From an uncultured bacterium (GTDB lineage: Bacteria > Planctomycetota > UBA1135 > GCA-002686595), in NCBI GenBank assembly GCA_943787795.1, contig CALSNU010000003.1, positions 224,001-288,000 of the forward strand: a stretch of DNA of 64,000 bases, read 5' to 3'. Each line of letters begins with the position of its first letter. The first letter of the stretch is position 1. The position numbers and the translations under genes were made by a program. Of this stretch, positions 1 to 64,000 are shown one piece after another. Below the pieces are notes generated by a model that was given only the letters and a program-made list of their open reading frames with translations, did not search any database and was not told where the DNA came from.

Positions 1-703
1 GGCCCTTGACCAGCACGACGACGTTGTCGCAGGTCCGCTCCACGTCCGGGAGGAGGTGAGAGCAAAGGAGCACGTTCTTGTTCTGGTTTCTCCCGAGGTC
101 CTCCACGAGCGAGAGCATGTGCCGGCGCCCTGCGGGGTCGAGGCCGTTGGTGGGCTCATCGAGGAGCAGGAACTCGGGGTCGTGGACGAGGGCCTGGGCG
201 AGCTTGAGTCGCTGCTTCATGCCGGTGGAGTAGCCGTCGAGGGTTCGATAGCGGGCCTCGTCCAGCTCCACGTAGTCCAGGACCTCATGGGATCGGGTGA
301 TCGCGTCTTGACGGCTGAGGCCGGTCAGCTTGGCCAGGGCCGACACGATCTCCACGGCGGTCATGCCGGGGAGGAGGCAGTCGCTCTCGGGCATGTAGCC
401 GACGCGCTTGCGGATCTCGATGCGGGCCGAGCGGTTGGTGGGCTGGAGGCCGGCCACGATGGCGGTGCCCTCTGTGGGCTCCAGAAGCCCCAGGAGCAGT
501 CCGATCAAGGTCGTCTTGCCCGCGCCGTTTGGCCCCAGCAGTCCCACGGGCCCGGGGGGCAGCTCCATGTCGAGACCGCGCAGGGCGTGGACGTTCCCGA
601 AGGACTTGCGGAGCCCTTGCAGTCGGACGATGGGCTCCGGCTCACCGGCGACCTCTGTAGTGGACGCGGAGCCAGGTGTTCCGTCAGGGGCGTTGGGGGT
701 CAT
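1..703 (-). CDS. ABC transporter ATP-binding protein (3' end runs off the window)
   Basis: Manual translation from ATG at 703 (not in the ORF track): Walker A GPNGAGKTT, signature YSTGMKQRL, Walker B LLLDEPTNGLD, switch SHLL; open to position 1. Confidence 0.93.
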   Translation of the reverse strand, partial: MTPNAPDGTPGSASTTEVAGEPEPIVRLQGLRKSFGNVHALRGLDMELPPGPVGLLGPNGAGKTTLIGLLLGLLEPTEGTAIVAGLQPTNRSARIEIRKRVGYMPESDCLLPGMTAVEIVSALAKLTGLSRQDAITRSHEVLDYVELDEARYRTLDGYSTGMKQRLKLAQALVHDPEFLLLDEPTNGLDPAGRRHMLSLVEDLGRNQNKNVLLCSHLLPDVERTCDNVVVLVKG

Positions 704-925
704 CAAGCTCGTGCAGGTGGGGGACGCGGGCGCGTCCTGTGGCGGGCCAGCGCTACGGCCGCGTCAGGAGTACGGAGGGTAGCAGGCAAACATCTCCAAA
801 TTGCCGGACAAAGATCGAGTGGCGACCGGTCTGCTCCCCGGGGCGGGAGCGTGGCGCCGGGGGGAGCCGAGCCCTAGGATGGTGCGGGCGGGCCCACCCG
901 GCCTGCCGCTTCCCCGTTTGACCCA

Positions 926-981
926 GCGCCCCCAGCCCGGCGCCCCCAGCCAGGCGCCCCCAGCCAGGCGCCCCCAGCCCG
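926..981. repeat. 14-bp tandem repeat x4 (GCGCCCCCAGCCMG)
   Basis: Units start at 926, 940, 954 and 968, in the divergent intergenic region. Confidence 0.9.
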
Positions 982-1010
982 GCCGTGCTTCCCGCGAGAG
1001 GGATCGATCG

Positions 1011-1661
1011 ATGAGAGAAATGGACCCGTCGTCTGGTGAGCCTTCCGCGATCAGCAGGAGGTCCTTTCTCAAGGGCGCCACACAGGTCGCCGCGGCCGGG
1101 GGAATCATCCAGGCCACCGCGGCAGGTGCGCCGGCCGAGGTCGTCGACCCCGAGGTGGAGACCCTGAGCGGTACGTCGTCCCTGGAGTTGCTCGTGAACG
1201 GGAAGGCCCGCTCGGTGGAGGTGCAGCCTCGCACGACCCTCCTTCACGCCCTCCGGACGCACATGGACCCGCCCCTAACGGGGACCAAGGAGGTCTGCGG
1301 GACGGGCTCCTGTGGGGCCTGCACCGTCCTGATCGACGGCCAGCCGGCGTATTCGTGCCTGTCGCTGGCGGTGACCTGCGCCGGACGTCCGGTCACGACC
1401 GTGGAGGGCTTTGGGAGCGCGGACGCGATGTCGGACGTGCAGCAGGCCTTCTGCGACAAGGACGGGATGATGTGCGGCTTCTGCACCCCCGGCTTCGTGG
1501 TCGCCACCCACGCGGCGCTCGACCGCTCCCCCAAGGCGAGCCTGGACGAGTTGAAGTACGAGCTCTCCGGCAACTTCTGCCGGTGCGGCACCTACCCGCA
1601 CGTGTTCGACGCCGCCGCGGCCGTCCAGGAGGACCGGGCGCGCGGGGAGGAGGGTCGATGA
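1011..1661 (+). CDS. 2Fe-2S subunit of XDH-family molybdoenzyme with Tat signal (PaoA/YagT-like)
   Basis: SRRSFLK twin-arginine motif; GTKEVCGTGSCGACTV, CGFCTPG and NFCRC ligand motifs; start 1011 or 1020. Confidence 0.92.
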   Translation: MREMDPSSGEPSAISRRSFLKGATQVAAAGGIIQATAAGAPAEVVDPEVETLSGTSSLELLVNGKARSVEVQPRTTLLHALRTHMDPPLTGTKEVCGTGSCGACTVLIDGQPAYSCLSLAVTCAGRPVTTVEGFGSADAMSDVQQAFCDKDGMMCGFCTPGFVVATHAALDRSPKASLDELKYELSGNFCRCGTYPHVFDAAAAVQEDRARGEEGR

Positions 1662-3838
1662 GCAGCTCGAGCCGCGGGGCCCAGGCCTCGGAGCCCTCCT
1701 GGGGCAAGCGCAGTGACCTCGACGTCCTCAACCGCGACATCCCGCGGGTGGACGGGCCGGTGAAGGCCACCGGCGAGGCGATCTACACCCACGACGTGCG
1801 GCTTCCGGGGATGCTCTGGGCTCGCGTGCTGGTTCACCCCGTTCCGCGCGCAGAGATCGAGTCCATTGACCTCGAGGTGGCCAGCGAGATGCCTGGGGTG
1901 GTCTACGTCGAGGCGCTCAAGGAGCCAGGCGACGCCGTGCGCTATCTCGGCGATGACGCCGTCCTCGCGGTTGTCGCGGCCGAGACGCCGGACCAGGCGG
2001 CGGACGCTCTGCGGGCGATCAAGGTCAAGGCGAGGCGGCTGGCGCCTGTGGTCACGCCGGCGCAGGCGCTCGAGGATGGCGCGCCGGTGGTGAGCCGCCG
2101 ACGCGACGCGGACTCCAACGTGGGGCGGGCGAATGAGCGTGGCGATGAGGCCGTCGCCGACGCCGCGCTGGCCGGCGCCGTGGCGGTGGTGGAGCGGACC
2201 TTCGAGATCCCCATTCAGCACCACGTCTGCCTGGAGACCCACGGCCACGTGGTGCAGCCAGCGCCGGATGATGAGCAGGTCACGGTCTATGCCTCCACCC
2301 AGTCTGTGGGGGGCACCCCTCGAGGGCTGGCCCGCACGCTGGGTCGGGACGCGTCCAAGATCCGCGTCTTGACCCCGCACATGGGCGGGGGATTCGGGTC
2401 CAAGTTCGGTCCTGGCCTCGAGGGCGCCATGGCGGCGCGGGTGGCCGACCAGACCGGTCGCCCCGTTCACCTGATGCTGACCCGCTCCGATGAGTTCGCG
2501 ATCGCAGGCAACCGTTCCGGGTCGCGGCAGACCCTCAAGGTCGGCGCCAGAAGCGATGGGCGCCTGGTCGGCCTGAAGCTGGACGCCGACAAGCACGGCG
2601 GCGTCTCCGGCGGTTCACTCCCCGGTCCGCCCTACATCTACACCGTGGCCGATGACTCCGCGGTGGCCAGCCGCATCCGTTCGGTGTTCACGGCGACGGA
2701 CGGGAGCCGCGCCATGCGCGCACCGGGTCATCCCCAGGCCTCCTTTGCCATGGAGGCTGCCGTGGACGAGCTGGCGTACCTGCTCGGGATTGATCTGGTC
2801 GAGATGCGGATCCGCAACCTCGACTCCGAGGTGCACCACCGCCAGCTGCGCCGCGTCGCCGAGGAGATCGGTTGGGGCGAACACCCGCACCGGGATCGGC
2901 CGGGGCGTGCCGAGAACGGGCGCGCGGTGGGGATCGGCTTCGGCGTCTCCGTATGGGGGCCCGGCGGCCGCTCTTCCCGCTGTGACGTCACGATCCGACC
3001 GGACGGTTCGGTGGTCTCTGCCACCGCGACCCAGGACCTCGGCACCGGCGCGCGGACCTACGTCGCCGCGATCGTGGCGGAGGAGCTGGGTCTGGCGGTC
3101 AACATGATCGAGGCGCGCATCGGGGACAGCGACCTGCCGCCGAGCGTGACGTCCGGCGGGAGCGTCACGACGGGGAGCTCCGCGCCGGCGATCAAGGACG
3201 CCGCGCATAAGGCCCGGGAGGGGCTGGAGGCGCTCCTCGTGGACGTCCTCGAGGCGCCCGTTGGGTCGTATGTCTGGAGGAACGGACAGGTCTCCGTTCG
3301 CGGCGACTCGACCCGCTCCTTGCCCTGGATCGCGGTCTGCGCGCTGCTCCGGGAGCCGCTCCTTGCGCAGGGGGAGTTCCGCGACTTCCTCCACGAGGGC
3401 CGGATCCATGGCGCCCAGGCGGCGAAGGTCGAGGTCGACACGCTGACCGGCCGGGTCAAGGTCCTCAAGATGGTGGCCTGCCAGGATCAGGGGCTCCCCC
3501 TCAACCGGCTCGCGCTCCGCAGCCAGATCAACGGCGGCATGGTCCAGGCTCTCTCATACGGGATGCTGGAGCAGCGCGTGTTCGACGAGCAGGACGGGTT
3601 CCTCCTCTCGGATAATCTCGACCTCTACAAGATCGCAGGGGCCCAGGAGATGCCCGAGATGGTGGCGCTTATCGACGACGAGGATGAGCGTCCGAGCGTC
3701 TGTGGCATGGCCGAGGCGCCGGTCATCCCCGGACACAGCGCCATCGCGGGCGCGATTCACAACGCCTGTGGCGCGCGGCTCACCCGCATGCCCTTCACCG
3801 CGGACAACGTGCTGGAGACCCTCTACGGGAAGATCTGA
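1658..3838 (+). CDS. Molybdopterin-binding large subunit, xanthine dehydrogenase family (PaoC/YagR-like)
   Basis: RVDGPVKATG, GGGFGSK, AMRAPGHPQ, QDLGTG, SGGS, QINGG and catalytic-Glu region GMAEAP; ATGA overlap with the upstream gene. Confidence 0.93.
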   Translation: MSSSSRGAQASEPSWGKRSDLDVLNRDIPRVDGPVKATGEAIYTHDVRLPGMLWARVLVHPVPRAEIESIDLEVASEMPGVVYVEALKEPGDAVRYLGDDAVLAVVAAETPDQAADALRAIKVKARRLAPVVTPAQALEDGAPVVSRRRDADSNVGRANERGDEAVADAALAGAVAVVERTFEIPIQHHVCLETHGHVVQPAPDDEQVTVYASTQSVGGTPRGLARTLGRDASKIRVLTPHMGGGFGSKFGPGLEGAMAARVADQTGRPVHLMLTRSDEFAIAGNRSGSRQTLKVGARSDGRLVGLKLDADKHGGVSGGSLPGPPYIYTVADDSAVASRIRSVFTATDGSRAMRAPGHPQASFAMEAAVDELAYLLGIDLVEMRIRNLDSEVHHRQLRRVAEEIGWGEHPHRDRPGRAENGRAVGIGFGVSVWGPGGRSSRCDVTIRPDGSVVSATATQDLGTGARTYVAAIVAEELGLAVNMIEARIGDSDLPPSVTSGGSVTTGSSAPAIKDAAHKAREGLEALLVDVLEAPVGSYVWRNGQVSVRGDSTRSLPWIAVCALLREPLLAQGEFRDFLHEGRIHGAQAAKVEVDTLTGRVKVLKMVACQDQGLPLNRLALRSQINGGMVQALSYGMLEQRVFDEQDGFLLSDNLDLYKIAGAQEMPEMVALIDDEDERPSVCGMAEAPVIPGHSAIAGAIHNACGARLTRMPFTADNVLETLYGKI

Positions 3839-4821
3839 TGAAGGACTTCGACCTCAAGTTACCGGACACCCTCGAGGCCGCGGTGGGGGAGCTCCCCGCC
3901 GAGTACAGCCGCGACGGGGCCCAGGTCCTCGCCGGGGGCCAGGACATCGTGACGGTGATGAAGGACGACATCGAGCAGCCTGCGGCGCTCGTGAGCCTGC
4001 AGCGTCTCGGCCTCGATGGGATGCAGTGGGACGAGCGCGGCGGCCTGACGATCGGCGCCACGGTGACGATCCAGACCCTGGCCGAGGAGGCGAGCATCGA
4101 GCGAGGCCTGCCGGCCCTGCGCGAGGCGGCGCGCTCCGTGGGGAGCCCCCAGATCCGGAGCCAGGGGACCCTGGGGGGCAACCTGAACCAGCGCCCGCGA
4201 TGCCCGTACTACCGCCACCCGTCGGTGAGCTGCTTCAAGAAGGGCGGCTCGGTGTGCCTCGCGGAGTTCGGCTTCAACAAGTACGCCGCCATCTTCGGGG
4301 GAGGCCCGTCCTACTACAGCCACCCCTCCGACCTGGCGACCGTGCTCGTGATGCTCGGCGCCACGGCCACCATCGCCGGCCCTGGAGGAGAGCGGCAGGT
4401 CCCCCTGGCGGAGCTCTATGTCCTGCCGGACCAGGCGCTGGATACGGAGACGGTGCTCCGACCGGATGAGATCCTGACCTCGGTCTCGATCCCGGCGCCG
4501 GCGGCGGACGCGCGCTCCTCCTACCTGAAGTACAAGGAGCGCGCCTCGTACGACTTCGCCCTGGCGGCGGTGGCGGTCTCCGTGAACCGCGGCGATGACG
4601 GCGTCGTCACCGACGCCCGCGTGGTCCTCGGCGGCGTCGCGCCCAAGCCGTGGGAGGTTCCCGCGGCTGCCGCGGCGCTGGTCGGTAAGGCCATGGCGCC
4701 AGAGGCCTGGACCGCGGCCGGTGAGGCTGCGGTGGCCGACGCGGACCCCCTAGAGCACAACGGCTACAAGGTGCACCTCGTGAAGGGGCTGCTCTTTCGG
4801 GCCCTCGAGGCCCTGGTCTGA
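3838..4821 (+). CDS. FAD-binding subunit, XDH family (PaoB/YagS-like)
   Basis: LAGGQD, SPQIRSQGTLGGNL, Cys insert RCPYYR..C....GSVC, HPSD, LGGVAPKPW; TGATG overlap. Confidence 0.92.
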   Translation: MKDFDLKLPDTLEAAVGELPAEYSRDGAQVLAGGQDIVTVMKDDIEQPAALVSLQRLGLDGMQWDERGGLTIGATVTIQTLAEEASIERGLPALREAARSVGSPQIRSQGTLGGNLNQRPRCPYYRHPSVSCFKKGGSVCLAEFGFNKYAAIFGGGPSYYSHPSDLATVLVMLGATATIAGPGGERQVPLAELYVLPDQALDTETVLRPDEILTSVSIPAPAADARSSYLKYKERASYDFALAAVAVSVNRGDDGVVTDARVVLGGVAPKPWEVPAAAAALVGKAMAPEAWTAAGEAAVADADPLEHNGYKVHLVKGLLFRALEALV

Positions 4822-4853
4822 TCGATCCGTTGACCACCTCCTGAATCCACACC

Positions 4854-5087
4854 ATGAGCGATCCCCGGACACCGGCCGTGAGCCCCTTCTGCGTGCACCT
4901 CGCGAGCAAGAAGATGATGATCTCCGAGCGCCCGCCGCTTCAGGACAGCGATGTGCTGGACTCGAGCCAGCACTGCTGGTGTGAGCGGTCCCACATGCTC
5001 ATCGGGCCCGACGGCGACGCCGCCCACCCCGAGGACTGCCGCAAGGGGCGTGACTGCTTCGAGTCCCCGCTGGCAGACCTCCTCTGA
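4854..5087 (+). CDS. Small Cys/His-rich hypothetical protein (77 aa)
   Basis: Fills the gap in the operon; 5 Cys including CWC; host-like codon usage. Confidence 0.7.
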   Translation: MSDPRTPAVSPFCVHLASKKMMISERPPLQDSDVLDSSQHCWCERSHMLIGPDGDAAHPEDCRKGRDCFESPLADLL

Positions 5088-5093
5088 TCTCCA

Positions 5094-5849
5094 ATGAAAC
5101 TCCTCGCCTCTCTCTTGGTTGCCGGCTCGACGGCAATGTTCTACACCGGCCTGCTCCCGTGCCCATGTGAGCTGGGCACCAGGCTGTCCTCGGCGCTCGG
5201 CGGCGCGTGTTCAGCCGCGGTGGACGAAGGCGTGGCCCTGGGGGCTGCGCCAGCGGGTGTCTACCTGGAGGTCCGCAACGCCACGGTCTGGGGAGGCGCC
5301 TGTCACATCGGCTCGGAGGCCGTGAGCCAGGGGACCTTCGCCGCCGCGGGCTGGGGCTTCGAGGGCGGGGCCCATGACGGAGTCGACCTCGCGGGCGTCC
5401 GCGTGGTCTCCGTCGTCGAGGGGACGTCGAACCTGCAGGCCGAGGACGTCTTCCGCGCGGGGGGCGCGCCGGAGGTCTCCTCCGCGATCTGGGTGGACGC
5501 TCCCGATCAGCGGACGGCGGACGCCGCCGTGGCCCACGTGCTGGCGCGCATGGAGCACGGGACCGTCCGCTCGGTGGAGCGGGCCACCCTCACGGTGGAG
5601 CGAGACGGGGACGCATTCCTCGTCGAGGTCCCTGGGGTGCTCTCCGTGGAAGGCGAGGCCCTCCCGGACCGCTCCTGCTGCACCATGCCCGAGTCGCTCT
5701 GGTACTCGCCCCTGGCGAGGGACTGCGAGGCCGTGGTCGGGAACCCCTCCACCTGCCGCTTCGCCGGGCACGGCGAAGGCGCCGGGCGACTCTCACCCTG
5801 GGCGTTCGAGGGCGAGAACAGCGCCTTCGTCGCCCGACTCGGCGCCTGA
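5094..5849 (+). CDS. Exported DUF1326-like protein
   Basis: N-terminal hydrophobic signal; GVYLEVRNATVWGGACH...GWGFEGG..GVDLAGVRVV pattern recalled for DUF1326-type proteins. Confidence 0.6.
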   Translation: MKLLASLLVAGSTAMFYTGLLPCPCELGTRLSSALGGACSAAVDEGVALGAAPAGVYLEVRNATVWGGACHIGSEAVSQGTFAAAGWGFEGGAHDGVDLAGVRVVSVVEGTSNLQAEDVFRAGGAPEVSSAIWVDAPDQRTADAAVAHVLARMEHGTVRSVERATLTVERDGDAFLVEVPGVLSVEGEALPDRSCCTMPESLWYSPLARDCEAVVGNPSTCRFAGHGEGAGRLSPWAFEGENSAFVARLGA

Positions 5850-5886
5850 GGCGCTCCGCCGATCACTCCCACTGCCCAAGACTCCG

Positions 5887-8265
5887 TTGGCTCGTAAGAA
5901 GAAGTCCAAGAGAAAGGCCCCGCGGCGCTCCAAGCGCTCGGTCGACGACGCCGAGATCGAGGAGCTGGTCATCGTTCCTGTGCGGAACATGATCCTGTTC
6001 CCCGGCGTGGTCCTCCCGCTCATGCTCGGGAGGGAGTCCTCCGTCCTCGCGGTGCGTGCGGCGGTCGAGGACGATCGTCCCATCGGCCTGCTGCTCCAGC
6101 GAGACGAACGCGACGACTCTCCGGGGCCGTCTGACCTCTTCAAGGTCGGGACCGTGGGCGAGATCATGCGCTACTGGACGGCCCCCGATGGCCGCCACCA
6201 GGCCATCTGCCAGGGGCAGAGTCGGTTCGAGGTCATCGATTACGTGGAGACCGACCCGCTGCTTGTGGCGCGGGTTCGTCGGGTCGAAGAGGTCGAGCGA
6301 CCCACCCGTGCCATCGAGGCTCGCTTCGTGGCCCTCAAACAGCGAGCGGAGGAGGTCCTCAGCCTCTCTCCCGGGACGCCGGAGGACCTCGAGCAAGCGG
6401 TCCAGGGGATTGACTCTCCGGGCATGCTGGCCGATCTGGTGGCGACCTTCCTGGATATGCCCTCGGTGGAGAAGCAGGAGATCCTCGAGACCTTCGAGGT
6501 CAAGGCGCGCCTCGATCGGCTCCTGGAGGCGCTCGGGCAGGCCGCCGCCGTCCTCGAGCTCAGCCTCAAGATTCGACGCGAGACCAAGGGGTCCTTGGAT
6601 CAGGCTCAGCGTGAGTACTTCCTGCGCGAGCAGCTGCGGCAGATCCGACGCGAGCTCGGTGAGGGCGACGACTTCACCGATGAGCTCGCCGAGATCCGCG
6701 AGCGAGTGGACGCGCTCGAGCTCCCTGAAGAGGCCGAGCGCGAGGTCCGCCGCGAGCTCCGGCGGCTTGAGCGGACACCGGAGCAGGCGGCGGAGCACTC
6801 GATGCTGCGAACCTGGATGGAGGTCTTCACGGAGCTCCCCTGGAACCAGCGGAGCAAGGACACGCTTCAGCTTGGCGTGGCCCAGGAGGTGTTGGACGCG
6901 GATCACCACGGCCTCGAGAAGGTCAAGCGGCGGATCCTGGAGTTCCTCGCGGTGAAGAAGCTCAACCCCGAGGGGCAGGGACCGACCCTGTGCCTGGTGG
7001 GGCCTCCGGGGGTCGGCAAGACGTCGCTCGGGCAGAGCGTCGCTCGCGCGATGGGCCGGGAGTTCGTGCGCGTCAGCCTCGGCGGAGTGCACGACGAGTC
7101 GGAGATCCGCGGCCACCGCCGGACCTACGTGGGGGCGATGCCGGGGAAGATCATCGAGGGGCTGCGCAAGGCACGGACTCGCAACCCGGTCTTCCTCCTG
7201 GACGAGGTGGACAAGCTCGGGGCCGGTCTCCACGGCGACCCGTCCTCTGCGCTGCTCGAGGTCCTCGATCCGGCGCAGAACGGCACGTTCCAGGACAACT
7301 ACCTCGGGGTGCCCTTCGACCTCTCCGAGGTGCTCTTCATCGCCACCGCTAACGTCGAGGAGCAGATCCCCGGACCGCTCCATGACCGGATGGACGTCCT
7401 CCGCCTGTCCGGCTACACGGAGGCAGAGAAGCTCGCCATCGCACGCAAGCACCTGCTGGGTCGCCAGCGGACCGCTGCGGGGCTGAAGCCCTCGCAGCTC
7501 AAGGTCTCGGTTGCCGCGCTCCGAGAGGTGATCACCGGCTACACCCGTGAGGCGGGGGTCCGGGAGCTCGAGCGCCGGATCGCGGCGATCTGCCGCCACG
7601 CCGCGGTGAAGTTCGCCTCTCGACGACGCAAGCCCCTCTCGATCGGCCCGGACGAGGTGAAGGCGATCCTCGGCCATGAGCGCCGTGAGCTGGAGGTCGC
7701 CGAACGCACGGCGCAGTCTGGAGTCGCGACGGGGTTGGCCTGGACCTCGGTCGGGGGCGAGATCCTCTTCATCGAGGCGGCCTCCTGTAAGGGCAAGGGC
7801 GAGCTGCGACTGACGGGGCAACTCGGAGACGTGATGAAGGAGAGCGCGCTCGCCGCGCTCACGCTGCTTCGGTCCAGGGCTGCCGACCTCGGGATCGACT
7901 CCGATGAGCTGGCGGTCAGTGACGTGCACCTCCACATCCCCGCTGGTGCGGTGCCGAAGGACGGGCCGTCCGCCGGGGTTGCCATCACGATCGCGCTGGC
8001 TTCGCTGTTCACCGATCGGGCTGTCCGTGGGACGGTCGCGATGACCGGAGAGATCAGTCTGCGGGGCCGGGTGCTCCCGGTCGGCGGGGTGAAGGAGAAG
8101 GTGCTGGCCGCGCTGGCTGCGGGCATCCGGACGATTCTCCTCCCGGAGCGCAACATGGCGGATCTCGTGGAGCTCCCCGAGGTCGCCCGCAAGAAGCTGG
8201 AGTTCATTCCGCTGCGGACGATCGACGACGCCTTCGATGTGGCGTTCGGGCGGCGGCGTCCCTGA
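5887..8265 (+). CDS. lon: ATP-dependent Lon protease
   Basis: LON N-domain PVRNMILFPG, GPPGVGKTS, LLDEVDK, catalytic PKDGPSAG and GGVKEK; TTG start inferred. Confidence 0.96.
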   Translation: MARKKKSKRKAPRRSKRSVDDAEIEELVIVPVRNMILFPGVVLPLMLGRESSVLAVRAAVEDDRPIGLLLQRDERDDSPGPSDLFKVGTVGEIMRYWTAPDGRHQAICQGQSRFEVIDYVETDPLLVARVRRVEEVERPTRAIEARFVALKQRAEEVLSLSPGTPEDLEQAVQGIDSPGMLADLVATFLDMPSVEKQEILETFEVKARLDRLLEALGQAAAVLELSLKIRRETKGSLDQAQREYFLREQLRQIRRELGEGDDFTDELAEIRERVDALELPEEAEREVRRELRRLERTPEQAAEHSMLRTWMEVFTELPWNQRSKDTLQLGVAQEVLDADHHGLEKVKRRILEFLAVKKLNPEGQGPTLCLVGPPGVGKTSLGQSVARAMGREFVRVSLGGVHDESEIRGHRRTYVGAMPGKIIEGLRKARTRNPVFLLDEVDKLGAGLHGDPSSALLEVLDPAQNGTFQDNYLGVPFDLSEVLFIATANVEEQIPGPLHDRMDVLRLSGYTEAEKLAIARKHLLGRQRTAAGLKPSQLKVSVAALREVITGYTREAGVRELERRIAAICRHAAVKFASRRRKPLSIGPDEVKAILGHERRELEVAERTAQSGVATGLAWTSVGGEILFIEAASCKGKGELRLTGQLGDVMKESALAALTLLRSRAADLGIDSDELAVSDVHLHIPAGAVPKDGPSAGVAITIALASLFTDRAVRGTVAMTGEISLRGRVLPVGGVKEKVLAALAAGIRTILLPERNMADLVELPEVARKKLEFIPLRTIDDAFDVAFGRRRP

Positions 8266-9410
8266 TGTGGGCGGCACTCCTCGCCCTGATCGCGTTGTCC
8301 GGGGCGGCGTCTGCGCCGGCGTCGCTGCCGGCGCATCCGAACTCCTTCTCGATCTCCGAGCTCCATATCCGGAACAGCCGTGTCGAGCTGCAGCTGCGCT
8401 GCCAGGTGCTCTCGCTCGGCGAGGTGATCGAGGGGCTGGATCCCGAGCTCGACGGCCACGCGGAGCCTGGTGAGGTCGAGCGCTTCTCCAGCGAGATCGC
8501 CGAGTACGTGGCGCGTCACTACCGCCTGGTGCCGGGCGCGCTGGACGAGGCCAGCTGCGCCGACGCCTCGGCGGCGTTGACGGTCGCAGGGGCCTTCGTC
8601 TACGAGGCGCCGCTCGCGCTTGATCCGATGAACGAGGTCAGCGAGTGGGTGGACGTGGTGCTGAGCTTCGAGGGGCCGGCGGGAGGGCTGAATCGACTCG
8701 GTGTCCACCAGTCGCTCTTCCAGATCACGAGCCCTGGCCACCGGGACTCCTGCGCGGTGGTCTGGAATGGGCTGGAGGTTGGCCAGCGTCAGTTCGCCCT
8801 CGGCGCGGAGGCGTTCGTCTTCGTGGCGAGCCCAGAGGTGATCGCGCGGGGTGCTCCGGTTCTCCAGCGGTACGTCGTCCACGGAGCCAAGGGGGTGTTC
8901 CAGAGCTTGGATGCGCTCCTGCTGGTCCTGCTCTTGGTGCTCGCCGCGCGCCCGGGCTGGCGCTCAGCGCTCGTCTCGGTGGGGATCCTCGCCGCTGCCG
9001 CGGCGGTGGGAGCCCAGGTGGGTGCGAGGGTGCCGGTCTCCTCCACGGAGCTGCGGTTTCTCGAGCTCACCGTTCCGCTCGCCATCGCCTACGTGGGGCT
9101 CGACGACCTGCTGCACCGCGATGGGCGCACCCGCTTCATCGAGGCGCTGGTCTTCGGGCTCGCGCTCGGGGGGAGGGAGGTCGTCCAGCTGTCGCCGGAG
9201 TTGATTCGAGAGGCCGGTCCCTCGGGGCCCCTCGCAGGCGTGAGCCTCGGGCTGGTCCTGGCGGTGCTCACCCTCTCGCTCTCGCTGCTCCTCGCCCTGT
9301 CCCGGTGCGGTGATCCCGACGCCGCAGGACCCCGTCTCGTTCGCTTACCGGTCGACCTGCTCGCGATCGGAGTGGGGCTCTGGCTCTTCGTCTCGACCGC
9401 GCTCGGCTGA
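8265..9410 (+). CDS. Membrane protein with exported N-domain and divergent HupE/UreJ-like TM domain
   Basis: Signal peptide ending AH; C-terminal multi-TM region with SLDALLLVLLL, LAIAYVGLDDL and LVFGLALG; TGATG overlap with lon. Confidence 0.55.
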   Translation: MWAALLALIALSGAASAPASLPAHPNSFSISELHIRNSRVELQLRCQVLSLGEVIEGLDPELDGHAEPGEVERFSSEIAEYVARHYRLVPGALDEASCADASAALTVAGAFVYEAPLALDPMNEVSEWVDVVLSFEGPAGGLNRLGVHQSLFQITSPGHRDSCAVVWNGLEVGQRQFALGAEAFVFVASPEVIARGAPVLQRYVVHGAKGVFQSLDALLLVLLLVLAARPGWRSALVSVGILAAAAAVGAQVGARVPVSSTELRFLELTVPLAIAYVGLDDLLHRDGRTRFIEALVFGLALGGREVVQLSPELIREAGPSGPLAGVSLGLVLAVLTLSLSLLLALSRCGDPDAAGPRLVRLPVDLLAIGVGLWLFVSTALG

Positions 9411-9559
9411 GGCCGCGGGATCCAATTAGCCTGCTCCCAGAAGCCGGCCCCCCTCTGAATCGACCTTCGAAGGCCGAGGCTCGAAACCGAGCACCGCGCG
9501 GGCATCCATTGCCCGGCCGGGTCGCAAGGGACACCGTCCGATTCTCAGCCGCCCAGCGT

Positions 9560-9623
9560 GGACCCCGAACGCAGGACCCCAAACGCAGGATCCCGAACGC
9601 AGGATCCCGAACGCAGGATCCCA
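9560..9623. repeat. 14-bp tandem repeat x4.5 (GGAYCCCRAACGCA)
   Basis: Units start at 9560, 9574, 9588 and 9602, plus a partial unit; lies between convergent genes. Confidence 0.9.
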
Positions 9624-9624
9624 G

Positions 9625-12405
9625 TCAGGGAAGGATCTGCAGCGTGATGACGTTGGACACGAAGTCGTAGGGATCCCGCGTGACCGCGCAGTGGTACATC
9701 GTCTGCCCCACGAGCCCGCTGGTGAACGCGGGGTTGAGACGGATCTGTATACCGGCTGCCCCCGCCTGGTTCAGGGTGCCAAACTGGTGTCTAAACACCG
9801 CTCCCTGGGTGTCGATCAGGCCCGCGCGGGTCCAGCGGTCGAAGTTGATGGGGACGTCGACCCCGCCCAAGACGAATCCGTTCGACGTGCCGCTGAGGCT
9901 CGAGAACATGATGTAGTCGCGGTTGGCGTAGGCCTCACCAGCATGGAAGAAGATCTGCTGGAGGTCCGCGGCACCCACAGACCCTGAGTCCGTGCGGGCA
10001 GAGAGCGCCGCGTGACGGCGGAGCACGGTGACCCAGTCCTCGTCCGGGTCAGAGGGCGGCGGTCCAAGCGCCAGCCAGCCGCCGGTGGAGTTGATGGCGG
10101 TCGGTGGCCCCGCGTAATCCCCTGTCCTCGGGTTGAACCAGAACTGCTCGAACGCGCCCAGCGACGACCCGAGATTGAGCTCACCGGTGCTCGATGCATC
10201 GGCGAGGTAGACGGCGTAGACCTGCCCGTCCTTCACGAAGACCTGGCCTTCGCCGATGCTCAACTCCTCATTCCGGAGGAGGCTATCGTCAGGCTCCATC
10301 TCCCAGAAGGGGAGCTCCGCCTCAATGAAGCTCCTGGCGTACCCGACGTACGTCCACATGTCATCCCGCGTCCGGAAGTCTTCGAGGGAGAGGTCTCCGC
10401 CGAGGGGGAGGTTGTGCCAGCCCAGGTAGAACTCGACGCCTCCGCCGCTGAAGAGGGCGTCATAGAGCACGCGCTTGCGGACGTCGTCGGCGTTGGAGTC
10501 CGTCAGCCCGGTAGGCCAAGGGTTCATCTCGTCCGCGTCAACCAGCCATGGGCGCCCCGCCTGCGCCGAGAGCATGCGAAGCTCCTCGATCTGATCCTCC
10601 GATTCATTCAGCGAGAACTGGAGGGAGGCGGCGTCGATGTTCGGGTCCGTCAAGACCGACTGGAAGACGGCCAGGTCGTCGGGGCGATTATGAAGCGAGA
10701 TGGGGTGCTCGTAAGCGTCCAGGTCGGTGATCCACTGGGCGAAGCTCCCGAGGGTCGTGGCGCTGAAGTCGGTCTCTTCGCAGAGATTCCACCGGAGCGC
10801 CGGGTGATGCCCAAAGCGGGCGATCATCTCACGGTAGAAGAGCTTGCGTTCGGTGCCTAGGGTGCCGCCGTCCAGCCAGAGCTCGTTCTGGACCTCGGTC
10901 TCGTTCATCACCAGGGACAGCGACATCCCCAGCCCCTGAGCGTGCCCAAAGACCACGTTCCACTGCCGCATCCGGCTGGTGTCGTAGTGGAGCTTCTCGA
11001 AGGCCCGGTTGCGTGGCCCGAGGAAGGGGTAGACGTCCCGTCCGTCGCCGCCGAGGTTCATCACGAGCAGGAACATTGAGTTCACGCCCTTGCCTGCGAG
11101 GTAGTTGAGGGCGCCTATCGCACCCTTGCCATCCTCAAGGCCGTTGCCGGGACGGAGGAGCGGGTCGCCCGGCCTCCAGTCTGCTCGGTGCTCGGCGAAG
11201 CTGTGGAGGTTACCGACGCCCTGGGTCTTCGTGATGTCGTCCATCGCCCTGTTGGCGAGGAAGTTCTCGGGACCGTTGATTCCAGCCTTCAGATAGAAGG
11301 GACCGTGCTCGAACTTGCGGTGGTGGCGTCCTACGTCAATGAGTGTGCCGAGCCGGTAGAGGCCCTTGCCGGCGGGGTCGATCCCCTTGACCTCGAAGGT
11401 GATCTGTCGTCCATCAATGGTGGTGACCGCAGAGCCCGCAGCTGGGGCACTCTGGAGGGCCACCCCGGACCCAGCGCGCATGGACGCGTGAGCCGTCCAG
11501 GTGCCCCTTGCGGGGGGCAGAAAGCGGGCGGTCCAGACGTTGCCGACATCACCCGTCCCGCCGTCGGCGTCGAAGAAGCCGGGCACCTCGAGGCTTCGAC
11601 CGCCAGGGCCATCGAAGCGCACCGTCAGGCGATAGTCGAGGAAGGGGTTGGGGCTCTCTCCGGTCTCTGATTCCCAGGGACCGTGGAAGCTGAGCTCCAT
11701 GGGTGAGGCCACCCGCGGCTCGCGCGGGCTGATCCAATGATCTCCGTTGCCGTCCGCGCCCGCGTGGACGCCGGGCTGCCTGACCAGGAAGGCCGCGCCG
11801 TCGATGCTGCTGGAGATCACCTGGATGCCAGCGACCTGGTGCTGCGCGGTCACGCTGCCGCCACCGGGAAGCCGGAGATCCTCGAAGTGGAAGCTGGTCG
11901 CGTGCACCCGCTGACCGCGGTTATCGCCGGCTTCACAGACCACCGGGGTTTGCGTCCACGGGTTGAGGGGGACCGGGGCACCAATCGCGCCGTTCTGGAA
12001 TCGCGCGCGAACCTCCACGGCATCGTTCCCGCCGACCTCGAAAAGGAAGAAGTCCGCTGCGGGGCCAGCTCCGGGGGTCCAGGGCCCGAAGGTGACCTCC
12101 CAGGGGGTCGAGGTGTTGGAGCGAACGAAGTAGGACTCCAGGTTGCGGCTGTCCGCGTTGCGCACGGACCCCGCCCAGTGGGTCAGGCTCACGTCGCCGT
12201 CGGACTCGCCCCATCGGAGGTCCGCTCGCTCCACCCAGGTCCCCTCTGAACGGATTCGTTCAACCATCGAGCCCTGGACCTCGACGGTCAGGGCCTGCCC
12301 GCTCGCCACCGCCGAGAGGGAGCCAGCGGCTAGAGCAAGCGGTGCCAACGGCCGCACGGCAGCCCGCAGGCTCGCAAGCGAGAGAGTTTGGAGTGGTTGG
12401 GTCAT
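9625..12405 (-). CDS. Secreted DUF5060 / putative glycoside hydrolase with C-terminal beta domain
   Basis: Signal peptide; NPFLDYRLTVRF..PGFFDADG (DUF5060-like); WNLCEE and DADE motifs of a TIM-barrel hydrolase; WFNPRTG module; start 12405 preferred over 12528. Confidence 0.7.
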   Translation of the reverse strand: MTQPLQTLSLASLRAAVRPLAPLALAAGSLSAVASGQALTVEVQGSMVERIRSEGTWVERADLRWGESDGDVSLTHWAGSVRNADSRNLESYFVRSNTSTPWEVTFGPWTPGAGPAADFFLFEVGGNDAVEVRARFQNGAIGAPVPLNPWTQTPVVCEAGDNRGQRVHATSFHFEDLRLPGGGSVTAQHQVAGIQVISSSIDGAAFLVRQPGVHAGADGNGDHWISPREPRVASPMELSFHGPWESETGESPNPFLDYRLTVRFDGPGGRSLEVPGFFDADGGTGDVGNVWTARFLPPARGTWTAHASMRAGSGVALQSAPAAGSAVTTIDGRQITFEVKGIDPAGKGLYRLGTLIDVGRHHRKFEHGPFYLKAGINGPENFLANRAMDDITKTQGVGNLHSFAEHRADWRPGDPLLRPGNGLEDGKGAIGALNYLAGKGVNSMFLLVMNLGGDGRDVYPFLGPRNRAFEKLHYDTSRMRQWNVVFGHAQGLGMSLSLVMNETEVQNELWLDGGTLGTERKLFYREMIARFGHHPALRWNLCEETDFSATTLGSFAQWITDLDAYEHPISLHNRPDDLAVFQSVLTDPNIDAASLQFSLNESEDQIEELRMLSAQAGRPWLVDADEMNPWPTGLTDSNADDVRKRVLYDALFSGGGVEFYLGWHNLPLGGDLSLEDFRTRDDMWTYVGYARSFIEAELPFWEMEPDDSLLRNEELSIGEGQVFVKDGQVYAVYLADASSTGELNLGSSLGAFEQFWFNPRTGDYAGPPTAINSTGGWLALGPPPSDPDEDWVTVLRRHAALSARTDSGSVGAADLQQIFFHAGEAYANRDYIMFSSLSGTSNGFVLGGVDVPINFDRWTRAGLIDTQGAVFRHQFGTLNQAGAAGIQIRLNPAFTSGLVGQTMYHCAVTRDPYDFVSNVITLQILP

Positions 12406-12640
12406 GAAGCGCTGACCGGCCTCGCCAAGGGGGGCAGAGCCCTCGGTGTGCACGAAGGCATTGGTGTGAAGGGAGCCGGGGATACTTAGAAGGCGGGCGA
12501 ACACCGCGTCCGACCTGCCCTGTTCCATCGAGGTCCGGGCGGAGCAAATCAGGGGTGGCTGATGAGAGACTTGTACGAAGGATAAATCCTGGAGGGTGTC
12601 GGCGACGCGAAACCCCGGACTCTCCGGTTAGTCTGCAGAA

Positions 12641-14458
12641 ATGGGACGCAGTGATTCACCCTCAGGTTTCGGCAGTTTCGGAGATCTGCGCAAGGCGCTC
12701 AAGGGAACTGATGGGGAGGGCTCCGAGGCCACGGATCCATCGAAGGCAGCGAGTGGCTCACCTGCGGACTCGGGGAGGGGCTGGACCCTCGAGACCGGGG
12801 ATGAGGCGCCCTACGAGCTCACAGAGGAGGATTTGGAGGGTCTCCCTGACCCTGATAGTCAGATTCCTGCGCGTATTGCGCGCCGCCCAGGGGCCTTCGG
12901 ACCCATGGAGCACGGCCCGGCCTGCTACGGGGACCTTGACTCGGAGGAGATGGAGTTGGTGCGCTCCTTCCGGCTGCGGACCCTGTTTCCAGAAGATGTT
13001 TCCGGGGAGCTTCGTGAGCTGCCGGAGAACCCCGTGGCTGCGGATTACGCGGATCGCCTGGACCTTCGAGGGGAGGTGATCTTCACGATCGACGGCGCCG
13101 ACGCCAAGGACTACGACGACGCGATCGCGATTCGGCCCAGGGAAGGGGGCGGCTTCCATGTGAGCGTTCACATCGCGGACGTGAGCCACTACGTCAGGCC
13201 TGGGACGGCGCTCGACGACGAGGCCCTCGCCCGGGGCACGAGCGTCTACCTGCCCGATCAAGTGATCCCGATGCTCCCCGAGGCGCTCTCCAACGGGCTG
13301 TGCTCACTGGTGCCAAAGCAGGACCGCCTCGCGTACTCCGTCTTCATGGAGTTCAACGAGGCCGGAGAGCGCGTCTCCTCCAGCGTCTCCAAGAGCGTCA
13401 TCTGCAGCGTGCATCGCGGGGACTATCGGATTGTCCAGGACCTGCTCGATGGGACGGTGACGGAGGAGACCCAGGAGATCGAGTTCCTCCGTGAGCCCCT
13501 CGAGCAGTTCAGCGAATGGACCAAGGTCCAGCAGCGGATCCGTGACGCGAAGGGGTCGCTCCGGATCAACTCGAGAGAGAAGAAGTTCGTGTTCGACGAC
13601 GCCCATGAGGTGGAGGCCATCGTCAACGCGCCCCGATACTTCTCTCAGACGCTCATCGAGGAGACGGCTCTGGCGGCGAACCAGGCGGTCGGCGATCTCT
13701 TCCGGGCCAAGGGGCTCCCGACGATCTATCGGGTTCACCCGGAGAAGGACCCCGAGGAGATCGAGCGGGTGGCCGCGATGCTGTCCAAGTTCGGGATCCG
13801 TGTCCCCGACAAGGATCGGCTGACGGGCCGCGACATCGGGCGCATGATCCGCCTCGCCCGTCGAAAGCAGAACGCCGAGGCCCTCGTGCAGCGGATCATG
13901 GGCCTGGTCGAGCGAGCGGTCTACGAGGTCAAGGACCACGAGGACGTGGCGACGCACTTCGGCCTGGCGCGCAAGGCCTACCTCCACTTCACCTCTCCAA
14001 TTCGGCGCTACCCCGACCTGATCGTTCACCGCTGGCTCCACTCGGTGGAGACGCGTCACGACGAGGCCGCGGAAGAGCTCAGCTCCCTCGCGCTTATTGA
14101 CCAGCTGAATGACACGGCCTCCCACTGCAGCGTGCAGTCCGAGGCCGCCGGGATGGCAGAGATCGCCGTCAAGGACCTCAAGGTGTGCCAGTTCATGGAG
14201 CCGCGGATCGAGCAGACCTTTGACGCGAAGGTCCAGCGCGTCTCACGGGGCGGGCTCGAGGTGCACATCGGCGAGCTGAATGTCTCGGGCTTCATCCCGG
14301 CGCGCTCCATGGGAGATCGGCCCAAGGTCGACGGGGCGACCCTCAAGGTCTCGGTGGGCAAGCGGGTCCTCTCCTTCACGGAGGGCTACCAGATCTCAGT
14401 CCGCGTCAAGGACGTCGACTTCCTGCGGCTGCAGGTGTTGCTCGAACTCGCCGGCTAG
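12641..14458 (+). CDS. rnr: RNase R/RNase II (RNB) family exoribonuclease
   Basis: FTIDGADAKDYDDAI, RGTSVYLP, HFTSPIRRYPDL, C-terminal S1 domain. Confidence 0.9.
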   Translation: MGRSDSPSGFGSFGDLRKALKGTDGEGSEATDPSKAASGSPADSGRGWTLETGDEAPYELTEEDLEGLPDPDSQIPARIARRPGAFGPMEHGPACYGDLDSEEMELVRSFRLRTLFPEDVSGELRELPENPVAADYADRLDLRGEVIFTIDGADAKDYDDAIAIRPREGGGFHVSVHIADVSHYVRPGTALDDEALARGTSVYLPDQVIPMLPEALSNGLCSLVPKQDRLAYSVFMEFNEAGERVSSSVSKSVICSVHRGDYRIVQDLLDGTVTEETQEIEFLREPLEQFSEWTKVQQRIRDAKGSLRINSREKKFVFDDAHEVEAIVNAPRYFSQTLIEETALAANQAVGDLFRAKGLPTIYRVHPEKDPEEIERVAAMLSKFGIRVPDKDRLTGRDIGRMIRLARRKQNAEALVQRIMGLVERAVYEVKDHEDVATHFGLARKAYLHFTSPIRRYPDLIVHRWLHSVETRHDEAAEELSSLALIDQLNDTASHCSVQSEAAGMAEIAVKDLKVCQFMEPRIEQTFDAKVQRVSRGGLEVHIGELNVSGFIPARSMGDRPKVDGATLKVSVGKRVLSFTEGYQISVRVKDVDFLRLQVLLELAG

Positions 14459-14516
14459 CCGTGACGCCGATAAGCGGGGACGCCGACAAACGGGGCCCGG
14501 CGAGTGGGGACTACCG

Positions 14517-16517
14517 CTAGCGGGGCTTGCGGCCAGCGGGCTTACGGCTGGCCCGTGCCGCGGCGGCGGCCTCCGCAGCCGCCTTGCGCTGCGCCTTCTC
14601 CTCGGCCTTTCGTTGCTTCACCAGGTCGGGGCGGCGCTGCAGCTCGATCTCGGCGAAGCCTGCGGCGTTCTTGTGCCCGTTGTTCGTGCCGACGGCGACC
14701 TCGAGGACCGTCACCTTCAACTCGCGGATCACCTTCGCCTTGGGGAGCGGCAGGTAGGCCTTCCCGAAGTGGTCGGGGTCGAGTTCAAACTCGCCGACCT
14801 CGTTCCGGTTGACCTCGATCAGGACGCGCTTGGGCCTGCCCCAGGCATCCCGCTCGTCGGGCGCCTTGTAGTAGGGGGAGAGCACGACGTGATCGGCGCG
14901 TTGGGGGCGGTCAGGCTCGATGGAGATCCAGGGCTGCTTGTCGGTCGGTAGCGACAGCCAACCGTATCCGTGGGAGCCGTCCCGGACGTGGCGAGCGGGG
15001 TGACCGTTGTTGGCGATGCTGGACGCCCGGCAGGTGCTGAGGGTCTTGCTGAGCTCATCGCGTCCGAAGTCCTGCGAGGCCTCCCGCATGGGGACCGTCA
15101 TGACCCCGTCCACGAGGACCTCGAGGGTGGGCGAGAGGAGCTCCACCTGTTCGCCCTCATCGTCGCCCATGGGGCGCACGTAGGCCTTCGCCAGGATCTT
15201 GTGCTTGCCCGGCTCGTCCATGCTGAATTGCGCGGCGAAACGCTCGCCCTTCGAGGGCTTCTGCGGGTCGCCTTCGATCGACCTGAGGACCTCGCCGGTG
15301 TCCGCGTTGACGTAGTCGACGCGCCAGACCCTGGGCCCCTTGCCGATCTCCTTGTCCCACTCGTGCTGCTGCCGGGTTCGGTCACCCCAGGAAGAGACCC
15401 ACGCGGTCAGCGGGGTGTCGCCGGTGATCCTGACGGACAGGGGCAACTCCGGGTCATCGTCCCCGTAGCTCTTCGCTCCCCGCGGCTGGAGGCCCGAGGT
15501 CGGAGATGTGGCGCGCTTCAGGACCAGCACGCCGAAGCAGGTTCCAGGGTGGGGCTCGTTCTTGTTGTCGTTCCCGGTTCCCCACCGGCCCGAGGCGTGC
15601 TGCCTCCCGACCAGGTAGTTCGCAGCTTCCCGGTACCAGTCGTGGGTGCCGAAGGCCTTGCGCCCGGTCAGCCCGCCCACCCGCTCGAGCCCGTAGAGGT
15701 AGTAGAGGTGCCAGCGGGAGGGCGGGGCGGCCTCGATGCTCATGTGATCACCGAGCCAGCTCGCTCCATCCTCGATCGCGGCGTCGAGGACCCGAGCGTC
15801 TCGCTTGCTGAGATCCTTGCGGGCGGACAGTGCCTGCCGCCCGAGCTCGATGATGGCGACCCCTGCCGCCGTCATGGAGCCGGTGACCGCGGTCCCCTGC
15901 TTGTAGGAGAATGACCCATCGTCTCGCTGGATGTTCAGCGCGTAGTCGATGCACTGCTCCCAGATCTTCGAGGGGATCTCGAGCCCGCTGGCCTCAGCGA
16001 TCCGCATGCCGAGGCAGCCATACTGGGTCAGGGACAGATCTTCGTGACCGCCGGGGTAACTGAAGCCCTGGCCCTGGCACTCGAGGAGGATCTCGGTCCA
16101 GATCTCGATCTCCTCGATGTGTTGAGCCGGGTCCGCCGCGTGCGCGGCCATCAGGCAGCAGGCGATGCCGTAGGTGTGCCTGGGCGGGTTCGCGCGAAGG
16201 TACGCGAAGCCCCTGATGATGGAGGGGTGCCTCGGAGAGACCCCGGACTTGATGAGCGTGTAGAGCGCGAGGCCGGTCTGTCCGGAGACGTACTTGTGCT
16301 CGTCGGGGCGCCAGGACCCGTCCAGCTGCTGGCGCTTGAGGAGGTAGTCCGCACCGCGGTTGATGGCCGCGCTGATCTGCGCCTGGGTCGCCCCGTCCCC
16401 GGCGGCCTCCTGCAGGGCTCGCGGGCTTGCAGCAGCGGTCGAAGCGAGCAACGCGAGCGCCAGGGCGAAGCCGCCCGTGATCCGTCGGGCGCCCGCAGGG
16501 AGGAATCCTCGAAGCAT
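14517..16517 (-). CDS. Secreted prenyltransferase/squalene-oxidase-repeat protein with C-terminal discoidin-like domain
   Basis: Signal peptide; QW-like repeats QQLDGSW, QRDDGSF, QHASGRW; YYLYGLERVG; ASS...DG...W...FAEIEL. Confidence 0.7.
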   Translation of the reverse strand: MLRGFLPAGARRITGGFALALALLASTAAASPRALQEAAGDGATQAQISAAINRGADYLLKRQQLDGSWRPDEHKYVSGQTGLALYTLIKSGVSPRHPSIIRGFAYLRANPPRHTYGIACCLMAAHAADPAQHIEEIEIWTEILLECQGQGFSYPGGHEDLSLTQYGCLGMRIAEASGLEIPSKIWEQCIDYALNIQRDDGSFSYKQGTAVTGSMTAAGVAIIELGRQALSARKDLSKRDARVLDAAIEDGASWLGDHMSIEAAPPSRWHLYYLYGLERVGGLTGRKAFGTHDWYREAANYLVGRQHASGRWGTGNDNKNEPHPGTCFGVLVLKRATSPTSGLQPRGAKSYGDDDPELPLSVRITGDTPLTAWVSSWGDRTRQQHEWDKEIGKGPRVWRVDYVNADTGEVLRSIEGDPQKPSKGERFAAQFSMDEPGKHKILAKAYVRPMGDDEGEQVELLSPTLEVLVDGVMTVPMREASQDFGRDELSKTLSTCRASSIANNGHPARHVRDGSHGYGWLSLPTDKQPWISIEPDRPQRADHVVLSPYYKAPDERDAWGRPKRVLIEVNRNEVGEFELDPDHFGKAYLPLPKAKVIRELKVTVLEVAVGTNNGHKNAAGFAEIELQRRPDLVKQRKAEEKAQRKAAAEAAAAARASRKPAGRKPR

Positions 16518-16601
16518 GTGTGCCAGGATACCGTCTCGACGAGAATCCTTGCGCGGTCCTCTCGCCGACCCTCAAGCCTCGCTGTCCACACCCCGGTCCC
16601 G

Positions 16602-17381
16602 ATGTTCTTCATCCAGCCTGCACTGATCGCACTCTTCGGCGTGAGCCTTCTCATGGCCTGTGTCTGGGCCGCGCACCTGCGGGACGAGGACGCGAGCATC
16701 ATCGACCCCTTCTGGGGCATCGCCATCGTCTTGGTCGGCGCGCTCCATGCCCTCGCGGCCGGCGCTCCCCTGAGGGGGGCGCGCCTCCTGGTCGCCCTCG
16801 TCGCTCTGGCCTGGGCGCTTCGCCTCGCCATGCACCTCAGGGCGAGGCACAGGGCCGAGGGGCCTGATCGGAGGTATCAGGCCATGCGCGAGGCCCGCGG
16901 CAAGGCCTGGTGGTGGCAGAGTTTCTTTGTCGTCTTCATGCTCCAGGCCCTCCTGGCCTGGATCGTCGCGTTGCCGCTCATCGCGAGCATGTCGGGGCCT
17001 GTGACCCTCTCGCCTCTCTCCTCGATCGGCCTGCTCGTCGCGCTCCTCGGGTTCGGCTATGAGGCCGTCGCCGATGGGCAACTCGCACGCTTCAAGTCGG
17101 AGCCGGCCAACAAAGGCAAGGTCATGCAGTCCGGGTTGTGGGGCACCTCTCGTCACCCGAATTACTTCGGGGAAGCGGTCTTCTGGATGGGGTTTACCCT
17201 CACCGGGGTCGCGAGCGGTGCCTGGTGGAGCTTGATCGGATTCGCACTCATTGTCTTCATGCTCCTGAAGGTCTCGGGGATCACCCTTACCGAGCAGACC
17301 ATCGCCGAAAGGCGACCGGCCTACGCGGACTACGTGCGGGACACCAGCGCGTTCGTGCCGTGGCCCAGGCGCAAGGGCTGA
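16602..17381 (+). CDS. DUF1295 / steroid 5-alpha-reductase-like membrane protein
   Basis: SIIDPFW, DRRY, EAVADGQL, GLWGTSRHPNYFGE. Confidence 0.88.
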   Translation: MFFIQPALIALFGVSLLMACVWAAHLRDEDASIIDPFWGIAIVLVGALHALAAGAPLRGARLLVALVALAWALRLAMHLRARHRAEGPDRRYQAMREARGKAWWWQSFFVVFMLQALLAWIVALPLIASMSGPVTLSPLSSIGLLVALLGFGYEAVADGQLARFKSEPANKGKVMQSGLWGTSRHPNYFGEAVFWMGFTLTGVASGAWWSLIGFALIVFMLLKVSGITLTEQTIAERRPAYADYVRDTSAFVPWPRRKG

Positions 17382-17726
17382 ACTCGGCGCGGAGAGTCGG
17401 CGCTTCGCTTTCCGTTCCAGCGATGCTCGATCGAGACCGAAGGCGGACACCGTCGTCGCAGATGTCTCTGGATGACACAGCGGGGACTGTCTCGCGTAAA
17501 GAAGACCCTCGCATGGATGGGATGAACGAGGTAGCGTCAATTGGGCAGGAGTTCGGAACCCGTCATCCGGCGGATCCGTCCTTCCATCCATCGACTGTTC
17601 CTTCCTCATGAAGCGCCGCTGCTGCTTGGCCATTGTGCCGGGCTTGTCAGCACCGTCACTCGGGTGGGACTCGTCCTTCTGCACAGTCCCACTTCTTCTC
17701 ACTCTTCCTTCTGGAGATTCATCCTG

Positions 17727-19106
17727 ATGCTTCGCTCTTCCCTCATCGCTGCCAGCTCCTTCGCGCTCATGGCCAGCGCCGCTGCTCAGACTCCGCAGCA
17801 ACTCAACTCCGTTCACCAGGTCCCCGGCGCTGTGAAGCACGCAGGTATCTACCACGTCGCCACCGGCACCTGGACTCGTACCGGCGGCGGCGCCGTGTCG
17901 AACTTCGGCGCCCCTGACATCGTTTACAGCAACACCGCGACGTCGGGTTACTTCACCACGGCTGGCGGCAACGGCGGCTTCGGTGCTGGCTCCGAGAACT
18001 TCGACGAGGGTGGCCTCCCGGGTACGACGAACGGCAACGTGTTCACCGGCGCCGGCCCGAACCGTGATGAGTACAACATCAACGGCTTCTCGTACGCCTA
18101 CTGCGACAACAGCGCGGCTGGGCTCAGCGGCTGGACGTTCAACTTCTACGCCTCCTACGATCCCTGCACGGCTGCTGTCAGCCCCGACGGTTCCGCCACG
18201 GTCACCGGCTTCCCCGCCGCTGGCGGTTGCTGGGTTGTCGACATCGACCTCACGGGTAGCGAGATCTGCCTTGAGGCCGACGGTGGTTCAGTCGCTCCGG
18301 GCTGGGACGACGACCCCGACTTCGACAGCTTCGGCTGGAGCTTCACCTACGCCGGTTCTGGCACGGGTCAGGCCGGCCCGCTGCTCGTCGGCGACCCGGT
18401 TGCGACCGACCCGACCTACACCATCGGCGGCCTTCCGCTTGACGGCTCGAACACCTACTACGGTGCTGTGAGCGCGTGCAACAACCTTGGCTCAGGTTAC
18501 CTGACCCAGGACTTCTGGTGGCTCGAGGACCCGACCGGGGCGAGCAGCAACTGCTACTTCTTCGGTGGCTACAGCAACAACAACGGTTGCGGCGGCCCGT
18601 CGAACCCCTACGCGTCCTTCTACATGGAGATGCTTGCTGCGCCCGGTTCCTGCGGGGCCCCGACGATCGGCACGATCTACTGCAACTCGAACGTGAACTC
18701 GACCGGCGTCAACACGTCCATGTCGCTCCTCGGTAGCGCTTCTGCCGCCGCGAACGACCTGACCATGGCGGCGGGGAACCTCCCGAACAACACGTTCGGC
18801 TTCTTCCTCTACTCCGGCACCCAGGGCTTCGCTGCGAACCCCGGCGGCAGCCAGGGCAACCTCTGCCTCGGCGGAGCGATCGGTCGCTTCCAGGGCCCCG
18901 GCCAGATCAAGTCCAGCGGTGCTGGTTCCGAGATCACGCTGAGCACCGCCGCTGGCGAGTGGGACCTTGCCAGCCTCCCGGCTCCGACGGGAAGCACCGC
19001 GGCGATGGCCGGTGACACGGCCAACTTCCAGGCCTGGCACCGTGACTCCTCCGGCGGCGTCGCTGTCTCCAACTTCTCGGACGGCATCACCGTCATCTGG
19101 CAGTGA
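17727..19106 (+). CDS. Secreted Gly/Ser/Asn-rich protein with conserved C-terminal domain
   Basis: GGAG RBS; signal peptide MLRSSL...ASAAA-Q; C-terminal domain homologous to that of the protease at 39420-41807. Confidence 0.85.
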   Translation: MLRSSLIAASSFALMASAAAQTPQQLNSVHQVPGAVKHAGIYHVATGTWTRTGGGAVSNFGAPDIVYSNTATSGYFTTAGGNGGFGAGSENFDEGGLPGTTNGNVFTGAGPNRDEYNINGFSYAYCDNSAAGLSGWTFNFYASYDPCTAAVSPDGSATVTGFPAAGGCWVVDIDLTGSEICLEADGGSVAPGWDDDPDFDSFGWSFTYAGSGTGQAGPLLVGDPVATDPTYTIGGLPLDGSNTYYGAVSACNNLGSGYLTQDFWWLEDPTGASSNCYFFGGYSNNNGCGGPSNPYASFYMEMLAAPGSCGAPTIGTIYCNSNVNSTGVNTSMSLLGSASAAANDLTMAAGNLPNNTFGFFLYSGTQGFAANPGGSQGNLCLGGAIGRFQGPGQIKSSGAGSEITLSTAAGEWDLASLPAPTGSTAAMAGDTANFQAWHRDSSGGVAVSNFSDGITVIWQ

Positions 19107-19156
19107 GCCTTTGACCCCGGTCGCCTCGGGCTTTGCCTGAGGCCCCAGGGACACTT

Positions 19157-19196
19157 CAGACGCCCCTCCTGGTTGTGAAACCAGGGGGGGCGTCTG
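19157..19196 (+). terminator. 18-bp stem-loop, probable terminator
   Basis: CAGACGCCCCTCCTGGTT-GTGA-AACCAGGGGGGGCGTCTG, one G-U pair, GNRA loop, no U-tract. Confidence 0.65.
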
Positions 19197-19392
19197 TGAA
19201 TCCAGGGGGAGCGTCTGGCATGGGTCGAGGACGTGTCCATGGGTCGAGGCGAGGCATGGAGGGGGGATCGGACCATTCGACCTTCAAAAGTCGGCTCCAG
19301 ATGGCAACCTTGCTCGTCGAGGTAGGTTGTCCCCACGGGGGCGACCTCGTGCCCCGCCCGTCACCCTGGAGCGATTGAGCGCCGCGCCACCC

Positions 19393-20583
19393 ATGATCGG
19401 AATTCTATCCGCACTGTCCCTCGCTGCCCCTCAGGTGGCGGTGCTCCCTTTGGCCTGGGCTGCCATTGCAGCACCCGCCGGGGTGAGTCCTTCGCAGGCG
19501 CATGGGGCGGTGGAGTGTGCCGGTGTGTCCGCCGCAGGATCGCCATCCGAAGGGGTGCCCCGAGCAGATCAACGGACAACAGCGGCAATCTTCACGGAGC
19601 TGGAGCGGCTGAGCATCGGTCGGCAACAGCCCGGCGTTGGGGCCCCGTGGTCACGAGTTCAGGCGCTGGTAGACGGCCTCATTCAGGGCCTCCTTCAGGG
19701 CCTGGGGCAAGAGCCGCAGACTGGCCTCTCGGAGGATCCTGCCGTCGCGCGACTCTTCACCGACCTCGCGATTTCAGCGACCGCGGCACAGCGGCTTGAC
19801 CTCGTGCAGGCCTGCGAGCGACTCCTGTCCGCGAGGGACGGTCAGGAGAGTCGCTCACGCCTCCTCCGCGCCCAGATCCTGATCCTCGAGCCAGTGATCG
19901 CTGCCACCGGCGGCCGGGGCCCGATCGCGAGGCGCGCGACCGCTCTCTACGAAGAGATCGCCCTCGAGGTCACCCACCCAGAGACCGGAGAGGCGCCGCC
20001 GTTCATGCGTCGGTCCCGGCTTCGCCTTGAGAGGCTGCGCATCGGCGCGCCCATGCCCAGGTTTGTGGCGCGGGACACGGCCGGGAACGAGCTCCGCTCG
20101 GCGCAGCTTGAGGGAGAGGTCCTCGTCCTCCGATTCTGGGACGAGTCGAGCCCCGCTTCTCTCGCTGCGCATCGTGCAGACGAGGCGTGGGTGCGAGAGT
20201 TCTGGGATGCCCCCTTCGATCTCTTCGGCGTGGCCCGGTCAGAGGATCGCGAGGCCTACTTGCGACAGCTCGAGGCCGCGCAATTCGGCGGCGTCCAGCT
20301 CTTCGACGGCCCGATCAGCGACGCCCTCGCGGAGGCGCTGGAGGGGTATGACTGGGGAGCTCCCGGGGCTTTTGGAGCCTCCGCGGAACATGGGGCGGGC
20401 CTCCGCCTCTCCAACCGCTGGGGCGCGCCAACGCCGGGGAGTCTCTTCGTGGTCGATGCACGCGGGAGGATCCGTGGCCGGGACCTTTCACCGGACGTGA
20501 CTCGATCGCTGGTCAGGCAGCTGATCGCCGAGGAGCAATTCCGGCGAAGAGAGCAGCTGTTAGAGGGGGCACGCTCCCGCTGA
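19393..20583 (+). CDS. Exported protein with TlpA/redoxin-like domain lacking CxxC
   Basis: IGAPMPRFVARDTAGNEL...VLVLRFWDESSPAS and LFVVDARGRIRGR; start uncertain. Confidence 0.6.
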   Translation: MIGILSALSLAAPQVAVLPLAWAAIAAPAGVSPSQAHGAVECAGVSAAGSPSEGVPRADQRTTAAIFTELERLSIGRQQPGVGAPWSRVQALVDGLIQGLLQGLGQEPQTGLSEDPAVARLFTDLAISATAAQRLDLVQACERLLSARDGQESRSRLLRAQILILEPVIAATGGRGPIARRATALYEEIALEVTHPETGEAPPFMRRSRLRLERLRIGAPMPRFVARDTAGNELRSAQLEGEVLVLRFWDESSPASLAAHRADEAWVREFWDAPFDLFGVARSEDREAYLRQLEAAQFGGVQLFDGPISDALAEALEGYDWGAPGAFGASAEHGAGLRLSNRWGAPTPGSLFVVDARGRIRGRDLSPDVTRSLVRQLIAEEQFRRREQLLEGARSR

Positions 20584-20611
20584 GCTCCAACGCTTGTCGC
20601 CTACCTTTCCC

Positions 20612-21436
20612 ATGTCCAGGCTTCACTCATCCTCGCACCAGCAGCCCCGCGGCAGCGCCTCCTTGAAGGGGTTGCCGCTGGTGACGGTTGTGACTCTGTC
20701 GGGCGTGGCCCTGCTGCTCGGTCGCAGCGCTCCTGAGCTGGCCAGCGGCCCTGCGTCCGTGAGCGTCGGGGCAGACCTCCTCGCCGCGGCGACTGCCGAG
20801 TCCCGACAGACAGACCGGGGCGGCGCCGTTGCTGCCGAGGAAGAGCTCGCGCCGATCCGCATCTCCGCCGACGGCCCTCGACGGCGTGCAGAGTCCGGCG
20901 ATGGTCGCGATGACGAGCTGGTCTCGGTGTCGGTTGGGGGGCCCTCTGACTCGGGCCATGACGACGGCCTGGTGCTCAGCTCTGGGGCCGCGGCGGATTC
21001 GCCGCTGGAGGCCTCCGACCTGGATGGGATCAGGGCCGAGGGACCCTTCCACCTCGGGGTGCGTGAGGGCGAGTGGACCTTCTTCGATCCGCAGGGGCTG
21101 GAGCGGGAGCGTGGCTCCTATCGCGCGGGGAAGCGCGACGGCGCCTGGCTCCAGTTCGCCCCGAACGGTCAGCTCGTGCAGCTCGCGGAGTACGTCGACG
21201 GGGCCCAGCAGGGCGCCTGGGAGCGGTTCAGCCGAGAGGGCGCGCTCCTCGAGGAGGGGCAATTCGAGGCGTCCGCTCCCCATGGTCGCTGGGTTCGACG
21301 GTACTCCAACGGATCCATCAAGGAGCGCGGCCTCTACGAGGCGGGGCTCCGCGAGGGGCGCTGGGAGTTCTTCGATGACCTGGGACGCCCCACGCTCCGC
21401 ACGGGCACCTACCGTGCCGGCATCCGGATCGACTAG
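20612..21436 (+). CDS. Membrane-anchored MORN-variant (YwqK-like) repeat protein
   Basis: N-terminal TM; repeats GVREGEWTFF, GKRDGAW, GAQQGAW, PHGRW, GLREGRWEFF. Confidence 0.8.
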   Translation: MSRLHSSSHQQPRGSASLKGLPLVTVVTLSGVALLLGRSAPELASGPASVSVGADLLAAATAESRQTDRGGAVAAEEELAPIRISADGPRRRAESGDGRDDELVSVSVGGPSDSGHDDGLVLSSGAAADSPLEASDLDGIRAEGPFHLGVREGEWTFFDPQGLERERGSYRAGKRDGAWLQFAPNGQLVQLAEYVDGAQQGAWERFSREGALLEEGQFEASAPHGRWVRRYSNGSIKERGLYEAGLREGRWEFFDDLGRPTLRTGTYRAGIRID

Positions 21437-21647
21437 GGCGCGATCGAGGCCTCGGGACGGCCCGGATGCAGTCGGCGGATGGACCGATGGGCGGGCTCGA
21501 TGGGTGGGTCCTTGGCCCTGGCCGCAGGACTCGCAGACGAGTCAGGAAGGCGAGCTGTCGGGCTAGATGGCGCGGCGCGATCCACAGGAGCGTGCTGGTG
21601 GGCTCGGGAGCTCACCGTGTGGTCCGTGGTTCAGCCCGCAGCCGCGA

Positions 21648-22673
21648 TCACCCGCCGCGGGTGTGCATCTCGAGGTGCGGTTCGCGCTGGAGCTCGCCGG
21701 GTCCAGCCAAGGCCGCTCGTGAATCGAGGCTGGCGCGCTCCTCGGCGCCTCGGTCCGTTCGTCCGGTCCAGAGATCCACGATCCGCTCGGCAGCAGCCGC
21801 GGCGCCGCGAGCGCGGAGGAGCGGCGCGATCGCCGTGCCCGACCGCGCGTAGAGGCAGGTGATGAACTGGCCATCAGCGGTCAGCCGCGCGCGGTCACAG
21901 CTCCCGCAGAAGGGGCGAGTGGTGGAGGCGATGACGCCGAAGCGCTGGCCGTCTCCGGTCAGGTAGCGATCGGCGGGAGCCGCGGTGCGCTTGAGGTCTT
22001 CGGGCGTCACGCCACCGCGGGCGGCGCCGACACGCTCGATGATCTCGGTGGCGGGGACGACCCGACTCATGTCCCAACGGGTCGCACCGCCGACGTCCAT
22101 GTACTCGATGAAGCGCACCTCGAGGTCGCGCTCGCGGGCGAAGTCGAGCATGTCCACCAGCTCGTCGTCGTTGGCGCCGCGCATGACCACGACGTTCAGC
22201 TTGGTGCCGGTGAAGCCGGCAGCGGCCGCCGCGTCTAGGCCCCGCAGCGCCCCGGCGAGCTCGTCCCGGCGCGTCAGCTCCAGGAAGCGATCGGCCCGCA
22301 GGGTGTCGAGGCTAACGGTCAGCCGGTCGAGCCCAGCATCGCGGAGGGCCGCGGCGAGGTCGGGGAGCCGGAGGCCGTTGGTCGTGAGCGCGAGGTCTCT
22401 CAGCCCGCCCTGGGCGCGTAGGCTCCTGACGAGCTGGTCGATGTCACGTCGCAGGAGCGGCTCGCCGCCAGTGAGCCGGACCTTCTCCACGCCGTGGGGG
22501 ACCAGCTCGGAGACGAGCGCCGCAGACTCCTCGAACGTCAGCAGCTCGGACCGCTCGAGCCAGGTGTAGCGCTCCTCGGGCATGCAGTACCCGCACCGCA
22601 GGTTGCAGCGGTCCGTGACCGAGAGCCGCAGGTTGCGGAGTGGTCGGCGGTGGAGATCCAGGGCTTGGGGCAT
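21648..22673 (-). CDS. moaA: GTP 3',8-cyclase (radical SAM, Moco biosynthesis)
   Basis: SVTDRCNLRCGYC, TGGEPLLR, FCGSCDRARL...C, C-terminal GG. Confidence 0.96.
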   Translation of the reverse strand: MPQALDLHRRPLRNLRLSVTDRCNLRCGYCMPEERYTWLERSELLTFEESAALVSELVPHGVEKVRLTGGEPLLRRDIDQLVRSLRAQGGLRDLALTTNGLRLPDLAAALRDAGLDRLTVSLDTLRADRFLELTRRDELAGALRGLDAAAAAGFTGTKLNVVVMRGANDDELVDMLDFARERDLEVRFIEYMDVGGATRWDMSRVVPATEIIERVGAARGGVTPEDLKRTAAPADRYLTGDGQRFGVIASTTRPFCGSCDRARLTADGQFITCLYARSGTAIAPLLRARGAAAAAERIVDLWTGRTDRGAEERASLDSRAALAGPGELQREPHLEMHTRGG

Positions 22674-22747
22674 GGGCGCAGATTATCACTCATTCTCCTG
22701 CCAGGTCCCAGGTGCTCTTTCGGTGAGCGTCGACCTATCTTCAGCCC

Positions 22748-24226
22748 ATGCAACGCCCCAAGACACTCGGAGAGCTCAAGGCCAGCGGCTGGGCCTCCCG
22801 TTCGGTCCGCGACGAACTCCGCGCCAACCTGATCCAGCGGCTCCGTGCGAAGGAGGAGATCTTCCCCGGCATCGTCGGCTACGAGGACTCCGTGATCCCA
22901 CAGCTTCAGAACGCCGTGCTCTCCGGGCACAGCTTCATCCTGCTTGGGCTCCGGGGGCAGGCCAAGACGCGGATCGCGCGTGCGCTGGCGGACCTCCTGG
23001 ACGAGTGGGTGCCCGCCATCGAGGGCTCGGAGCTCAACGAGGATCCCCTCGCCCCGGTGACCGTGCCGTCCATGCGGCGGGCCGAGGAGCTCGGCGACGA
23101 CCTGCCGATCCGCTGGATGCACCGCTCGGAGCGCTACCAGGAGAAGCTGGCGACGCCGGACGTTACCGTGGCGGACCTCATCGGCGACGTGGATCCGATC
23201 AAGGCGGCGACGCGCAAGCTGACCTTCGCGGACCCCGAGGTGATCCACTTCGGAATCCTGCCCCGTGCGAACCGCGGGATCTTCTGCGTCAACGAGCTCC
23301 CGGACCTGCAGGCGCGGATCCAGGTCGGGCTTCTGAACATCCTGGAGGAGGGGGACATCCAGGTGCGCGGCTTCCCGATCCGGATGCCCCTGGACCTCGG
23401 GCTGGTGTTCACCGCGAACCCCGAGGACTACACGAACCGCGGCAGCATCATCACGCCGCTGCGGGACCGCATCGCCTCCCAGATCCTCACGCACTACCCG
23501 AAGGAGCTGGAGCAGGCCATGGCGATCACCGACCAGGAGGCCTGGAGGGATCGCGGCGACGGTGCGGTCGAGGTCGAGGTCCCGGCGGCGCTGCGTGAGG
23601 CCATCGAGCTCGTGGCCTTCGAGGCCAGGGCCTCGGAGTTTGTGGACCAGGCCAGCGGGGTGAGCGCGCGGCTCTCCATCGCCATGCTGGAGAACGTCAT
23701 CTCCAACGCCGAGCGGCGCGCGCTGCGCGCCGGCGAGGCCACAGCCACGGCGCGACCCGCCGACCTGTTCACCGCGATCTCGGCCGTGACCGGGAAGGTC
23801 GAGCTGGTGTACGACGGAGAGCGCGAGGGCATCGGCGCAGTCGCCGCTGCCCTGGTGGGGAAGGCGCTCGGCGAGGCCTTCGGACGGACCTTCCCCGACG
23901 GCTATGCGGAGGACGAAGGGGACGCGGGCACGAGCGCGCCGGTCTACGACGCGATCCTGGGATGGTTCCGCTCCGGTGGCTCCCTCGACCTCGACGACAC
24001 CGCAGGTGACGCAGCGCACCTCTCCCGGCTCGGCGAGGTCACCGGGCTCCGGGAGCTGGTGGAGCGCACGGCCAGCCCCGCGAACGACGGCGAGCTCGCG
24101 TCGCTGATGGAGCTGGTCCTTGAGGGGCTCCACCAGGGATCCCTGCTGTCCCGGGACGACGACGGGCCGAACCGACGACAGTACGGGGACATGCTGGCCC
24201 AGATGGCGCGCAGCCTGGGCGCCTGA
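22748..24226 (+). CDS. AAA+ ATPase, Mg-chelatase/MoxR-like
   Basis: GLRGQAKT, NELPDL, TANPEDYTNRGSIITPLRDRI. Confidence 0.88.
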   Translation: MQRPKTLGELKASGWASRSVRDELRANLIQRLRAKEEIFPGIVGYEDSVIPQLQNAVLSGHSFILLGLRGQAKTRIARALADLLDEWVPAIEGSELNEDPLAPVTVPSMRRAEELGDDLPIRWMHRSERYQEKLATPDVTVADLIGDVDPIKAATRKLTFADPEVIHFGILPRANRGIFCVNELPDLQARIQVGLLNILEEGDIQVRGFPIRMPLDLGLVFTANPEDYTNRGSIITPLRDRIASQILTHYPKELEQAMAITDQEAWRDRGDGAVEVEVPAALREAIELVAFEARASEFVDQASGVSARLSIAMLENVISNAERRALRAGEATATARPADLFTAISAVTGKVELVYDGEREGIGAVAAALVGKALGEAFGRTFPDGYAEDEGDAGTSAPVYDAILGWFRSGGSLDLDDTAGDAAHLSRLGEVTGLRELVERTASPANDGELASLMELVLEGLHQGSLLSRDDDGPNRRQYGDMLAQMARSLGA

Positions 24227-24245
24227 GCCGGGAGCCACAGCGTCG

Positions 24246-25343
24246 ATGAAGTTCAGCTACCGGGAATTCGATCCATCCGAGGGCTCCCTCCGGGACCTCT
24301 TGAAGCGCCTTGAGGCGCTCTACAACGACCTGCTCCTGCAGGCCGACGGGGACCCGGAGCAGGCGTTGGAGTGGATGGAGACGATCGCGGCGCGGTATCC
24401 GCTGCTCCCGGACGGGTTCACGATGGACGACTTCCGTCGTCACCTCGAGAAGCAGCGCTGGGTGGAGCAGACCGTCGACGGCCTGAGGATGGCGCCCGGC
24501 GGGGACCGGGCGCTGAGACAGGAGTCCCTGGAGCGGATCTTCAGCGGCCTCACCAAGGACGCGGCGGGGGACCACCGTACTCAGGCCCAAGGGAACGGGC
24601 AGGAGCGGCTCCCCGAGACGCGGGCGTGGACCTTCGGGGATCCCGCGTCGCTCATCGACGCTGCGAGCTCGGTGCGCAATGCGCTGCGCCGCGGGGTGGA
24701 CCTCGACGGGCTGACCCTGGGCGAGGATGACCTCGAGGTGCACGAGACGGAGCACCTCTCGAGCTGCGCGACGGTGCTGCTACTGGACCTGAGCCACTCC
24801 ATGATCCTCTATGGCGAGGACCGGATCACGCCGGCCAAGCGCGTGGCCCTCGCCCTGACGGAGCTCATCCGGACGCGCTATCCCAAGGACTCGCTCAGGG
24901 TGGTCACCTTCGGGGACGAGGCCGAGGAGGTCTCCCTGGATGACATCTCCACCATCTCGGTGGGGCCCTTCCACACGAACACCCGAGCCGCGTTGCAGCT
25001 GGGTCGAGACCTCCTCCGACGGGAGCGGCGTGCTAACAAGCAGATCTTCATGATCACGGACGGCAAGCCGAGCGCGCTCACCGAGCCCGACGGCGAGATC
25101 TACAAGAACCCATTTGGGCTTGACCGTCGCGTGGTCGCCAAGACCATGGACGAGGCCACCATCTGCCGCCGCCACGGCATCCCGATCACCACCTTCATGC
25201 TCACGGACGACCCCGTGCTCGTGAACTTCATCGAGGAGTTCACGGAGGCCAACCGGGGCCGCGCGTACTTCGCGGGAGGCGACCGGCTCGGGGCGACGCT
25301 CTTCGTGGACTACGTGCGGAATCGCCGCAGCCAGGTGCGCTGA
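24246..25343 (+). CDS. VWA-domain protein, partner of the AAA+ ATPase
   Basis: [23 protein letters not shown]. Confidence 0.88.
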
Positions 25344-25400
25344 GGCGACCCAGGGTTCTCGGGCGGGTGGATCTGGCCCCAGGACCCCGAGGGCCGATGG

Positions 25401-25477
25401 GGGGCCCTGCCGCCGAGGGGGCCCTGCCGCCGAGGGGATCCTGCCGCCGAGGGGACCCTGCCGCCGAGGAGATCCTG
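25401..25477. repeat. 17-bp tandem repeat x4.5 (GGGRYCCTGCCGCCGAG)
   Basis: Units start at 25401, 25418, 25435 and 25452, upstream of katG. Confidence 0.9.
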
Positions 25478-25669
25478 TCGCGGAGAAGGGTCGTCCGGCG
25501 GCGGTCCCCACAGGTGGTGATTACCCCCGCCGATGGGAGCCATCGGCAGATCTGGTTACCAGGATCCGCGGACCTTGCCGATGATCCACGAGCAACGAAT
25601 CGAGCCGGATCACCGCACCGCTCCCACCGGAGTCCTGGCCGGCTCACTCTCTTCACCGAAACGACTCCC

Positions 25670-28033
<2,364 letters not shown>

Positions 28034-28096
28034 GTCTCCATACCGGCTGAGCCTCTGCTCGCTGAACCCTGCTCGCCGAGTCGAGCGGGTTGCAAG

Positions 28097-28127
28097 GAGG
28101 GCCGGACCCCGCAAGGGTCCGGCCCTC
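28097..28127. terminator. 13-bp perfect stem-loop after katG
   Basis: GAGGGCCGGACCC-CGCAA-GGGTCCGGCCCTC, between convergent genes. Confidence 0.65.
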
Positions 28128-28165
28128 TCCATATCGCGGCGTTGATCCCTGCTTCCCGCGAGCCT

Positions 28166-28277
28166 GCGGTCAGGCTCCCACCGGGGCGGTCAGGCTCCCA
28201 CCGGGGCGGTCAGGCTCCCACCGGGGCGGCCAGGCTCCCACCGGGGCGGCCAGGCTCGTGACGGGGCGGTCAGGCTC
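28166..28277. repeat. 20-bp tandem repeat x5.5 (GCGGYCAGGCTCCCACCGGG)
   Basis: Exact 20-nt period, degenerating at the right end. Confidence 0.92.
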
Positions 28278-28322
28278 GCGGCGGGCGGATGAGCTCTCGC
28301 CGGAGAGACCACCTCGGGCAGC

Positions 28323-29471
28323 TCAGCGGCGCGGAGCGAGGTGACGCGGGAGGTCCTCGACGCGCTCGCAGCCGAGCTGCTCCATGACCTGGGTCAGCTG
28401 TCGCATGAGCATGGTCATCACGTGCGGCCCACCGCGGGCGCCCATGGCGCAGATGGCGTACATGAAGGAGCGCCCCATGAAGGCAAAGCGCGCGCCGCTC
28501 GCGAGGGCGCAGGCCACGTCGGGTCCGCCACGGACGCCGCTGTCGAAGAGCACCTCCATGCGATCCCCGAATTCGGCCGCGAGGGCCGGGAGCGCCTGGA
28601 TGGTGGACGTGCCGACCTCCAGCTGGCGGCCCCCGTGGTTGGAGACGATGATTCCGTCCGCGCCGAGCTCGAGCACCTGTGCGGCGTCCTGGGGATTGAC
28701 GATCCCCTTCACCACGAGCTTGCCCTTCCAGCGCTCGCGGATGGCCGCGATGCGGTCCGCCGAGAGCCGCCCGCTGAAGGTGGCGTTCATGAATTGCCCC
28801 AGGTGGGACATGTCCAGGCCCTTGGGGATGTAGGGCGCGAGGGTGGCGAACTCGGGCTTGCCCCGCGCCAGCTGCGAGAAGGACCAGGTCGGGCGCATCA
28901 TCATCTGGGCGATGTTGCGCAGGGACATGCGCGGGGGGATCGCGAGGCCGTTGCGGATCTCCTTGGGGCGGTAGCCGAAGGTCGGCGTGTCCGCCAGCAG
29001 CACGAGGACCGGGACCCCCGCGGCCTCGGCGCGGTCCAGGATCTTGTCCCGCAGGTCGTCCTCGGTCGGGTGGTAGAGCTGGAACCAGGCCTTGCCTTCG
29101 GTGATCTCCGCGACGCGCTCGATGCTCGCGGTGCCGACCGTGCTCAGGATGAAGGGCACCCTGGCGGCGTGGGCGGCCTCGGCGAGGAACTCGCAGGCGC
29201 CCGGCCACACCAGCCCCTGGAGCCCGATCGGGGCGACCCCGAAGGGCGCCGCGTAGGTCTCGCCGAAGAGCTCGGTCTCGAGGTGCGCGCCGCCGTAGTC
29301 CAGCACGTACCTCGGCTCGAGCCGCACCTCACGGAGCTCGTCCGTGTTGCGGCGCATGTTGAGATTCGAGTGGCACCCGTTGTCGAGGTACTCGAAGGCG
29401 AAGGGGGGGACGCGCTTTCGGCCCCGCTCGCGCAGGTGCTCGATCGAGGGGAGGTTCGGGTCGAGGCTCAT
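28323..29471 (-). CDS. FMN-dependent alpha-hydroxy-acid oxidase/dehydrogenase (LldD-like)
   Basis: PFGVAPIG, WFQLY, VVKGI, SNHGGRQL, DSGVRGGPD. Confidence 0.92.
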   Translation of the reverse strand: MSLDPNLPSIEHLRERGRKRVPPFAFEYLDNGCHSNLNMRRNTDELREVRLEPRYVLDYGGAHLETELFGETYAAPFGVAPIGLQGLVWPGACEFLAEAAHAARVPFILSTVGTASIERVAEITEGKAWFQLYHPTEDDLRDKILDRAEAAGVPVLVLLADTPTFGYRPKEIRNGLAIPPRMSLRNIAQMMMRPTWSFSQLARGKPEFATLAPYIPKGLDMSHLGQFMNATFSGRLSADRIAAIRERWKGKLVVKGIVNPQDAAQVLELGADGIIVSNHGGRQLEVGTSTIQALPALAAEFGDRMEVLFDSGVRGGPDVACALASGARFAFMGRSFMYAICAMGARGGPHVMTMLMRQLTQVMEQLGCERVEDLPRHLAPRR

Positions 29472-29564
29472 GATCGCGATGAACGATACCCGAGGGCGGT
29501 GAAACCCGCGGGGCCTCGATGGACGGATCATCGCCCTTCGGCGGAGGGCGCCAGGTGGAGGGGA

Positions 29565-30785
29565 TCAGCCCGCGTGGACGCGCACGTGCTCGCCGATCCA
29601 GTCCTGAATCGTGCGCAGCTCGTCAAAGTTAGGGTGGCGCAGCCGGACCCACGCGTTCGCCATGTAGCCGGCCTCGACGCCCTGGGTCGCGGTCCCCGGC
29701 GGAGGGAAGTGGGAGTCGATGATGTGCTCGCCGTAGCGAGCCTTGAGGTCCTCGACGCCCTCGTAGCCCTCGATGCGGCCGTCGGCGCTGGGGCGCAGGG
29801 CGATCATGCCGCCGGCGCAGCGCCTCGAGGGCGACTGGGAGGGGCTCCCCTGAACGATGAGGTGAGCCCACTCACGGTAGATGTCGAAGTCGTTGGCGGC
29901 TTGGTAGACGTCCCACATGCGCACGCCCGGGGGGCGGCAGCCGATCTCGCTGAACTTGAGGCCCTTGGGCCCGAAGAACCACTCCATGTGGGTGGCCGAG
30001 GTCTCGATACCGAGGGTCTGGATCACCTTGCGCCCCATCTCGCGGAGGTCGTCGTAGCGCTCGTCCTGGACCTCGTTGGTGGTGGCCATCTGGGGCGAGA
30101 TCCAGCGGTGACGCATGGCCTCGAGGACATTCGGGTAGTAGTGGGTGATGAACTCGTGGGCCACGTCACCGTTGAGGCTCAGGGTGTCCCAGTAGCCCTC
30201 GTGCCCCTCAATGAACTCCTCGATGGCGACGCTCTCGCCCCGCCCCAGGCCGCTCTCCTGGATCGCCGCTTCGAGGCTCTCGTCGTCGTGCGCGCGGGCG
30301 GTGCCGGCGGCGCCCGCGCCGTCCCTCGGCTTGAGGATGACGGGGTACCCGACCCGCTCGATGAAGGCCCGGGCCTCGTCGAGATCGGAGGTCCCGATGC
30401 TCTGGGCAGTGGGGACGCCGGCCTCACGCAGCGCGTCCTTCATGGCGGGCTTGTCCCGGCAGAGCCATGCGGTGCGGGTCGAGGTGCCCGGGATTTCGCA
30501 CTGCTCGCGGACCCAGGCGCAGGGGGTGATGTGCGCCTCGACCGTGGCCTCCAACCGATCCACCCAGGTGCGCTCCTGGACCCGTCGGACGGCCGCGAGG
30601 AGCGCCTCACCGTTCGTCACAGAGGGCACCTGCTCATGCCCGTCGAGCCACCCTCGCATCTCGTTATCGAGGGCGCTGGGCGGCGCCTCCGCGATGGCGG
30701 TGACCCGTGCGCCGACCTCCTTCAAGGCGCGGACGAACTCTCTCTGATTGGAGGGGAAGGAGGGCTCGACGAAGATGACGTGCAT
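29565..30785 (-). CDS. ATP-grasp ligase (paralog 1)
   Basis: RDKPAMK, KPRDGAGA, EEFIEGHE, THMEWF, SEIGCRPPG; start 30785 or 30797. Confidence 0.9.
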   Translation of the reverse strand: MHVIFVEPSFPSNQREFVRALKEVGARVTAIAEAPPSALDNEMRGWLDGHEQVPSVTNGEALLAAVRRVQERTWVDRLEATVEAHITPCAWVREQCEIPGTSTRTAWLCRDKPAMKDALREAGVPTAQSIGTSDLDEARAFIERVGYPVILKPRDGAGAAGTARAHDDESLEAAIQESGLGRGESVAIEEFIEGHEGYWDTLSLNGDVAHEFITHYYPNVLEAMRHRWISPQMATTNEVQDERYDDLREMGRKVIQTLGIETSATHMEWFFGPKGLKFSEIGCRPPGVRMWDVYQAANDFDIYREWAHLIVQGSPSQSPSRRCAGGMIALRPSADGRIEGYEGVEDLKARYGEHIIDSHFPPPGTATQGVEAGYMANAWVRLRHPNFDELRTIQDWIGEHVRVHAG

Positions 30786-30882
30786 GGCTTGGGGCAAGCG
30801 TGGGGGCGCGGGGGACCCGGGTGCCAGTGGGTCGTCGGTTGGGTGGCTATCGTGCAGGCGCCGAGCGGAGCCGGCGACGGGC

Positions 30883-32364
30883 TCAGGCCAGCTGGAGGTC
30901 GGCCATGATCGCGGCGTAGAGATCCTCGTAGCGGTCGACCTGGGCCTCCCATGAGAAGTCCCTGGCCATGCCGCGGAGCTGCATTTGTCGCCAGCCCTCG
31001 GTGTCCCGCCAGACCTCGATGGCGTGGGCCAGGGTGTCCTCGAGGGCCACGGAGGTGTGCTCGTAGAACATGAAGCCCGTGCCGCTGCCGTCCTCGTGGC
31101 GCTCGACGGTGTCCGCGAGCCCGCCGGTGCTCCGCACGAGCGGGATGGTGCCGTACCTGAGGCTGTACATCTGATTCAGACCGCACGGCTCATAGCGTGA
31201 GGGCATGAGGAAGATGTCGGAGCCTGCCTCGATTCGGTGGGCGAGCCCGTTGTCGTAGCCGATGTGCACACCGACCTTGGCGGGGTAGCGGTCGCGGAGC
31301 CAGCGGAAGTAGCTCTCCTGCTCCGGGTCGCCGCTGCCCAGGACGACCAGTCGCACGTCGTGGTGATCGAGGAGTCGCTCGGCGAAGTCGGGGATCAGCT
31401 CGAAGCCCTTCTGGTGCGTCAGCCTGGAGACAATGCCGAGGACCGGCCCGGACGGCTCGGGGGCCACGCCGAGCTCGTCGAGGAGCGCGTCCCGGCACAT
31501 GCGCTTCCCGAACAGATCCTCTGGGCCGTAGTTGGCGGGCAGGTGCCTGTCGGTCGCGGGGTCCCACTCTCCGTAGTCGACACCGTTGACGATGCCCGCC
31601 AGGTGATCCTCCCGCTGAGCCAGGAGGCCCTGAAGGCCGTGGCCGTACTCGGGGGTCTGGATCTCGCGGGCGTAGGTGTCCGAGACCGTGGAGAGCCACG
31701 AGGCGTGAAGGATGCCCGTCTCCAGGTAGTTGACCGCGCCAGCGGCGAGGCGCTCCTGGTGGAACTGGTCGCGGACGCCACCCAGGCCGACCCGGCGAAT
31801 AGCGTCCTCGGAGAACACGCCCTGGTAGCCCAGGTTGTGGATAGAGAGCAGCGTGGAGCTCCCGCGCAGGAGCTCGTCCCAGGCGTAGGTGGACTTCAGC
31901 AGCAGCGGCAGGAGCCCCGTGTGCCAGTCGTTGGCGTGGAACACGTCAGGGGCCCAGCCGGTGCGCTGGCAGGCCTCGATGGCGGCCCGGCAGAAGGCCG
32001 CCCAGCGGATCGGCTCGTCGTCATCGTTGGTGTAGAACTCCTCCCGTCCGAAGAGCTCGGGTGAGTGGATGAACTCCACTTGGAGCGGGACGCCCTCGTC
32101 GTTCTCGGAGTCCGGCAGCGGCGCCTTGCGGACGGAGACCGGGACGTCCCACCCGGGGAAGCTCAGGGGGAAGGGCGAGAGGAAGGGCTCCGTCTCGAGC
32201 CCCGACCGTTCGACCCGCCCGTAGAGGGGGACGAACAGCCTGACCTCATGGCCACGCTTCCAGAGGGTTCGGGAGAGCGCCGCGGCCACGTCGGCGAGGC
32301 CGCCCGTCTTGGCGAACGGAGCGCACTCCGCGGACACCATCGCGATGCGAAGGGGCAGCTGCAT
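30883..32364 (-). CDS. glgA: Glycogen synthase (GT5)
   Basis: KTGGLADV, HANDWHT, IHNLGYQG, GIVNGVD, MPSRYEPCGLNQ, TGGLADTV. Confidence 0.95.
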   Translation of the reverse strand: MQLPLRIAMVSAECAPFAKTGGLADVAAALSRTLWKRGHEVRLFVPLYGRVERSGLETEPFLSPFPLSFPGWDVPVSVRKAPLPDSENDEGVPLQVEFIHSPELFGREEFYTNDDDEPIRWAAFCRAAIEACQRTGWAPDVFHANDWHTGLLPLLLKSTYAWDELLRGSSTLLSIHNLGYQGVFSEDAIRRVGLGGVRDQFHQERLAAGAVNYLETGILHASWLSTVSDTYAREIQTPEYGHGLQGLLAQREDHLAGIVNGVDYGEWDPATDRHLPANYGPEDLFGKRMCRDALLDELGVAPEPSGPVLGIVSRLTHQKGFELIPDFAERLLDHHDVRLVVLGSGDPEQESYFRWLRDRYPAKVGVHIGYDNGLAHRIEAGSDIFLMPSRYEPCGLNQMYSLRYGTIPLVRSTGGLADTVERHEDGSGTGFMFYEHTSVALEDTLAHAIEVWRDTEGWRQMQLRGMARDFSWEAQVDRYEDLYAAIMADLQLA

Positions 32365-32458
32365 GGCGGGAGCTTAGCGAACGGCGGGGGCCGGGTTGGG
32401 CACGGCGAGGAGTTCTGGTGGGAATCCAGGCCCCGTTGGTGGGTATCCTCCGGTTCAG

Positions 32459-33700
32459 ATGTCACGCGCCAACACCGTCTTCGTCGCGCCCTTCGCCCTC
32501 CCCAGCACGCTGAGGTTCCTGAGGGCGGCGGCCCTGCTCCCCGAGACCACCTTCTCGGTGGTGGCGCAGGAGCCGGCGGCGTCGTTCATGGCCGCGCTGG
32601 ACGAGGAGGTGCGGGGTAGGATCGCCGAATTCGTGTCCGTGGCCGACTGCCACGACCCGGACCAACTCGAGGGAGCCGTCCGTCGAGTCGCCGGAAGCAC
32701 GGGCGCCGGGGTCACGGCTCTGGTGGGCATCCTCGAGCCACTCCAGGAGGCGCTCGCATGCGTGCGGGAGCGACTCCAGATCCGCGGGATGGACCGCGCC
32801 GAGGCGGGGCGCTTCAGGGACAAGGCGGTCATGAAGGACGCGCTCCGCGCCCATGACCTGCCCTGCGCCGGTCACCACCTGGCGACGGACGCGGCGAGCG
32901 CCCTGAGCTTCGCGCGCCGCACCATGCCCCTCGTGGCCAAGCCCCCCGCTGGTGCCGGGGCCCGGGATACCTTCCGGGTGGATGAGGTCTCGCAGCTGGA
33001 GAGCTGGATGGCTTCGAATCCGCCGACTCCCGCGCGGCCGCTGCTGCTCGAGGAGTTCGTCCAGGGGCGGGAGTACTCCTTCGACAGCGTGTCGATCGGA
33101 GGTCGTCACCTCTTCCATTCGATCTCCGAGTACTCGCCCACGCCGCTGCAGGTCATGGAGTCGCCCTGGATCCAGTGGACGGTCATGCTGCCCCGGGATG
33201 TCGGTGGCCCGGAATATGCGCCGATCCTCTCGGCCGGTCCGCGTGCGCTGGATGCCCTGGGGATGGTCAGCGGGATGACCCACATGGAGTGGTTCCGCCG
33301 CGCCGATGGGTCCATCGCGATCTCGGAGGTCGCCGCGCGGCCGCCCGGGGCGCAGTTCACCTCCTTGATCTCCTACGCCCACGACCGCGACTTCTATCGG
33401 GTCTGGGCCGAGGTCTCGATCCTCGAGGAATTCTCGGTCCCGCCGCGCAAGTACGCGACCGGCGCCGCGTACCTGCGCGGTCAGGGCGGCGGCCGAGTGG
33501 CGCGCGTGGCCGGGATCGAGCGGGCCAACGAGGAGCTCGGTGACCTCGTCGTCGAGTCCCAGCTTCCGGTTCCGGGCCAGCTCAAGGCGAGCTCCTACGA
33601 GGGCGAGGGCTTCATCATCCTCCGCCATGAGGACACCGACCGCGTGCGGGAAGGGCTTCGGCGCGCCGTCGAGATCCTCCAGGTCGAGCTGTCCTCCTGA
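32459..33700 (+). CDS. ATP-grasp ligase (paralog 2)
   Basis: RDKAVMK, KPPAGAGA, EEFVQGRE, THMEWF, SEVAARPPG. Confidence 0.9.
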   Translation: MSRANTVFVAPFALPSTLRFLRAAALLPETTFSVVAQEPAASFMAALDEEVRGRIAEFVSVADCHDPDQLEGAVRRVAGSTGAGVTALVGILEPLQEALACVRERLQIRGMDRAEAGRFRDKAVMKDALRAHDLPCAGHHLATDAASALSFARRTMPLVAKPPAGAGARDTFRVDEVSQLESWMASNPPTPARPLLLEEFVQGREYSFDSVSIGGRHLFHSISEYSPTPLQVMESPWIQWTVMLPRDVGGPEYAPILSAGPRALDALGMVSGMTHMEWFRRADGSIAISEVAARPPGAQFTSLISYAHDRDFYRVWAEVSILEEFSVPPRKYATGAAYLRGQGGGRVARVAGIERANEELGDLVVESQLPVPGQLKASSYEGEGFIILRHEDTDRVREGLRRAVEILQVELSS

Positions 33701-33752
33701 GCCGCGTCCGCCCTCCTCTTCCACCGACCCCACTCCACCCCTAAGGCTCCCC

Positions 33753-34994
33753 ATGACGATCAACGTCGTCCTCATTTCCCCGGGCTTCCCCGCCGACAAC
33801 GGTCACTTCACGCAGGCGCTGCACGCGCTGCCCGGCGTGCGAGTCCTGGGGGTCGGAGACCAGCCCATCGCGGCCATGGAGCCCGCGGTCCGGGCTGCCA
33901 TCGACGACCATCTCGTGGTGAAGGACCTCTGGAGCGAGGAGCAGACCGTGGCCGAGGTGGGCCGCTGGCTCGGACAGCTCGGGGTGCGGCCCGATCGGGT
34001 CGAGTGCCTGTGGGAGATCGGCGTGGTGCTGGCGGCGCGCATGCGTGAGGCCTTCGATGTCCCTGGCTTGCGCGTGGACCAGGCCGTGACCTTCCGTGAC
34101 AAGGAGGTGATGAAGGCAACCCTCGACGCCGCGGGGGTCCGCACGCCGCACCACTACCGCGCCCGAACCCGCGCGGAGGTGGAGGAGGCCGCCCGCGCCG
34201 TGGGGTACCCGCTGATCGTCAAGCCCATCGACGGCGCAGGCTCCGAGGACACCCACACGGCCCGCTCTGACGAGGAGCTCTCCCAGGTCATCGAGGCCGT
34301 GGCTCACGTCCCCGAGGTCAGCGTGGAGGAGTTCATCGAGGGCAAGGAGTTCACCTATGACGCGATCCTCGCCGACGGGGAGACCCTGTTCGAGAACGTG
34401 GCCTGGTATCGGCCCAAGCCGCTCGTCGCGCGCCAGAATCCGTGGATGAGCCCCCAGGCGGTGTGTCTCGCGGACCTGGAGCAGCCCGACGTCGCGCCGG
34501 GCGTGGAGCTGGGCCGCCGCGCCCTGAAGGCGCTTGGCTACCGCACCGGGATGGCCCACATGGAGTGGTACCTCTCGGACAAGACCGGGGAGGCCATCTT
34601 CGGAGAGGTCGGCGCCCGCGCCCCTGGGGGGCGGCTCTCCCACGGCATGAACTACGCGTGCGATGGCGACGTGTTCCAGCTCTGGGCGGAGGCGATCACC
34701 CGCGGCTCGTCGGAGCAGTCCATGGAGCGCCGGTACAACGCGGCGCTGGTCTTCAAGCGCGCCCACGGCGACGGGCAGCTCGTGACGCGGATCGAGGGGC
34801 TGGAGCCGATCCTCGCGCGCGACGGGGAGCACCTCCCCGTGGTCGAGCTGGTTCCCATCGGGGCGCCGCGGCGAGACTGGACCCAGGTGGTGACCGGTGA
34901 TGGGTGGTGCATCGCCCGGCATAACCTGCTGGGTGAGGCGCTCCGCATCGCGGACGACATCGGTCGGGACGTGAGGATCCACTGCGACGCCTGA
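33753..34994 (+). CDS. ATP-grasp ligase (paralog 3)
   Basis: RDKEVMK, KPIDGAGS, EEFIEGKE, AHMEWY, GEVGARAPG. Confidence 0.9.
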   Translation: MTINVVLISPGFPADNGHFTQALHALPGVRVLGVGDQPIAAMEPAVRAAIDDHLVVKDLWSEEQTVAEVGRWLGQLGVRPDRVECLWEIGVVLAARMREAFDVPGLRVDQAVTFRDKEVMKATLDAAGVRTPHHYRARTRAEVEEAARAVGYPLIVKPIDGAGSEDTHTARSDEELSQVIEAVAHVPEVSVEEFIEGKEFTYDAILADGETLFENVAWYRPKPLVARQNPWMSPQAVCLADLEQPDVAPGVELGRRALKALGYRTGMAHMEWYLSDKTGEAIFGEVGARAPGGRLSHGMNYACDGDVFQLWAEAITRGSSEQSMERRYNAALVFKRAHGDGQLVTRIEGLEPILARDGEHLPVVELVPIGAPRRDWTQVVTGDGWCIARHNLLGEALRIADDIGRDVRIHCDA

Positions 34995-35947
34995 TGGCCG
35001 CTGACTCCCGACCACTCGCTCTGCTGGGGCCCCAGCATGAGAGGCCGACCCTGCGCGATGTCCTCGACGGCATGGGCGCTGGGGGTCCTTATGTCCTCGT
35101 CTCCGCAGGTTGGCAGGAGCGCGAGTCCGAGACCGGGCGCCTCGACGCTCACCTCGGTGAGGCCGTACGCACCCTCGACCTCTGGCCGCGCTGCGAGGCT
35201 GCGTTCGAGGCGGACGCCGATCTTCGGCACATGATGTTCGATCGGCACGACCGAATGAATGAGCTGTCTGCGCTGTACCGCGTGCGGCTGGCGGCGGAGC
35301 TCGCTGCTGCCCGGGACCTGATGGGGCGCACGCGCCCGGATCGAGCAGACCCCCTCGTGGGCCCGTCGCTGGACCTCGCCTGCGGTGCCCTGCGAGACCT
35401 CGATGACCTCCACTGCTCGCGGGTGGGCGAGCTCAATGAGGAGGTCTTCGGCCAGGCCATCGAGCGGGAGAGTCTCCGCGCCGGCCGGGCGGAGATCGCG
35501 GAGGCGCTCGCTGGGGCAGGGACGCTGCTGGTGGCGGGGGGGCACGTCGGCATCCTCTACAACCGGATGCGCCTGTTCGGGGTGCGTGAGATGCTCCCCG
35601 CCGCGACCCCCGTGGTCGGCTGGTCGGCCGGCGCGATGGTGCTGACTGACCGCATCCTGCTCTTCCACGACTCGCCCCCCCAGGGCCCGGGCGACGCCGA
35701 GTTCCTGGGCCCCGGGTTCGGACTCGCTCCCGGCGTGGTCGTGCTGCCCCACGCCTCCCGGCGGCTTGACCTCGAGCACCGCGGCCGGGTCGCGCTCCTC
35801 GCCCGGCGGCTGGCTCCGGAGCTCGTGGTCGCCCTCGATGACGGCGATCGCCTCGAGGCTGGCGCGGAAGGCTGGTCCGGCGTGGGGGCGCGCCGACTGA
35901 CCCACGCCGGCGCGGTCGACGAAGAGCTCATGGGGGCCGGCGCGTGA
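34994..35947 (+). CDS. Peptidase S51 / class I glutamine-amidotransferase-like protein (cyanophycinase/PepE fold)
   Basis: VAGGH, nucleophile elbow GWSAGAM, downstream VLPH; TGATG overlap. Confidence 0.75.
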   Translation: MAADSRPLALLGPQHERPTLRDVLDGMGAGGPYVLVSAGWQERESETGRLDAHLGEAVRTLDLWPRCEAAFEADADLRHMMFDRHDRMNELSALYRVRLAAELAAARDLMGRTRPDRADPLVGPSLDLACGALRDLDDLHCSRVGELNEEVFGQAIERESLRAGRAEIAEALAGAGTLLVAGGHVGILYNRMRLFGVREMLPAATPVVGWSAGAMVLTDRILLFHDSPPQGPGDAEFLGPGFGLAPGVVVLPHASRRLDLEHRGRVALLARRLAPELVVALDDGDRLEAGAEGWSGVGARRLTHAGAVDEELMGAGA

Positions 35948-37074
35948 CGTCGCTCAGCAGCATCGAGGCGGTGAAGGACGCCATCGGCGAATCCGGGGCC
36001 GCTGCCCTGGAGGGGCTTGAGGTACCGATCGTCGAGGGCGGCCGCGCGCTCTTCGTCTATGAAGGCCGCGCGGAGGGCGTCTGGCTCCACCACTGGATCT
36101 TCGGGCTCGAGTCGGCCCAGGAGTTCCTTCGGACGCACCCCGACGTCTGGACGCTCGAGCTCGAGGTGCAGGCCACGGCCCGGGTCGAATACAAGCTGGA
36201 GATCCAGGACAATGGCGAGCGCAAGCTCATCCTGGACGCGCTGAACCCCGCCGTCGCGCGGGACCCGTTCGCCACCAACTCGGTGGTGACGGGCCCGGAC
36301 TACACGACCCCTTGGTGGGCGGTGGAGGATCGCTCGCGCCGTCAGGGGGTGATCCTTGAGCGGCAGCTTCAAAGCGAGGTCTTCGGCGACGTGCGCCCGC
36401 TCTCGATCTACCTCCCGCCTCGCTACCGGGTGACGCGCCGCTACCCGCTCCTCGTGGTGCACGATGGGCTCGACTATCTGCGGTATGCGGCCTTCAAGAC
36501 GGTGATCGACAACCTCATCGACCTCGGGGAGATCCCCCCGATGGTCGTGTGCTTCATTCAGTCGCCGGATCGGGTCCATGAGTACGCGGCGAGCGAACAG
36601 CACGCCGACTTCCTCGCGACCGAGCTGCTGCCGCTGCTCGAGGACGAGTTCTCGCTGGAGGCTGGCCCCGACAACCGCGCCTTGATGGGGGCCAGCTTCG
36701 GCGGCGTTGCGTCGCTCCACGCGTCGCTCCAGCACCCCGGTGTGTTCGGCCGCCTCTTCCTTCAGTCGGGCTCATTCGCGTTCACCGACATCGGTGACCA
36801 CGAGCGCGGCCCGCTCTTTGACCCGGTGGTGGCCTTCGTGAACGGGTACCGCCGCGCGCCGCAGAAGCCGGCCGACAGGGTCTTCCTGTCCTGCGGGATC
36901 TACGAGTCTCTCATCGTCTACAACCGCTCCCTGCTTCCGATGCTCCAGTCTGTCGGGGTCGACGCTACCCTCGTGGAGGCGCAGGACGGTCACAACTGGG
37001 AGAACTGGCGGGACCACCTCCGCGCCGGGCTCACCTGGCTCTTCCCCGGACCTCTCTGGATGGTGTACGAGTGA
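35944..37074 (+). CDS. Fes-like alpha/beta esterase with N-terminal E-set/CBM48-like domain
   Basis: WTLEL..RVEYKL..DALNP, IYLPP, HDG, GASFGG, DGHNW; GTGA overlap. Confidence 0.82.
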   Translation: MTSLSSIEAVKDAIGESGAAALEGLEVPIVEGGRALFVYEGRAEGVWLHHWIFGLESAQEFLRTHPDVWTLELEVQATARVEYKLEIQDNGERKLILDALNPAVARDPFATNSVVTGPDYTTPWWAVEDRSRRQGVILERQLQSEVFGDVRPLSIYLPPRYRVTRRYPLLVVHDGLDYLRYAAFKTVIDNLIDLGEIPPMVVCFIQSPDRVHEYAASEQHADFLATELLPLLEDEFSLEAGPDNRALMGASFGGVASLHASLQHPGVFGRLFLQSGSFAFTDIGDHERGPLFDPVVAFVNGYRRAPQKPADRVFLSCGIYESLIVYNRSLLPMLQSVGVDATLVEAQDGHNWENWRDHLRAGLTWLFPGPLWMVYE

Positions 37075-37080
37075 AACGAC

Positions 37081-38349
37081 ATGGCTGACATCAAACGAAT
37101 CGGGCTCTCCCTCGGCGCTGACATCTGCTGGCCGCGCTGCTTTGAGGGCATCCTCGAGCGGTGGGACCCCACCCTCAAGGTGGCGGGGCGTGACGTGCGC
37201 TTCGAGGTGGATCGAGTGGTCATCGAGCCCTTCGATCTGCGGACGCCGACGCGCTACAACGTCGTCCTCGACCGCCTCACCCACTGGTACGCGAACACCC
37301 GCGAGTGGATCAAGAAGGGTGTGCTGATGGACGACCTCTACGTCCTCAACAACCCCTGGTCGGTGCAGTCCATGGAGAAGCAGACCTCGTACTGCGCCAT
37401 GATGCGGCTGGGCATGCCAATCCCGGATACGTGGCTGGTGCCGCCGAAGGAGTATGAGTCCAGCCCGGACCTGCAGCCGACGCTCGAGCGCTATGCCCGT
37501 TACTTCGACCTCGAGGAGCTCGGGGAGAAGGTGGGCTACCCACACTTCATGAAGCCTTATGACGGCGGCGGCTGGGTCGGCGTCAACAAGATCGACAGCG
37601 TCGAGGAGCTCAAGACGGCCTACGACGAGAGCGGCAAGTTCGTCATGCACCTGCAGCACGGGGTGCTGCCCCACGATCACTTCGTCCGCTGCGTTGGGAT
37701 CGGTCCCGACATCCGGATGGTGGAGTACGACCCTTCGGCGCCCCTGCATGAGCGCTACACCAAGGAGTACAACCACCTCTCGCCGGCGGAGATGGAGCAC
37801 CTGCGCCAGATCACCCTGACGATCAACGCCTTCTTCGGCTGGGACTTCAACTCCTGCGAGAGCCTCCGACAGGACGGCGTCTGGCACCCGATCGACTTCG
37901 CGAACCCCTGCCCTGACTCGCAGGTGACCTCGTTGCATCAGCACTTCCCGTGGCTGGTGCTCGGCAAGCTGCGGTGGGCGCTCTTCGTCGCGGCCACCGG
38001 CCGCAAGTTCAAGAACAACCTCGACTGGGACCCGTACTTCGAGATCGCCGACGGGCCGGGCTCGTTTGCAGAGAAGCTCCCTCAGTACGCGGCGATCGCC
38101 GACGAACACTTCGAGACCGCGCGCTTCCAGGAGTTCTGCGCCGAGCACCTCGGCCCCCTGGATGAGGTGGCGTGGGAGTTCTTCGGCACCGCGGCGGCGA
38201 GAGACGCGGTGCACGAGAAGGTGGCCGCGCTCTTCCCCGAGCACGAGGTGGAGGAGTTCACCGAGCGCTTCTGGGGGTCGATCCAGAGCTGGCGGCACGA
38301 GACCGCTCACGCGTCGCCGAGCGACAGCATCCACGGAGTGCCGTCATGA
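37081..38349 (+). CDS. ATP-grasp ligase, RimK-like (paralog 4)
   Basis: VLNNPW..MEK, IPDTWLVP, MKPYDGGGWVGV, NSCE, IDFANPCPD. Confidence 0.82.
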   Translation: MADIKRIGLSLGADICWPRCFEGILERWDPTLKVAGRDVRFEVDRVVIEPFDLRTPTRYNVVLDRLTHWYANTREWIKKGVLMDDLYVLNNPWSVQSMEKQTSYCAMMRLGMPIPDTWLVPPKEYESSPDLQPTLERYARYFDLEELGEKVGYPHFMKPYDGGGWVGVNKIDSVEELKTAYDESGKFVMHLQHGVLPHDHFVRCVGIGPDIRMVEYDPSAPLHERYTKEYNHLSPAEMEHLRQITLTINAFFGWDFNSCESLRQDGVWHPIDFANPCPDSQVTSLHQHFPWLVLGKLRWALFVAATGRKFKNNLDWDPYFEIADGPGSFAEKLPQYAAIADEHFETARFQEFCAEHLGPLDEVAWEFFGTAAARDAVHEKVAALFPEHEVEEFTERFWGSIQSWRHETAHASPSDSIHGVPS

Positions 38350-39095
38350 CGCGTATCGCCGAGACCTGGACGTCCGAGCGCGTGGGGCGTGAGGTGAAGG
38401 TGGTCCGTTGGGGTGAGATGGGGACGCCCGTGGTCTTCTTCCCAACGGCCGCGGGGGACGCCGAGGAGTGCGAGCGGTTCCTGCTCGTGGACGCCCTCGC
38501 GCCGCTCCTGGAGGAGGGCATCATCAAGCTCTACTCGGTGGACTCGGTGCCAGGCATGGTCTGGTTGAAGGAGGACAACTCCGTGCCCGGCGCGTCCCGC
38601 GCCCAGGCGGGGTTCGACGCGTTCGTCGAGCACGAGCTTGTGCCCATGATCCGCCGGGACTGCAACGTCGCGGAAGGCGAGCCCCTGGACATCATCGCGT
38701 CGGGGGCGTCCATCGGTGCGTACAACGCCCTGGCCGCGATCTGCCGTCACCCGGAGCTGTTCTCGGAGGCGATCTGCATGTCCGGGACGTACGAGCTGTC
38801 CAAGTTCATCGACGGCGACATGGACGAGGCGTGGTACTTCGCGTCGCCCCTGCACTTCATCCCGAACCTGCCCGAGGATCATCCCAACCTCGCCCGCCTT
38901 CGAGAGCGCCGGATCCTCATCAGCCACGGCGCTGGCCGCTGGGAGGACCCCGAGGAGTCCTGGGCCGTCGCTCGCGTGCTGGGCGCCAGGGGGATCCCGA
39001 ACCACGTGGACGAGTGGGGCGAGGACTGGGACCACGACTGGCCGACGTGGCGCCGGATGCTGCCGGAGTATCTCAGGGCGCGCCTCGTCGACTGA
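38346..39095 (+). CDS. Small alpha/beta-hydrolase (esterase family)
   Basis: WGEMGTPVVFFPT, GASIGA, MSGTYE, WDHDWPTW; ATGA overlap. Confidence 0.85.
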   Translation: MTRIAETWTSERVGREVKVVRWGEMGTPVVFFPTAAGDAEECERFLLVDALAPLLEEGIIKLYSVDSVPGMVWLKEDNSVPGASRAQAGFDAFVEHELVPMIRRDCNVAEGEPLDIIASGASIGAYNALAAICRHPELFSEAICMSGTYELSKFIDGDMDEAWYFASPLHFIPNLPEDHPNLARLRERRILISHGAGRWEDPEESWAVARVLGARGIPNHVDEWGEDWDHDWPTWRRMLPEYLRARLVD

Positions 39096-39167
39096 TACCG
39101 GGCGGCGCGGGCCTTGCCTGGCCAAAGGAGGCTCGCCGGCTGGATCTACCGGTGTGATCTGTCGAAT

Positions 39168-39240
39168 TGAGCCGCCAGTGTGAGCTGCCAGTGTGAGCCG
39201 CCGATGTGAGCCATTGTGTCGGCCACTGTGTGAGCCACCG
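39168..39240. repeat. Degenerate 12-13-bp tandem repeat, about 6 copies (TGAGCCGCCAGTG)
   Basis: Units start at 39168, 39181, 39194, 39207, 39219 and 39231. Confidence 0.8.
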
Positions 39241-39419
39241 CCGGTAGGGCTCCCGGTCCTTTGGCCCCTCTCAGTCCGATACCGTCCAAGGCGCCCCTGA
39301 TCTGCGCTCGGGACCCGTGACGGGGCGCCTTGGATCGGCACGGGTGCGGCAGGAAGAGCGTGGCGGCATGCGCGGGCACATGGGACACTCAGAGCACTCC
39401 ATCGTCCTTCCCGACTGAC

Positions 39420-41807
39420 ATGATCCTCACAGCCTCGCGCGTCGCTCTGCTCGCCCTCGCCGTCCTCTCACCCGCGGCTCTGGGCCAGGTGGAGGCGCCG
39501 TCCTTCGACAACGTCCCCTTCGTCCACGACACAGGGTGGGTGTCCCCGGCCGCTGCGACGGGCAGCGACCTCGAGCTCTGCGCGAGCTTCGCCGTGGACC
39601 AGGAGGGCGCGGAGTGGATCCGGCTCTACTTCGAGGATGTCGTGCTCGCCGGGGATCTGCTCGCGGGCACCGGCGCCGAGCTCCGCATCACCTCGATGCT
39701 GGACGGAGGCCTTCAGGTCATGAACGCCATCGAGGTGGAGCGCTGGGACCGCTCGACCGCGTACTTCAATGGAGACGCCCTGGTGGTCGAGGTCTGGGCG
39801 CGGCCTGGAACCGGCACGAGCCGCGTGCAGCTCCGGGCCATGGATATGGGGACGCCTCCGCTCCTTGGGACGGCCTCCATCTGCGGCCCGAACGACGACC
39901 GCCTGCCGTCGACCGACGCGCGCTCGGGGCGGTTGCTCCCGGTGGGCTGCACGGGGTGGCTGATCCAGGACTGCGCGGGCTGCTTCCTGACGGCGGGGCA
40001 CTGCACCGGCAACCTCCAGGTGATTCAGTTCAACGTGCCCCCCTCGTCCAGCTCCGGCTCCATCCAGAACCCGCCGCCCTCGGACCAGTACCCGGTGGAC
40101 GGCGCGTCGCTCCAGTCCAACGGTGGGCAGGGCGTGGGGGACGACTGGGCCTACTTCGGCGCCTTTCCGAACGGCACCTCGGGGCTGACCGTGACCCAGG
40201 CCCAGGGCCCCGGCTTCCAGCTCTCCGCCCCGCCGCAGCCGGGCGGCGCCGACATCCGGATCACGGGCTTCGGGACGGATAGCTCTCCGCCTGAGCGCAA
40301 TCAGACCCAGCAGACCCACCTCGGACCGCTGGTCACCAACTCCGGAACGACGGTGCAGTACCAAACGGACACCACCGGCGGGAACTCCGGTTCGCCGGTG
40401 ATCTGGGCCCAGACGGACCAGGCGGTGGGCATCCACACCCACGGCGGGTGCAGCTCCTCCGGCGGCCAGAACTCGGGCACGAGCTTCTCGCACCCCGATC
40501 TTCAGAGCGCGCTGGCGAGCCCTCAGGGCATCTGCGGCGCGAGCCTCGCCGCGCCCGGCGCGCCGACCCTCTTGCCGCCGCTTCAGGCGGTCGCGGTCTC
40601 CGCGCTGGTGCTCGGGCCGGTGGTCCCCGGCAGCGTGACGCTCCACGAGCGCACGAGCCTGGCCGGGATGTTCCAGTCCATCGCCATGGTGGACATGGGC
40701 GGTGGGGTCTTCACGGCTCAGCTGCCGGCCTACGTCTGCGGCGATGTGCCGGAGTACTTCTTCAGCGCCCAATCGGTGTCTTGTGGCCAGGTCTTCGCGC
40801 CCGCAGGCGGCGCTTCAGACCCGTTCACCGCCGCAGTGGGGGTGGTCAACACGAGCTTCGCCGACGACTTCGAGGTCCCCCTGGGCTGGCAGACGGCCTC
40901 CACCGCCACGACCGGAGACTGGCAGCGCGGGGTCCCGGTGAACGACCCCTCGTGGGCTTTCGACCCGTCCTCCGACGGTGATGGCAGCGGGAGCTGCTTC
41001 GTCACCCAGAACACAGCCGGCAACTCGGATGTGGACAACGGCGAGGTCCGGCTCACCTCGCCCCCGCTCACCGTCGTGGGCGCGGCGAGCGAGTTGACTT
41101 ACCTCTACTACCTCGAGCTGAGCAACCAGAACGCTGAGGACGAGCTGGCCGTCGCCGTGAGCCCGGACGGCGGCGTGAACTGGTCCACGCTCCGACGGCA
41201 CCGCTCCTCGACCGGCGGAGGGTGGGTTCCGGACACCCTCACCGCGGCGGAGCTCGCCGGCGCAGGGGTCGTGGCTGGCTCGACCATGCTCGTGCGATTC
41301 ACCGCGAACGACGCGAACGCTCAGTCCATCGTCGAGGCGGGCGTGGACGGGGTCCAGGTCGGGACCGTGGACTGCGATCCGACCGTGATCGGCGTCGCCG
41401 AGTGCGCCCCGGCGGTCGCCAACTCTACCGGGGCCCCTGGAACGCTCCGGGCCGTGGGCTCCAGCGCCGTGGCGGATAACGACGTGCAGCTCATCGCCGA
41501 GTCGCTCCCTGTGAACACCCTCGGGTACTTCTTGGTGTCGACGGATGCCGGGCTGATCGTCAGCCCGGGCGGGAGCTCAGGGACCCTCTGTCTCGGCGGC
41601 TCGATTGGCCGCTACGCAGGCGATGTCCTGAGCTCGGGGCCCGCCGGAGAGTTCCTCTTCCAGCTGGACCTCTCCGCGCTGCCGCAGCCCACGGGCGCCG
41701 TGGGGGCTGTGGCCGGTGACACGTTCCGGTTCCAGGCCTGGTTCCGCGACTTCTCGATCTTCAACACCTCCAACTTCACCCACTCCCTGGCGATCAGCTT
41801 CGACTGA
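39420..41807 (+). CDS. Secreted trypsin-like (S1) serine protease with accessory beta domains and conserved C-terminal domain
   Basis: Signal peptide; triad motifs TAGHC, DDWAY, TGGNSGSP; middle DDFE..GW..GDWQRG module. Confidence 0.88.
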   Translation: MILTASRVALLALAVLSPAALGQVEAPSFDNVPFVHDTGWVSPAAATGSDLELCASFAVDQEGAEWIRLYFEDVVLAGDLLAGTGAELRITSMLDGGLQVMNAIEVERWDRSTAYFNGDALVVEVWARPGTGTSRVQLRAMDMGTPPLLGTASICGPNDDRLPSTDARSGRLLPVGCTGWLIQDCAGCFLTAGHCTGNLQVIQFNVPPSSSSGSIQNPPPSDQYPVDGASLQSNGGQGVGDDWAYFGAFPNGTSGLTVTQAQGPGFQLSAPPQPGGADIRITGFGTDSSPPERNQTQQTHLGPLVTNSGTTVQYQTDTTGGNSGSPVIWAQTDQAVGIHTHGGCSSSGGQNSGTSFSHPDLQSALASPQGICGASLAAPGAPTLLPPLQAVAVSALVLGPVVPGSVTLHERTSLAGMFQSIAMVDMGGGVFTAQLPAYVCGDVPEYFFSAQSVSCGQVFAPAGGASDPFTAAVGVVNTSFADDFEVPLGWQTASTATTGDWQRGVPVNDPSWAFDPSSDGDGSGSCFVTQNTAGNSDVDNGEVRLTSPPLTVVGAASELTYLYYLELSNQNAEDELAVAVSPDGGVNWSTLRRHRSSTGGGWVPDTLTAAELAGAGVVAGSTMLVRFTANDANAQSIVEAGVDGVQVGTVDCDPTVIGVAECAPAVANSTGAPGTLRAVGSSAVADNDVQLIAESLPVNTLGYFLVSTDAGLIVSPGGSSGTLCLGGSIGRYAGDVLSSGPAGEFLFQLDLSALPQPTGAVGAVAGDTFRFQAWFRDFSIFNTSNFTHSLAISFD

Positions 41808-41890
41808 GCGGTGGTCGCTCAGGAGGCTCCGCTGCTCTGGAGAGTCGGCGCTCTAGAGCTTCGGCCCTCTCGGGGGTGGATGCTCCGGGG

Positions 41891-41950
41891 CTCTCTGCGC
41901 AGGGTCTCTGGGCGCAGGGTCTCTTGGCGCAGGTTCTCTGGGCGCAGGAC
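41891..41950. repeat. 15-bp tandem repeat x4 (CTCTGGGCGCAGGGT)
   Basis: Units start at 41891, 41906, 41921 and 41936. Confidence 0.88.
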
Positions 41951-42128
41951 CCACCTGCGTTCAGGCCCTGTGCCTCCGGGTCTCTGGGACTCCAGGCCTG
42001 CGTGCGCTTCCGATGCCGCAGGCGGTGTTCAGGGGGGGCGCAGGGGCGGTCGCGCTCCGGGCTCTGGGCACGTTGGTATGCTCCTCGACCTCTCCGACGT
42101 CCGGAGCAGCCGACCCCACCCCCTCAAC

Positions 42129-42974
42129 ATGTCCCTCTCCTCGCGCTCGCGTCTTATCCCGCTCCTCCTGTCCTCACTGGCGCTGGTGAGCTGCCGAGCC
42201 GGGGGTGGCCACGCCGGAGCGGTCCCGGAGTTGCTTGAGGCCTCGGTCCCGGTGCAGCCCCTCATGCTGGAAACCGGCGCGGAGCCCGCCCCTGTGCTCG
42301 GAGCACCGGCGCCCACGGCGCCCTATCTCCTCGGGCTGCGGGAGCCCGGGCCCGCCAGCCTCAGCGCGCAGCGGAGGGGCACCAAGTGGCGCGACGGGCA
42401 AGCGCTGCTCCAGGGCTACCTGGCCGTCAATTCGATCCAGGACCTGTCGCGTACGGGAGGAACCTCGAGCGACATCGAGGGGGGCAGCGGCTCCATCAAT
42501 CAGTACCCCGTGATTGGCGGGGGCGGGCAGTTCAAGCTCGGCGGTAACCGGGTCGACCTCGGCCTCGAGGCCATGATGTCCCTCGGCGGAAGAGCCAACG
42601 GCGGCGCGTTCGTTGCCGGCGGCGGCGGGGCCGCGGTCGCGGTGAGCCTCGACCTGCTGATCGTCGACTTCTACGGGGGTCCCTTCATCAGCGTGCCCCT
42701 CGGCGGGCGCGCACGGGTGTACGGTGCGGCGGGTCCCGTGGTCCAGTTCGCCAACTACCACCAGTCCTCGGCTCCCGGCGTCGAAGCTGGGTCAGGGAGC
42801 GGGTTCGGGGTCGGCGGATACGCCAGGACCGGCGTGGAGCTTGAGATCTCCCCGGGCTCCTTCATCGGGGTCGGCGCCCGCTGGTACGACACGAGCGTGA
42901 ACCTGAGCAGCAACTTCGGGGACCTCGATGTCGAGGGCGTCGAGGCCATGCTCACGTTCAGCACGCGCCACTGA
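42129..42974 (+). CDS. Putative small outer-membrane beta-barrel protein with lipoprotein-like signal
   Basis: LALVSC lipobox; alternating Gly/aromatic strands (RVYGAAG, GGYARTGVEL, FIGVGARWY). Confidence 0.6.
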   Translation: MSLSSRSRLIPLLLSSLALVSCRAGGGHAGAVPELLEASVPVQPLMLETGAEPAPVLGAPAPTAPYLLGLREPGPASLSAQRRGTKWRDGQALLQGYLAVNSIQDLSRTGGTSSDIEGGSGSINQYPVIGGGGQFKLGGNRVDLGLEAMMSLGGRANGGAFVAGGGGAAVAVSLDLLIVDFYGGPFISVPLGGRARVYGAAGPVVQFANYHQSSAPGVEAGSGSGFGVGGYARTGVELEISPGSFIGVGARWYDTSVNLSSNFGDLDVEGVEAMLTFSTRH

Positions 42975-43195
42975 GATCTCGGACCGCCGTCTGCGGGCGG
43001 CCCCCCTTCAGAGTCGCCTCACCCTGGAGTCCCTTCCCTGGAGCCGCGTCGGCCCTGCTGAGCGGAGCCGAGGGCACGCGGGTCCAGGTGAGGTGGCCGT
43101 GTCCCATGCGCCGGAGACCAGGAGCCCCAGCGTCCACGGCGCCCTGCCCCGTGGAAGCCGGGCCCCATTGCGGAACCCGGTCGCCTGGCGGGTGC

Positions 43196-44023
43196 TCAGC
43201 GCTTGAGAGGGGCGGTGAGGGAGAACTCCAGCAGCGTCCCGGCCGGGATGAAGATGCTGTTGCCCGCGGTCAGAATCGCGGCCCCCGCGCCCCACTTCGC
43301 GCCGTTCTTGGCTCCCTTGGAGCCCTTGGCGAGGCCTCCGATCGCTGCGCCGCGCGCCACGGTGCCGGCGGTCTTCTTGGCGGTGTTCTCGGTGACCACC
43401 TTGCAGCTGCTGGAGGTGAGGGGGACGATCGTCCCGTCGATCGAGACCGCGGTGAGGCGGATGGTGAACTCCGACCGACCGCGCAGACGGCCCGACTTCT
43501 TCTTCCCCACCATCTCGCCGTAGACCGGTGATCCCTTGCGGGCCACGGTCGTGCCGCCGACCACGAGGTTCCCCTCGAGGACGGCCGTGAACCGGTGCCC
43601 GCTCGACTGGCGGTTGGAGTCGAGGGTGTCCTTGAGGCGCACCGAGAGAGGGGTGCCCGCGGGCACCGTTACGCCGCTCGCGGCTGCCTTGGCGGCCGGC
43701 TTGGGAGCCGGCTTGGGAGCCTGAGCTGGGGCCGAGGTTGCGGCCGACGTCGGGGTCGAGGTCGGGGCCGGAGCTGCCGTCGGCTGCGGAGCACGAGCTG
43801 GCGCCGGAGCGGGCCGCAGGTCGAAGGTGAGGGCGAGAATCTCGGAGGTGGCGACCACGCGCAGGGACCCAGCGACCTCGAAGCGGATCGAGGTCTGGGA
43901 GCCTCCCATGTACTTCCCGTTCAGCAGCTCGCCTGAGCGGAGCTCGAGAACATCAGCCTGCGCCAGGGGAAGCGTCAGCGCCGTGAGGAGGACGGACCAG
44001 GCAAGGGGAAGGTACTTCATCAT
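43196..44023 (-). CDS. Secreted hypothetical protein with Pro/Ala linker and TrbI/VirB10-like beta domain
   Basis: Signal peptide ending AQA-D; DVLELRSGELLNG; VPAGTPLSVRL..F...KGSPVYG; glycine zipper GAAIGG; IPAGTLLEF. Confidence 0.65.
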   Translation of the reverse strand: MMKYLPLAWSVLLTALTLPLAQADVLELRSGELLNGKYMGGSQTSIRFEVAGSLRVVATSEILALTFDLRPAPAPARAPQPTAAPAPTSTPTSAATSAPAQAPKPAPKPAAKAAASGVTVPAGTPLSVRLKDTLDSNRQSSGHRFTAVLEGNLVVGGTTVARKGSPVYGEMVGKKKSGRLRGRSEFTIRLTAVSIDGTIVPLTSSSCKVVTENTAKKTAGTVARGAAIGGLAKGSKGAKNGAKWGAGAAILTAGNSIFIPAGTLLEFSLTAPLKR

Positions 44024-44051
44024 CTTGTTCAATCGGTGGTGGCGAGGCCGG

Positions 44052-45029
44052 TCAGGGGGCGGGCTGGAAGATGGTCTCGAAGTCACGGGTCATGGAGATC
44101 ACCTCGATCTCACCGTCTCCTGCGGCGCGCAGGGCGCGCTCGATACCGTCGTCATAGGCGAACTCGCGCTCGCCATCGTCGTGATGGAGGAGCAGGGTCA
44201 GGGTGCGAGCGTGGCGCTGGGCCACATACTCGAGCATCTCAAGGTCGCCGTCCGAGTTGCCCACGGCCAGGATCGGGGTGCGGCCGATGTGCCGGTTGAT
44301 GTTGACCGGCTTGCCCGGACCGTCGTTGATCGGGACCACCAGCTCTCGCAGGCGGACGAACTCGCCGCGCCCGTCAATCTCACGGAAGGCCTTCTGGCCG
44401 GAGGAGCCGATGACGTTCTCCGGCCCGATGCCGTAGACGTCCTTGGCGTAGCAGCGGACGAAGTCGACGCCACCCCCCGTACAGATCCAAACCTGGAAGC
44501 CAGCGTCCTGGAGGTAGGCCACAAGCTCCAGCATGGGGGCATAGACCAGCTCGGTATAGGGGCGCTGGAGGTCCGGATGGCGCGCGGAAGCGAGCCACCC
44601 CTCCGCCACCGCCACGAACTCCTCATCGAGCATGCCCGTGTGGGTCTCCATGGCCAGCTCGATGAACGCCTCGATGTCCTTCGTGCTCCCGAAGGTCCCG
44701 TCCATGAGGGAGCTATAGGGCTCCTTTTCGCGGAGGGTCGGGTCCTCGGCCACATACTCCCGAGCCCGGTCGACCATGAACGCGAGCTGGGAGTACATGG
44801 GCTTCTCGCAAATCAGGGTCCCGTCGTTGTCGAAGACGGCGATCCGCTCCTCTGCGGGCACAAAGTGGACGCTCTCGGGGTCCGTGGCCTCGCTGACGAA
44901 GCTGGTGATCGTGGACTTGACTTCTCCATCGGCCCAGGAGGCGAGCGGGTCCTCACCACCGAAGAGGCTCAGGCCAGAGGTTGATGCACAAGAGGCGAGG
45001 AGGGCCAGCAGCAGGGGAAGAAACCGCAT
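44052..45029 (-). CDS. HAD-superfamily acid phosphatase, lipoprotein
   Basis: LLASC lipobox; VFDNDGTL, CTGG, GPGKP, GNSDGDLEM. Confidence 0.88.
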   Translation of the reverse strand: MRFLPLLLALLASCASTSGLSLFGGEDPLASWADGEVKSTITSFVSEATDPESVHFVPAEERIAVFDNDGTLICEKPMYSQLAFMVDRAREYVAEDPTLREKEPYSSLMDGTFGSTKDIEAFIELAMETHTGMLDEEFVAVAEGWLASARHPDLQRPYTELVYAPMLELVAYLQDAGFQVWICTGGGVDFVRCYAKDVYGIGPENVIGSSGQKAFREIDGRGEFVRLRELVVPINDGPGKPVNINRHIGRTPILAVGNSDGDLEMLEYVAQRHARTLTLLLHHDDGEREFAYDDGIERALRAAGDGEIEVISMTRDFETIFQPAP

Positions 45030-45065
45030 GAGTCGAAGGCTCAGGTTTGAGGGGAGCTAGGGGTC

Positions 45066-46418
45066 TTAGACGTTGACGAAGTCCGCGTCACTGGGGAGGT
45101 CGTGGTCGTCGGCTCTTCGATTGCGCTTGAAGTCATATCCGCGGGGGACACAGACGATCCCGGAGTCGGTGACCGTGAAGCGCTTACGGTCCTCGTCCAG
45201 GTCAACGCCGATCTCTGCGCCCGAGGGGACGGTGGTCCACTTGTCGATGATCGCCCGGCGGATGATGGCGCCAGGCTCTACGACGACGCCGTGCATCAGG
45301 ATGCTCTCCTCGATGTCCGCGTCCTCGCCTGAGCAGACGCGGTTCCCCATGATGGAGCGCCGCACCCGTGACCCGGAGATGATGGATCCATTACAGAGCA
45401 GGGAGTCCACGATCTGCGCGTGGTGCCCCTCTGGCTCCGAGAAGATCGTCTTGGCCGGCGGGTCGTTGTGCCAGAGCGTATAGATGGGCCAGTGCTTGTC
45501 GTACAGGTTGATCGAAGGCACCACCTGGCAGAGGTCCAGGTTGGCGTCGAAGTACGCGTCGAGCGTGCCCACGTCTCGCCAGTAAGGGGTGTTGCCCTTG
45601 GGGTCTTCCGACCTGGGGCCGCCTGCATTCTCTGCGCCGCTTGCGCCGCCGGCGGCGTCCACGTCACGGAAGGAGTGGGCGATGACCGTGGTGCCGTCCT
45701 CGACCATCGCAGGGAGCACGTCCTGGCCGAAGTCGTGGCTCGTCCCGGAGGTCTTGGCCATGTCCTCGCGGAGGCGCCGGATGAGCTCCTGCCGTTCGAA
45801 GATGTAGATCCCCATGGACCCCAGGCAGCGACCGGGCTTGCCCGGGATCTCCGTGCCGACCTCCGGCTTCTCCTGGAAGCCCGTCACCTGCGACCGGCCA
45901 TCGACCTCGAGGACGCCGAAGCGCGGCGCGTCCTCCGCGCCGATCTCCACGGCGCCGATGGTGCACTTGGCGCCGGCCTCGACGTGCTCCTCCAGCATGT
46001 CGCCGTAGTCCATCTTGTAGATGTGGTCGCCCGAGAGGATCACCACGTGATCACACTCGACCTGCTGGAGTAGCTCGAGGTTCTGGGCGATCGCGTCGGC
46101 GGTTCCCCGGTACCAGCTTCCCTGTCCGCCGTGTTGGGGGGGGCGCGGGACGATGAACTGGGAGAGACGACGGGGTAGGAAGTTCCAAGCGAGGCGCAGG
46201 TGCTCTTCCAGCGAATACGCCTGGTACTGCGTCAGCACGAAGACGCGCCGGAGTCCGGAGTGGATGACGTTCGATAGGGTGAAGTCGATGATCCGATAGG
46301 CCCCGCCGAAGGGCACTGCCGGCTTGGCGCGGCCGATCGTGAGCGGCGAGAGGCGCTCTCCGCGCCCTCCCGCGAGGACGAAGGTCAGCGTCGACTTGAG
46401 GAGCTGTGCGCGATTCAT
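45066..46418 (-). CDS. glgC: Glucose-1-phosphate adenylyltransferase
   Basis: VLAGGRGERL, RAKPAVPFGG, WYRGTADA, SGDHIYKMDY, FQEKP, YWRDVGT. Confidence 0.97.
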   Translation of the reverse strand: MNRAQLLKSTLTFVLAGGRGERLSPLTIGRAKPAVPFGGAYRIIDFTLSNVIHSGLRRVFVLTQYQAYSLEEHLRLAWNFLPRRLSQFIVPRPPQHGGQGSWYRGTADAIAQNLELLQQVECDHVVILSGDHIYKMDYGDMLEEHVEAGAKCTIGAVEIGAEDAPRFGVLEVDGRSQVTGFQEKPEVGTEIPGKPGRCLGSMGIYIFERQELIRRLREDMAKTSGTSHDFGQDVLPAMVEDGTTVIAHSFRDVDAAGGASGAENAGGPRSEDPKGNTPYWRDVGTLDAYFDANLDLCQVVPSINLYDKHWPIYTLWHNDPPAKTIFSEPEGHHAQIVDSLLCNGSIISGSRVRRSIMGNRVCSGEDADIEESILMHGVVVEPGAIIRRAIIDKWTTVPSGAEIGVDLDEDRKRFTVTDSGIVCVPRGYDFKRNRRADDHDLPSDADFVNV

Positions 46419-46601
46419 GGGGGTGCGAGGGCCGGGGGCTCGGAATCCGCCTTGATCAGAACAGACTGGGAGCCCGGATAACAGATGACCCAGGGAGATC
46501 CTCCGCGACTCGACCTTTGATCTGGATCGCGCAGGTAGCTACCTTCCCAGGTGAAGGCGCTGTGCCAGAGCGCACGACCCGGGCCCACGGCTCCACCCCG
46601 A

Positions 46602-48599
46602 ATGTCTGCCCCTCTTCTGCGTCGACTTCAACAGCCCAGGGAACTCCACTCGGAGCCCCTTGGTGGCCGCCGCTGGTGCTCCACCGCGACCGACGCCCGC
46701 GACATCGCGTCCACGGGCCCGCACCTCATCGGGCTCCCCGAGCGGGTCCTCTGGTCCTCTGGGCGCCGCGCGGCTGACGGGCTCCTCGTGGCGGAGCGTC
46801 TCGACGACGGGCTGCTGGTGGCCGAGACCGCCGACCTGCCGGGCGAGCCGATCGTGTGGCTGGGTGACCTGGCCGTGACCCTGGGCGAAGATCCTGAGGT
46901 TGGAGATCCGGAGCCGAGCGCCCTGGCTTCGGCGCCTGTCGGGCTCGGAGCACCCAGGATCCGCCTCGGCACCCTCACGCCTCGGGTCGAGGCGGTCTGG
47001 TCCGTCAACGAGTCGCTGGCGCGGGTTGAGTGCACGCTGCCCTGCCGCCCGGTCGGCCAACGCACCCACCAGAACGATGCGCTCGATCCCCGAGTGCAGT
47101 TGGAGGCCACCGAGTCGGGGGCGGTCGCGCGCGTACGCCCCTATCCCGGGATGCCGGCGATCATCCTTCGCTTCAACGGCGACGTCACCCTTGTGGGGGC
47201 CGCGCTCTGGCATTCGGACGTCGCGGTCCTCGACCGCACGGGGCCCATCGGCGTCGAGGATCGATTCTCGCCGGGAGTGTTCCTGGTTCGTCTGCCCGAG
47301 ACCGCCACGAGCCTGCGGGTGACGGTTGAGGTCGAGGCGGACCTGGTCCGCGCCGGCGACCGGCGCGCTGGAGTCGACGCCGAGCCCGCCGCCGAGCCTG
47401 ACGCTGAGCCTGACGCTGAGCCTGACGCCGAGCCTGACGCCGAGCCTGAAGCTGGGCCGGGAGTTGGGCCCCTGTCGGCCGCCGTCACGGCGCGCGGACG
47501 GCTCATGGACATCCTCTCTGCCCCGGGGCTCGCGCTCGAGGCGGGCTGGAGCCCCGATCAGATCTCCAGCTGGATCAAGCACCATGTGGCCGCCGCCGTG
47601 ACCGCCATCGGGGGCCCCGGTGAGGTCGCCGGGGATGACTCCGCCCTGTGGCTGGGGCGTACGTGCCAGCTGCTCCTACGTAACCTCCGATCGGCCTGGG
47701 GCCCGCTGACTTATCGGGGGCTCGTGGAGGACTGCTTTGCTCCGGCGGTCGCCTCGATGGTCGACGCGATCCTCGCCGAGGCACCCGGTGCCGCGTCAGC
47801 CTCGGAGCTGAGCGACGGCGCGGTGGGGGAGAGCCCTCCCACCGATGGGGTCGCCGGGTTCGCTGGAGCAGGCCCGGGTGAGGAGACGAGCCCCGGGGCC
47901 GCGCGGTTCCGGGGGACCCGTCGCTGGTACGAGGTGCTCGCCTCCACCCCGTCCGTCCCGCGCGGAGCGGTGTGCGTGGAGGCCGGCGCGCTCCTGCACC
48001 AGCTGTTCATCTTTGATGAGCAGCTTTGCCGGATGACATCGAACGGGCCGCGGCGCGAGCAAGCTGCGCGCCGCGCGCTGGACGCCCGCCGCTGGTTTCA
48101 GCGGGCCTTCTGGCTCTCGACGCCGCGGCGGCTCGCGGACCTCGAGGTGAGCGGGTCGGACCCCGTTGGCGGGACGGCCCTGTCCATGCGGGCCGGGATG
48201 CTCGTGGCGGCTGCCCTCGAGGGGGCGCCCCTGGATCAGATGCAGCGCCGCGCCGTGGTGAACGCGGCGGATGAGCGCCTGCTGACGCCCCTTGGGGTGC
48301 GGTCCATCGATCGAGCGGACCTTGGGTTTCACCAGGATTCGCCGGTGGACGGCGCGGTCTGGCCGTGGCTCCTCGGGATGCACGTCGAGGCGGCGATCAG
48401 GGCGTTCGGGCGAGACTTCGTCCGCCTCGACTTCGAGGAGAGCCTGCTGGCGGCCATCGATGGCGCGCCTGAAGCCTGGGCCGAACGCTCGGAAGGCGGC
48501 GTGTCGCCGATCGGAGACTTGACCTTCCCCCCTGCCAGCGGCGAGTCCATTCGAGCGTTCCGCCTCCTGACCGAGGTCCTGGGCGGAACACCGGAGTGA
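46602..48599 (+). CDS. Degenerate glycogen debranching enzyme / amylo-alpha-1,6-glucosidase homolog
   Basis: Remnant motifs DSALW, PRGAVCVEAGAL, LLTPLGVRSI, GAVWPWLLG; precedes GT4 and GH57; start uncertain. Confidence 0.65.
   Translation: MSAPLLRRLQQPRELHSEPLGGRRWCSTATDARDIASTGPHLIGLPERVLWSSGRRAADGLLVAERLDDGLLVAETADLPGEPIVWLGDLAVTLGEDPEVGDPEPSALASAPVGLGAPRIRLGTLTPRVEAVWSVNESLARVECTLPCRPVGQRTHQNDALDPRVQLEATESGAVARVRPYPGMPAIILRFNGDVTLVGAALWHSDVAVLDRTGPIGVEDRFSPGVFLVRLPETATSLRVTVEVEADLVRAGDRRAGVDAEPAAEPDAEPDAEPDAEPDAEPEAGPGVGPLSAAVTARGRLMDILSAPGLALEAGWSPDQISSWIKHHVAAAVTAIGGPGEVAGDDSALWLGRTCQLLLRNLRSAWGPLTYRGLVEDCFAPAVASMVDAILAEAPGAASASELSDGAVGESPPTDGVAGFAGAGPGEETSPGAARFRGTRRWYEVLASTPSVPRGAVCVEAGALLHQLFIFDEQLCRMTSNGPRREQAARRALDARRWFQRAFWLSTPRRLADLEVSGSDPVGGTALSMRAGMLVAAALEGAPLDQMQRRAVVNAADERLLTPLGVRSIDRADLGFHQDSPVDGAVWPWLLGMHVEAAIRAFGRDFVRLDFEESLLAAIDGAPEAWAERSEGGVSPIGDLTFPPASGESIRAFRLLTEVLGGTPE
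47376..47453 (+). repeat. In-frame 12-bp repeat encoding (DAEP)n, about 6 copies
   Basis: GACGCYGAGCCT units in an interdomain linker. Confidence 0.9.
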
Positions 48600-49939
48600 T
48601 GAAGGTACTGGTTCTTGGCTGGGAGTATCCCCCGGCCGTGGCGGGCGGACTGGGGGCGGCGTGCCACGGGCTCACCACCGCCCTCGCCGATCGCGGTCAC
48701 GAGGTGATCCTGTGCACGCCCGCGGACGGCGCTCCGGCAGACCCGGCGCCGTACCCCGGGATCGAGCGCGTGTCCCTCGGCGGTGACGCCTCGTTCTCCC
48801 CGTTTCACCCCGGGGCCGTGCTGGACCCTTATGCCGTGGATACGGCTCCCGGCTCGGCCAGCGCATCGGGGTCGCTCGTGCCACCCGTATCCTCTGGGGC
48901 GGCTGTCGCGGGGGCCGCGTCGGTGGAGGCTGGCTCAACGGGGCTCGGTTCATCCCGCCCTGACTCCCACGCGCAGAGCGCCCGCAAGCTGTACGGCGAG
49001 GACCTCTCGACGGCGATCCAGCGCTACTCCCGTGAGGCGGTGACCCGCCTCAAGGGTCGAGACTTCGACGTGGTCCATGCCCACGACTGGATGACGTTCC
49101 CCGCGGCGCTCCGCCTGCGCTTCGCGCGCCGACGACCCGTGTGCCTCCACGTGCACTCCACGGCGATCGACCGGGGCGGGGTATCCGCGCCGGGGCCGGT
49201 GGGGTCCATCAGCGCGGTGGAGCGCGCCGGGCTCCGCACGGCGGATCGGGTCTGCGCGGTCAGCGGCTTCACCAGGGATCTCCTTGTGCGTGAATATCGC
49301 CTCGACCCCGAGCGGGTCAGCGTCGTGCATAACGCGGCGCCTTCCGGCGTGGATTCGTCTCCCGAGAGGGTGGTCGGGCCGGAGGGCCCCACGGTCCTCT
49401 TCGTCGGGCGCTTGACCCGCCAGAAGGGCGTCGGCTTCCTGGTCCGAGCGGCGGCCCGGGTCCTGGAGTCCTGCCCGGCGGCGCGCTTTGTGTTCATGGG
49501 GGAGGGGGAGGATCGGACGCGGATGATCGAGATGGCTGCGGCCCTCGGGATCGGCCGGAGGGTCTTCTTTGCCGGTGGCGTGACCTCGGAGCTGCGCGAC
49601 CGCGCCTACGCCGAGGCCAGCGTCTTCGTGCTCTCCTCGGTCTCGGAGCCCTTCGGCCTGACGCCGCTTGAGGCCCTGCGCGGTGGCGCCGCTCCCGTCC
49701 TCACCGACGCCTGTGGCGTCCGCGAGGTCTTGCCCTCCGCCCCCGTGTGTCCCCCCTGGGATGCTGCCGGCCTGTCGGCCCAGATCGTCACCTTGCTCAC
49801 CGACGAGGCCCGACGCCTCGCGGTCGTTGAACAGGGCCGAGCAGAGCTCGAGCGCCTGACCTGGGCCGAGAGTGCCCGCCACCTAGAGGCTGCCCTGGAG
49901 AAGGCGCGGTCCACCTCCGGGAGGAGGACCACCGGATGA
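48596..49939 (+). CDS. GT4 glycosyltransferase
   Basis: LGWEYPPAVAGGLG, HAHDWMT, HVHST, FVGRLTRQKG, SVSEPFGLTPLEA. Confidence 0.92.
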   Translation: MMKVLVLGWEYPPAVAGGLGAACHGLTTALADRGHEVILCTPADGAPADPAPYPGIERVSLGGDASFSPFHPGAVLDPYAVDTAPGSASASGSLVPPVSSGAAVAGAASVEAGSTGLGSSRPDSHAQSARKLYGEDLSTAIQRYSREAVTRLKGRDFDVVHAHDWMTFPAALRLRFARRRPVCLHVHSTAIDRGGVSAPGPVGSISAVERAGLRTADRVCAVSGFTRDLLVREYRLDPERVSVVHNAAPSGVDSSPERVVGPEGPTVLFVGRLTRQKGVGFLVRAAARVLESCPAARFVFMGEGEDRTRMIEMAAALGIGRRVFFAGGVTSELRDRAYAEASVFVLSSVSEPFGLTPLEALRGGAAPVLTDACGVREVLPSAPVCPPWDAAGLSAQIVTLLTDEARRLAVVEQGRAELERLTWAESARHLEAALEKARSTSGRRTTG

Positions 49940-51120
49940 CCTCGATCGTCTACTACTTCCAGGTCCATCAGCCCTACCGGGTGAAGCCCTTTCCCTACGA
50001 CGCGATCGGCGCCCGGTCCGACTACTGGGATGACTGGCTCAACGAGGACGTGGCCAAGCGCGTGGCAGAGAAGTGCTACCTGCCCATGAACCGCCAGCTC
50101 CTGCGGGCGGTGGAGCGCTCGGATGGCGCCTTTCGGTGCAGCTTCTCGGTCTCGGGTACCGCCATTCGTCAGCTCGCCGCCTGGGCGCCTGAGGCCCTCG
50201 AGAGCTTTCGCGACCTCGCGGAGAGCGGTTCGGTGGAGTTCATGTGCGAGACCTCCCGGCACAGCCTCGCTGCGCTCGTGGACCCAGAGGAGTTCAAGGC
50301 TCAGGTCGCAGAGCAGCGCGCGCTGCTGAAGGAGCACCTCGGCGTCGAGCCCACGGCCTTCCGCAACACCGAGCTGATCACGGACGCGAGCGTCGCTCAG
50401 CAGGTGAAGGACCTGGGCTTCGAGGTGCTGCTCGCCGAGGGTGCCGATCAGCTCCTCCACGGCCGGACGGCCCAGGCCCTGTACGGCATGGCGGGGGCAG
50501 GCGGCTTCCCCCTGATCCTCCGGGACTTCCAGCTCTCCGACGACATCGGGTTCCGCTTCAGCAACCAGGGCTGGGAGGGGTATCCCCTGCTCGCGCCCAC
50601 CTTCAACGGGTGGCTCGAGTCCCTCCCTGACGAGCGTCCGTTCGTCGGGCTCTTCATGGACTACGAGACCTTCGGCGAGCACCAGTCGCGGGATACCGGG
50701 ATCTTCGACTTCATGGACACCATGGTCGACCTCGCCGTGGCCTCGGACAAGCTGGACTTCGCGACCCCGACGGAGATCGCCCGGCGAGATCCAATCGTGG
50801 AGGACCTGGACTATCCACGCCCGATCTCCTGGGCGGACGAGGAGCGGGACGTCTCGGCCTGGCTTGGCAATCACATGCAGCGCGCGGCGCACGAGGCCAT
50901 CTACAAGCTCGGCCCCGCGGCGCGAGCCTCGGGGGATGCGGACCTGCTGAACACGTGGCGGGACTTCACCACCTCGGATCACGTGTACTACATGTCGACG
51001 AAGTGTGAGACTGACGGCGACGTGCACGAGTACTTCAGCCCCTACGACAGCCCGCACGATGCTTACCTCAACGTGATGAACGCGCTCGAGGACCTGCGGC
51101 GGCGGCTCGGCGCGGACTGA
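49936..51120 (+). CDS. Glycoside hydrolase family 57 (alpha-amylase-like)
   Basis: HQPYR, FRNTEL (nucleophile Glu), SDDIGFRFS, MDYETFGEH (acid/base Asp), TSDHVYYM. Confidence 0.93.
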   Translation: MTSIVYYFQVHQPYRVKPFPYDAIGARSDYWDDWLNEDVAKRVAEKCYLPMNRQLLRAVERSDGAFRCSFSVSGTAIRQLAAWAPEALESFRDLAESGSVEFMCETSRHSLAALVDPEEFKAQVAEQRALLKEHLGVEPTAFRNTELITDASVAQQVKDLGFEVLLAEGADQLLHGRTAQALYGMAGAGGFPLILRDFQLSDDIGFRFSNQGWEGYPLLAPTFNGWLESLPDERPFVGLFMDYETFGEHQSRDTGIFDFMDTMVDLAVASDKLDFATPTEIARRDPIVEDLDYPRPISWADEERDVSAWLGNHMQRAAHEAIYKLGPAARASGDADLLNTWRDFTTSDHVYYMSTKCETDGDVHEYFSPYDSPHDAYLNVMNALEDLRRRLGAD

Positions 51121-51299
51121 TCCGCGAGGCCCTCGAGCTCCGGCGGGCTTCAGGGCCCGTGCCGATGCATCGCAGGCGGCCCGGCCCCAGGGGCTCCGGC
51201 CATAGGCTCCTCGACCCCAGGCCCCTCTGGTTCTTTGGGGCCCCCGGGATCCCGGTGCCGCCAGGGTCCATCGTCAGCGTGGTGTCCTAGAATCCCGGC

Positions 51300-53090
51300 A
51301 TGCTGTCGGCGCTCCTTCTCTCTCTCGCGGGTCTTTGCTCCCAGGAGCCGAGCCTGCCGGGGCCTGACCCACTGGACGGGGCGGAGGCGATCTCCAACTC
51401 GGTGACCCGGCTGGCCCGAGAGCTCGATAGGGCTTACCTGGCCACCGGAGATCCCCTCGGGGGCGACGTCGGTGAGGCGTGGATCGACGCGGACGCGCGG
51501 GCCGTGGTTGTGGGGGACTCCGCCAAGGGAAGCTCCGCCAAGGGGGACCCGACCGAGGAAGACGGGCGCGCCAAGTCGACCTGGTCCACCGCCACTGCGC
51601 CGCGTCCGATCTCGGTCGCGCGGGCCCTCGACGTCGCCCTCGTGCTCGACGCGTCCACGGGCCCGGAGGACGCGGCCGAGGATGTCCGCGCCGCCTTCAG
51701 CGCGGTGACCGAGGCCCTCGGGGGCCGGCCGACGCGCGCGGCGGAGGTCAGCTCGAAGGCCGTGCTCCCGACGGGGGACGGTGGATGGGACGTTCGACTG
51801 CGCGTCCGGCACCTGCGCCAGGCCCCAGGCGGTGGGGCGGCCTCGGTGCGGTCCATCTGGAACCTGCGGGTGACCGAGGCGCCGGAAGGTCCCCTGCGCA
51901 TTCTCGGTTGGGCGGCGGCGATCACCGAGCGGGTGGCGCTGGCGGGTGAGCCCGCATCCGAACCCGCGTTCGAGGACGTGACCGGAACGCTGCTCGGCGC
52001 CACGCCGGCCACCGCCGGGCTGGCCGAGTCGATCATGGACCTGCGGGACCGCCTGGACGTGGACGTCGGGGTCGGACTCCTCGGGCACCACGGGGTGGCG
52101 GTGGCTGACGTCAACGGCGACGGGCTCGAGGACCTCTACCTCTGTCAGCCCGGCGGCGTCCCCAACCAACTGTGGCTCCGGCTCCCTGACGGAGGGTTCA
52201 TGGAGGCGGCGCGGGGTGGGGGCCTCGATCTGGTGGACGCCACGACCAGCGTGCTGTTCGTCGACCTCGACCGTGACGCCGACCTCGACGTGGTGCTCGG
52301 GTTGGCCTCGGGGGTCGTGGTCCTGGCCAGGACGGACCAGGGGTACGTGGAGGCCGAACGCTTCGAGCGCACCGGGGTCACGAGCCTCGCGGCCGCGGAC
52401 ATCAACATGGACGGCCTGCTTGATATCTACGCCTGCGCCTACGCGAACCCCTACGACGGCTCCACCTTCCCTCTGCCCTACCACGACGCGGAGAACGGCC
52501 AGGCCAATCTCCTGATCGCAAACGTGACCGAGGAGCCCGACCAGCTGATCCTCGGAGACGCGACGGTGGAGACGGGGCTGGACCGAGACGGCTCACGCTT
52601 CAGCTTCGCGGCGACCTTCGAGGACGTCGACGACGACGGAGACCCCGACCTCTACGTCGCGAACGACTTCGGGCGGAACACGCTCTACGTCAACAACGGC
52701 ACGGGCTACTTCAGGAACATGGCGCCCGAGCTCGGCGTGGAGGACGTGGCCGCGGGGATGGGGGCCGCCTTCGCGGACCTCGACCGGGACGGGCGGGTCG
52801 ACCTGTATGTGAGCAACATGGAGTCCTCGGCCGGGCGGCGGATCACGGCGCAGGGCGCGTTCCAGAGCGACGCCGACGAGGGCACGCTGTCCCTGTACCG
52901 GCGCCACGCGAAGGGCAACACGCTCTTTCTCAGGTCGCCGGAGGGCGGGTTCCTGGAGTCGGGGCTGGCGACGGCCGGTCAATGGGCCTGGGGCGGCATC
53001 CCCGTGGATCTGGACGGGAACGGGTGGCTGGACCTCTTTGTTCCCAACGGGTTCGTCTCCGCTTCCCGGCGAGGCGCCCCGGATCTCTGA
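51300..53090 (+). CDS. Secreted FG-GAP/VCBS-repeat (CRTAC1-like) protein, N-terminal part; probably continues through the UGA
   Basis: Signal peptide; repeats DVNGDGLEDLY, DLDRDADLD, DINMDGLLDIY, DVDDDGDPDLY, DLDRDGRVDLY, DLDGNGWLDLF. Confidence 0.88.
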   Translation: MLSALLLSLAGLCSQEPSLPGPDPLDGAEAISNSVTRLARELDRAYLATGDPLGGDVGEAWIDADARAVVVGDSAKGSSAKGDPTEEDGRAKSTWSTATAPRPISVARALDVALVLDASTGPEDAAEDVRAAFSAVTEALGGRPTRAAEVSSKAVLPTGDGGWDVRLRVRHLRQAPGGGAASVRSIWNLRVTEAPEGPLRILGWAAAITERVALAGEPASEPAFEDVTGTLLGATPATAGLAESIMDLRDRLDVDVGVGLLGHHGVAVADVNGDGLEDLYLCQPGGVPNQLWLRLPDGGFMEAARGGGLDLVDATTSVLFVDLDRDADLDVVLGLASGVVVLARTDQGYVEAERFERTGVTSLAAADINMDGLLDIYACAYANPYDGSTFPLPYHDAENGQANLLIANVTEEPDQLILGDATVETGLDRDGSRFSFAATFEDVDDDGDPDLYVANDFGRNTLYVNNGTGYFRNMAPELGVEDVAAGMGAAFADLDRDGRVDLYVSNMESSAGRRITAQGAFQSDADEGTLSLYRRHAKGNTLFLRSPEGGFLESGLATAGQWAWGGIPVDLDGNGWLDLFVPNGFVSASRRGAPDL

Positions 53091-53123
53091 AGCTCGTTCT
53101 GGCGGCACGTGGTGTCGCGCTCA
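53088..53123 (+). promoter_or_regulatory. Candidate bacterial SECIS element
   Basis: UGA, 11-nt spacer, then hairpin GCGGCAC-GUG-GUGUCGC (53102-53118); UGA(A)GC can pair with GCUCA at 53119-53123. Confidence 0.6.
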
Positions 53124-55004
53124 CCTCTGAATGAGAGCACGGACGGTGCTCCGGTCGGCGAGGCGGATTCCAGCGGCACCGGCACCAGCAGCGACCGCTA
53201 CTTCGAGGGCTGGGCCGACCTGAACGAACGCCTGCGCCGCGGAGAGCCGTGGAGCGGCGGCGAGCGCAACGCCGCGTTCATCAACTCCGGAAGCGCTGAC
53301 GTCGACCGCGCGGACGTCGACTTCGTGGACGCCGGCCCGGTGCTTGGGCTCGACTATCCGGACGACGGCCGCAGCGCGGCGCGCATGGACATCGACTTCG
53401 ACGGGGATGATGACCTCATCGTCTCGAACCGCACGGCGCCGCGCGTTCGGGTCCTCGCCAACCGTTTGGCTGATGGGGCGGAGCACCTCGCGGTTCGCCT
53501 GAGGGGAACCGCGTCCAACCGCGACGCGGTCGGGGGCGTGGTCTTCGCGACGACCACCAGCGTTGACGGCGAGACCGAGACGCAGCGCCGGACCCGATCC
53601 GCGGGTTCGGGCTACCTGGCACAGTCGTCCGCATGGCTCAGGTTTGGCTTCGGGCGCCGCGGCGGCGGCGCCCGACCAGCGCGCGCGCGGAGGGTCAAGC
53701 TGCAGGTGCGTTGGCCGGGCTCGCAGGCGCTGGAGGACTTCGGAGAGGTTCGGACGGGGCGGCGCTATGTGCTGGTGGAGGGCCAAGGGACGGCGAGCGA
53801 GGCCTCGGCGCCCAATCGACTCGTGCTCTCCCCGGGGCCCCTCCTTGCGGCACCGTCGGAGCTCGACGGACGCCGCCGGTTGGTCCTGCCCTCTCCTACC
53901 TCGATCCCCGGCCTGGAGTTGCGCGGGCGTGGGGGCCGCGCAGGGCGGGTCTTCGGGCTCACCCCCGACGGCCCCCTCGGGACCGGTCGGAACACGGTGG
54001 TCGCGGTCTGGGACTCGAGCGATTCAGCGGCGATCCAGGGGCTGGGCGACCTGGCCGCGCTGAGCTCTTCGGCGGCAGGCGCGGACGTCGCGCTGGTGTC
54101 CGTGGACCTCGGGGGACAGCGGGTGGAGGCCAGCTCGGTCGCGGGCGCCCCGGACCCGCTCGACTTCAGCTCCACGCGCCTGGCCGCGGCCGGCTGGGGT
54201 GGCGGCGTGTTCGCGCCGATCGGCGAGGCCGCGCTCATCGTCCCCGAGCTCGTGAGCTGGCGCCTGGACCGCGCCGATCCGCCGCCGCTGCCCTGGTTCC
54301 TGGTCTTCGAGCCGGACGGCCGTCTCGCCATCGTCCGCACCGGCGCCTGGCGGGCGGGGGACCTGGAGGCGGACCTCAACGTGTTCGCTCAGCCCCTGCT
54401 CCAGCGCCCGGCCTGGTCCACGCCCTTCCCTGGCCGATGGGCGGATCCTCCGGGCGAGGCGGACCTCGGGCGCCTGCGATCGCGATTGATCCGGCGCGGG
54501 GCCTTGGGGGCCGCGCGTGAGCTGGAGCTGGGCCGTATCAAGACCGTCTCCCTGGGCAGCGCGGAGGTGAAGATCCGGCTCGGGCGGGCGGACCTGGAGC
54601 GGGGGGATCTCGAAGGTGCGGTGGCCCGCTTCGACGCTGCCATCGAGCTTGAGCCGAGCAGCGCCCTCGCCCGGCGCGGTCGGGCCTACGCCCTCCATCG
54701 GCTCGCCCGCTATCCCGAGGCGCTCGATGAGTGGACGCGGGCCCTGGCGCTCGAGCCTCGCGACATCGCCACCCTCGGCAACCGTGCCCTCGCGGCTGTG
54801 GCGGCTGGAAACCTCGAGGTCGCGCGGGAGGATCTGAATGAACTCACCCGCCGCGAGGGGGTCGCCGCGCCCGTGGTCCGGGCCGTCTGGCAGGCCGTGG
54901 AAGACGCGTCTCAGCTGCCGAGCAGCGGCCAAGGCGCGGGCAGCGGCGACGGCGAGGACGGCGGCGACGGTCTGGACGCCCCGGGTGAAGGTGGAACCCG
55001 ATGA
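53091..55004 (+). CDS. C-terminal part: last FG-GAP repeat, ASPIC/UnbV, degenerate redoxin and TPR domains (in frame with 51300-53090)
   Basis: WSGGERN, DDGR..DIDFDGDDDL, SNRDAVG, GSGYLAQS, FGFG, VRWP; TPR helices; ORF-track GTG start at 53109 has no evident RBS. Confidence 0.85.
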   Translation, partial: SSFWRHVVSRSPLNESTDGAPVGEADSSGTGTSSDRYFEGWADLNERLRRGEPWSGGERNAAFINSGSADVDRADVDFVDAGPVLGLDYPDDGRSAARMDIDFDGDDDLIVSNRTAPRVRVLANRLADGAEHLAVRLRGTASNRDAVGGVVFATTTSVDGETETQRRTRSAGSGYLAQSSAWLRFGFGRRGGGARPARARRVKLQVRWPGSQALEDFGEVRTGRRYVLVEGQGTASEASAPNRLVLSPGPLLAAPSELDGRRRLVLPSPTSIPGLELRGRGGRAGRVFGLTPDGPLGTGRNTVVAVWDSSDSAAIQGLGDLAALSSSAAGADVALVSVDLGGQRVEASSVAGAPDPLDFSSTRLAAAGWGGGVFAPIGEAALIVPELVSWRLDRADPPPLPWFLVFEPDGRLAIVRTGAWRAGDLEADLNVFAQPLLQRPAWSTPFPGRWADPPGEADLGRLRSRLIRRGALGAARELELGRIKTVSLGSAEVKIRLGRADLERGDLEGAVARFDAAIELEPSSALARRGRAYALHRLARYPEALDEWTRALALEPRDIATLGNRALAAVAAGNLEVAREDLNELTRREGVAAPVVRAVWQAVEDASQLPSSGQGAGSGDGEDGGDGLDAPGEGGTR

Positions 55005-55513
55005 GGGCGCTGTACATCGTGCGCCATGCCGAGGCCGCCATGACGTCGGCCTCCGGGGATCACGGTCGGCCGCTCTCGCCGCGCGGTGAACTCTGCGCCC
55101 AAGCGCTTGGCGCGATGCTCGTACGGCTCGGACAGGAGCCGGGGCAGCTGCTCTGCTCTGACGCGTTGCGGGCCAGGATGACGGCGGAGGGCGCTCGCGC
55201 CGAGGGGCGCTTGGGGGCCGAGATCGAGCTCGTCCCCGACCTCTACCTTGCCTCCGCTCAGACGCTGACGGCCGCCGCGCGCAAGGCGCGGGTCGAGTCC
55301 ACCCGGCTGTTGGTGGTGGCCCATCAGCCTGGACTCTCCGAGTGGATTCATCGCCTGACCGGCGGCCCGCAGCTCGCCTTTGCTCCGGCCTCCGTGGCGC
55401 GGGTGGACGTGGACCTCTCCTCATGGGCGGACCTCTCGCCTGGGACGGGGACCCTCCGCTGGGTGGTGGGGCCCGGCCAGGCGGCCGCCTTTCGTGAGCT
55501 CGCCGAGGGTTGA
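55001..55513 (+). CDS. sixA: Phosphohistidine phosphatase SixA
   Basis: IVRHAEA, DHGRPLSPRG, SDALRARMT, VAHQPG; ATGA overlap. Confidence 0.85.
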   Translation: MRALYIVRHAEAAMTSASGDHGRPLSPRGELCAQALGAMLVRLGQEPGQLLCSDALRARMTAEGARAEGRLGAEIELVPDLYLASAQTLTAAARKARVESTRLLVVAHQPGLSEWIHRLTGGPQLAFAPASVARVDVDLSSWADLSPGTGTLRWVVGPGQAAAFRELAEG

Positions 55514-55592
55514 ACCCGAAGGGTGGAATCCGTCGAGCTGGGCCCGCTGAGCGGAACCCGCGGAGCTGATTCCTCTGAGTGTTCCCTGGGCT

Positions 55593-55648
55593 GAATCCTC
55601 TGGGCCGAATCCTCTGGGCCGAATCCTCTAGGCCGAATCCTCTAGGCC
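55593..55648. repeat. 14-bp tandem repeat x4 (GAATCCTCTRGGCC)
   Basis: Units start at 55593, 55607, 55621 and 55635. Confidence 0.92.
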
Positions 55649-55761
55649 GGCCATGGCCCCCTCCAGGGGGCGGGGCCCAGGGCGAGAGCCGACGTTTTGG
55701 TGGAAGGCGGGGGGCTCGTTTCCGAACAGGTCCTGGGGCGCTTACTCTCCCCGGCGGATCC

Positions 55762-57709
55762 ATGCCTGAAGCTTCACGCCCCCAGCCTCCGATTTCCCTC
55801 ACGCAGCGTCCCCTCACGCAGCGTCCCCTCACGCAGCGCCTCCGTGACCTTCATGGAGCGCTGGGCGAACTCGTGGCGCCCGGTGGCCCGGGGGGAGAGG
55901 CCGTGGCTGCCGTACGCTCGCGCCTGGAGCGAGATCTGCTCCCCAGGACGGCCGGTGGGCATGAGCACCTGGTGGTGGGGATCGTCGGACCCAACAACGC
56001 GGGCAAGTCCTCGCTCTTCAACGCGCTGGTGGCCGGCGAGGGCGCGGCGCCCAGGGTCCTGAGTCCAGCCGAGCCGACGGGCGGGGCGACGCGCCGGCTG
56101 GTGGGGGCGCTCTCGCCAGCGCTGCGCGCGGCCCTCGAGGCCGAGCCCACCATGCGGCGATTCGATCTCCGTCCGGTGACCTGCGGGGCCGGCGGCGTGG
56201 AAGAGGCCAGGGAGTCCGCCGAACCCGGTGCCGAGGCGGCGCTGTTCCTCGTGGAGTCGGACGTGCTCCCGGACGGCCTGCTGCTCGTGGACACCCCCGA
56301 CTTCGACAGCGTGCTCCGGGAGAACCGTGCCGTGACCGACGCCCTGCTCGAGGTGGCAGACGTCGCGGTGGTTGTGGTGACCCGGCACACCTATCAGAAC
56401 CACGACGTCATCGAGTTTCTATCGGGCTGGCTCGAGCACGGCCGGCCCTGGGTGCTCGTCTACAACGAGTCCATCGACGACGCGACCACCGCAGCCCACG
56501 CCCGCAAGGTCGAGGAGGATCTGGCACAGGCGGCCGAGGCGATCTTCGCCGCCGCGTTCGATCCTGGGGTCGCGCGGGGGGAGGCGCCGCTGGAGCCGCG
56601 CGACCTGCGAGACCCGGGCGTCTCCCTCGCGGGCTGGTTGCGCGCGCTGGGGGACCGCGGCGATCTCAAGGCGCGAGCCATGGAGGCGTCACTGGCCGCC
56701 CTCAGGGAGGGCCTCGGGGAGCTGGGCCTCGAGTGTCGCCGGGCCATCGGCGCCGTGGCGCAGGCGAGAGGCTCGCTGCTGGAGTCGGCGACCCCGCTCG
56801 GTCGCGCGGTGGCGAGGGAGGCGATGCCCATGGGCCCGTTCCTGGAGGCCTTCCGTGATGTGCTGGATGAGCGGCCGACGCTCGTCCAACGAGAGCTGCG
56901 TCGAGGGCTACGGTGGACCGGCGATCAGCTCGCTGGCGGGCTGCGCTGGGCCAGGCGGCAGCTGACCGGCGGCGCGCAGGGGCCGTCGGCCGACGACATC
57001 GCCGAGCGGACCCTCCTCGAGGTGGAGCGCGTGGAGCTCGAGCGCCGTTGGGCTGGATTCTTCGAGCCCGCCCAGCGCCGCCTGCGCGAGCTCGCGCGCG
57101 ACGGCGGCCTGCCACCCCCGGGCGGTCGAGGCGCTCGAGGTCGAGCTTGGCGCGGCGCCGGGGCGAGGCTCCGGGGCCGGAGCGGTTTCCCCGGCCCGCG
57201 CCTCATTTGACCGGGCGGCCGCTGCGCTGGCCCTCGACCCTGGCCTGCTCGAGGAGCACCGAGCAGCGTGCCGTGAGATCATTCGAGAGGAGTTGGACCG
57301 TCAGGGCTCCGAGGCCTTCCTGCAGCTCGCGGTCGACGTGGTGCACCTGCTGCCGCTGGGCGTGGCCGGCGCGCTCATCGTGCACACCGGCGGCCTGGGG
57401 AGCGACGTGGCCGTGGCCGGCGGGGGTGCGGCAGCGGCGGCCCTGGCGGAGCGCCTCTCCCGGACCCTGGGCACCGGGGTGGCCTTGGCCGCCCGCTCGC
57501 GTTGGACGGAACTGCGCGCGGCCCGAATCGCCGAGGCGGCGCTGGCTGGCCTCTTGGGGCCAGCGGCGGGCGTCTTCAAGAACGTCGAGGCCGAGGCGGC
57601 CGAGTTGCGCTCCACCTGCGACGAGTGGGCGGCGCCCGCGGCGTGGAGCTGGGACCTGAACGACCCGGCTGCCCAGGCGGCGGCGCGCGGCGAGGAGTCA
57701 CCGATATGA
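55762..57709 (+). pseudogene. Dynamin-like GTPase 1, interrupted by a +1 frameshift near 57115-57122 (real or sequence error)
   Basis: GPNNAGKS, PTGGAT, DTPD, VYNE; protein-like sequence continues in the +1 frame (AVEALEVEL...HTGGLGSD) to TGA 57709, which overlaps the next ATG. Confidence 0.75.
55796..55840 (+). repeat. In-frame 15-bp repeat x3 encoding LTQRP
   Basis: CCCTCACGCAGCGTC x3 in the GTPase N-terminus. Confidence 0.88.
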
Positions 57710-59466
57710 TGAATGAACGATCGCAGGCCTCCCGAGGTGAGCTCGGGCGCCTTCACCAGGAGCTGCAGCGAGACCTGCGGGCCATCGAGCCCCTGCGAGC
57801 CATCGCCGATCGAGCGGGGGAGCTCGCTGGCTTCGAGGAGGACCTCGCGGAGCAGCTGGAGCGAGCCAGCTCAGCCGCGGTGGTCTGTCTGGTCGGTTCA
57901 ACGGGGGCGGGCAAGTCGACCCTCTTGAACGCGCTGGTCGGGCGGGACATCGCCACGGAGGGTGTCGATCGACCCACGACATCGGCGCCGGTGATCTACC
58001 GGCCGGCTGACGCGGATATCTCGGAGCTCCTCACAGGGCTCCCGGGAGAGCCGCCGCGGGTGGTGACCTACGACCCCAGGGACGGGGGCGGCGTGGAGGC
58101 CTTCTGGCGGGGGCAGATCCTCGTCGACGCGCCGGACACCAACAGCGTCGAGACCGGTCACCGAGAGGTGGTGCGTGCCCTCGCGGCCCGCTCGGACGTG
58201 CTCGTCGTCGTGGCCCATCGTCAGTCGGTGGCCGAGCTGAGCTCCGCCGCCTTCGTGGATCTCTTCGCGGGTCGCCGCGGGATGATCTTCGTCCTCGGCC
58301 GGAGGGATGAGCTCGACGCAGCCGCGGACGCGGAGCTGCGGGCTCAGCTGAGGGGGCTGGCAGCGGACCGGTGGGGCGCGGAGGGGGCGCCCGTCCTCTC
58401 GGTGAGCGCACGCCGCGGCAAGGAGGGGGCAGACGCCGGTGGCCTCCCGGAGCTCCGGCGAGTCCTCGGCGACCTGATCTCGGAGGAGCGCCTCGGGAGC
58501 GTGCGGCGCCAGAATGCCGTGGGCAACGTGGCGCGCATCGGGGCGGAGATCTCGGAGGTGGGGCCGGAGGTCGAGGCGGCCGCCGAGCGCCTGCGGGAAG
58601 GCCTGGAGGCCGGCGCCGCGGCGTGGTGCGGTCGCACCGTGGCGCTGGTCAACGAGCGGCTCGATCAGCGCAAGGCGGACCTCTCGCGAATGCTCTGGAA
58701 CGACGCCGCCAAGGTCTGGGACGGCCCGGGCGGATATGCCCTGCGGGTCGGAGGGCTCGGGACCCTCGGCCTCGGGGCTGGCGCGGCGGTCGCGCGGCGC
58801 AACCCGCTGCTCGCCGCGGGGCTGGCGGCAGGGAGCATCGCCGCGTCACGGGTGCAGGGCGCGGTCCGCGATCGCGCCTTCGAGTCCACCTCGGGTCTCC
58901 TGCCTGGGGGCAGCGAGCTCGCGGAGCTGCAACGGGCAGCCTTCGTCGATGCGCGGGTCGCGGCAGCCGAGCTCGCGGTGGATGAGGCCGCGATCGGCCT
59001 CGCGCCCGCCGAGAGCGAACTCTCAGCCTGCGCGGCCGGCGCCGTGGATGAGGCATGGGATCGCTTGCTGCGCGTGGACCTGCCCCGTGAGGCTCGTCGT
59101 GGCGTCCCCAGGCCCCTTCGCGCCCTGGTGGATCTGCCCGTGTTCGGGCTGGGCGGGTGGGTGCTCTACCGGACGGTCGAGGGCTTCATCGCCGAGCAAT
59201 ACGTGGGAGTCGACTTCCTCGTCAGCGCCACGATCATCGCGCTCGCCTGGCTCTTCGGGGCACGGGTCCTGGTGCGCGCCCGCTTCGCGGGGCGTAGCGC
59301 GGCGCTCCTCTCGCAGGTCCGTGGTGACATCGAGCAGCGCGTCGGGGCCGCCGCCAGCCGGGCCATCGGGGAGCCGTCGGAGCGGCTCGAGATCCTCCTG
59401 GGCGGCCTTCGGCGAGTGGAGTTGGCGGACCGCGCTTGGCGGCGTCGCCTGCACGGCGGAGAATGA
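57706..59466 (+). CDS. Dynamin-like GTPase 2 with membrane segments
   Basis: GSTGAGKS, RPTT, DAPD, GRRD; long helical C-half with hydrophobic segments. Confidence 0.8.
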   Translation: MMNERSQASRGELGRLHQELQRDLRAIEPLRAIADRAGELAGFEEDLAEQLERASSAAVVCLVGSTGAGKSTLLNALVGRDIATEGVDRPTTSAPVIYRPADADISELLTGLPGEPPRVVTYDPRDGGGVEAFWRGQILVDAPDTNSVETGHREVVRALAARSDVLVVVAHRQSVAELSSAAFVDLFAGRRGMIFVLGRRDELDAAADAELRAQLRGLAADRWGAEGAPVLSVSARRGKEGADAGGLPELRRVLGDLISEERLGSVRRQNAVGNVARIGAEISEVGPEVEAAAERLREGLEAGAAAWCGRTVALVNERLDQRKADLSRMLWNDAAKVWDGPGGYALRVGGLGTLGLGAGAAVARRNPLLAAGLAAGSIAASRVQGAVRDRAFESTSGLLPGGSELAELQRAAFVDARVAAAELAVDEAAIGLAPAESELSACAAGAVDEAWDRLLRVDLPREARRGVPRPLRALVDLPVFGLGGWVLYRTVEGFIAEQYVGVDFLVSATIIALAWLFGARVLVRARFAGRSAALLSQVRGDIEQRVGAAASRAIGEPSERLEILLGGLRRVELADRAWRRRLHGGE

Positions 59467-59499
59467 GCAGCCGCTTCACTCCTGACCCCAACGACTTCG

Positions 59500-60537
59500 A
59501 TGCTGATCCTGCTGCCCCTCATCGCGCCCCTCGCCTTCTCCATCCCCGCCGCCCCCGGCCCGGTCCAGGACGACGCCCTCGCCAAGACCGCGGAGCCGGC
59601 CGCGGTCATCCTCGGCCCGGAGGGGCACCGCTATCGTTGGGTGTCTGATTGGCTGAAGCTGCCGGAGGGCATGGTCCTGGGGAACACGCACGGCTGCGTG
59701 GCCGTGGACTCCAAGGGGCGCGTGTACTTCAACACCGACGCCAAGCACGCCGTGGTGGTGGCGGACGCCAACGGTGACGTGGTCGACACCTGGGGCTCGG
59801 AGTGGGCGGGCGGCCTGCACGGGATGACCATCGTCAAGGAGAGCGAAGGGGAGTTCTGCTACCTCTCGCACACCGGTCGCCATGAGATCGCCAAGGTGAC
59901 CCTCGACGGGGAGCTGGTCTGGAAGAGCGGATACCCCGCAGCCTCGGGGGTCTACACGGGCGCCGGCCAATACCGTCCGACGGGCATCGCCGTGGCGCCG
60001 AACGGAGACATCTACGTGGGGGACGGCTACGGCCAGAGCTGGTGCCACTCATTCTCGTCGAGCGGCGAGTACCAGGGCTCCTTCGGTGGTCCGGGGACCG
60101 AGCCGGGCAAGATGCGTACCCCCCACGGGATGATCATCGAGCGCGCGGGTGACAAGACCTACGTCGTGGTCTGCGATCGAGAGAACCACCGGCTCCAGCG
60201 CTTTGACCTGGATGGCAACCTCGTGAGGGTTGAGACTCCGGGCTTGCGCAGGCCTTGCAACGGTGTGTTCACCGGCGACGTGCTCGCCGTGGCGGACCTC
60301 ATGGGGCGAGTGACCTTGCTGGGCCTCGACGAGAAGGGCGAGCGCTACGTGGTGGCGCACCTGGGTGACAACCCCGAGCCCTCGCGGCGCGGGGTGAACG
60401 GGGTGCCCCGGGATCAGTGGGTCGACGGTGAGTTCCTCTCGCCCCACGGGATCGGGGCGGACGCGGACGGGAACCTCTACGTGCTGGACTGGAACCGGAA
60501 TGGCCGGGTCAGCAAGCTCGAGCGGCTGAAGGACTGA
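59500..60537 (+). CDS. Secreted NHL-repeat beta-propeller protein
   Basis: Signal peptide; THGCVAVD, PTGIAVAPNGDIYVGDGYG, TPHG, DRENHRLQ, SPHGIGAD. Confidence 0.85.
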   Translation: MLILLPLIAPLAFSIPAAPGPVQDDALAKTAEPAAVILGPEGHRYRWVSDWLKLPEGMVLGNTHGCVAVDSKGRVYFNTDAKHAVVVADANGDVVDTWGSEWAGGLHGMTIVKESEGEFCYLSHTGRHEIAKVTLDGELVWKSGYPAASGVYTGAGQYRPTGIAVAPNGDIYVGDGYGQSWCHSFSSSGEYQGSFGGPGTEPGKMRTPHGMIIERAGDKTYVVVCDRENHRLQRFDLDGNLVRVETPGLRRPCNGVFTGDVLAVADLMGRVTLLGLDEKGERYVVAHLGDNPEPSRRGVNGVPRDQWVDGEFLSPHGIGADADGNLYVLDWNRNGRVSKLERLKD

Positions 60538-60782
60538 GCTGGGCCGAGGCTGGCGCCACGGAGACCTGCGGGCTCTGACCACCGGAGCCTCCAGGGCTCG
60601 GCGGGGACCCCGCGGGTCCTGGACGCCAGGAGAGCGCTCCCGCGCCGGGGAGGGGGGCGGAGGTGCCACTTCAGCAGAGGGCTCGATGGGGCACGTGCCG
60701 CTTTGGCAGACCCCGGGGCGGATCGGTGCTCAGGGGGGCGGCAGGGCGGTTTCCAGGCTCCCAACGTCTCCTGGTGACCCGT

Positions 60783-60797
60783 TGGCACGCGAGTTGT
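60783..60797 (+). promoter_or_regulatory. Possible sigma-54 (-24/-12) promoter of dnaK
   Basis: TGGCACG-CGAG-TTGT versus consensus TGGCACG-N4-TTGC; mismatch at the conserved -12 C. Confidence 0.4.
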
Positions 60798-60875
60798 TCC
60801 TCGGAGGGCTCGGAGTAAGGAGACCCCATCGGGGCTGGCCGATCCGCGCGTCAGACCCCACGGAAGAACAAGAGC

Positions 60876-62789
<1,914 letters not shown>

Positions 62790-62835
62790 GGCCGCGGGTC
62801 GGCTCGACGCAGGTCGGGTGAAGGCCCGCCACGAA

Positions 62836-62874
62836 CGAGCCCCGGCTCCGGCGAACTGCCGGAGCCGGGGCTCG
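62836..62874. terminator. 17-bp perfect stem-loop after dnaK
   Basis: CGAGCCCCGGCTCCGGC-GAACT-GCCGGAGCCGGGGCTCG, between convergent genes, no U-tract. Confidence 0.7.
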
Positions 62875-62944
62875 CTCAGGTTCCCCACGCCCCACGGTCC
62901 CCACCCCTGGGGGGCAGGCCTCCGGGAGGCCCGCGGTGCCGGAG

Positions 62945-63316
62945 TCAGGCGCGGTCTGCATCCGGCTCGTCCTGCTCCACCGCCGGCGCGCAGGGTCCGG
63001 GCGGCCTCCGGGCGGCCTTGGGGAGGACGTGTCCGAGGACGCAGGCAACGGAGGAGGGAATCGAGCCCAGGGGAAGCATCCCGGCGGGCTCCGCGTCGGC
63101 AAGGGCCTCATCCAGGAGGGGGGAGGGCATGCGCTGCCATGCGCAGTGAGCCAGGTCGGGAGCGACTGTCGTACCGATCCACAGCGTGCAGATGGGGAGC
63201 GCCAGGAAGCCAAGGGTCCCGAGCGCGCCCCGGCGCGCCGACAGGTACAAGGCGCCGAGGGTCAGCGCGCAGGTGAGTGCGAAGAGGGGATAGCAGGTGG
63301 TGTCTTGGGGCGCCAT
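62945..63316 (-). CDS. Small hypothetical membrane protein
   Basis: ATG at 63316; three hydrophobic segments. Confidence 0.45.
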   Translation of the reverse strand: MAPQDTTCYPLFALTCALTLGALYLSARRGALGTLGFLALPICTLWIGTTVAPDLAHCAWQRMPSPLLDEALADAEPAGMLPLGSIPSSVACVLGHVLPKAARRPPGPCAPAVEQDEPDADRA

Positions 63317-63711
63317 CCGTTCCCGGGTGGGGCTGATCCCGGCGCTGCCCCAATCGCCTCGAGCTTCCCAACGGAGAGCTTGGGTCCGCTGGACGTCGGG
63401 GCGACGCTGCTCGCCGGTGAAGCCGCGCTCCACGCCGTGTGGGTTCCGCTCGGGTCAGTGGGGCACTTCGGTCCGAGGGCCGGGATCCCCGGAGGATCGG
63501 CAGCGGCTGGCGCCCGCGCTCGCTCCTCAATCGCCAGGGTCGGGGGCCAGCTTCCTAGCGCCTCCCGCTTCCAGGGATCCGTCCGTTCAGGCCCTATTGA
63601 AGGGGTCTGGCGGACGGGAGCGGGCCGCGGGGATCCCGAGAGGCCTGGCGGCGCTGGACGGTCCGCGTCGCACCTCTTGGCCCAGGATCTTGGATCCCGG
63701 GCTCCACCGGG

Positions 63712-64000
63712 TCAGGGCGTAGGCCCGGAGCGGCTCAGCATCGGCGGGGCGATGCCGGCCGGCTCGAGCCCATGCTCCCCTTGCTCGGAGGCTCCGCCCG
63801 AGGTCGGTTCAGGCCGCTGGTGTCCTTCCACACTCTTCGCGGCGGGGGTGATGACCAGCAGCGGCGTCTGCGAGAGACCCACCGGACGGGCGGCCTCTTT
63901 GCTCCCGAAGTCGGGCGCTGTCACGTCGCTTCCCACGGACTCAGGACCCTGCCCGAGCGGGAGGGTGAGTGTCACGGTGGGGCACCACATGATGACTGCG
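63712..64000 (-). CDS. 3' end of a hypothetical gene entering from beyond the window
   Basis: Frame stays open upstream of the ATG at 63990 to the window edge; no recognisable motif. Confidence 0.35.
   Translation of the reverse strand, partial: AVIMWCPTVTLTLPLGQGPESVGSDVTAPDFGSKEAARPVGLSQTPLLVITPAAKSVEGHQRPEPTSGGASEQGEHGLEPAGIAPPMLSRSGPTP

Follow-up and report, generated by a model that had tools for sequence, protein, structure and literature searches.

Gene content of the locus

Within the window, that is, the whole stretch of 64,000 nucleotides of DNA that was analysed, we identified a cassette of eight open reading frames, all of which are intact and fit the codon model of the genome, at the same coordinates as in the first-pass annotation of this DNA, together with a linked block of glycogen genes:

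29565..30785, minus strand: AG1, L-amino-acid-ligase-like ATP-grasp enzyme (Pfam ATP-grasp matches)
30883..32364, minus strand: GlgA, GT5 glycogen synthase of a cassette-associated clade (TIGR02095, 515.6 bits)
32459..33700, plus strand: AG2, paralogous L-amino-acid-ligase-like ATP-grasp enzyme (Pfam matches, paralogy with AG1 and AG3)
33753..34994, plus strand: AG3, paralogous L-amino-acid-ligase-like ATP-grasp enzyme (Pfam matches, paralogy with AG1 and AG2)
34994..35947, plus strand: S51-fold protein, interrupted by a helical insertion and with degenerate catalytic residues (PF03575)
35944..37074, plus strand: Est1, serine esterase with an N-terminal Ig-like domain, of the Fes / CBM48-CE1 architecture (PF00756)
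37081..38349, plus strand: AG4, ATP-grasp ligase of RimK/LysX/Ddl fold, extended at the C-terminus by helices (predicted structure)
38346..39095, plus strand: Est2, small serine hydrolase (PF00756)
45066..46418, minus strand: GlgC, ADP-glucose pyrophosphorylase, glycogen block (TIGR02091, 429.1 bits, cut-off 424.9)
46551..48599, plus strand: divergent amylo-alpha-1,6-glucosidase-like protein, glycogen block (PF06202, E 1e-10)
48596..49939, plus strand: GT4 glycosyltransferase, glycogen block (family match)
49936..51120, plus strand: short GH57 protein (394 aa), glycogen block (PF03065, E 2e-59)

For AG1 an ATG start is likelier than the TTG at 30797. The overlapping stop and start codons noticed earlier are indeed present, by 1 base between AG3 and S51 and by 4 bases at both S51/Est1 and AG4/Est2, and the other spacings are gaps of 6 bases (Est1/AG4), 52 bases (AG2/AG3) and 94 bases (the divergent glgA/AG2 pair). 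A scan for promoters and terminators gave hits at chance level only. No obvious signal peptides are found on the cassette proteins, in agreement with the first-pass annotation and by crude hydropathy only, which suggests that Est1 is a cytoplasmic protein. The glgC, GT4 and GH57 genes lie 6.0–12.0 kb from the cassette, as had been described, whereas the debranching-like gene between glgC and the GT4/GH57 pair had been overlooked; its product is 28% identical to a full-length GDE adjoining another cassette. Contigs of four RNA runs from one study cover 26–30 of 30 bins, with a shallow and uniform depth that extends into the flanks; this coverage was not used as evidence of expression because DNA carry-over is possible.

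Ligases, esterases and the S51-fold protein

AG1, AG2 and AG3 are clear paralogs, as previously proposed, with all five shared motifs present and mutual identities of 30–33%. In these ATP-grasp folds the metal-binding Glu pair and the carboxylate-binding Arg are invariant: HMEW, E284 and R288 in 45/45 rows for AG1, H275, E277, E290 and R294 in 28/28 for AG2, and H269, E271, E285 and R289 in 31/31 for AG3, the His-x-Glu of all three aligning to BacD. The AG1 family profile has its best PDB match in 4wd3 (E 7e-24), and also matches BacD and 3vot. AG1–AG3 stay well below the named NCBIfam ligase families (best 38–74 bits, against cut-offs of 302–850), and for every ligase the scores against the named NCBIfam families listed stay under the cut-off; the first-pass annotation knew of no characterised pathway with this composition. 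We infer that amino acids are the building blocks used by the ligases, the sequences of AG1–AG3 giving no clue to amino-acid specificity. Eight single-member clusters of long forms of AG1, one of them a GlgA–AG1 fusion, were dropped as evidence because seven of the eight contain truncated or mixed segments that could result from artefactual frameshifts; prediction of a GlgA–AG1 complex scored 0.00 in both runs and carries no weight either way.

The sequence match of AG4 to PF07478 is marginal (23 bits, cut-off 24), and TIGR00768 and TIGR02144 are absent from its 14 NCBIfam matches at E 0.01. In structure, the AG4 model (pLDDT 83) resembles ArgX/LysX, Ddl and RimK, with E-values of 4e-10 to 1e-8; the top matches include MdnC beside ArgX, LysX and RimK, and Ddl is equally good. 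AG4 is 60–71% identical across seven phyla, with E260, D272 and N275 kept in 71/71 rows, and a plasmid search with AG4 as query gave no match.

Both esterases pass the PF00756 cut-off and have conserved triads, formed by S251 (68/68), E321 (68/68) and H350 (67/68) in Est1, and by S122 (60/60), E200 (59/60) and H230 (59/60) in Est2. The closest PDB match of Est1 is Fes (E 5e-13), an esterase with a non-sugar ester substrate, followed by ferulic acid esterases (E 8e-11). Its N-terminal domain gives weak matches throughout, to Enterochelin_N in 41/41 sequences (best 5e-9), CBM20 in 20/41 (3e-4) and CBM48 in 5/41, and its best PDB match is a glucoamylase domain (E 0.013). In PMC8040265, CE1-linked CBM48 domains are reported as non-binding to starch. 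Siderophore or xylan genes do not recur across the 80 cassette loci described below.

The S51 protein passes the Pfam cut-off of its family, and a PDB sequence search with it returned nothing significant. Its model (pLDDT 92.5), in which residues 63–173 form the helical insertion, superposes equally well on the pseudo-CphB 7uqv (Z 16.8, rmsd 3.0, 205 aligned) and on the cyanophycinase 3en0 (Z 16.4, rmsd 3.6, 209 aligned). Among 59 homologs S211 is kept in 50, H225 in 57 and H184 in 53, the acidic position is variable, and H253, the catalytic His position as set by alignment to 6nqc, is kept in only 35. The write/erase system of the first-pass annotation needs correcting here: since its catalytic His is so poorly kept, the S51 protein is probably not a normal eraser, and it is likely a pseudo-peptidase or the user of another histidine; the window's own copy retains Ser211 and His253. 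The intact Ser-His-Glu sets of both esterases, taken with the degenerate S51 His, suggest that the bond is an ester and hence that the acceptor is a hydroxyl group, and removal by this system seems aimed at esters and not of the cyanophycin kind.

Distribution of the cassette and linkage to glycogen genes

Similar neighbourhoods do exist elsewhere, as had been anticipated: AG4 is surrounded by these genes, in rearranged orders, in 80 loci from seven phyla, and the association is therefore beyond chance. The conserved core is S51-Est1-AG4-Est2; Est1 is present in 72 of the 80 loci, Est2 in 60, S51 in 60, AG1 in 46, glgA in 34, AG2 in 30, AG3 in 30 and glgC in 7, with AG1 directly adjoining glgA in 26. 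A GCS2-CBS ligase is found in 22/80 loci and an AstE-type deacylase in 12/80; in this genome both sit on another contig. Among 121 evenly drawn Planctomycetota genomes, AG1–3-type ligases are present in all 25 with a close AG4 and in one of the 96 others, such counts including related, non-independent genomes. Of 19 AG4 genomes picked for weak linkage, which may be incomplete, 7 yielded no AG1–AG3. Est2 is the constant partner of the ligases, its relatives accompanying a distant ligase in 61/75 loci. Records of cassette homologs include cultured organisms, such as Labilithrix luteola and Actinoplanes digitatis. Our literature searches did not return a description of the cassette; Iyer et al. 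are said to have surveyed ATP-grasp gene neighbourhoods in 2009, and this survey may yet mention it or a related cluster. The accessible text of a glycogen pathway review (PMC11046441) has 0 occurrences of 'ATP-grasp' and of 'esterase'.

The window's GlgA scores far above the TIGR02095 cut-off of 328.45 bits, with the KTGGL loop present, and K19 (34/35), R314, K319 and E392 (35/35 each) are conserved, which we take to be the lysine of that loop and the catalytic Arg, Lys and Glu; from family knowledge, we infer that it uses ADP-glucose. Cassette GlgAs form one cross-phylum clade (53 rows, SH-aLRT 100), which leaves out those 13 GlgAs of cassette-free Planctomycetota that come closest to it, in a tree pruned of two long branches and one duplicate; both GlgA trees are quick ones without bootstrap. 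Fourteen alignment columns, among them E117, Q133 and W162-D163, are diagnostic of the clade and lie mostly in the N-terminal domain, and 11 of its 53 members lie away from the cassette.

Absence of linkage to alpha-glucan genes was one of two outcomes that the first-pass annotation had named as fatal to its proposal, and we found cassettes linked in 38/80 loci and in 23/35 full-length ones, 22 of these 35 containing glgA. Linkage to glycogen is common without being obligatory: none of the four Actinomycetota cassette loci has glgA, and the distant pair of ligase and Est2 lies near glycogen genes in just 1/75 loci (1/45 when only loci of 9 kb or more are counted). Two annotated plasmid examples of the pair likewise have no glycogen genes nearby. 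Distant short AG4 relatives occur with Est2 and glgB in 2/10 loci. In the Planctomycetota sample, all 16 GlgAs of at least 430 bits fall in the 25 cassette-bearing genomes; nine of the 25 have none at this score, one of them with a partial linked copy, and four have no GlgA at E 1e-60. Where the clade GlgA is missing, the cassette is often linked to other glucan genes, namely to another glgA and glgC (G107), to glgC (G167), or to GDE, synthase-phosphorylase, divergent GT5 and CBM48-GH13 genes (G109, G153). The AG4 loci of G124, G198, G108 and G183 show none.

A separate observation concerns branching. A known branching enzyme is missing from 12/25 cassette-bearing Planctomycetota and from 3/63 controls; in this genome, whose completeness is 85%, we found neither a GH13 nor a GH57 branching enzyme, nor any match to BE_C (PF09210), the C domain of branching enzymes that its short GH57 lacks. 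The short GH57 is present in 11/11 other cassette genomes of the phylum sample without a known branching enzyme, in 1/13 with one and in 0/23 cassette-free controls, making it a candidate substitute branching enzyme. A PDB sequence search with it gave nothing significant. A published open question is whether the missing branching enzyme is to be sought among amylase-like GH57 proteins (PMC11046441, section 3.4.2), and this pattern lends bacterial support to the idea. That decoration replaces branching as a general rule was considered and rejected, because GlgB is above cut-off in 33/50 cross-phylum AG4 genomes and the gap in Planctomycetota coincides with the presence of the short GH57.

Interpretation and comparison with known systems

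In our best explanation, to which we give a probability of about 40%, the eight genes form one conserved enzyme set: its ligases would make an aminoacyl or peptidyl moiety, which serine hydrolases would load onto alpha-glucan and take off again. The four ATP-grasp ligases would assemble and activate a short unit by the acyl-phosphate chemistry of their family, Est2 would act as acyl-transfer partner, placing it in ester linkage on the alpha-glucan, and Est1 would remove it. The cassette-specific GlgA would make the acceptor chain, S51 may be a binding or scaffold subunit, and the GCS2-CBS and AstE enzymes could provide an optional, regulated extra step of ligation and deacylation. In favour of this explanation we count the core in 80 loci, the co-occurrence of the ligases, the GlgA clade, the other glucan links, the esterase triads, and the resemblance of Est1 to esterases that carry an Ig-like or CBM48 domain at the N-terminus. 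Against it we count the distant pair, the Actinomycetota loci and the Planctomycetota without GlgA, the glucan-free AG4 loci, the unlinked members of the GlgA clade, the AG4 genomes in which AG1–AG3 are missing, and also the closeness of Est1 to Fes, its N-domain matching best as Enterochelin_N, and the report on CBM48-CE1 and starch.

The product might instead be a free amino-acid-based reserve or stress compound (an oligopeptide, depsipeptide or polymer), recycled by the hydrolases, with the proximity to glycogen genes reflecting joint regulation of stores. We hold this to be rather unlikely. It would suit the closeness of AG1–AG3 to L-amino acid ligases, the recurrent GCS2-CBS ligase and AstE-type deacylase, the S51 fold and the existence of a minimal ligase-esterase pair apart from glycogen genes, but joint regulation alone needs no separate GlgA clade with its own conserved residues, the intact hydrolases are of esterase type while the S51 His is degenerate, and a CphA-type synthetase is absent (36.6 bits, against 877). 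Quite unlikely, in our view, is that the product of the clade GlgA is not bulk glycogen but a short glucoside or malto-oligosaccharide, acylated by the cassette to a small soluble osmolyte or carrier, to which the acylated glucose oligomers of mycobacteria would be a loose parallel. The clade-specific changes in the GlgA N-terminal domain, the second, ordinary GlgA retained by many Myxococcota genomes and the frequent lack of a known branching enzyme could be read in this way; however, many genomes, this one among them, yielded no canonical GT5 besides the clade GlgA (the sole other GT5 match of this genome has no KTGGL motif), the clade GlgA is co-located with glgC, glgB, phosphorylase and debranching genes, and the short GH57 occurs where the branching gap does. 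A reversible protein tag, attached by AG4 and the other ligases to the S51 subunit or a glycogen enzyme and removed by the hydrolases to control glycogen metabolism, is improbable. It would suit the long helical insertion and degenerate site of S51 and the top matches of AG4 to ArgX, LysX, RimK and MdnC, whose substrates are proteins or peptides, but Ddl-type small-molecule ligases match AG4 equally well, AG1–AG3 resemble small-molecule ligases and no conserved small carrier gene was seen among the clustered ORFs of at least 120 aa.

Bacterial glycogen is currently viewed as a plain glucose polymer, and a widespread ligase-esterase set with its own GlgA clade would imply either covalent decoration of glycogen, as in our preferred explanation, or a second store tied to it. 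The system should be tractable, consisting of eight to ten probably soluble enzymes. In its most extended form, which we regard as doubtful, decorated glycogen would occur in at least six phyla as a joint store of carbon and nitrogen, with a dedicated GlgA, four or five ligases and a peptide that serine hydrolases attach by ester bonds and release again, and with the short GH57 doing the branching, instead of any known branching enzyme, in several Planctomycetota families.

Among known systems, the L-amino acid ligases (4wd3, BacD 3vmm/3wnz and 3vot) share with AG1–AG3 the fold family, the length and the positions of His-x-Glu, Glu and Arg, LdmS (PMC9486568) being a further member for comparison. 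In contrast to them, AG1–AG3 are three paralogs kept jointly with esterases and glycogen synthase, and they remain far below the BacD cut-off (38.9 bits, against 850). AG4 likewise resembles RimK, LysX, ArgX and Ddl in its model (TM about 0.65–0.7 over the target), but is only 11–18% identical to them and has an extra helical C-terminal extension of about 110–130 residues. Est1 has the Ig-like N-domain and PF00756 domain with intact triad of Fes and the CBM48-CE1 feruloyl esterases, but at 98 bits lies below the Fes cut-off of 222.

With cyanophycin metabolism (CphA, and CphB of family S51) the cassette shares the combination of ATP-grasp ligases with an S51 fold and, often, with an AstE/AspA-type deacylase, CphZ being an enzyme of AstE type. 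CphA, however, is a protein of about 870 aa that joins ATP-grasp and Mur-ligase domains, whereas the four cassette ligases have 406–422 aa and include no CphA-type synthetase (best 37.1 bits, against cut-offs of 850–877). The conserved Ser-His-Glu triad of CphB is likewise not kept family-wide in the cassette S51 protein, which also carries the helical insertion, and cyanophycin metabolism is not known to involve two esterases or GlgA. As for the classical GlgC-GlgA-GlgB pathway, GlgA and GlgC of this genome pass their cut-offs and a phosphorylase and a GH77 are encoded elsewhere in it, but its GlgA belongs to the cassette-associated clade and the place of the GH13 or GH57 branching enzyme may be taken by the short GH57.

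The eight-gene cassette

All eight genes of the cassette are present and intact in the window and consistent with the codon model of the source genome, which is 85% complete. In that genome the window spans C3:224001-288000, and close homologs bear Planctomycetota labels. The minus strand carries the glycogen synthase gene glgA and the ATP-grasp ligase gene AG1, and the plus strand AG2, AG3, the peptidase-fold gene S51, the serine esterase gene Est1, a fourth ligase gene (AG4) and a second esterase gene (Est2). Stop and start codons overlap at three junctions, as the first-pass annotation had observed, and the GC content of the region (66-72%) is like that of the remainder of the window. The paralogy that it had noted for three of the ligases was also borne out for AG1, AG2 and AG3, with 30-33% identity between them and its listed motifs in all three.

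GlgA scores above the TIGR02095 cut-off and retains its catalytic residues. AG1-3 reach the cut-off of no NCBIfam family among those listed; the nearest matches of the AG1 profile are the L-amino acid ligases 4wd3, BacD and 3vot, and alignments of AG1, AG2 and AG3 (45, 28 and 31 rows, respectively) show no variation at the His-x-Glu, Glu and Arg positions. AG4 represents a separate, very conserved family, for which 7,860 of 8,000 scored candidates passed the search and clustering at 50% gave 223 representatives at an E-value of 1e-30 or better; its structure model matches ArgX/LysX, Ddl and RimK. In homolog alignments Est1 and Est2 retain Ser-His-Glu nearly without exception. The S51 protein has the fold of cyanophycinase and PepE, plus a helical insertion, and Ser211 is conserved in 50 of 59 homologs, but His253 in only 35, the remaining copies having Gln, Asp, Glu or another residue at this position. 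His225, conserved in 57 of the 59, could stand in for it.

Distribution and association with a GlgA clade

At least 602 places were confirmed by an AG4 scan of genome contigs, and the best 80 were analysed, from Myxococcota (27), Pseudomonadota (17), Acidobacteriota (13), Planctomycetota (11), Actinomycetota (4), Gemmatimonadota (4) and Eiseniibacteriota (3), with one lacking a phylum assignment. Within 10 kb of AG4, these loci hold Est1 (72), Est2 and S51 (60 each), AG1 (46), glgA (34), AG2 and AG3 (30 each) and glgC (7), in variable order and orientation, and AG1 directly adjoins glgA at 26. Genes for GCS2-CBS ligase (22), AstE-type deacylase (12), synthase/phosphorylase (10), GlgB (9), GH77 (5) and GDE (4) recur as well. 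At least one alpha-glucan gene occurs at 38 of the 80 loci and, where the flanks are complete, at 23 of 35. Two further arrangements were seen:

L102:7322-10502 (+), source genome, contig C5: GCS2-CBS ligase and AstE-type deacylase genes, side by side and outside the cassette contig (51% and 36% identity, respectively, to copies inside other cassettes)
L064:17013-21233 (+), and others: GT3 glycogen synthase-glycogen phosphorylase fusion of ~1,400 aa, adjoining several cassettes

Among 121 evenly drawn Planctomycetota genomes, 25 carry AG4 (E < 1e-100). All 25 have AG1-3-type ligases (three or more in 24), against 1 of the other 96, and all 16 GlgAs of at least 430 bits lie within them, the best among the other 96 reaching 412 bits. 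Across phyla, a GlgA of at least 425 bits was found in 38 of 50 genomes drawn from the 80; the two sets share at least two genomes, and related genomes are not independent. In a first quick tree, 49 of 73 GlgAs grouped together (SH-aLRT 97). As a control for similarity-based choice, a second tree (92 rows, 3 dropped; LG+G4, no bootstrap) included the 13 top-scoring GlgAs from Planctomycetota without the cassette, and all 13 fell outside a 53-row clade (SH-aLRT 100). This clade is marked by 14 diagnostic columns; 42 of its members adjoin the cassette and 11 lie elsewhere in cassette-bearing genomes. The source genome has a second GT5-like gene, pairing on a long branch with a copy from genome G041:

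L101:8679-10151 (-), contig C1:616714-618150: GT5-like gene in which KTGGL loop and catalytic Glu motif are both missing; possibly a pseudo-synthase

The link to glycogen is not an obligate one. The four Actinomycetota loci showed no glgA, and of 10 Planctomycetota cassette loci, most without a clade GlgA, five have other glucan genes and five none in view, one of the latter lying on a contig of 3.9 kb. Searches of 19 AG4 genomes chosen for weak linkage failed to find AG1-3 in 7. A distant ligase (24-29% identity to AG1-3) and an Est2 relative form a bare pair on Peptoclostridium and Pararhizobium plasmids, and among 75 Peptoclostridium-type loci from metagenomes, Est2 occurs at 61 and glycogen genes at one. 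It follows that the basic unit consists of ligase and Est2 and that linkage to glycogen is a property of the large version. No other conserved neighbour stood out at the 75 loci, 22 of which (within L167-L241) have a second gene of ~250 aa, weakly Est1-like. Separately, 11 of the sampled Planctomycetota genomes carry a shorter AG4 relative (about 310-370 aa; L153-L162). At L154 and L156 it is found together with Est2 and glgB; at L158, L160 and L161 its companions are Est2, a GCS2-type ligase and a ligase-like gene of no assigned class.

Branching enzymes and the short GH57

No GH13-type or GH57-type branching enzyme was found in the 85% complete source genome, its best GH13 score being 222 bits against a cut-off of 464, for a protein with a signal-like start. 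Neither type is present in 12 of the 25 cassette-bearing genomes among the 121 sampled; GlgB is above cut-off in 10, PF09210 present in one more, and a below-cut-off CBM48-GH13, counted as a branching enzyme by inference, in two. GlgA-bearing genomes without a close AG4 have a branching enzyme in 60 of 63 cases (27 GlgB, 33 PF09210). Four genes of the window are listed here:

49936-51120 (+): short GH57, 394 aa
46551-48599 (+): debranching-like gene, much decayed relative to full-length GDEs (28%), with a short Ala-Glu-Pro-Asp repeat; may be inactive
39420-41807 (+): trypsin-like protein gene, breaking up the glycogen locus
17541-19106 (+): gene whose product, like the trypsin-like protein, is probably secreted; by eye, the two seem to have a common C-terminal domain

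The short GH57 is present in all 11 other branching-less cassette genomes, in 1 of 13 with a branching enzyme and in none of 23 cassette-free controls, a pattern drawn from four families only. Its distribution among the tested Planctomycetota is nearly complementary to that of branching enzymes of known type, and it is a candidate substitute. It was not found in six non-planctomycete cassette genomes without either known type, which may be incomplete. The same GH57 substitution is proposed for archaea in section 3.4.2 of PMC11046441.

Possible chemistry and comparison with known systems

What is conserved is a set of four ligases and two serine hydrolases with intact sites, together with an S51 protein whose site is degenerate and a GlgA clade. 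An acyl-phosphate mechanism is described for enzymes of the L-amino-acid-ligase kind in PMC9486568. We infer acyl-phosphate intermediates for the ligases here, with amino acids or related acids as the units that would be joined. The bond that is formed and cleaved is likely an ester, given that the hydrolases whose sites are intact belong to the esterase type and that Est2 is the steady partner of the ligase; a hydroxyl acceptor would therefore be needed. As GlgA co-travels with the cassette, alpha-glucan is the most economical candidate for this acceptor, a tentative assignment to which we give a probability of about 0.4. Nearly as likely as a glucan ester is a free peptide-like store regulated together with glycogen. 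An acylated short glucoside ranks lower and appears improbable as the product, and a protein tag, lower still, is quite unlikely. The N-domain of Est1 leaves the acceptor question undecided, since Enterochelin_N is its top-scoring match and CE1-linked CBM48 domains are reported not to bind starch (PMC8040265). The residue counts speak against placing the cassette among cyanophycin systems.

We found no published description of the cassette in the literature searched; the term 'ATP-grasp' is absent from the first 300,000 of the 445,374 characters of PMC11046441. The cassette is real and widespread, and uncharacterised within that literature. Each of its parts has a known fold, and it is their combination that sets it apart from every system found.
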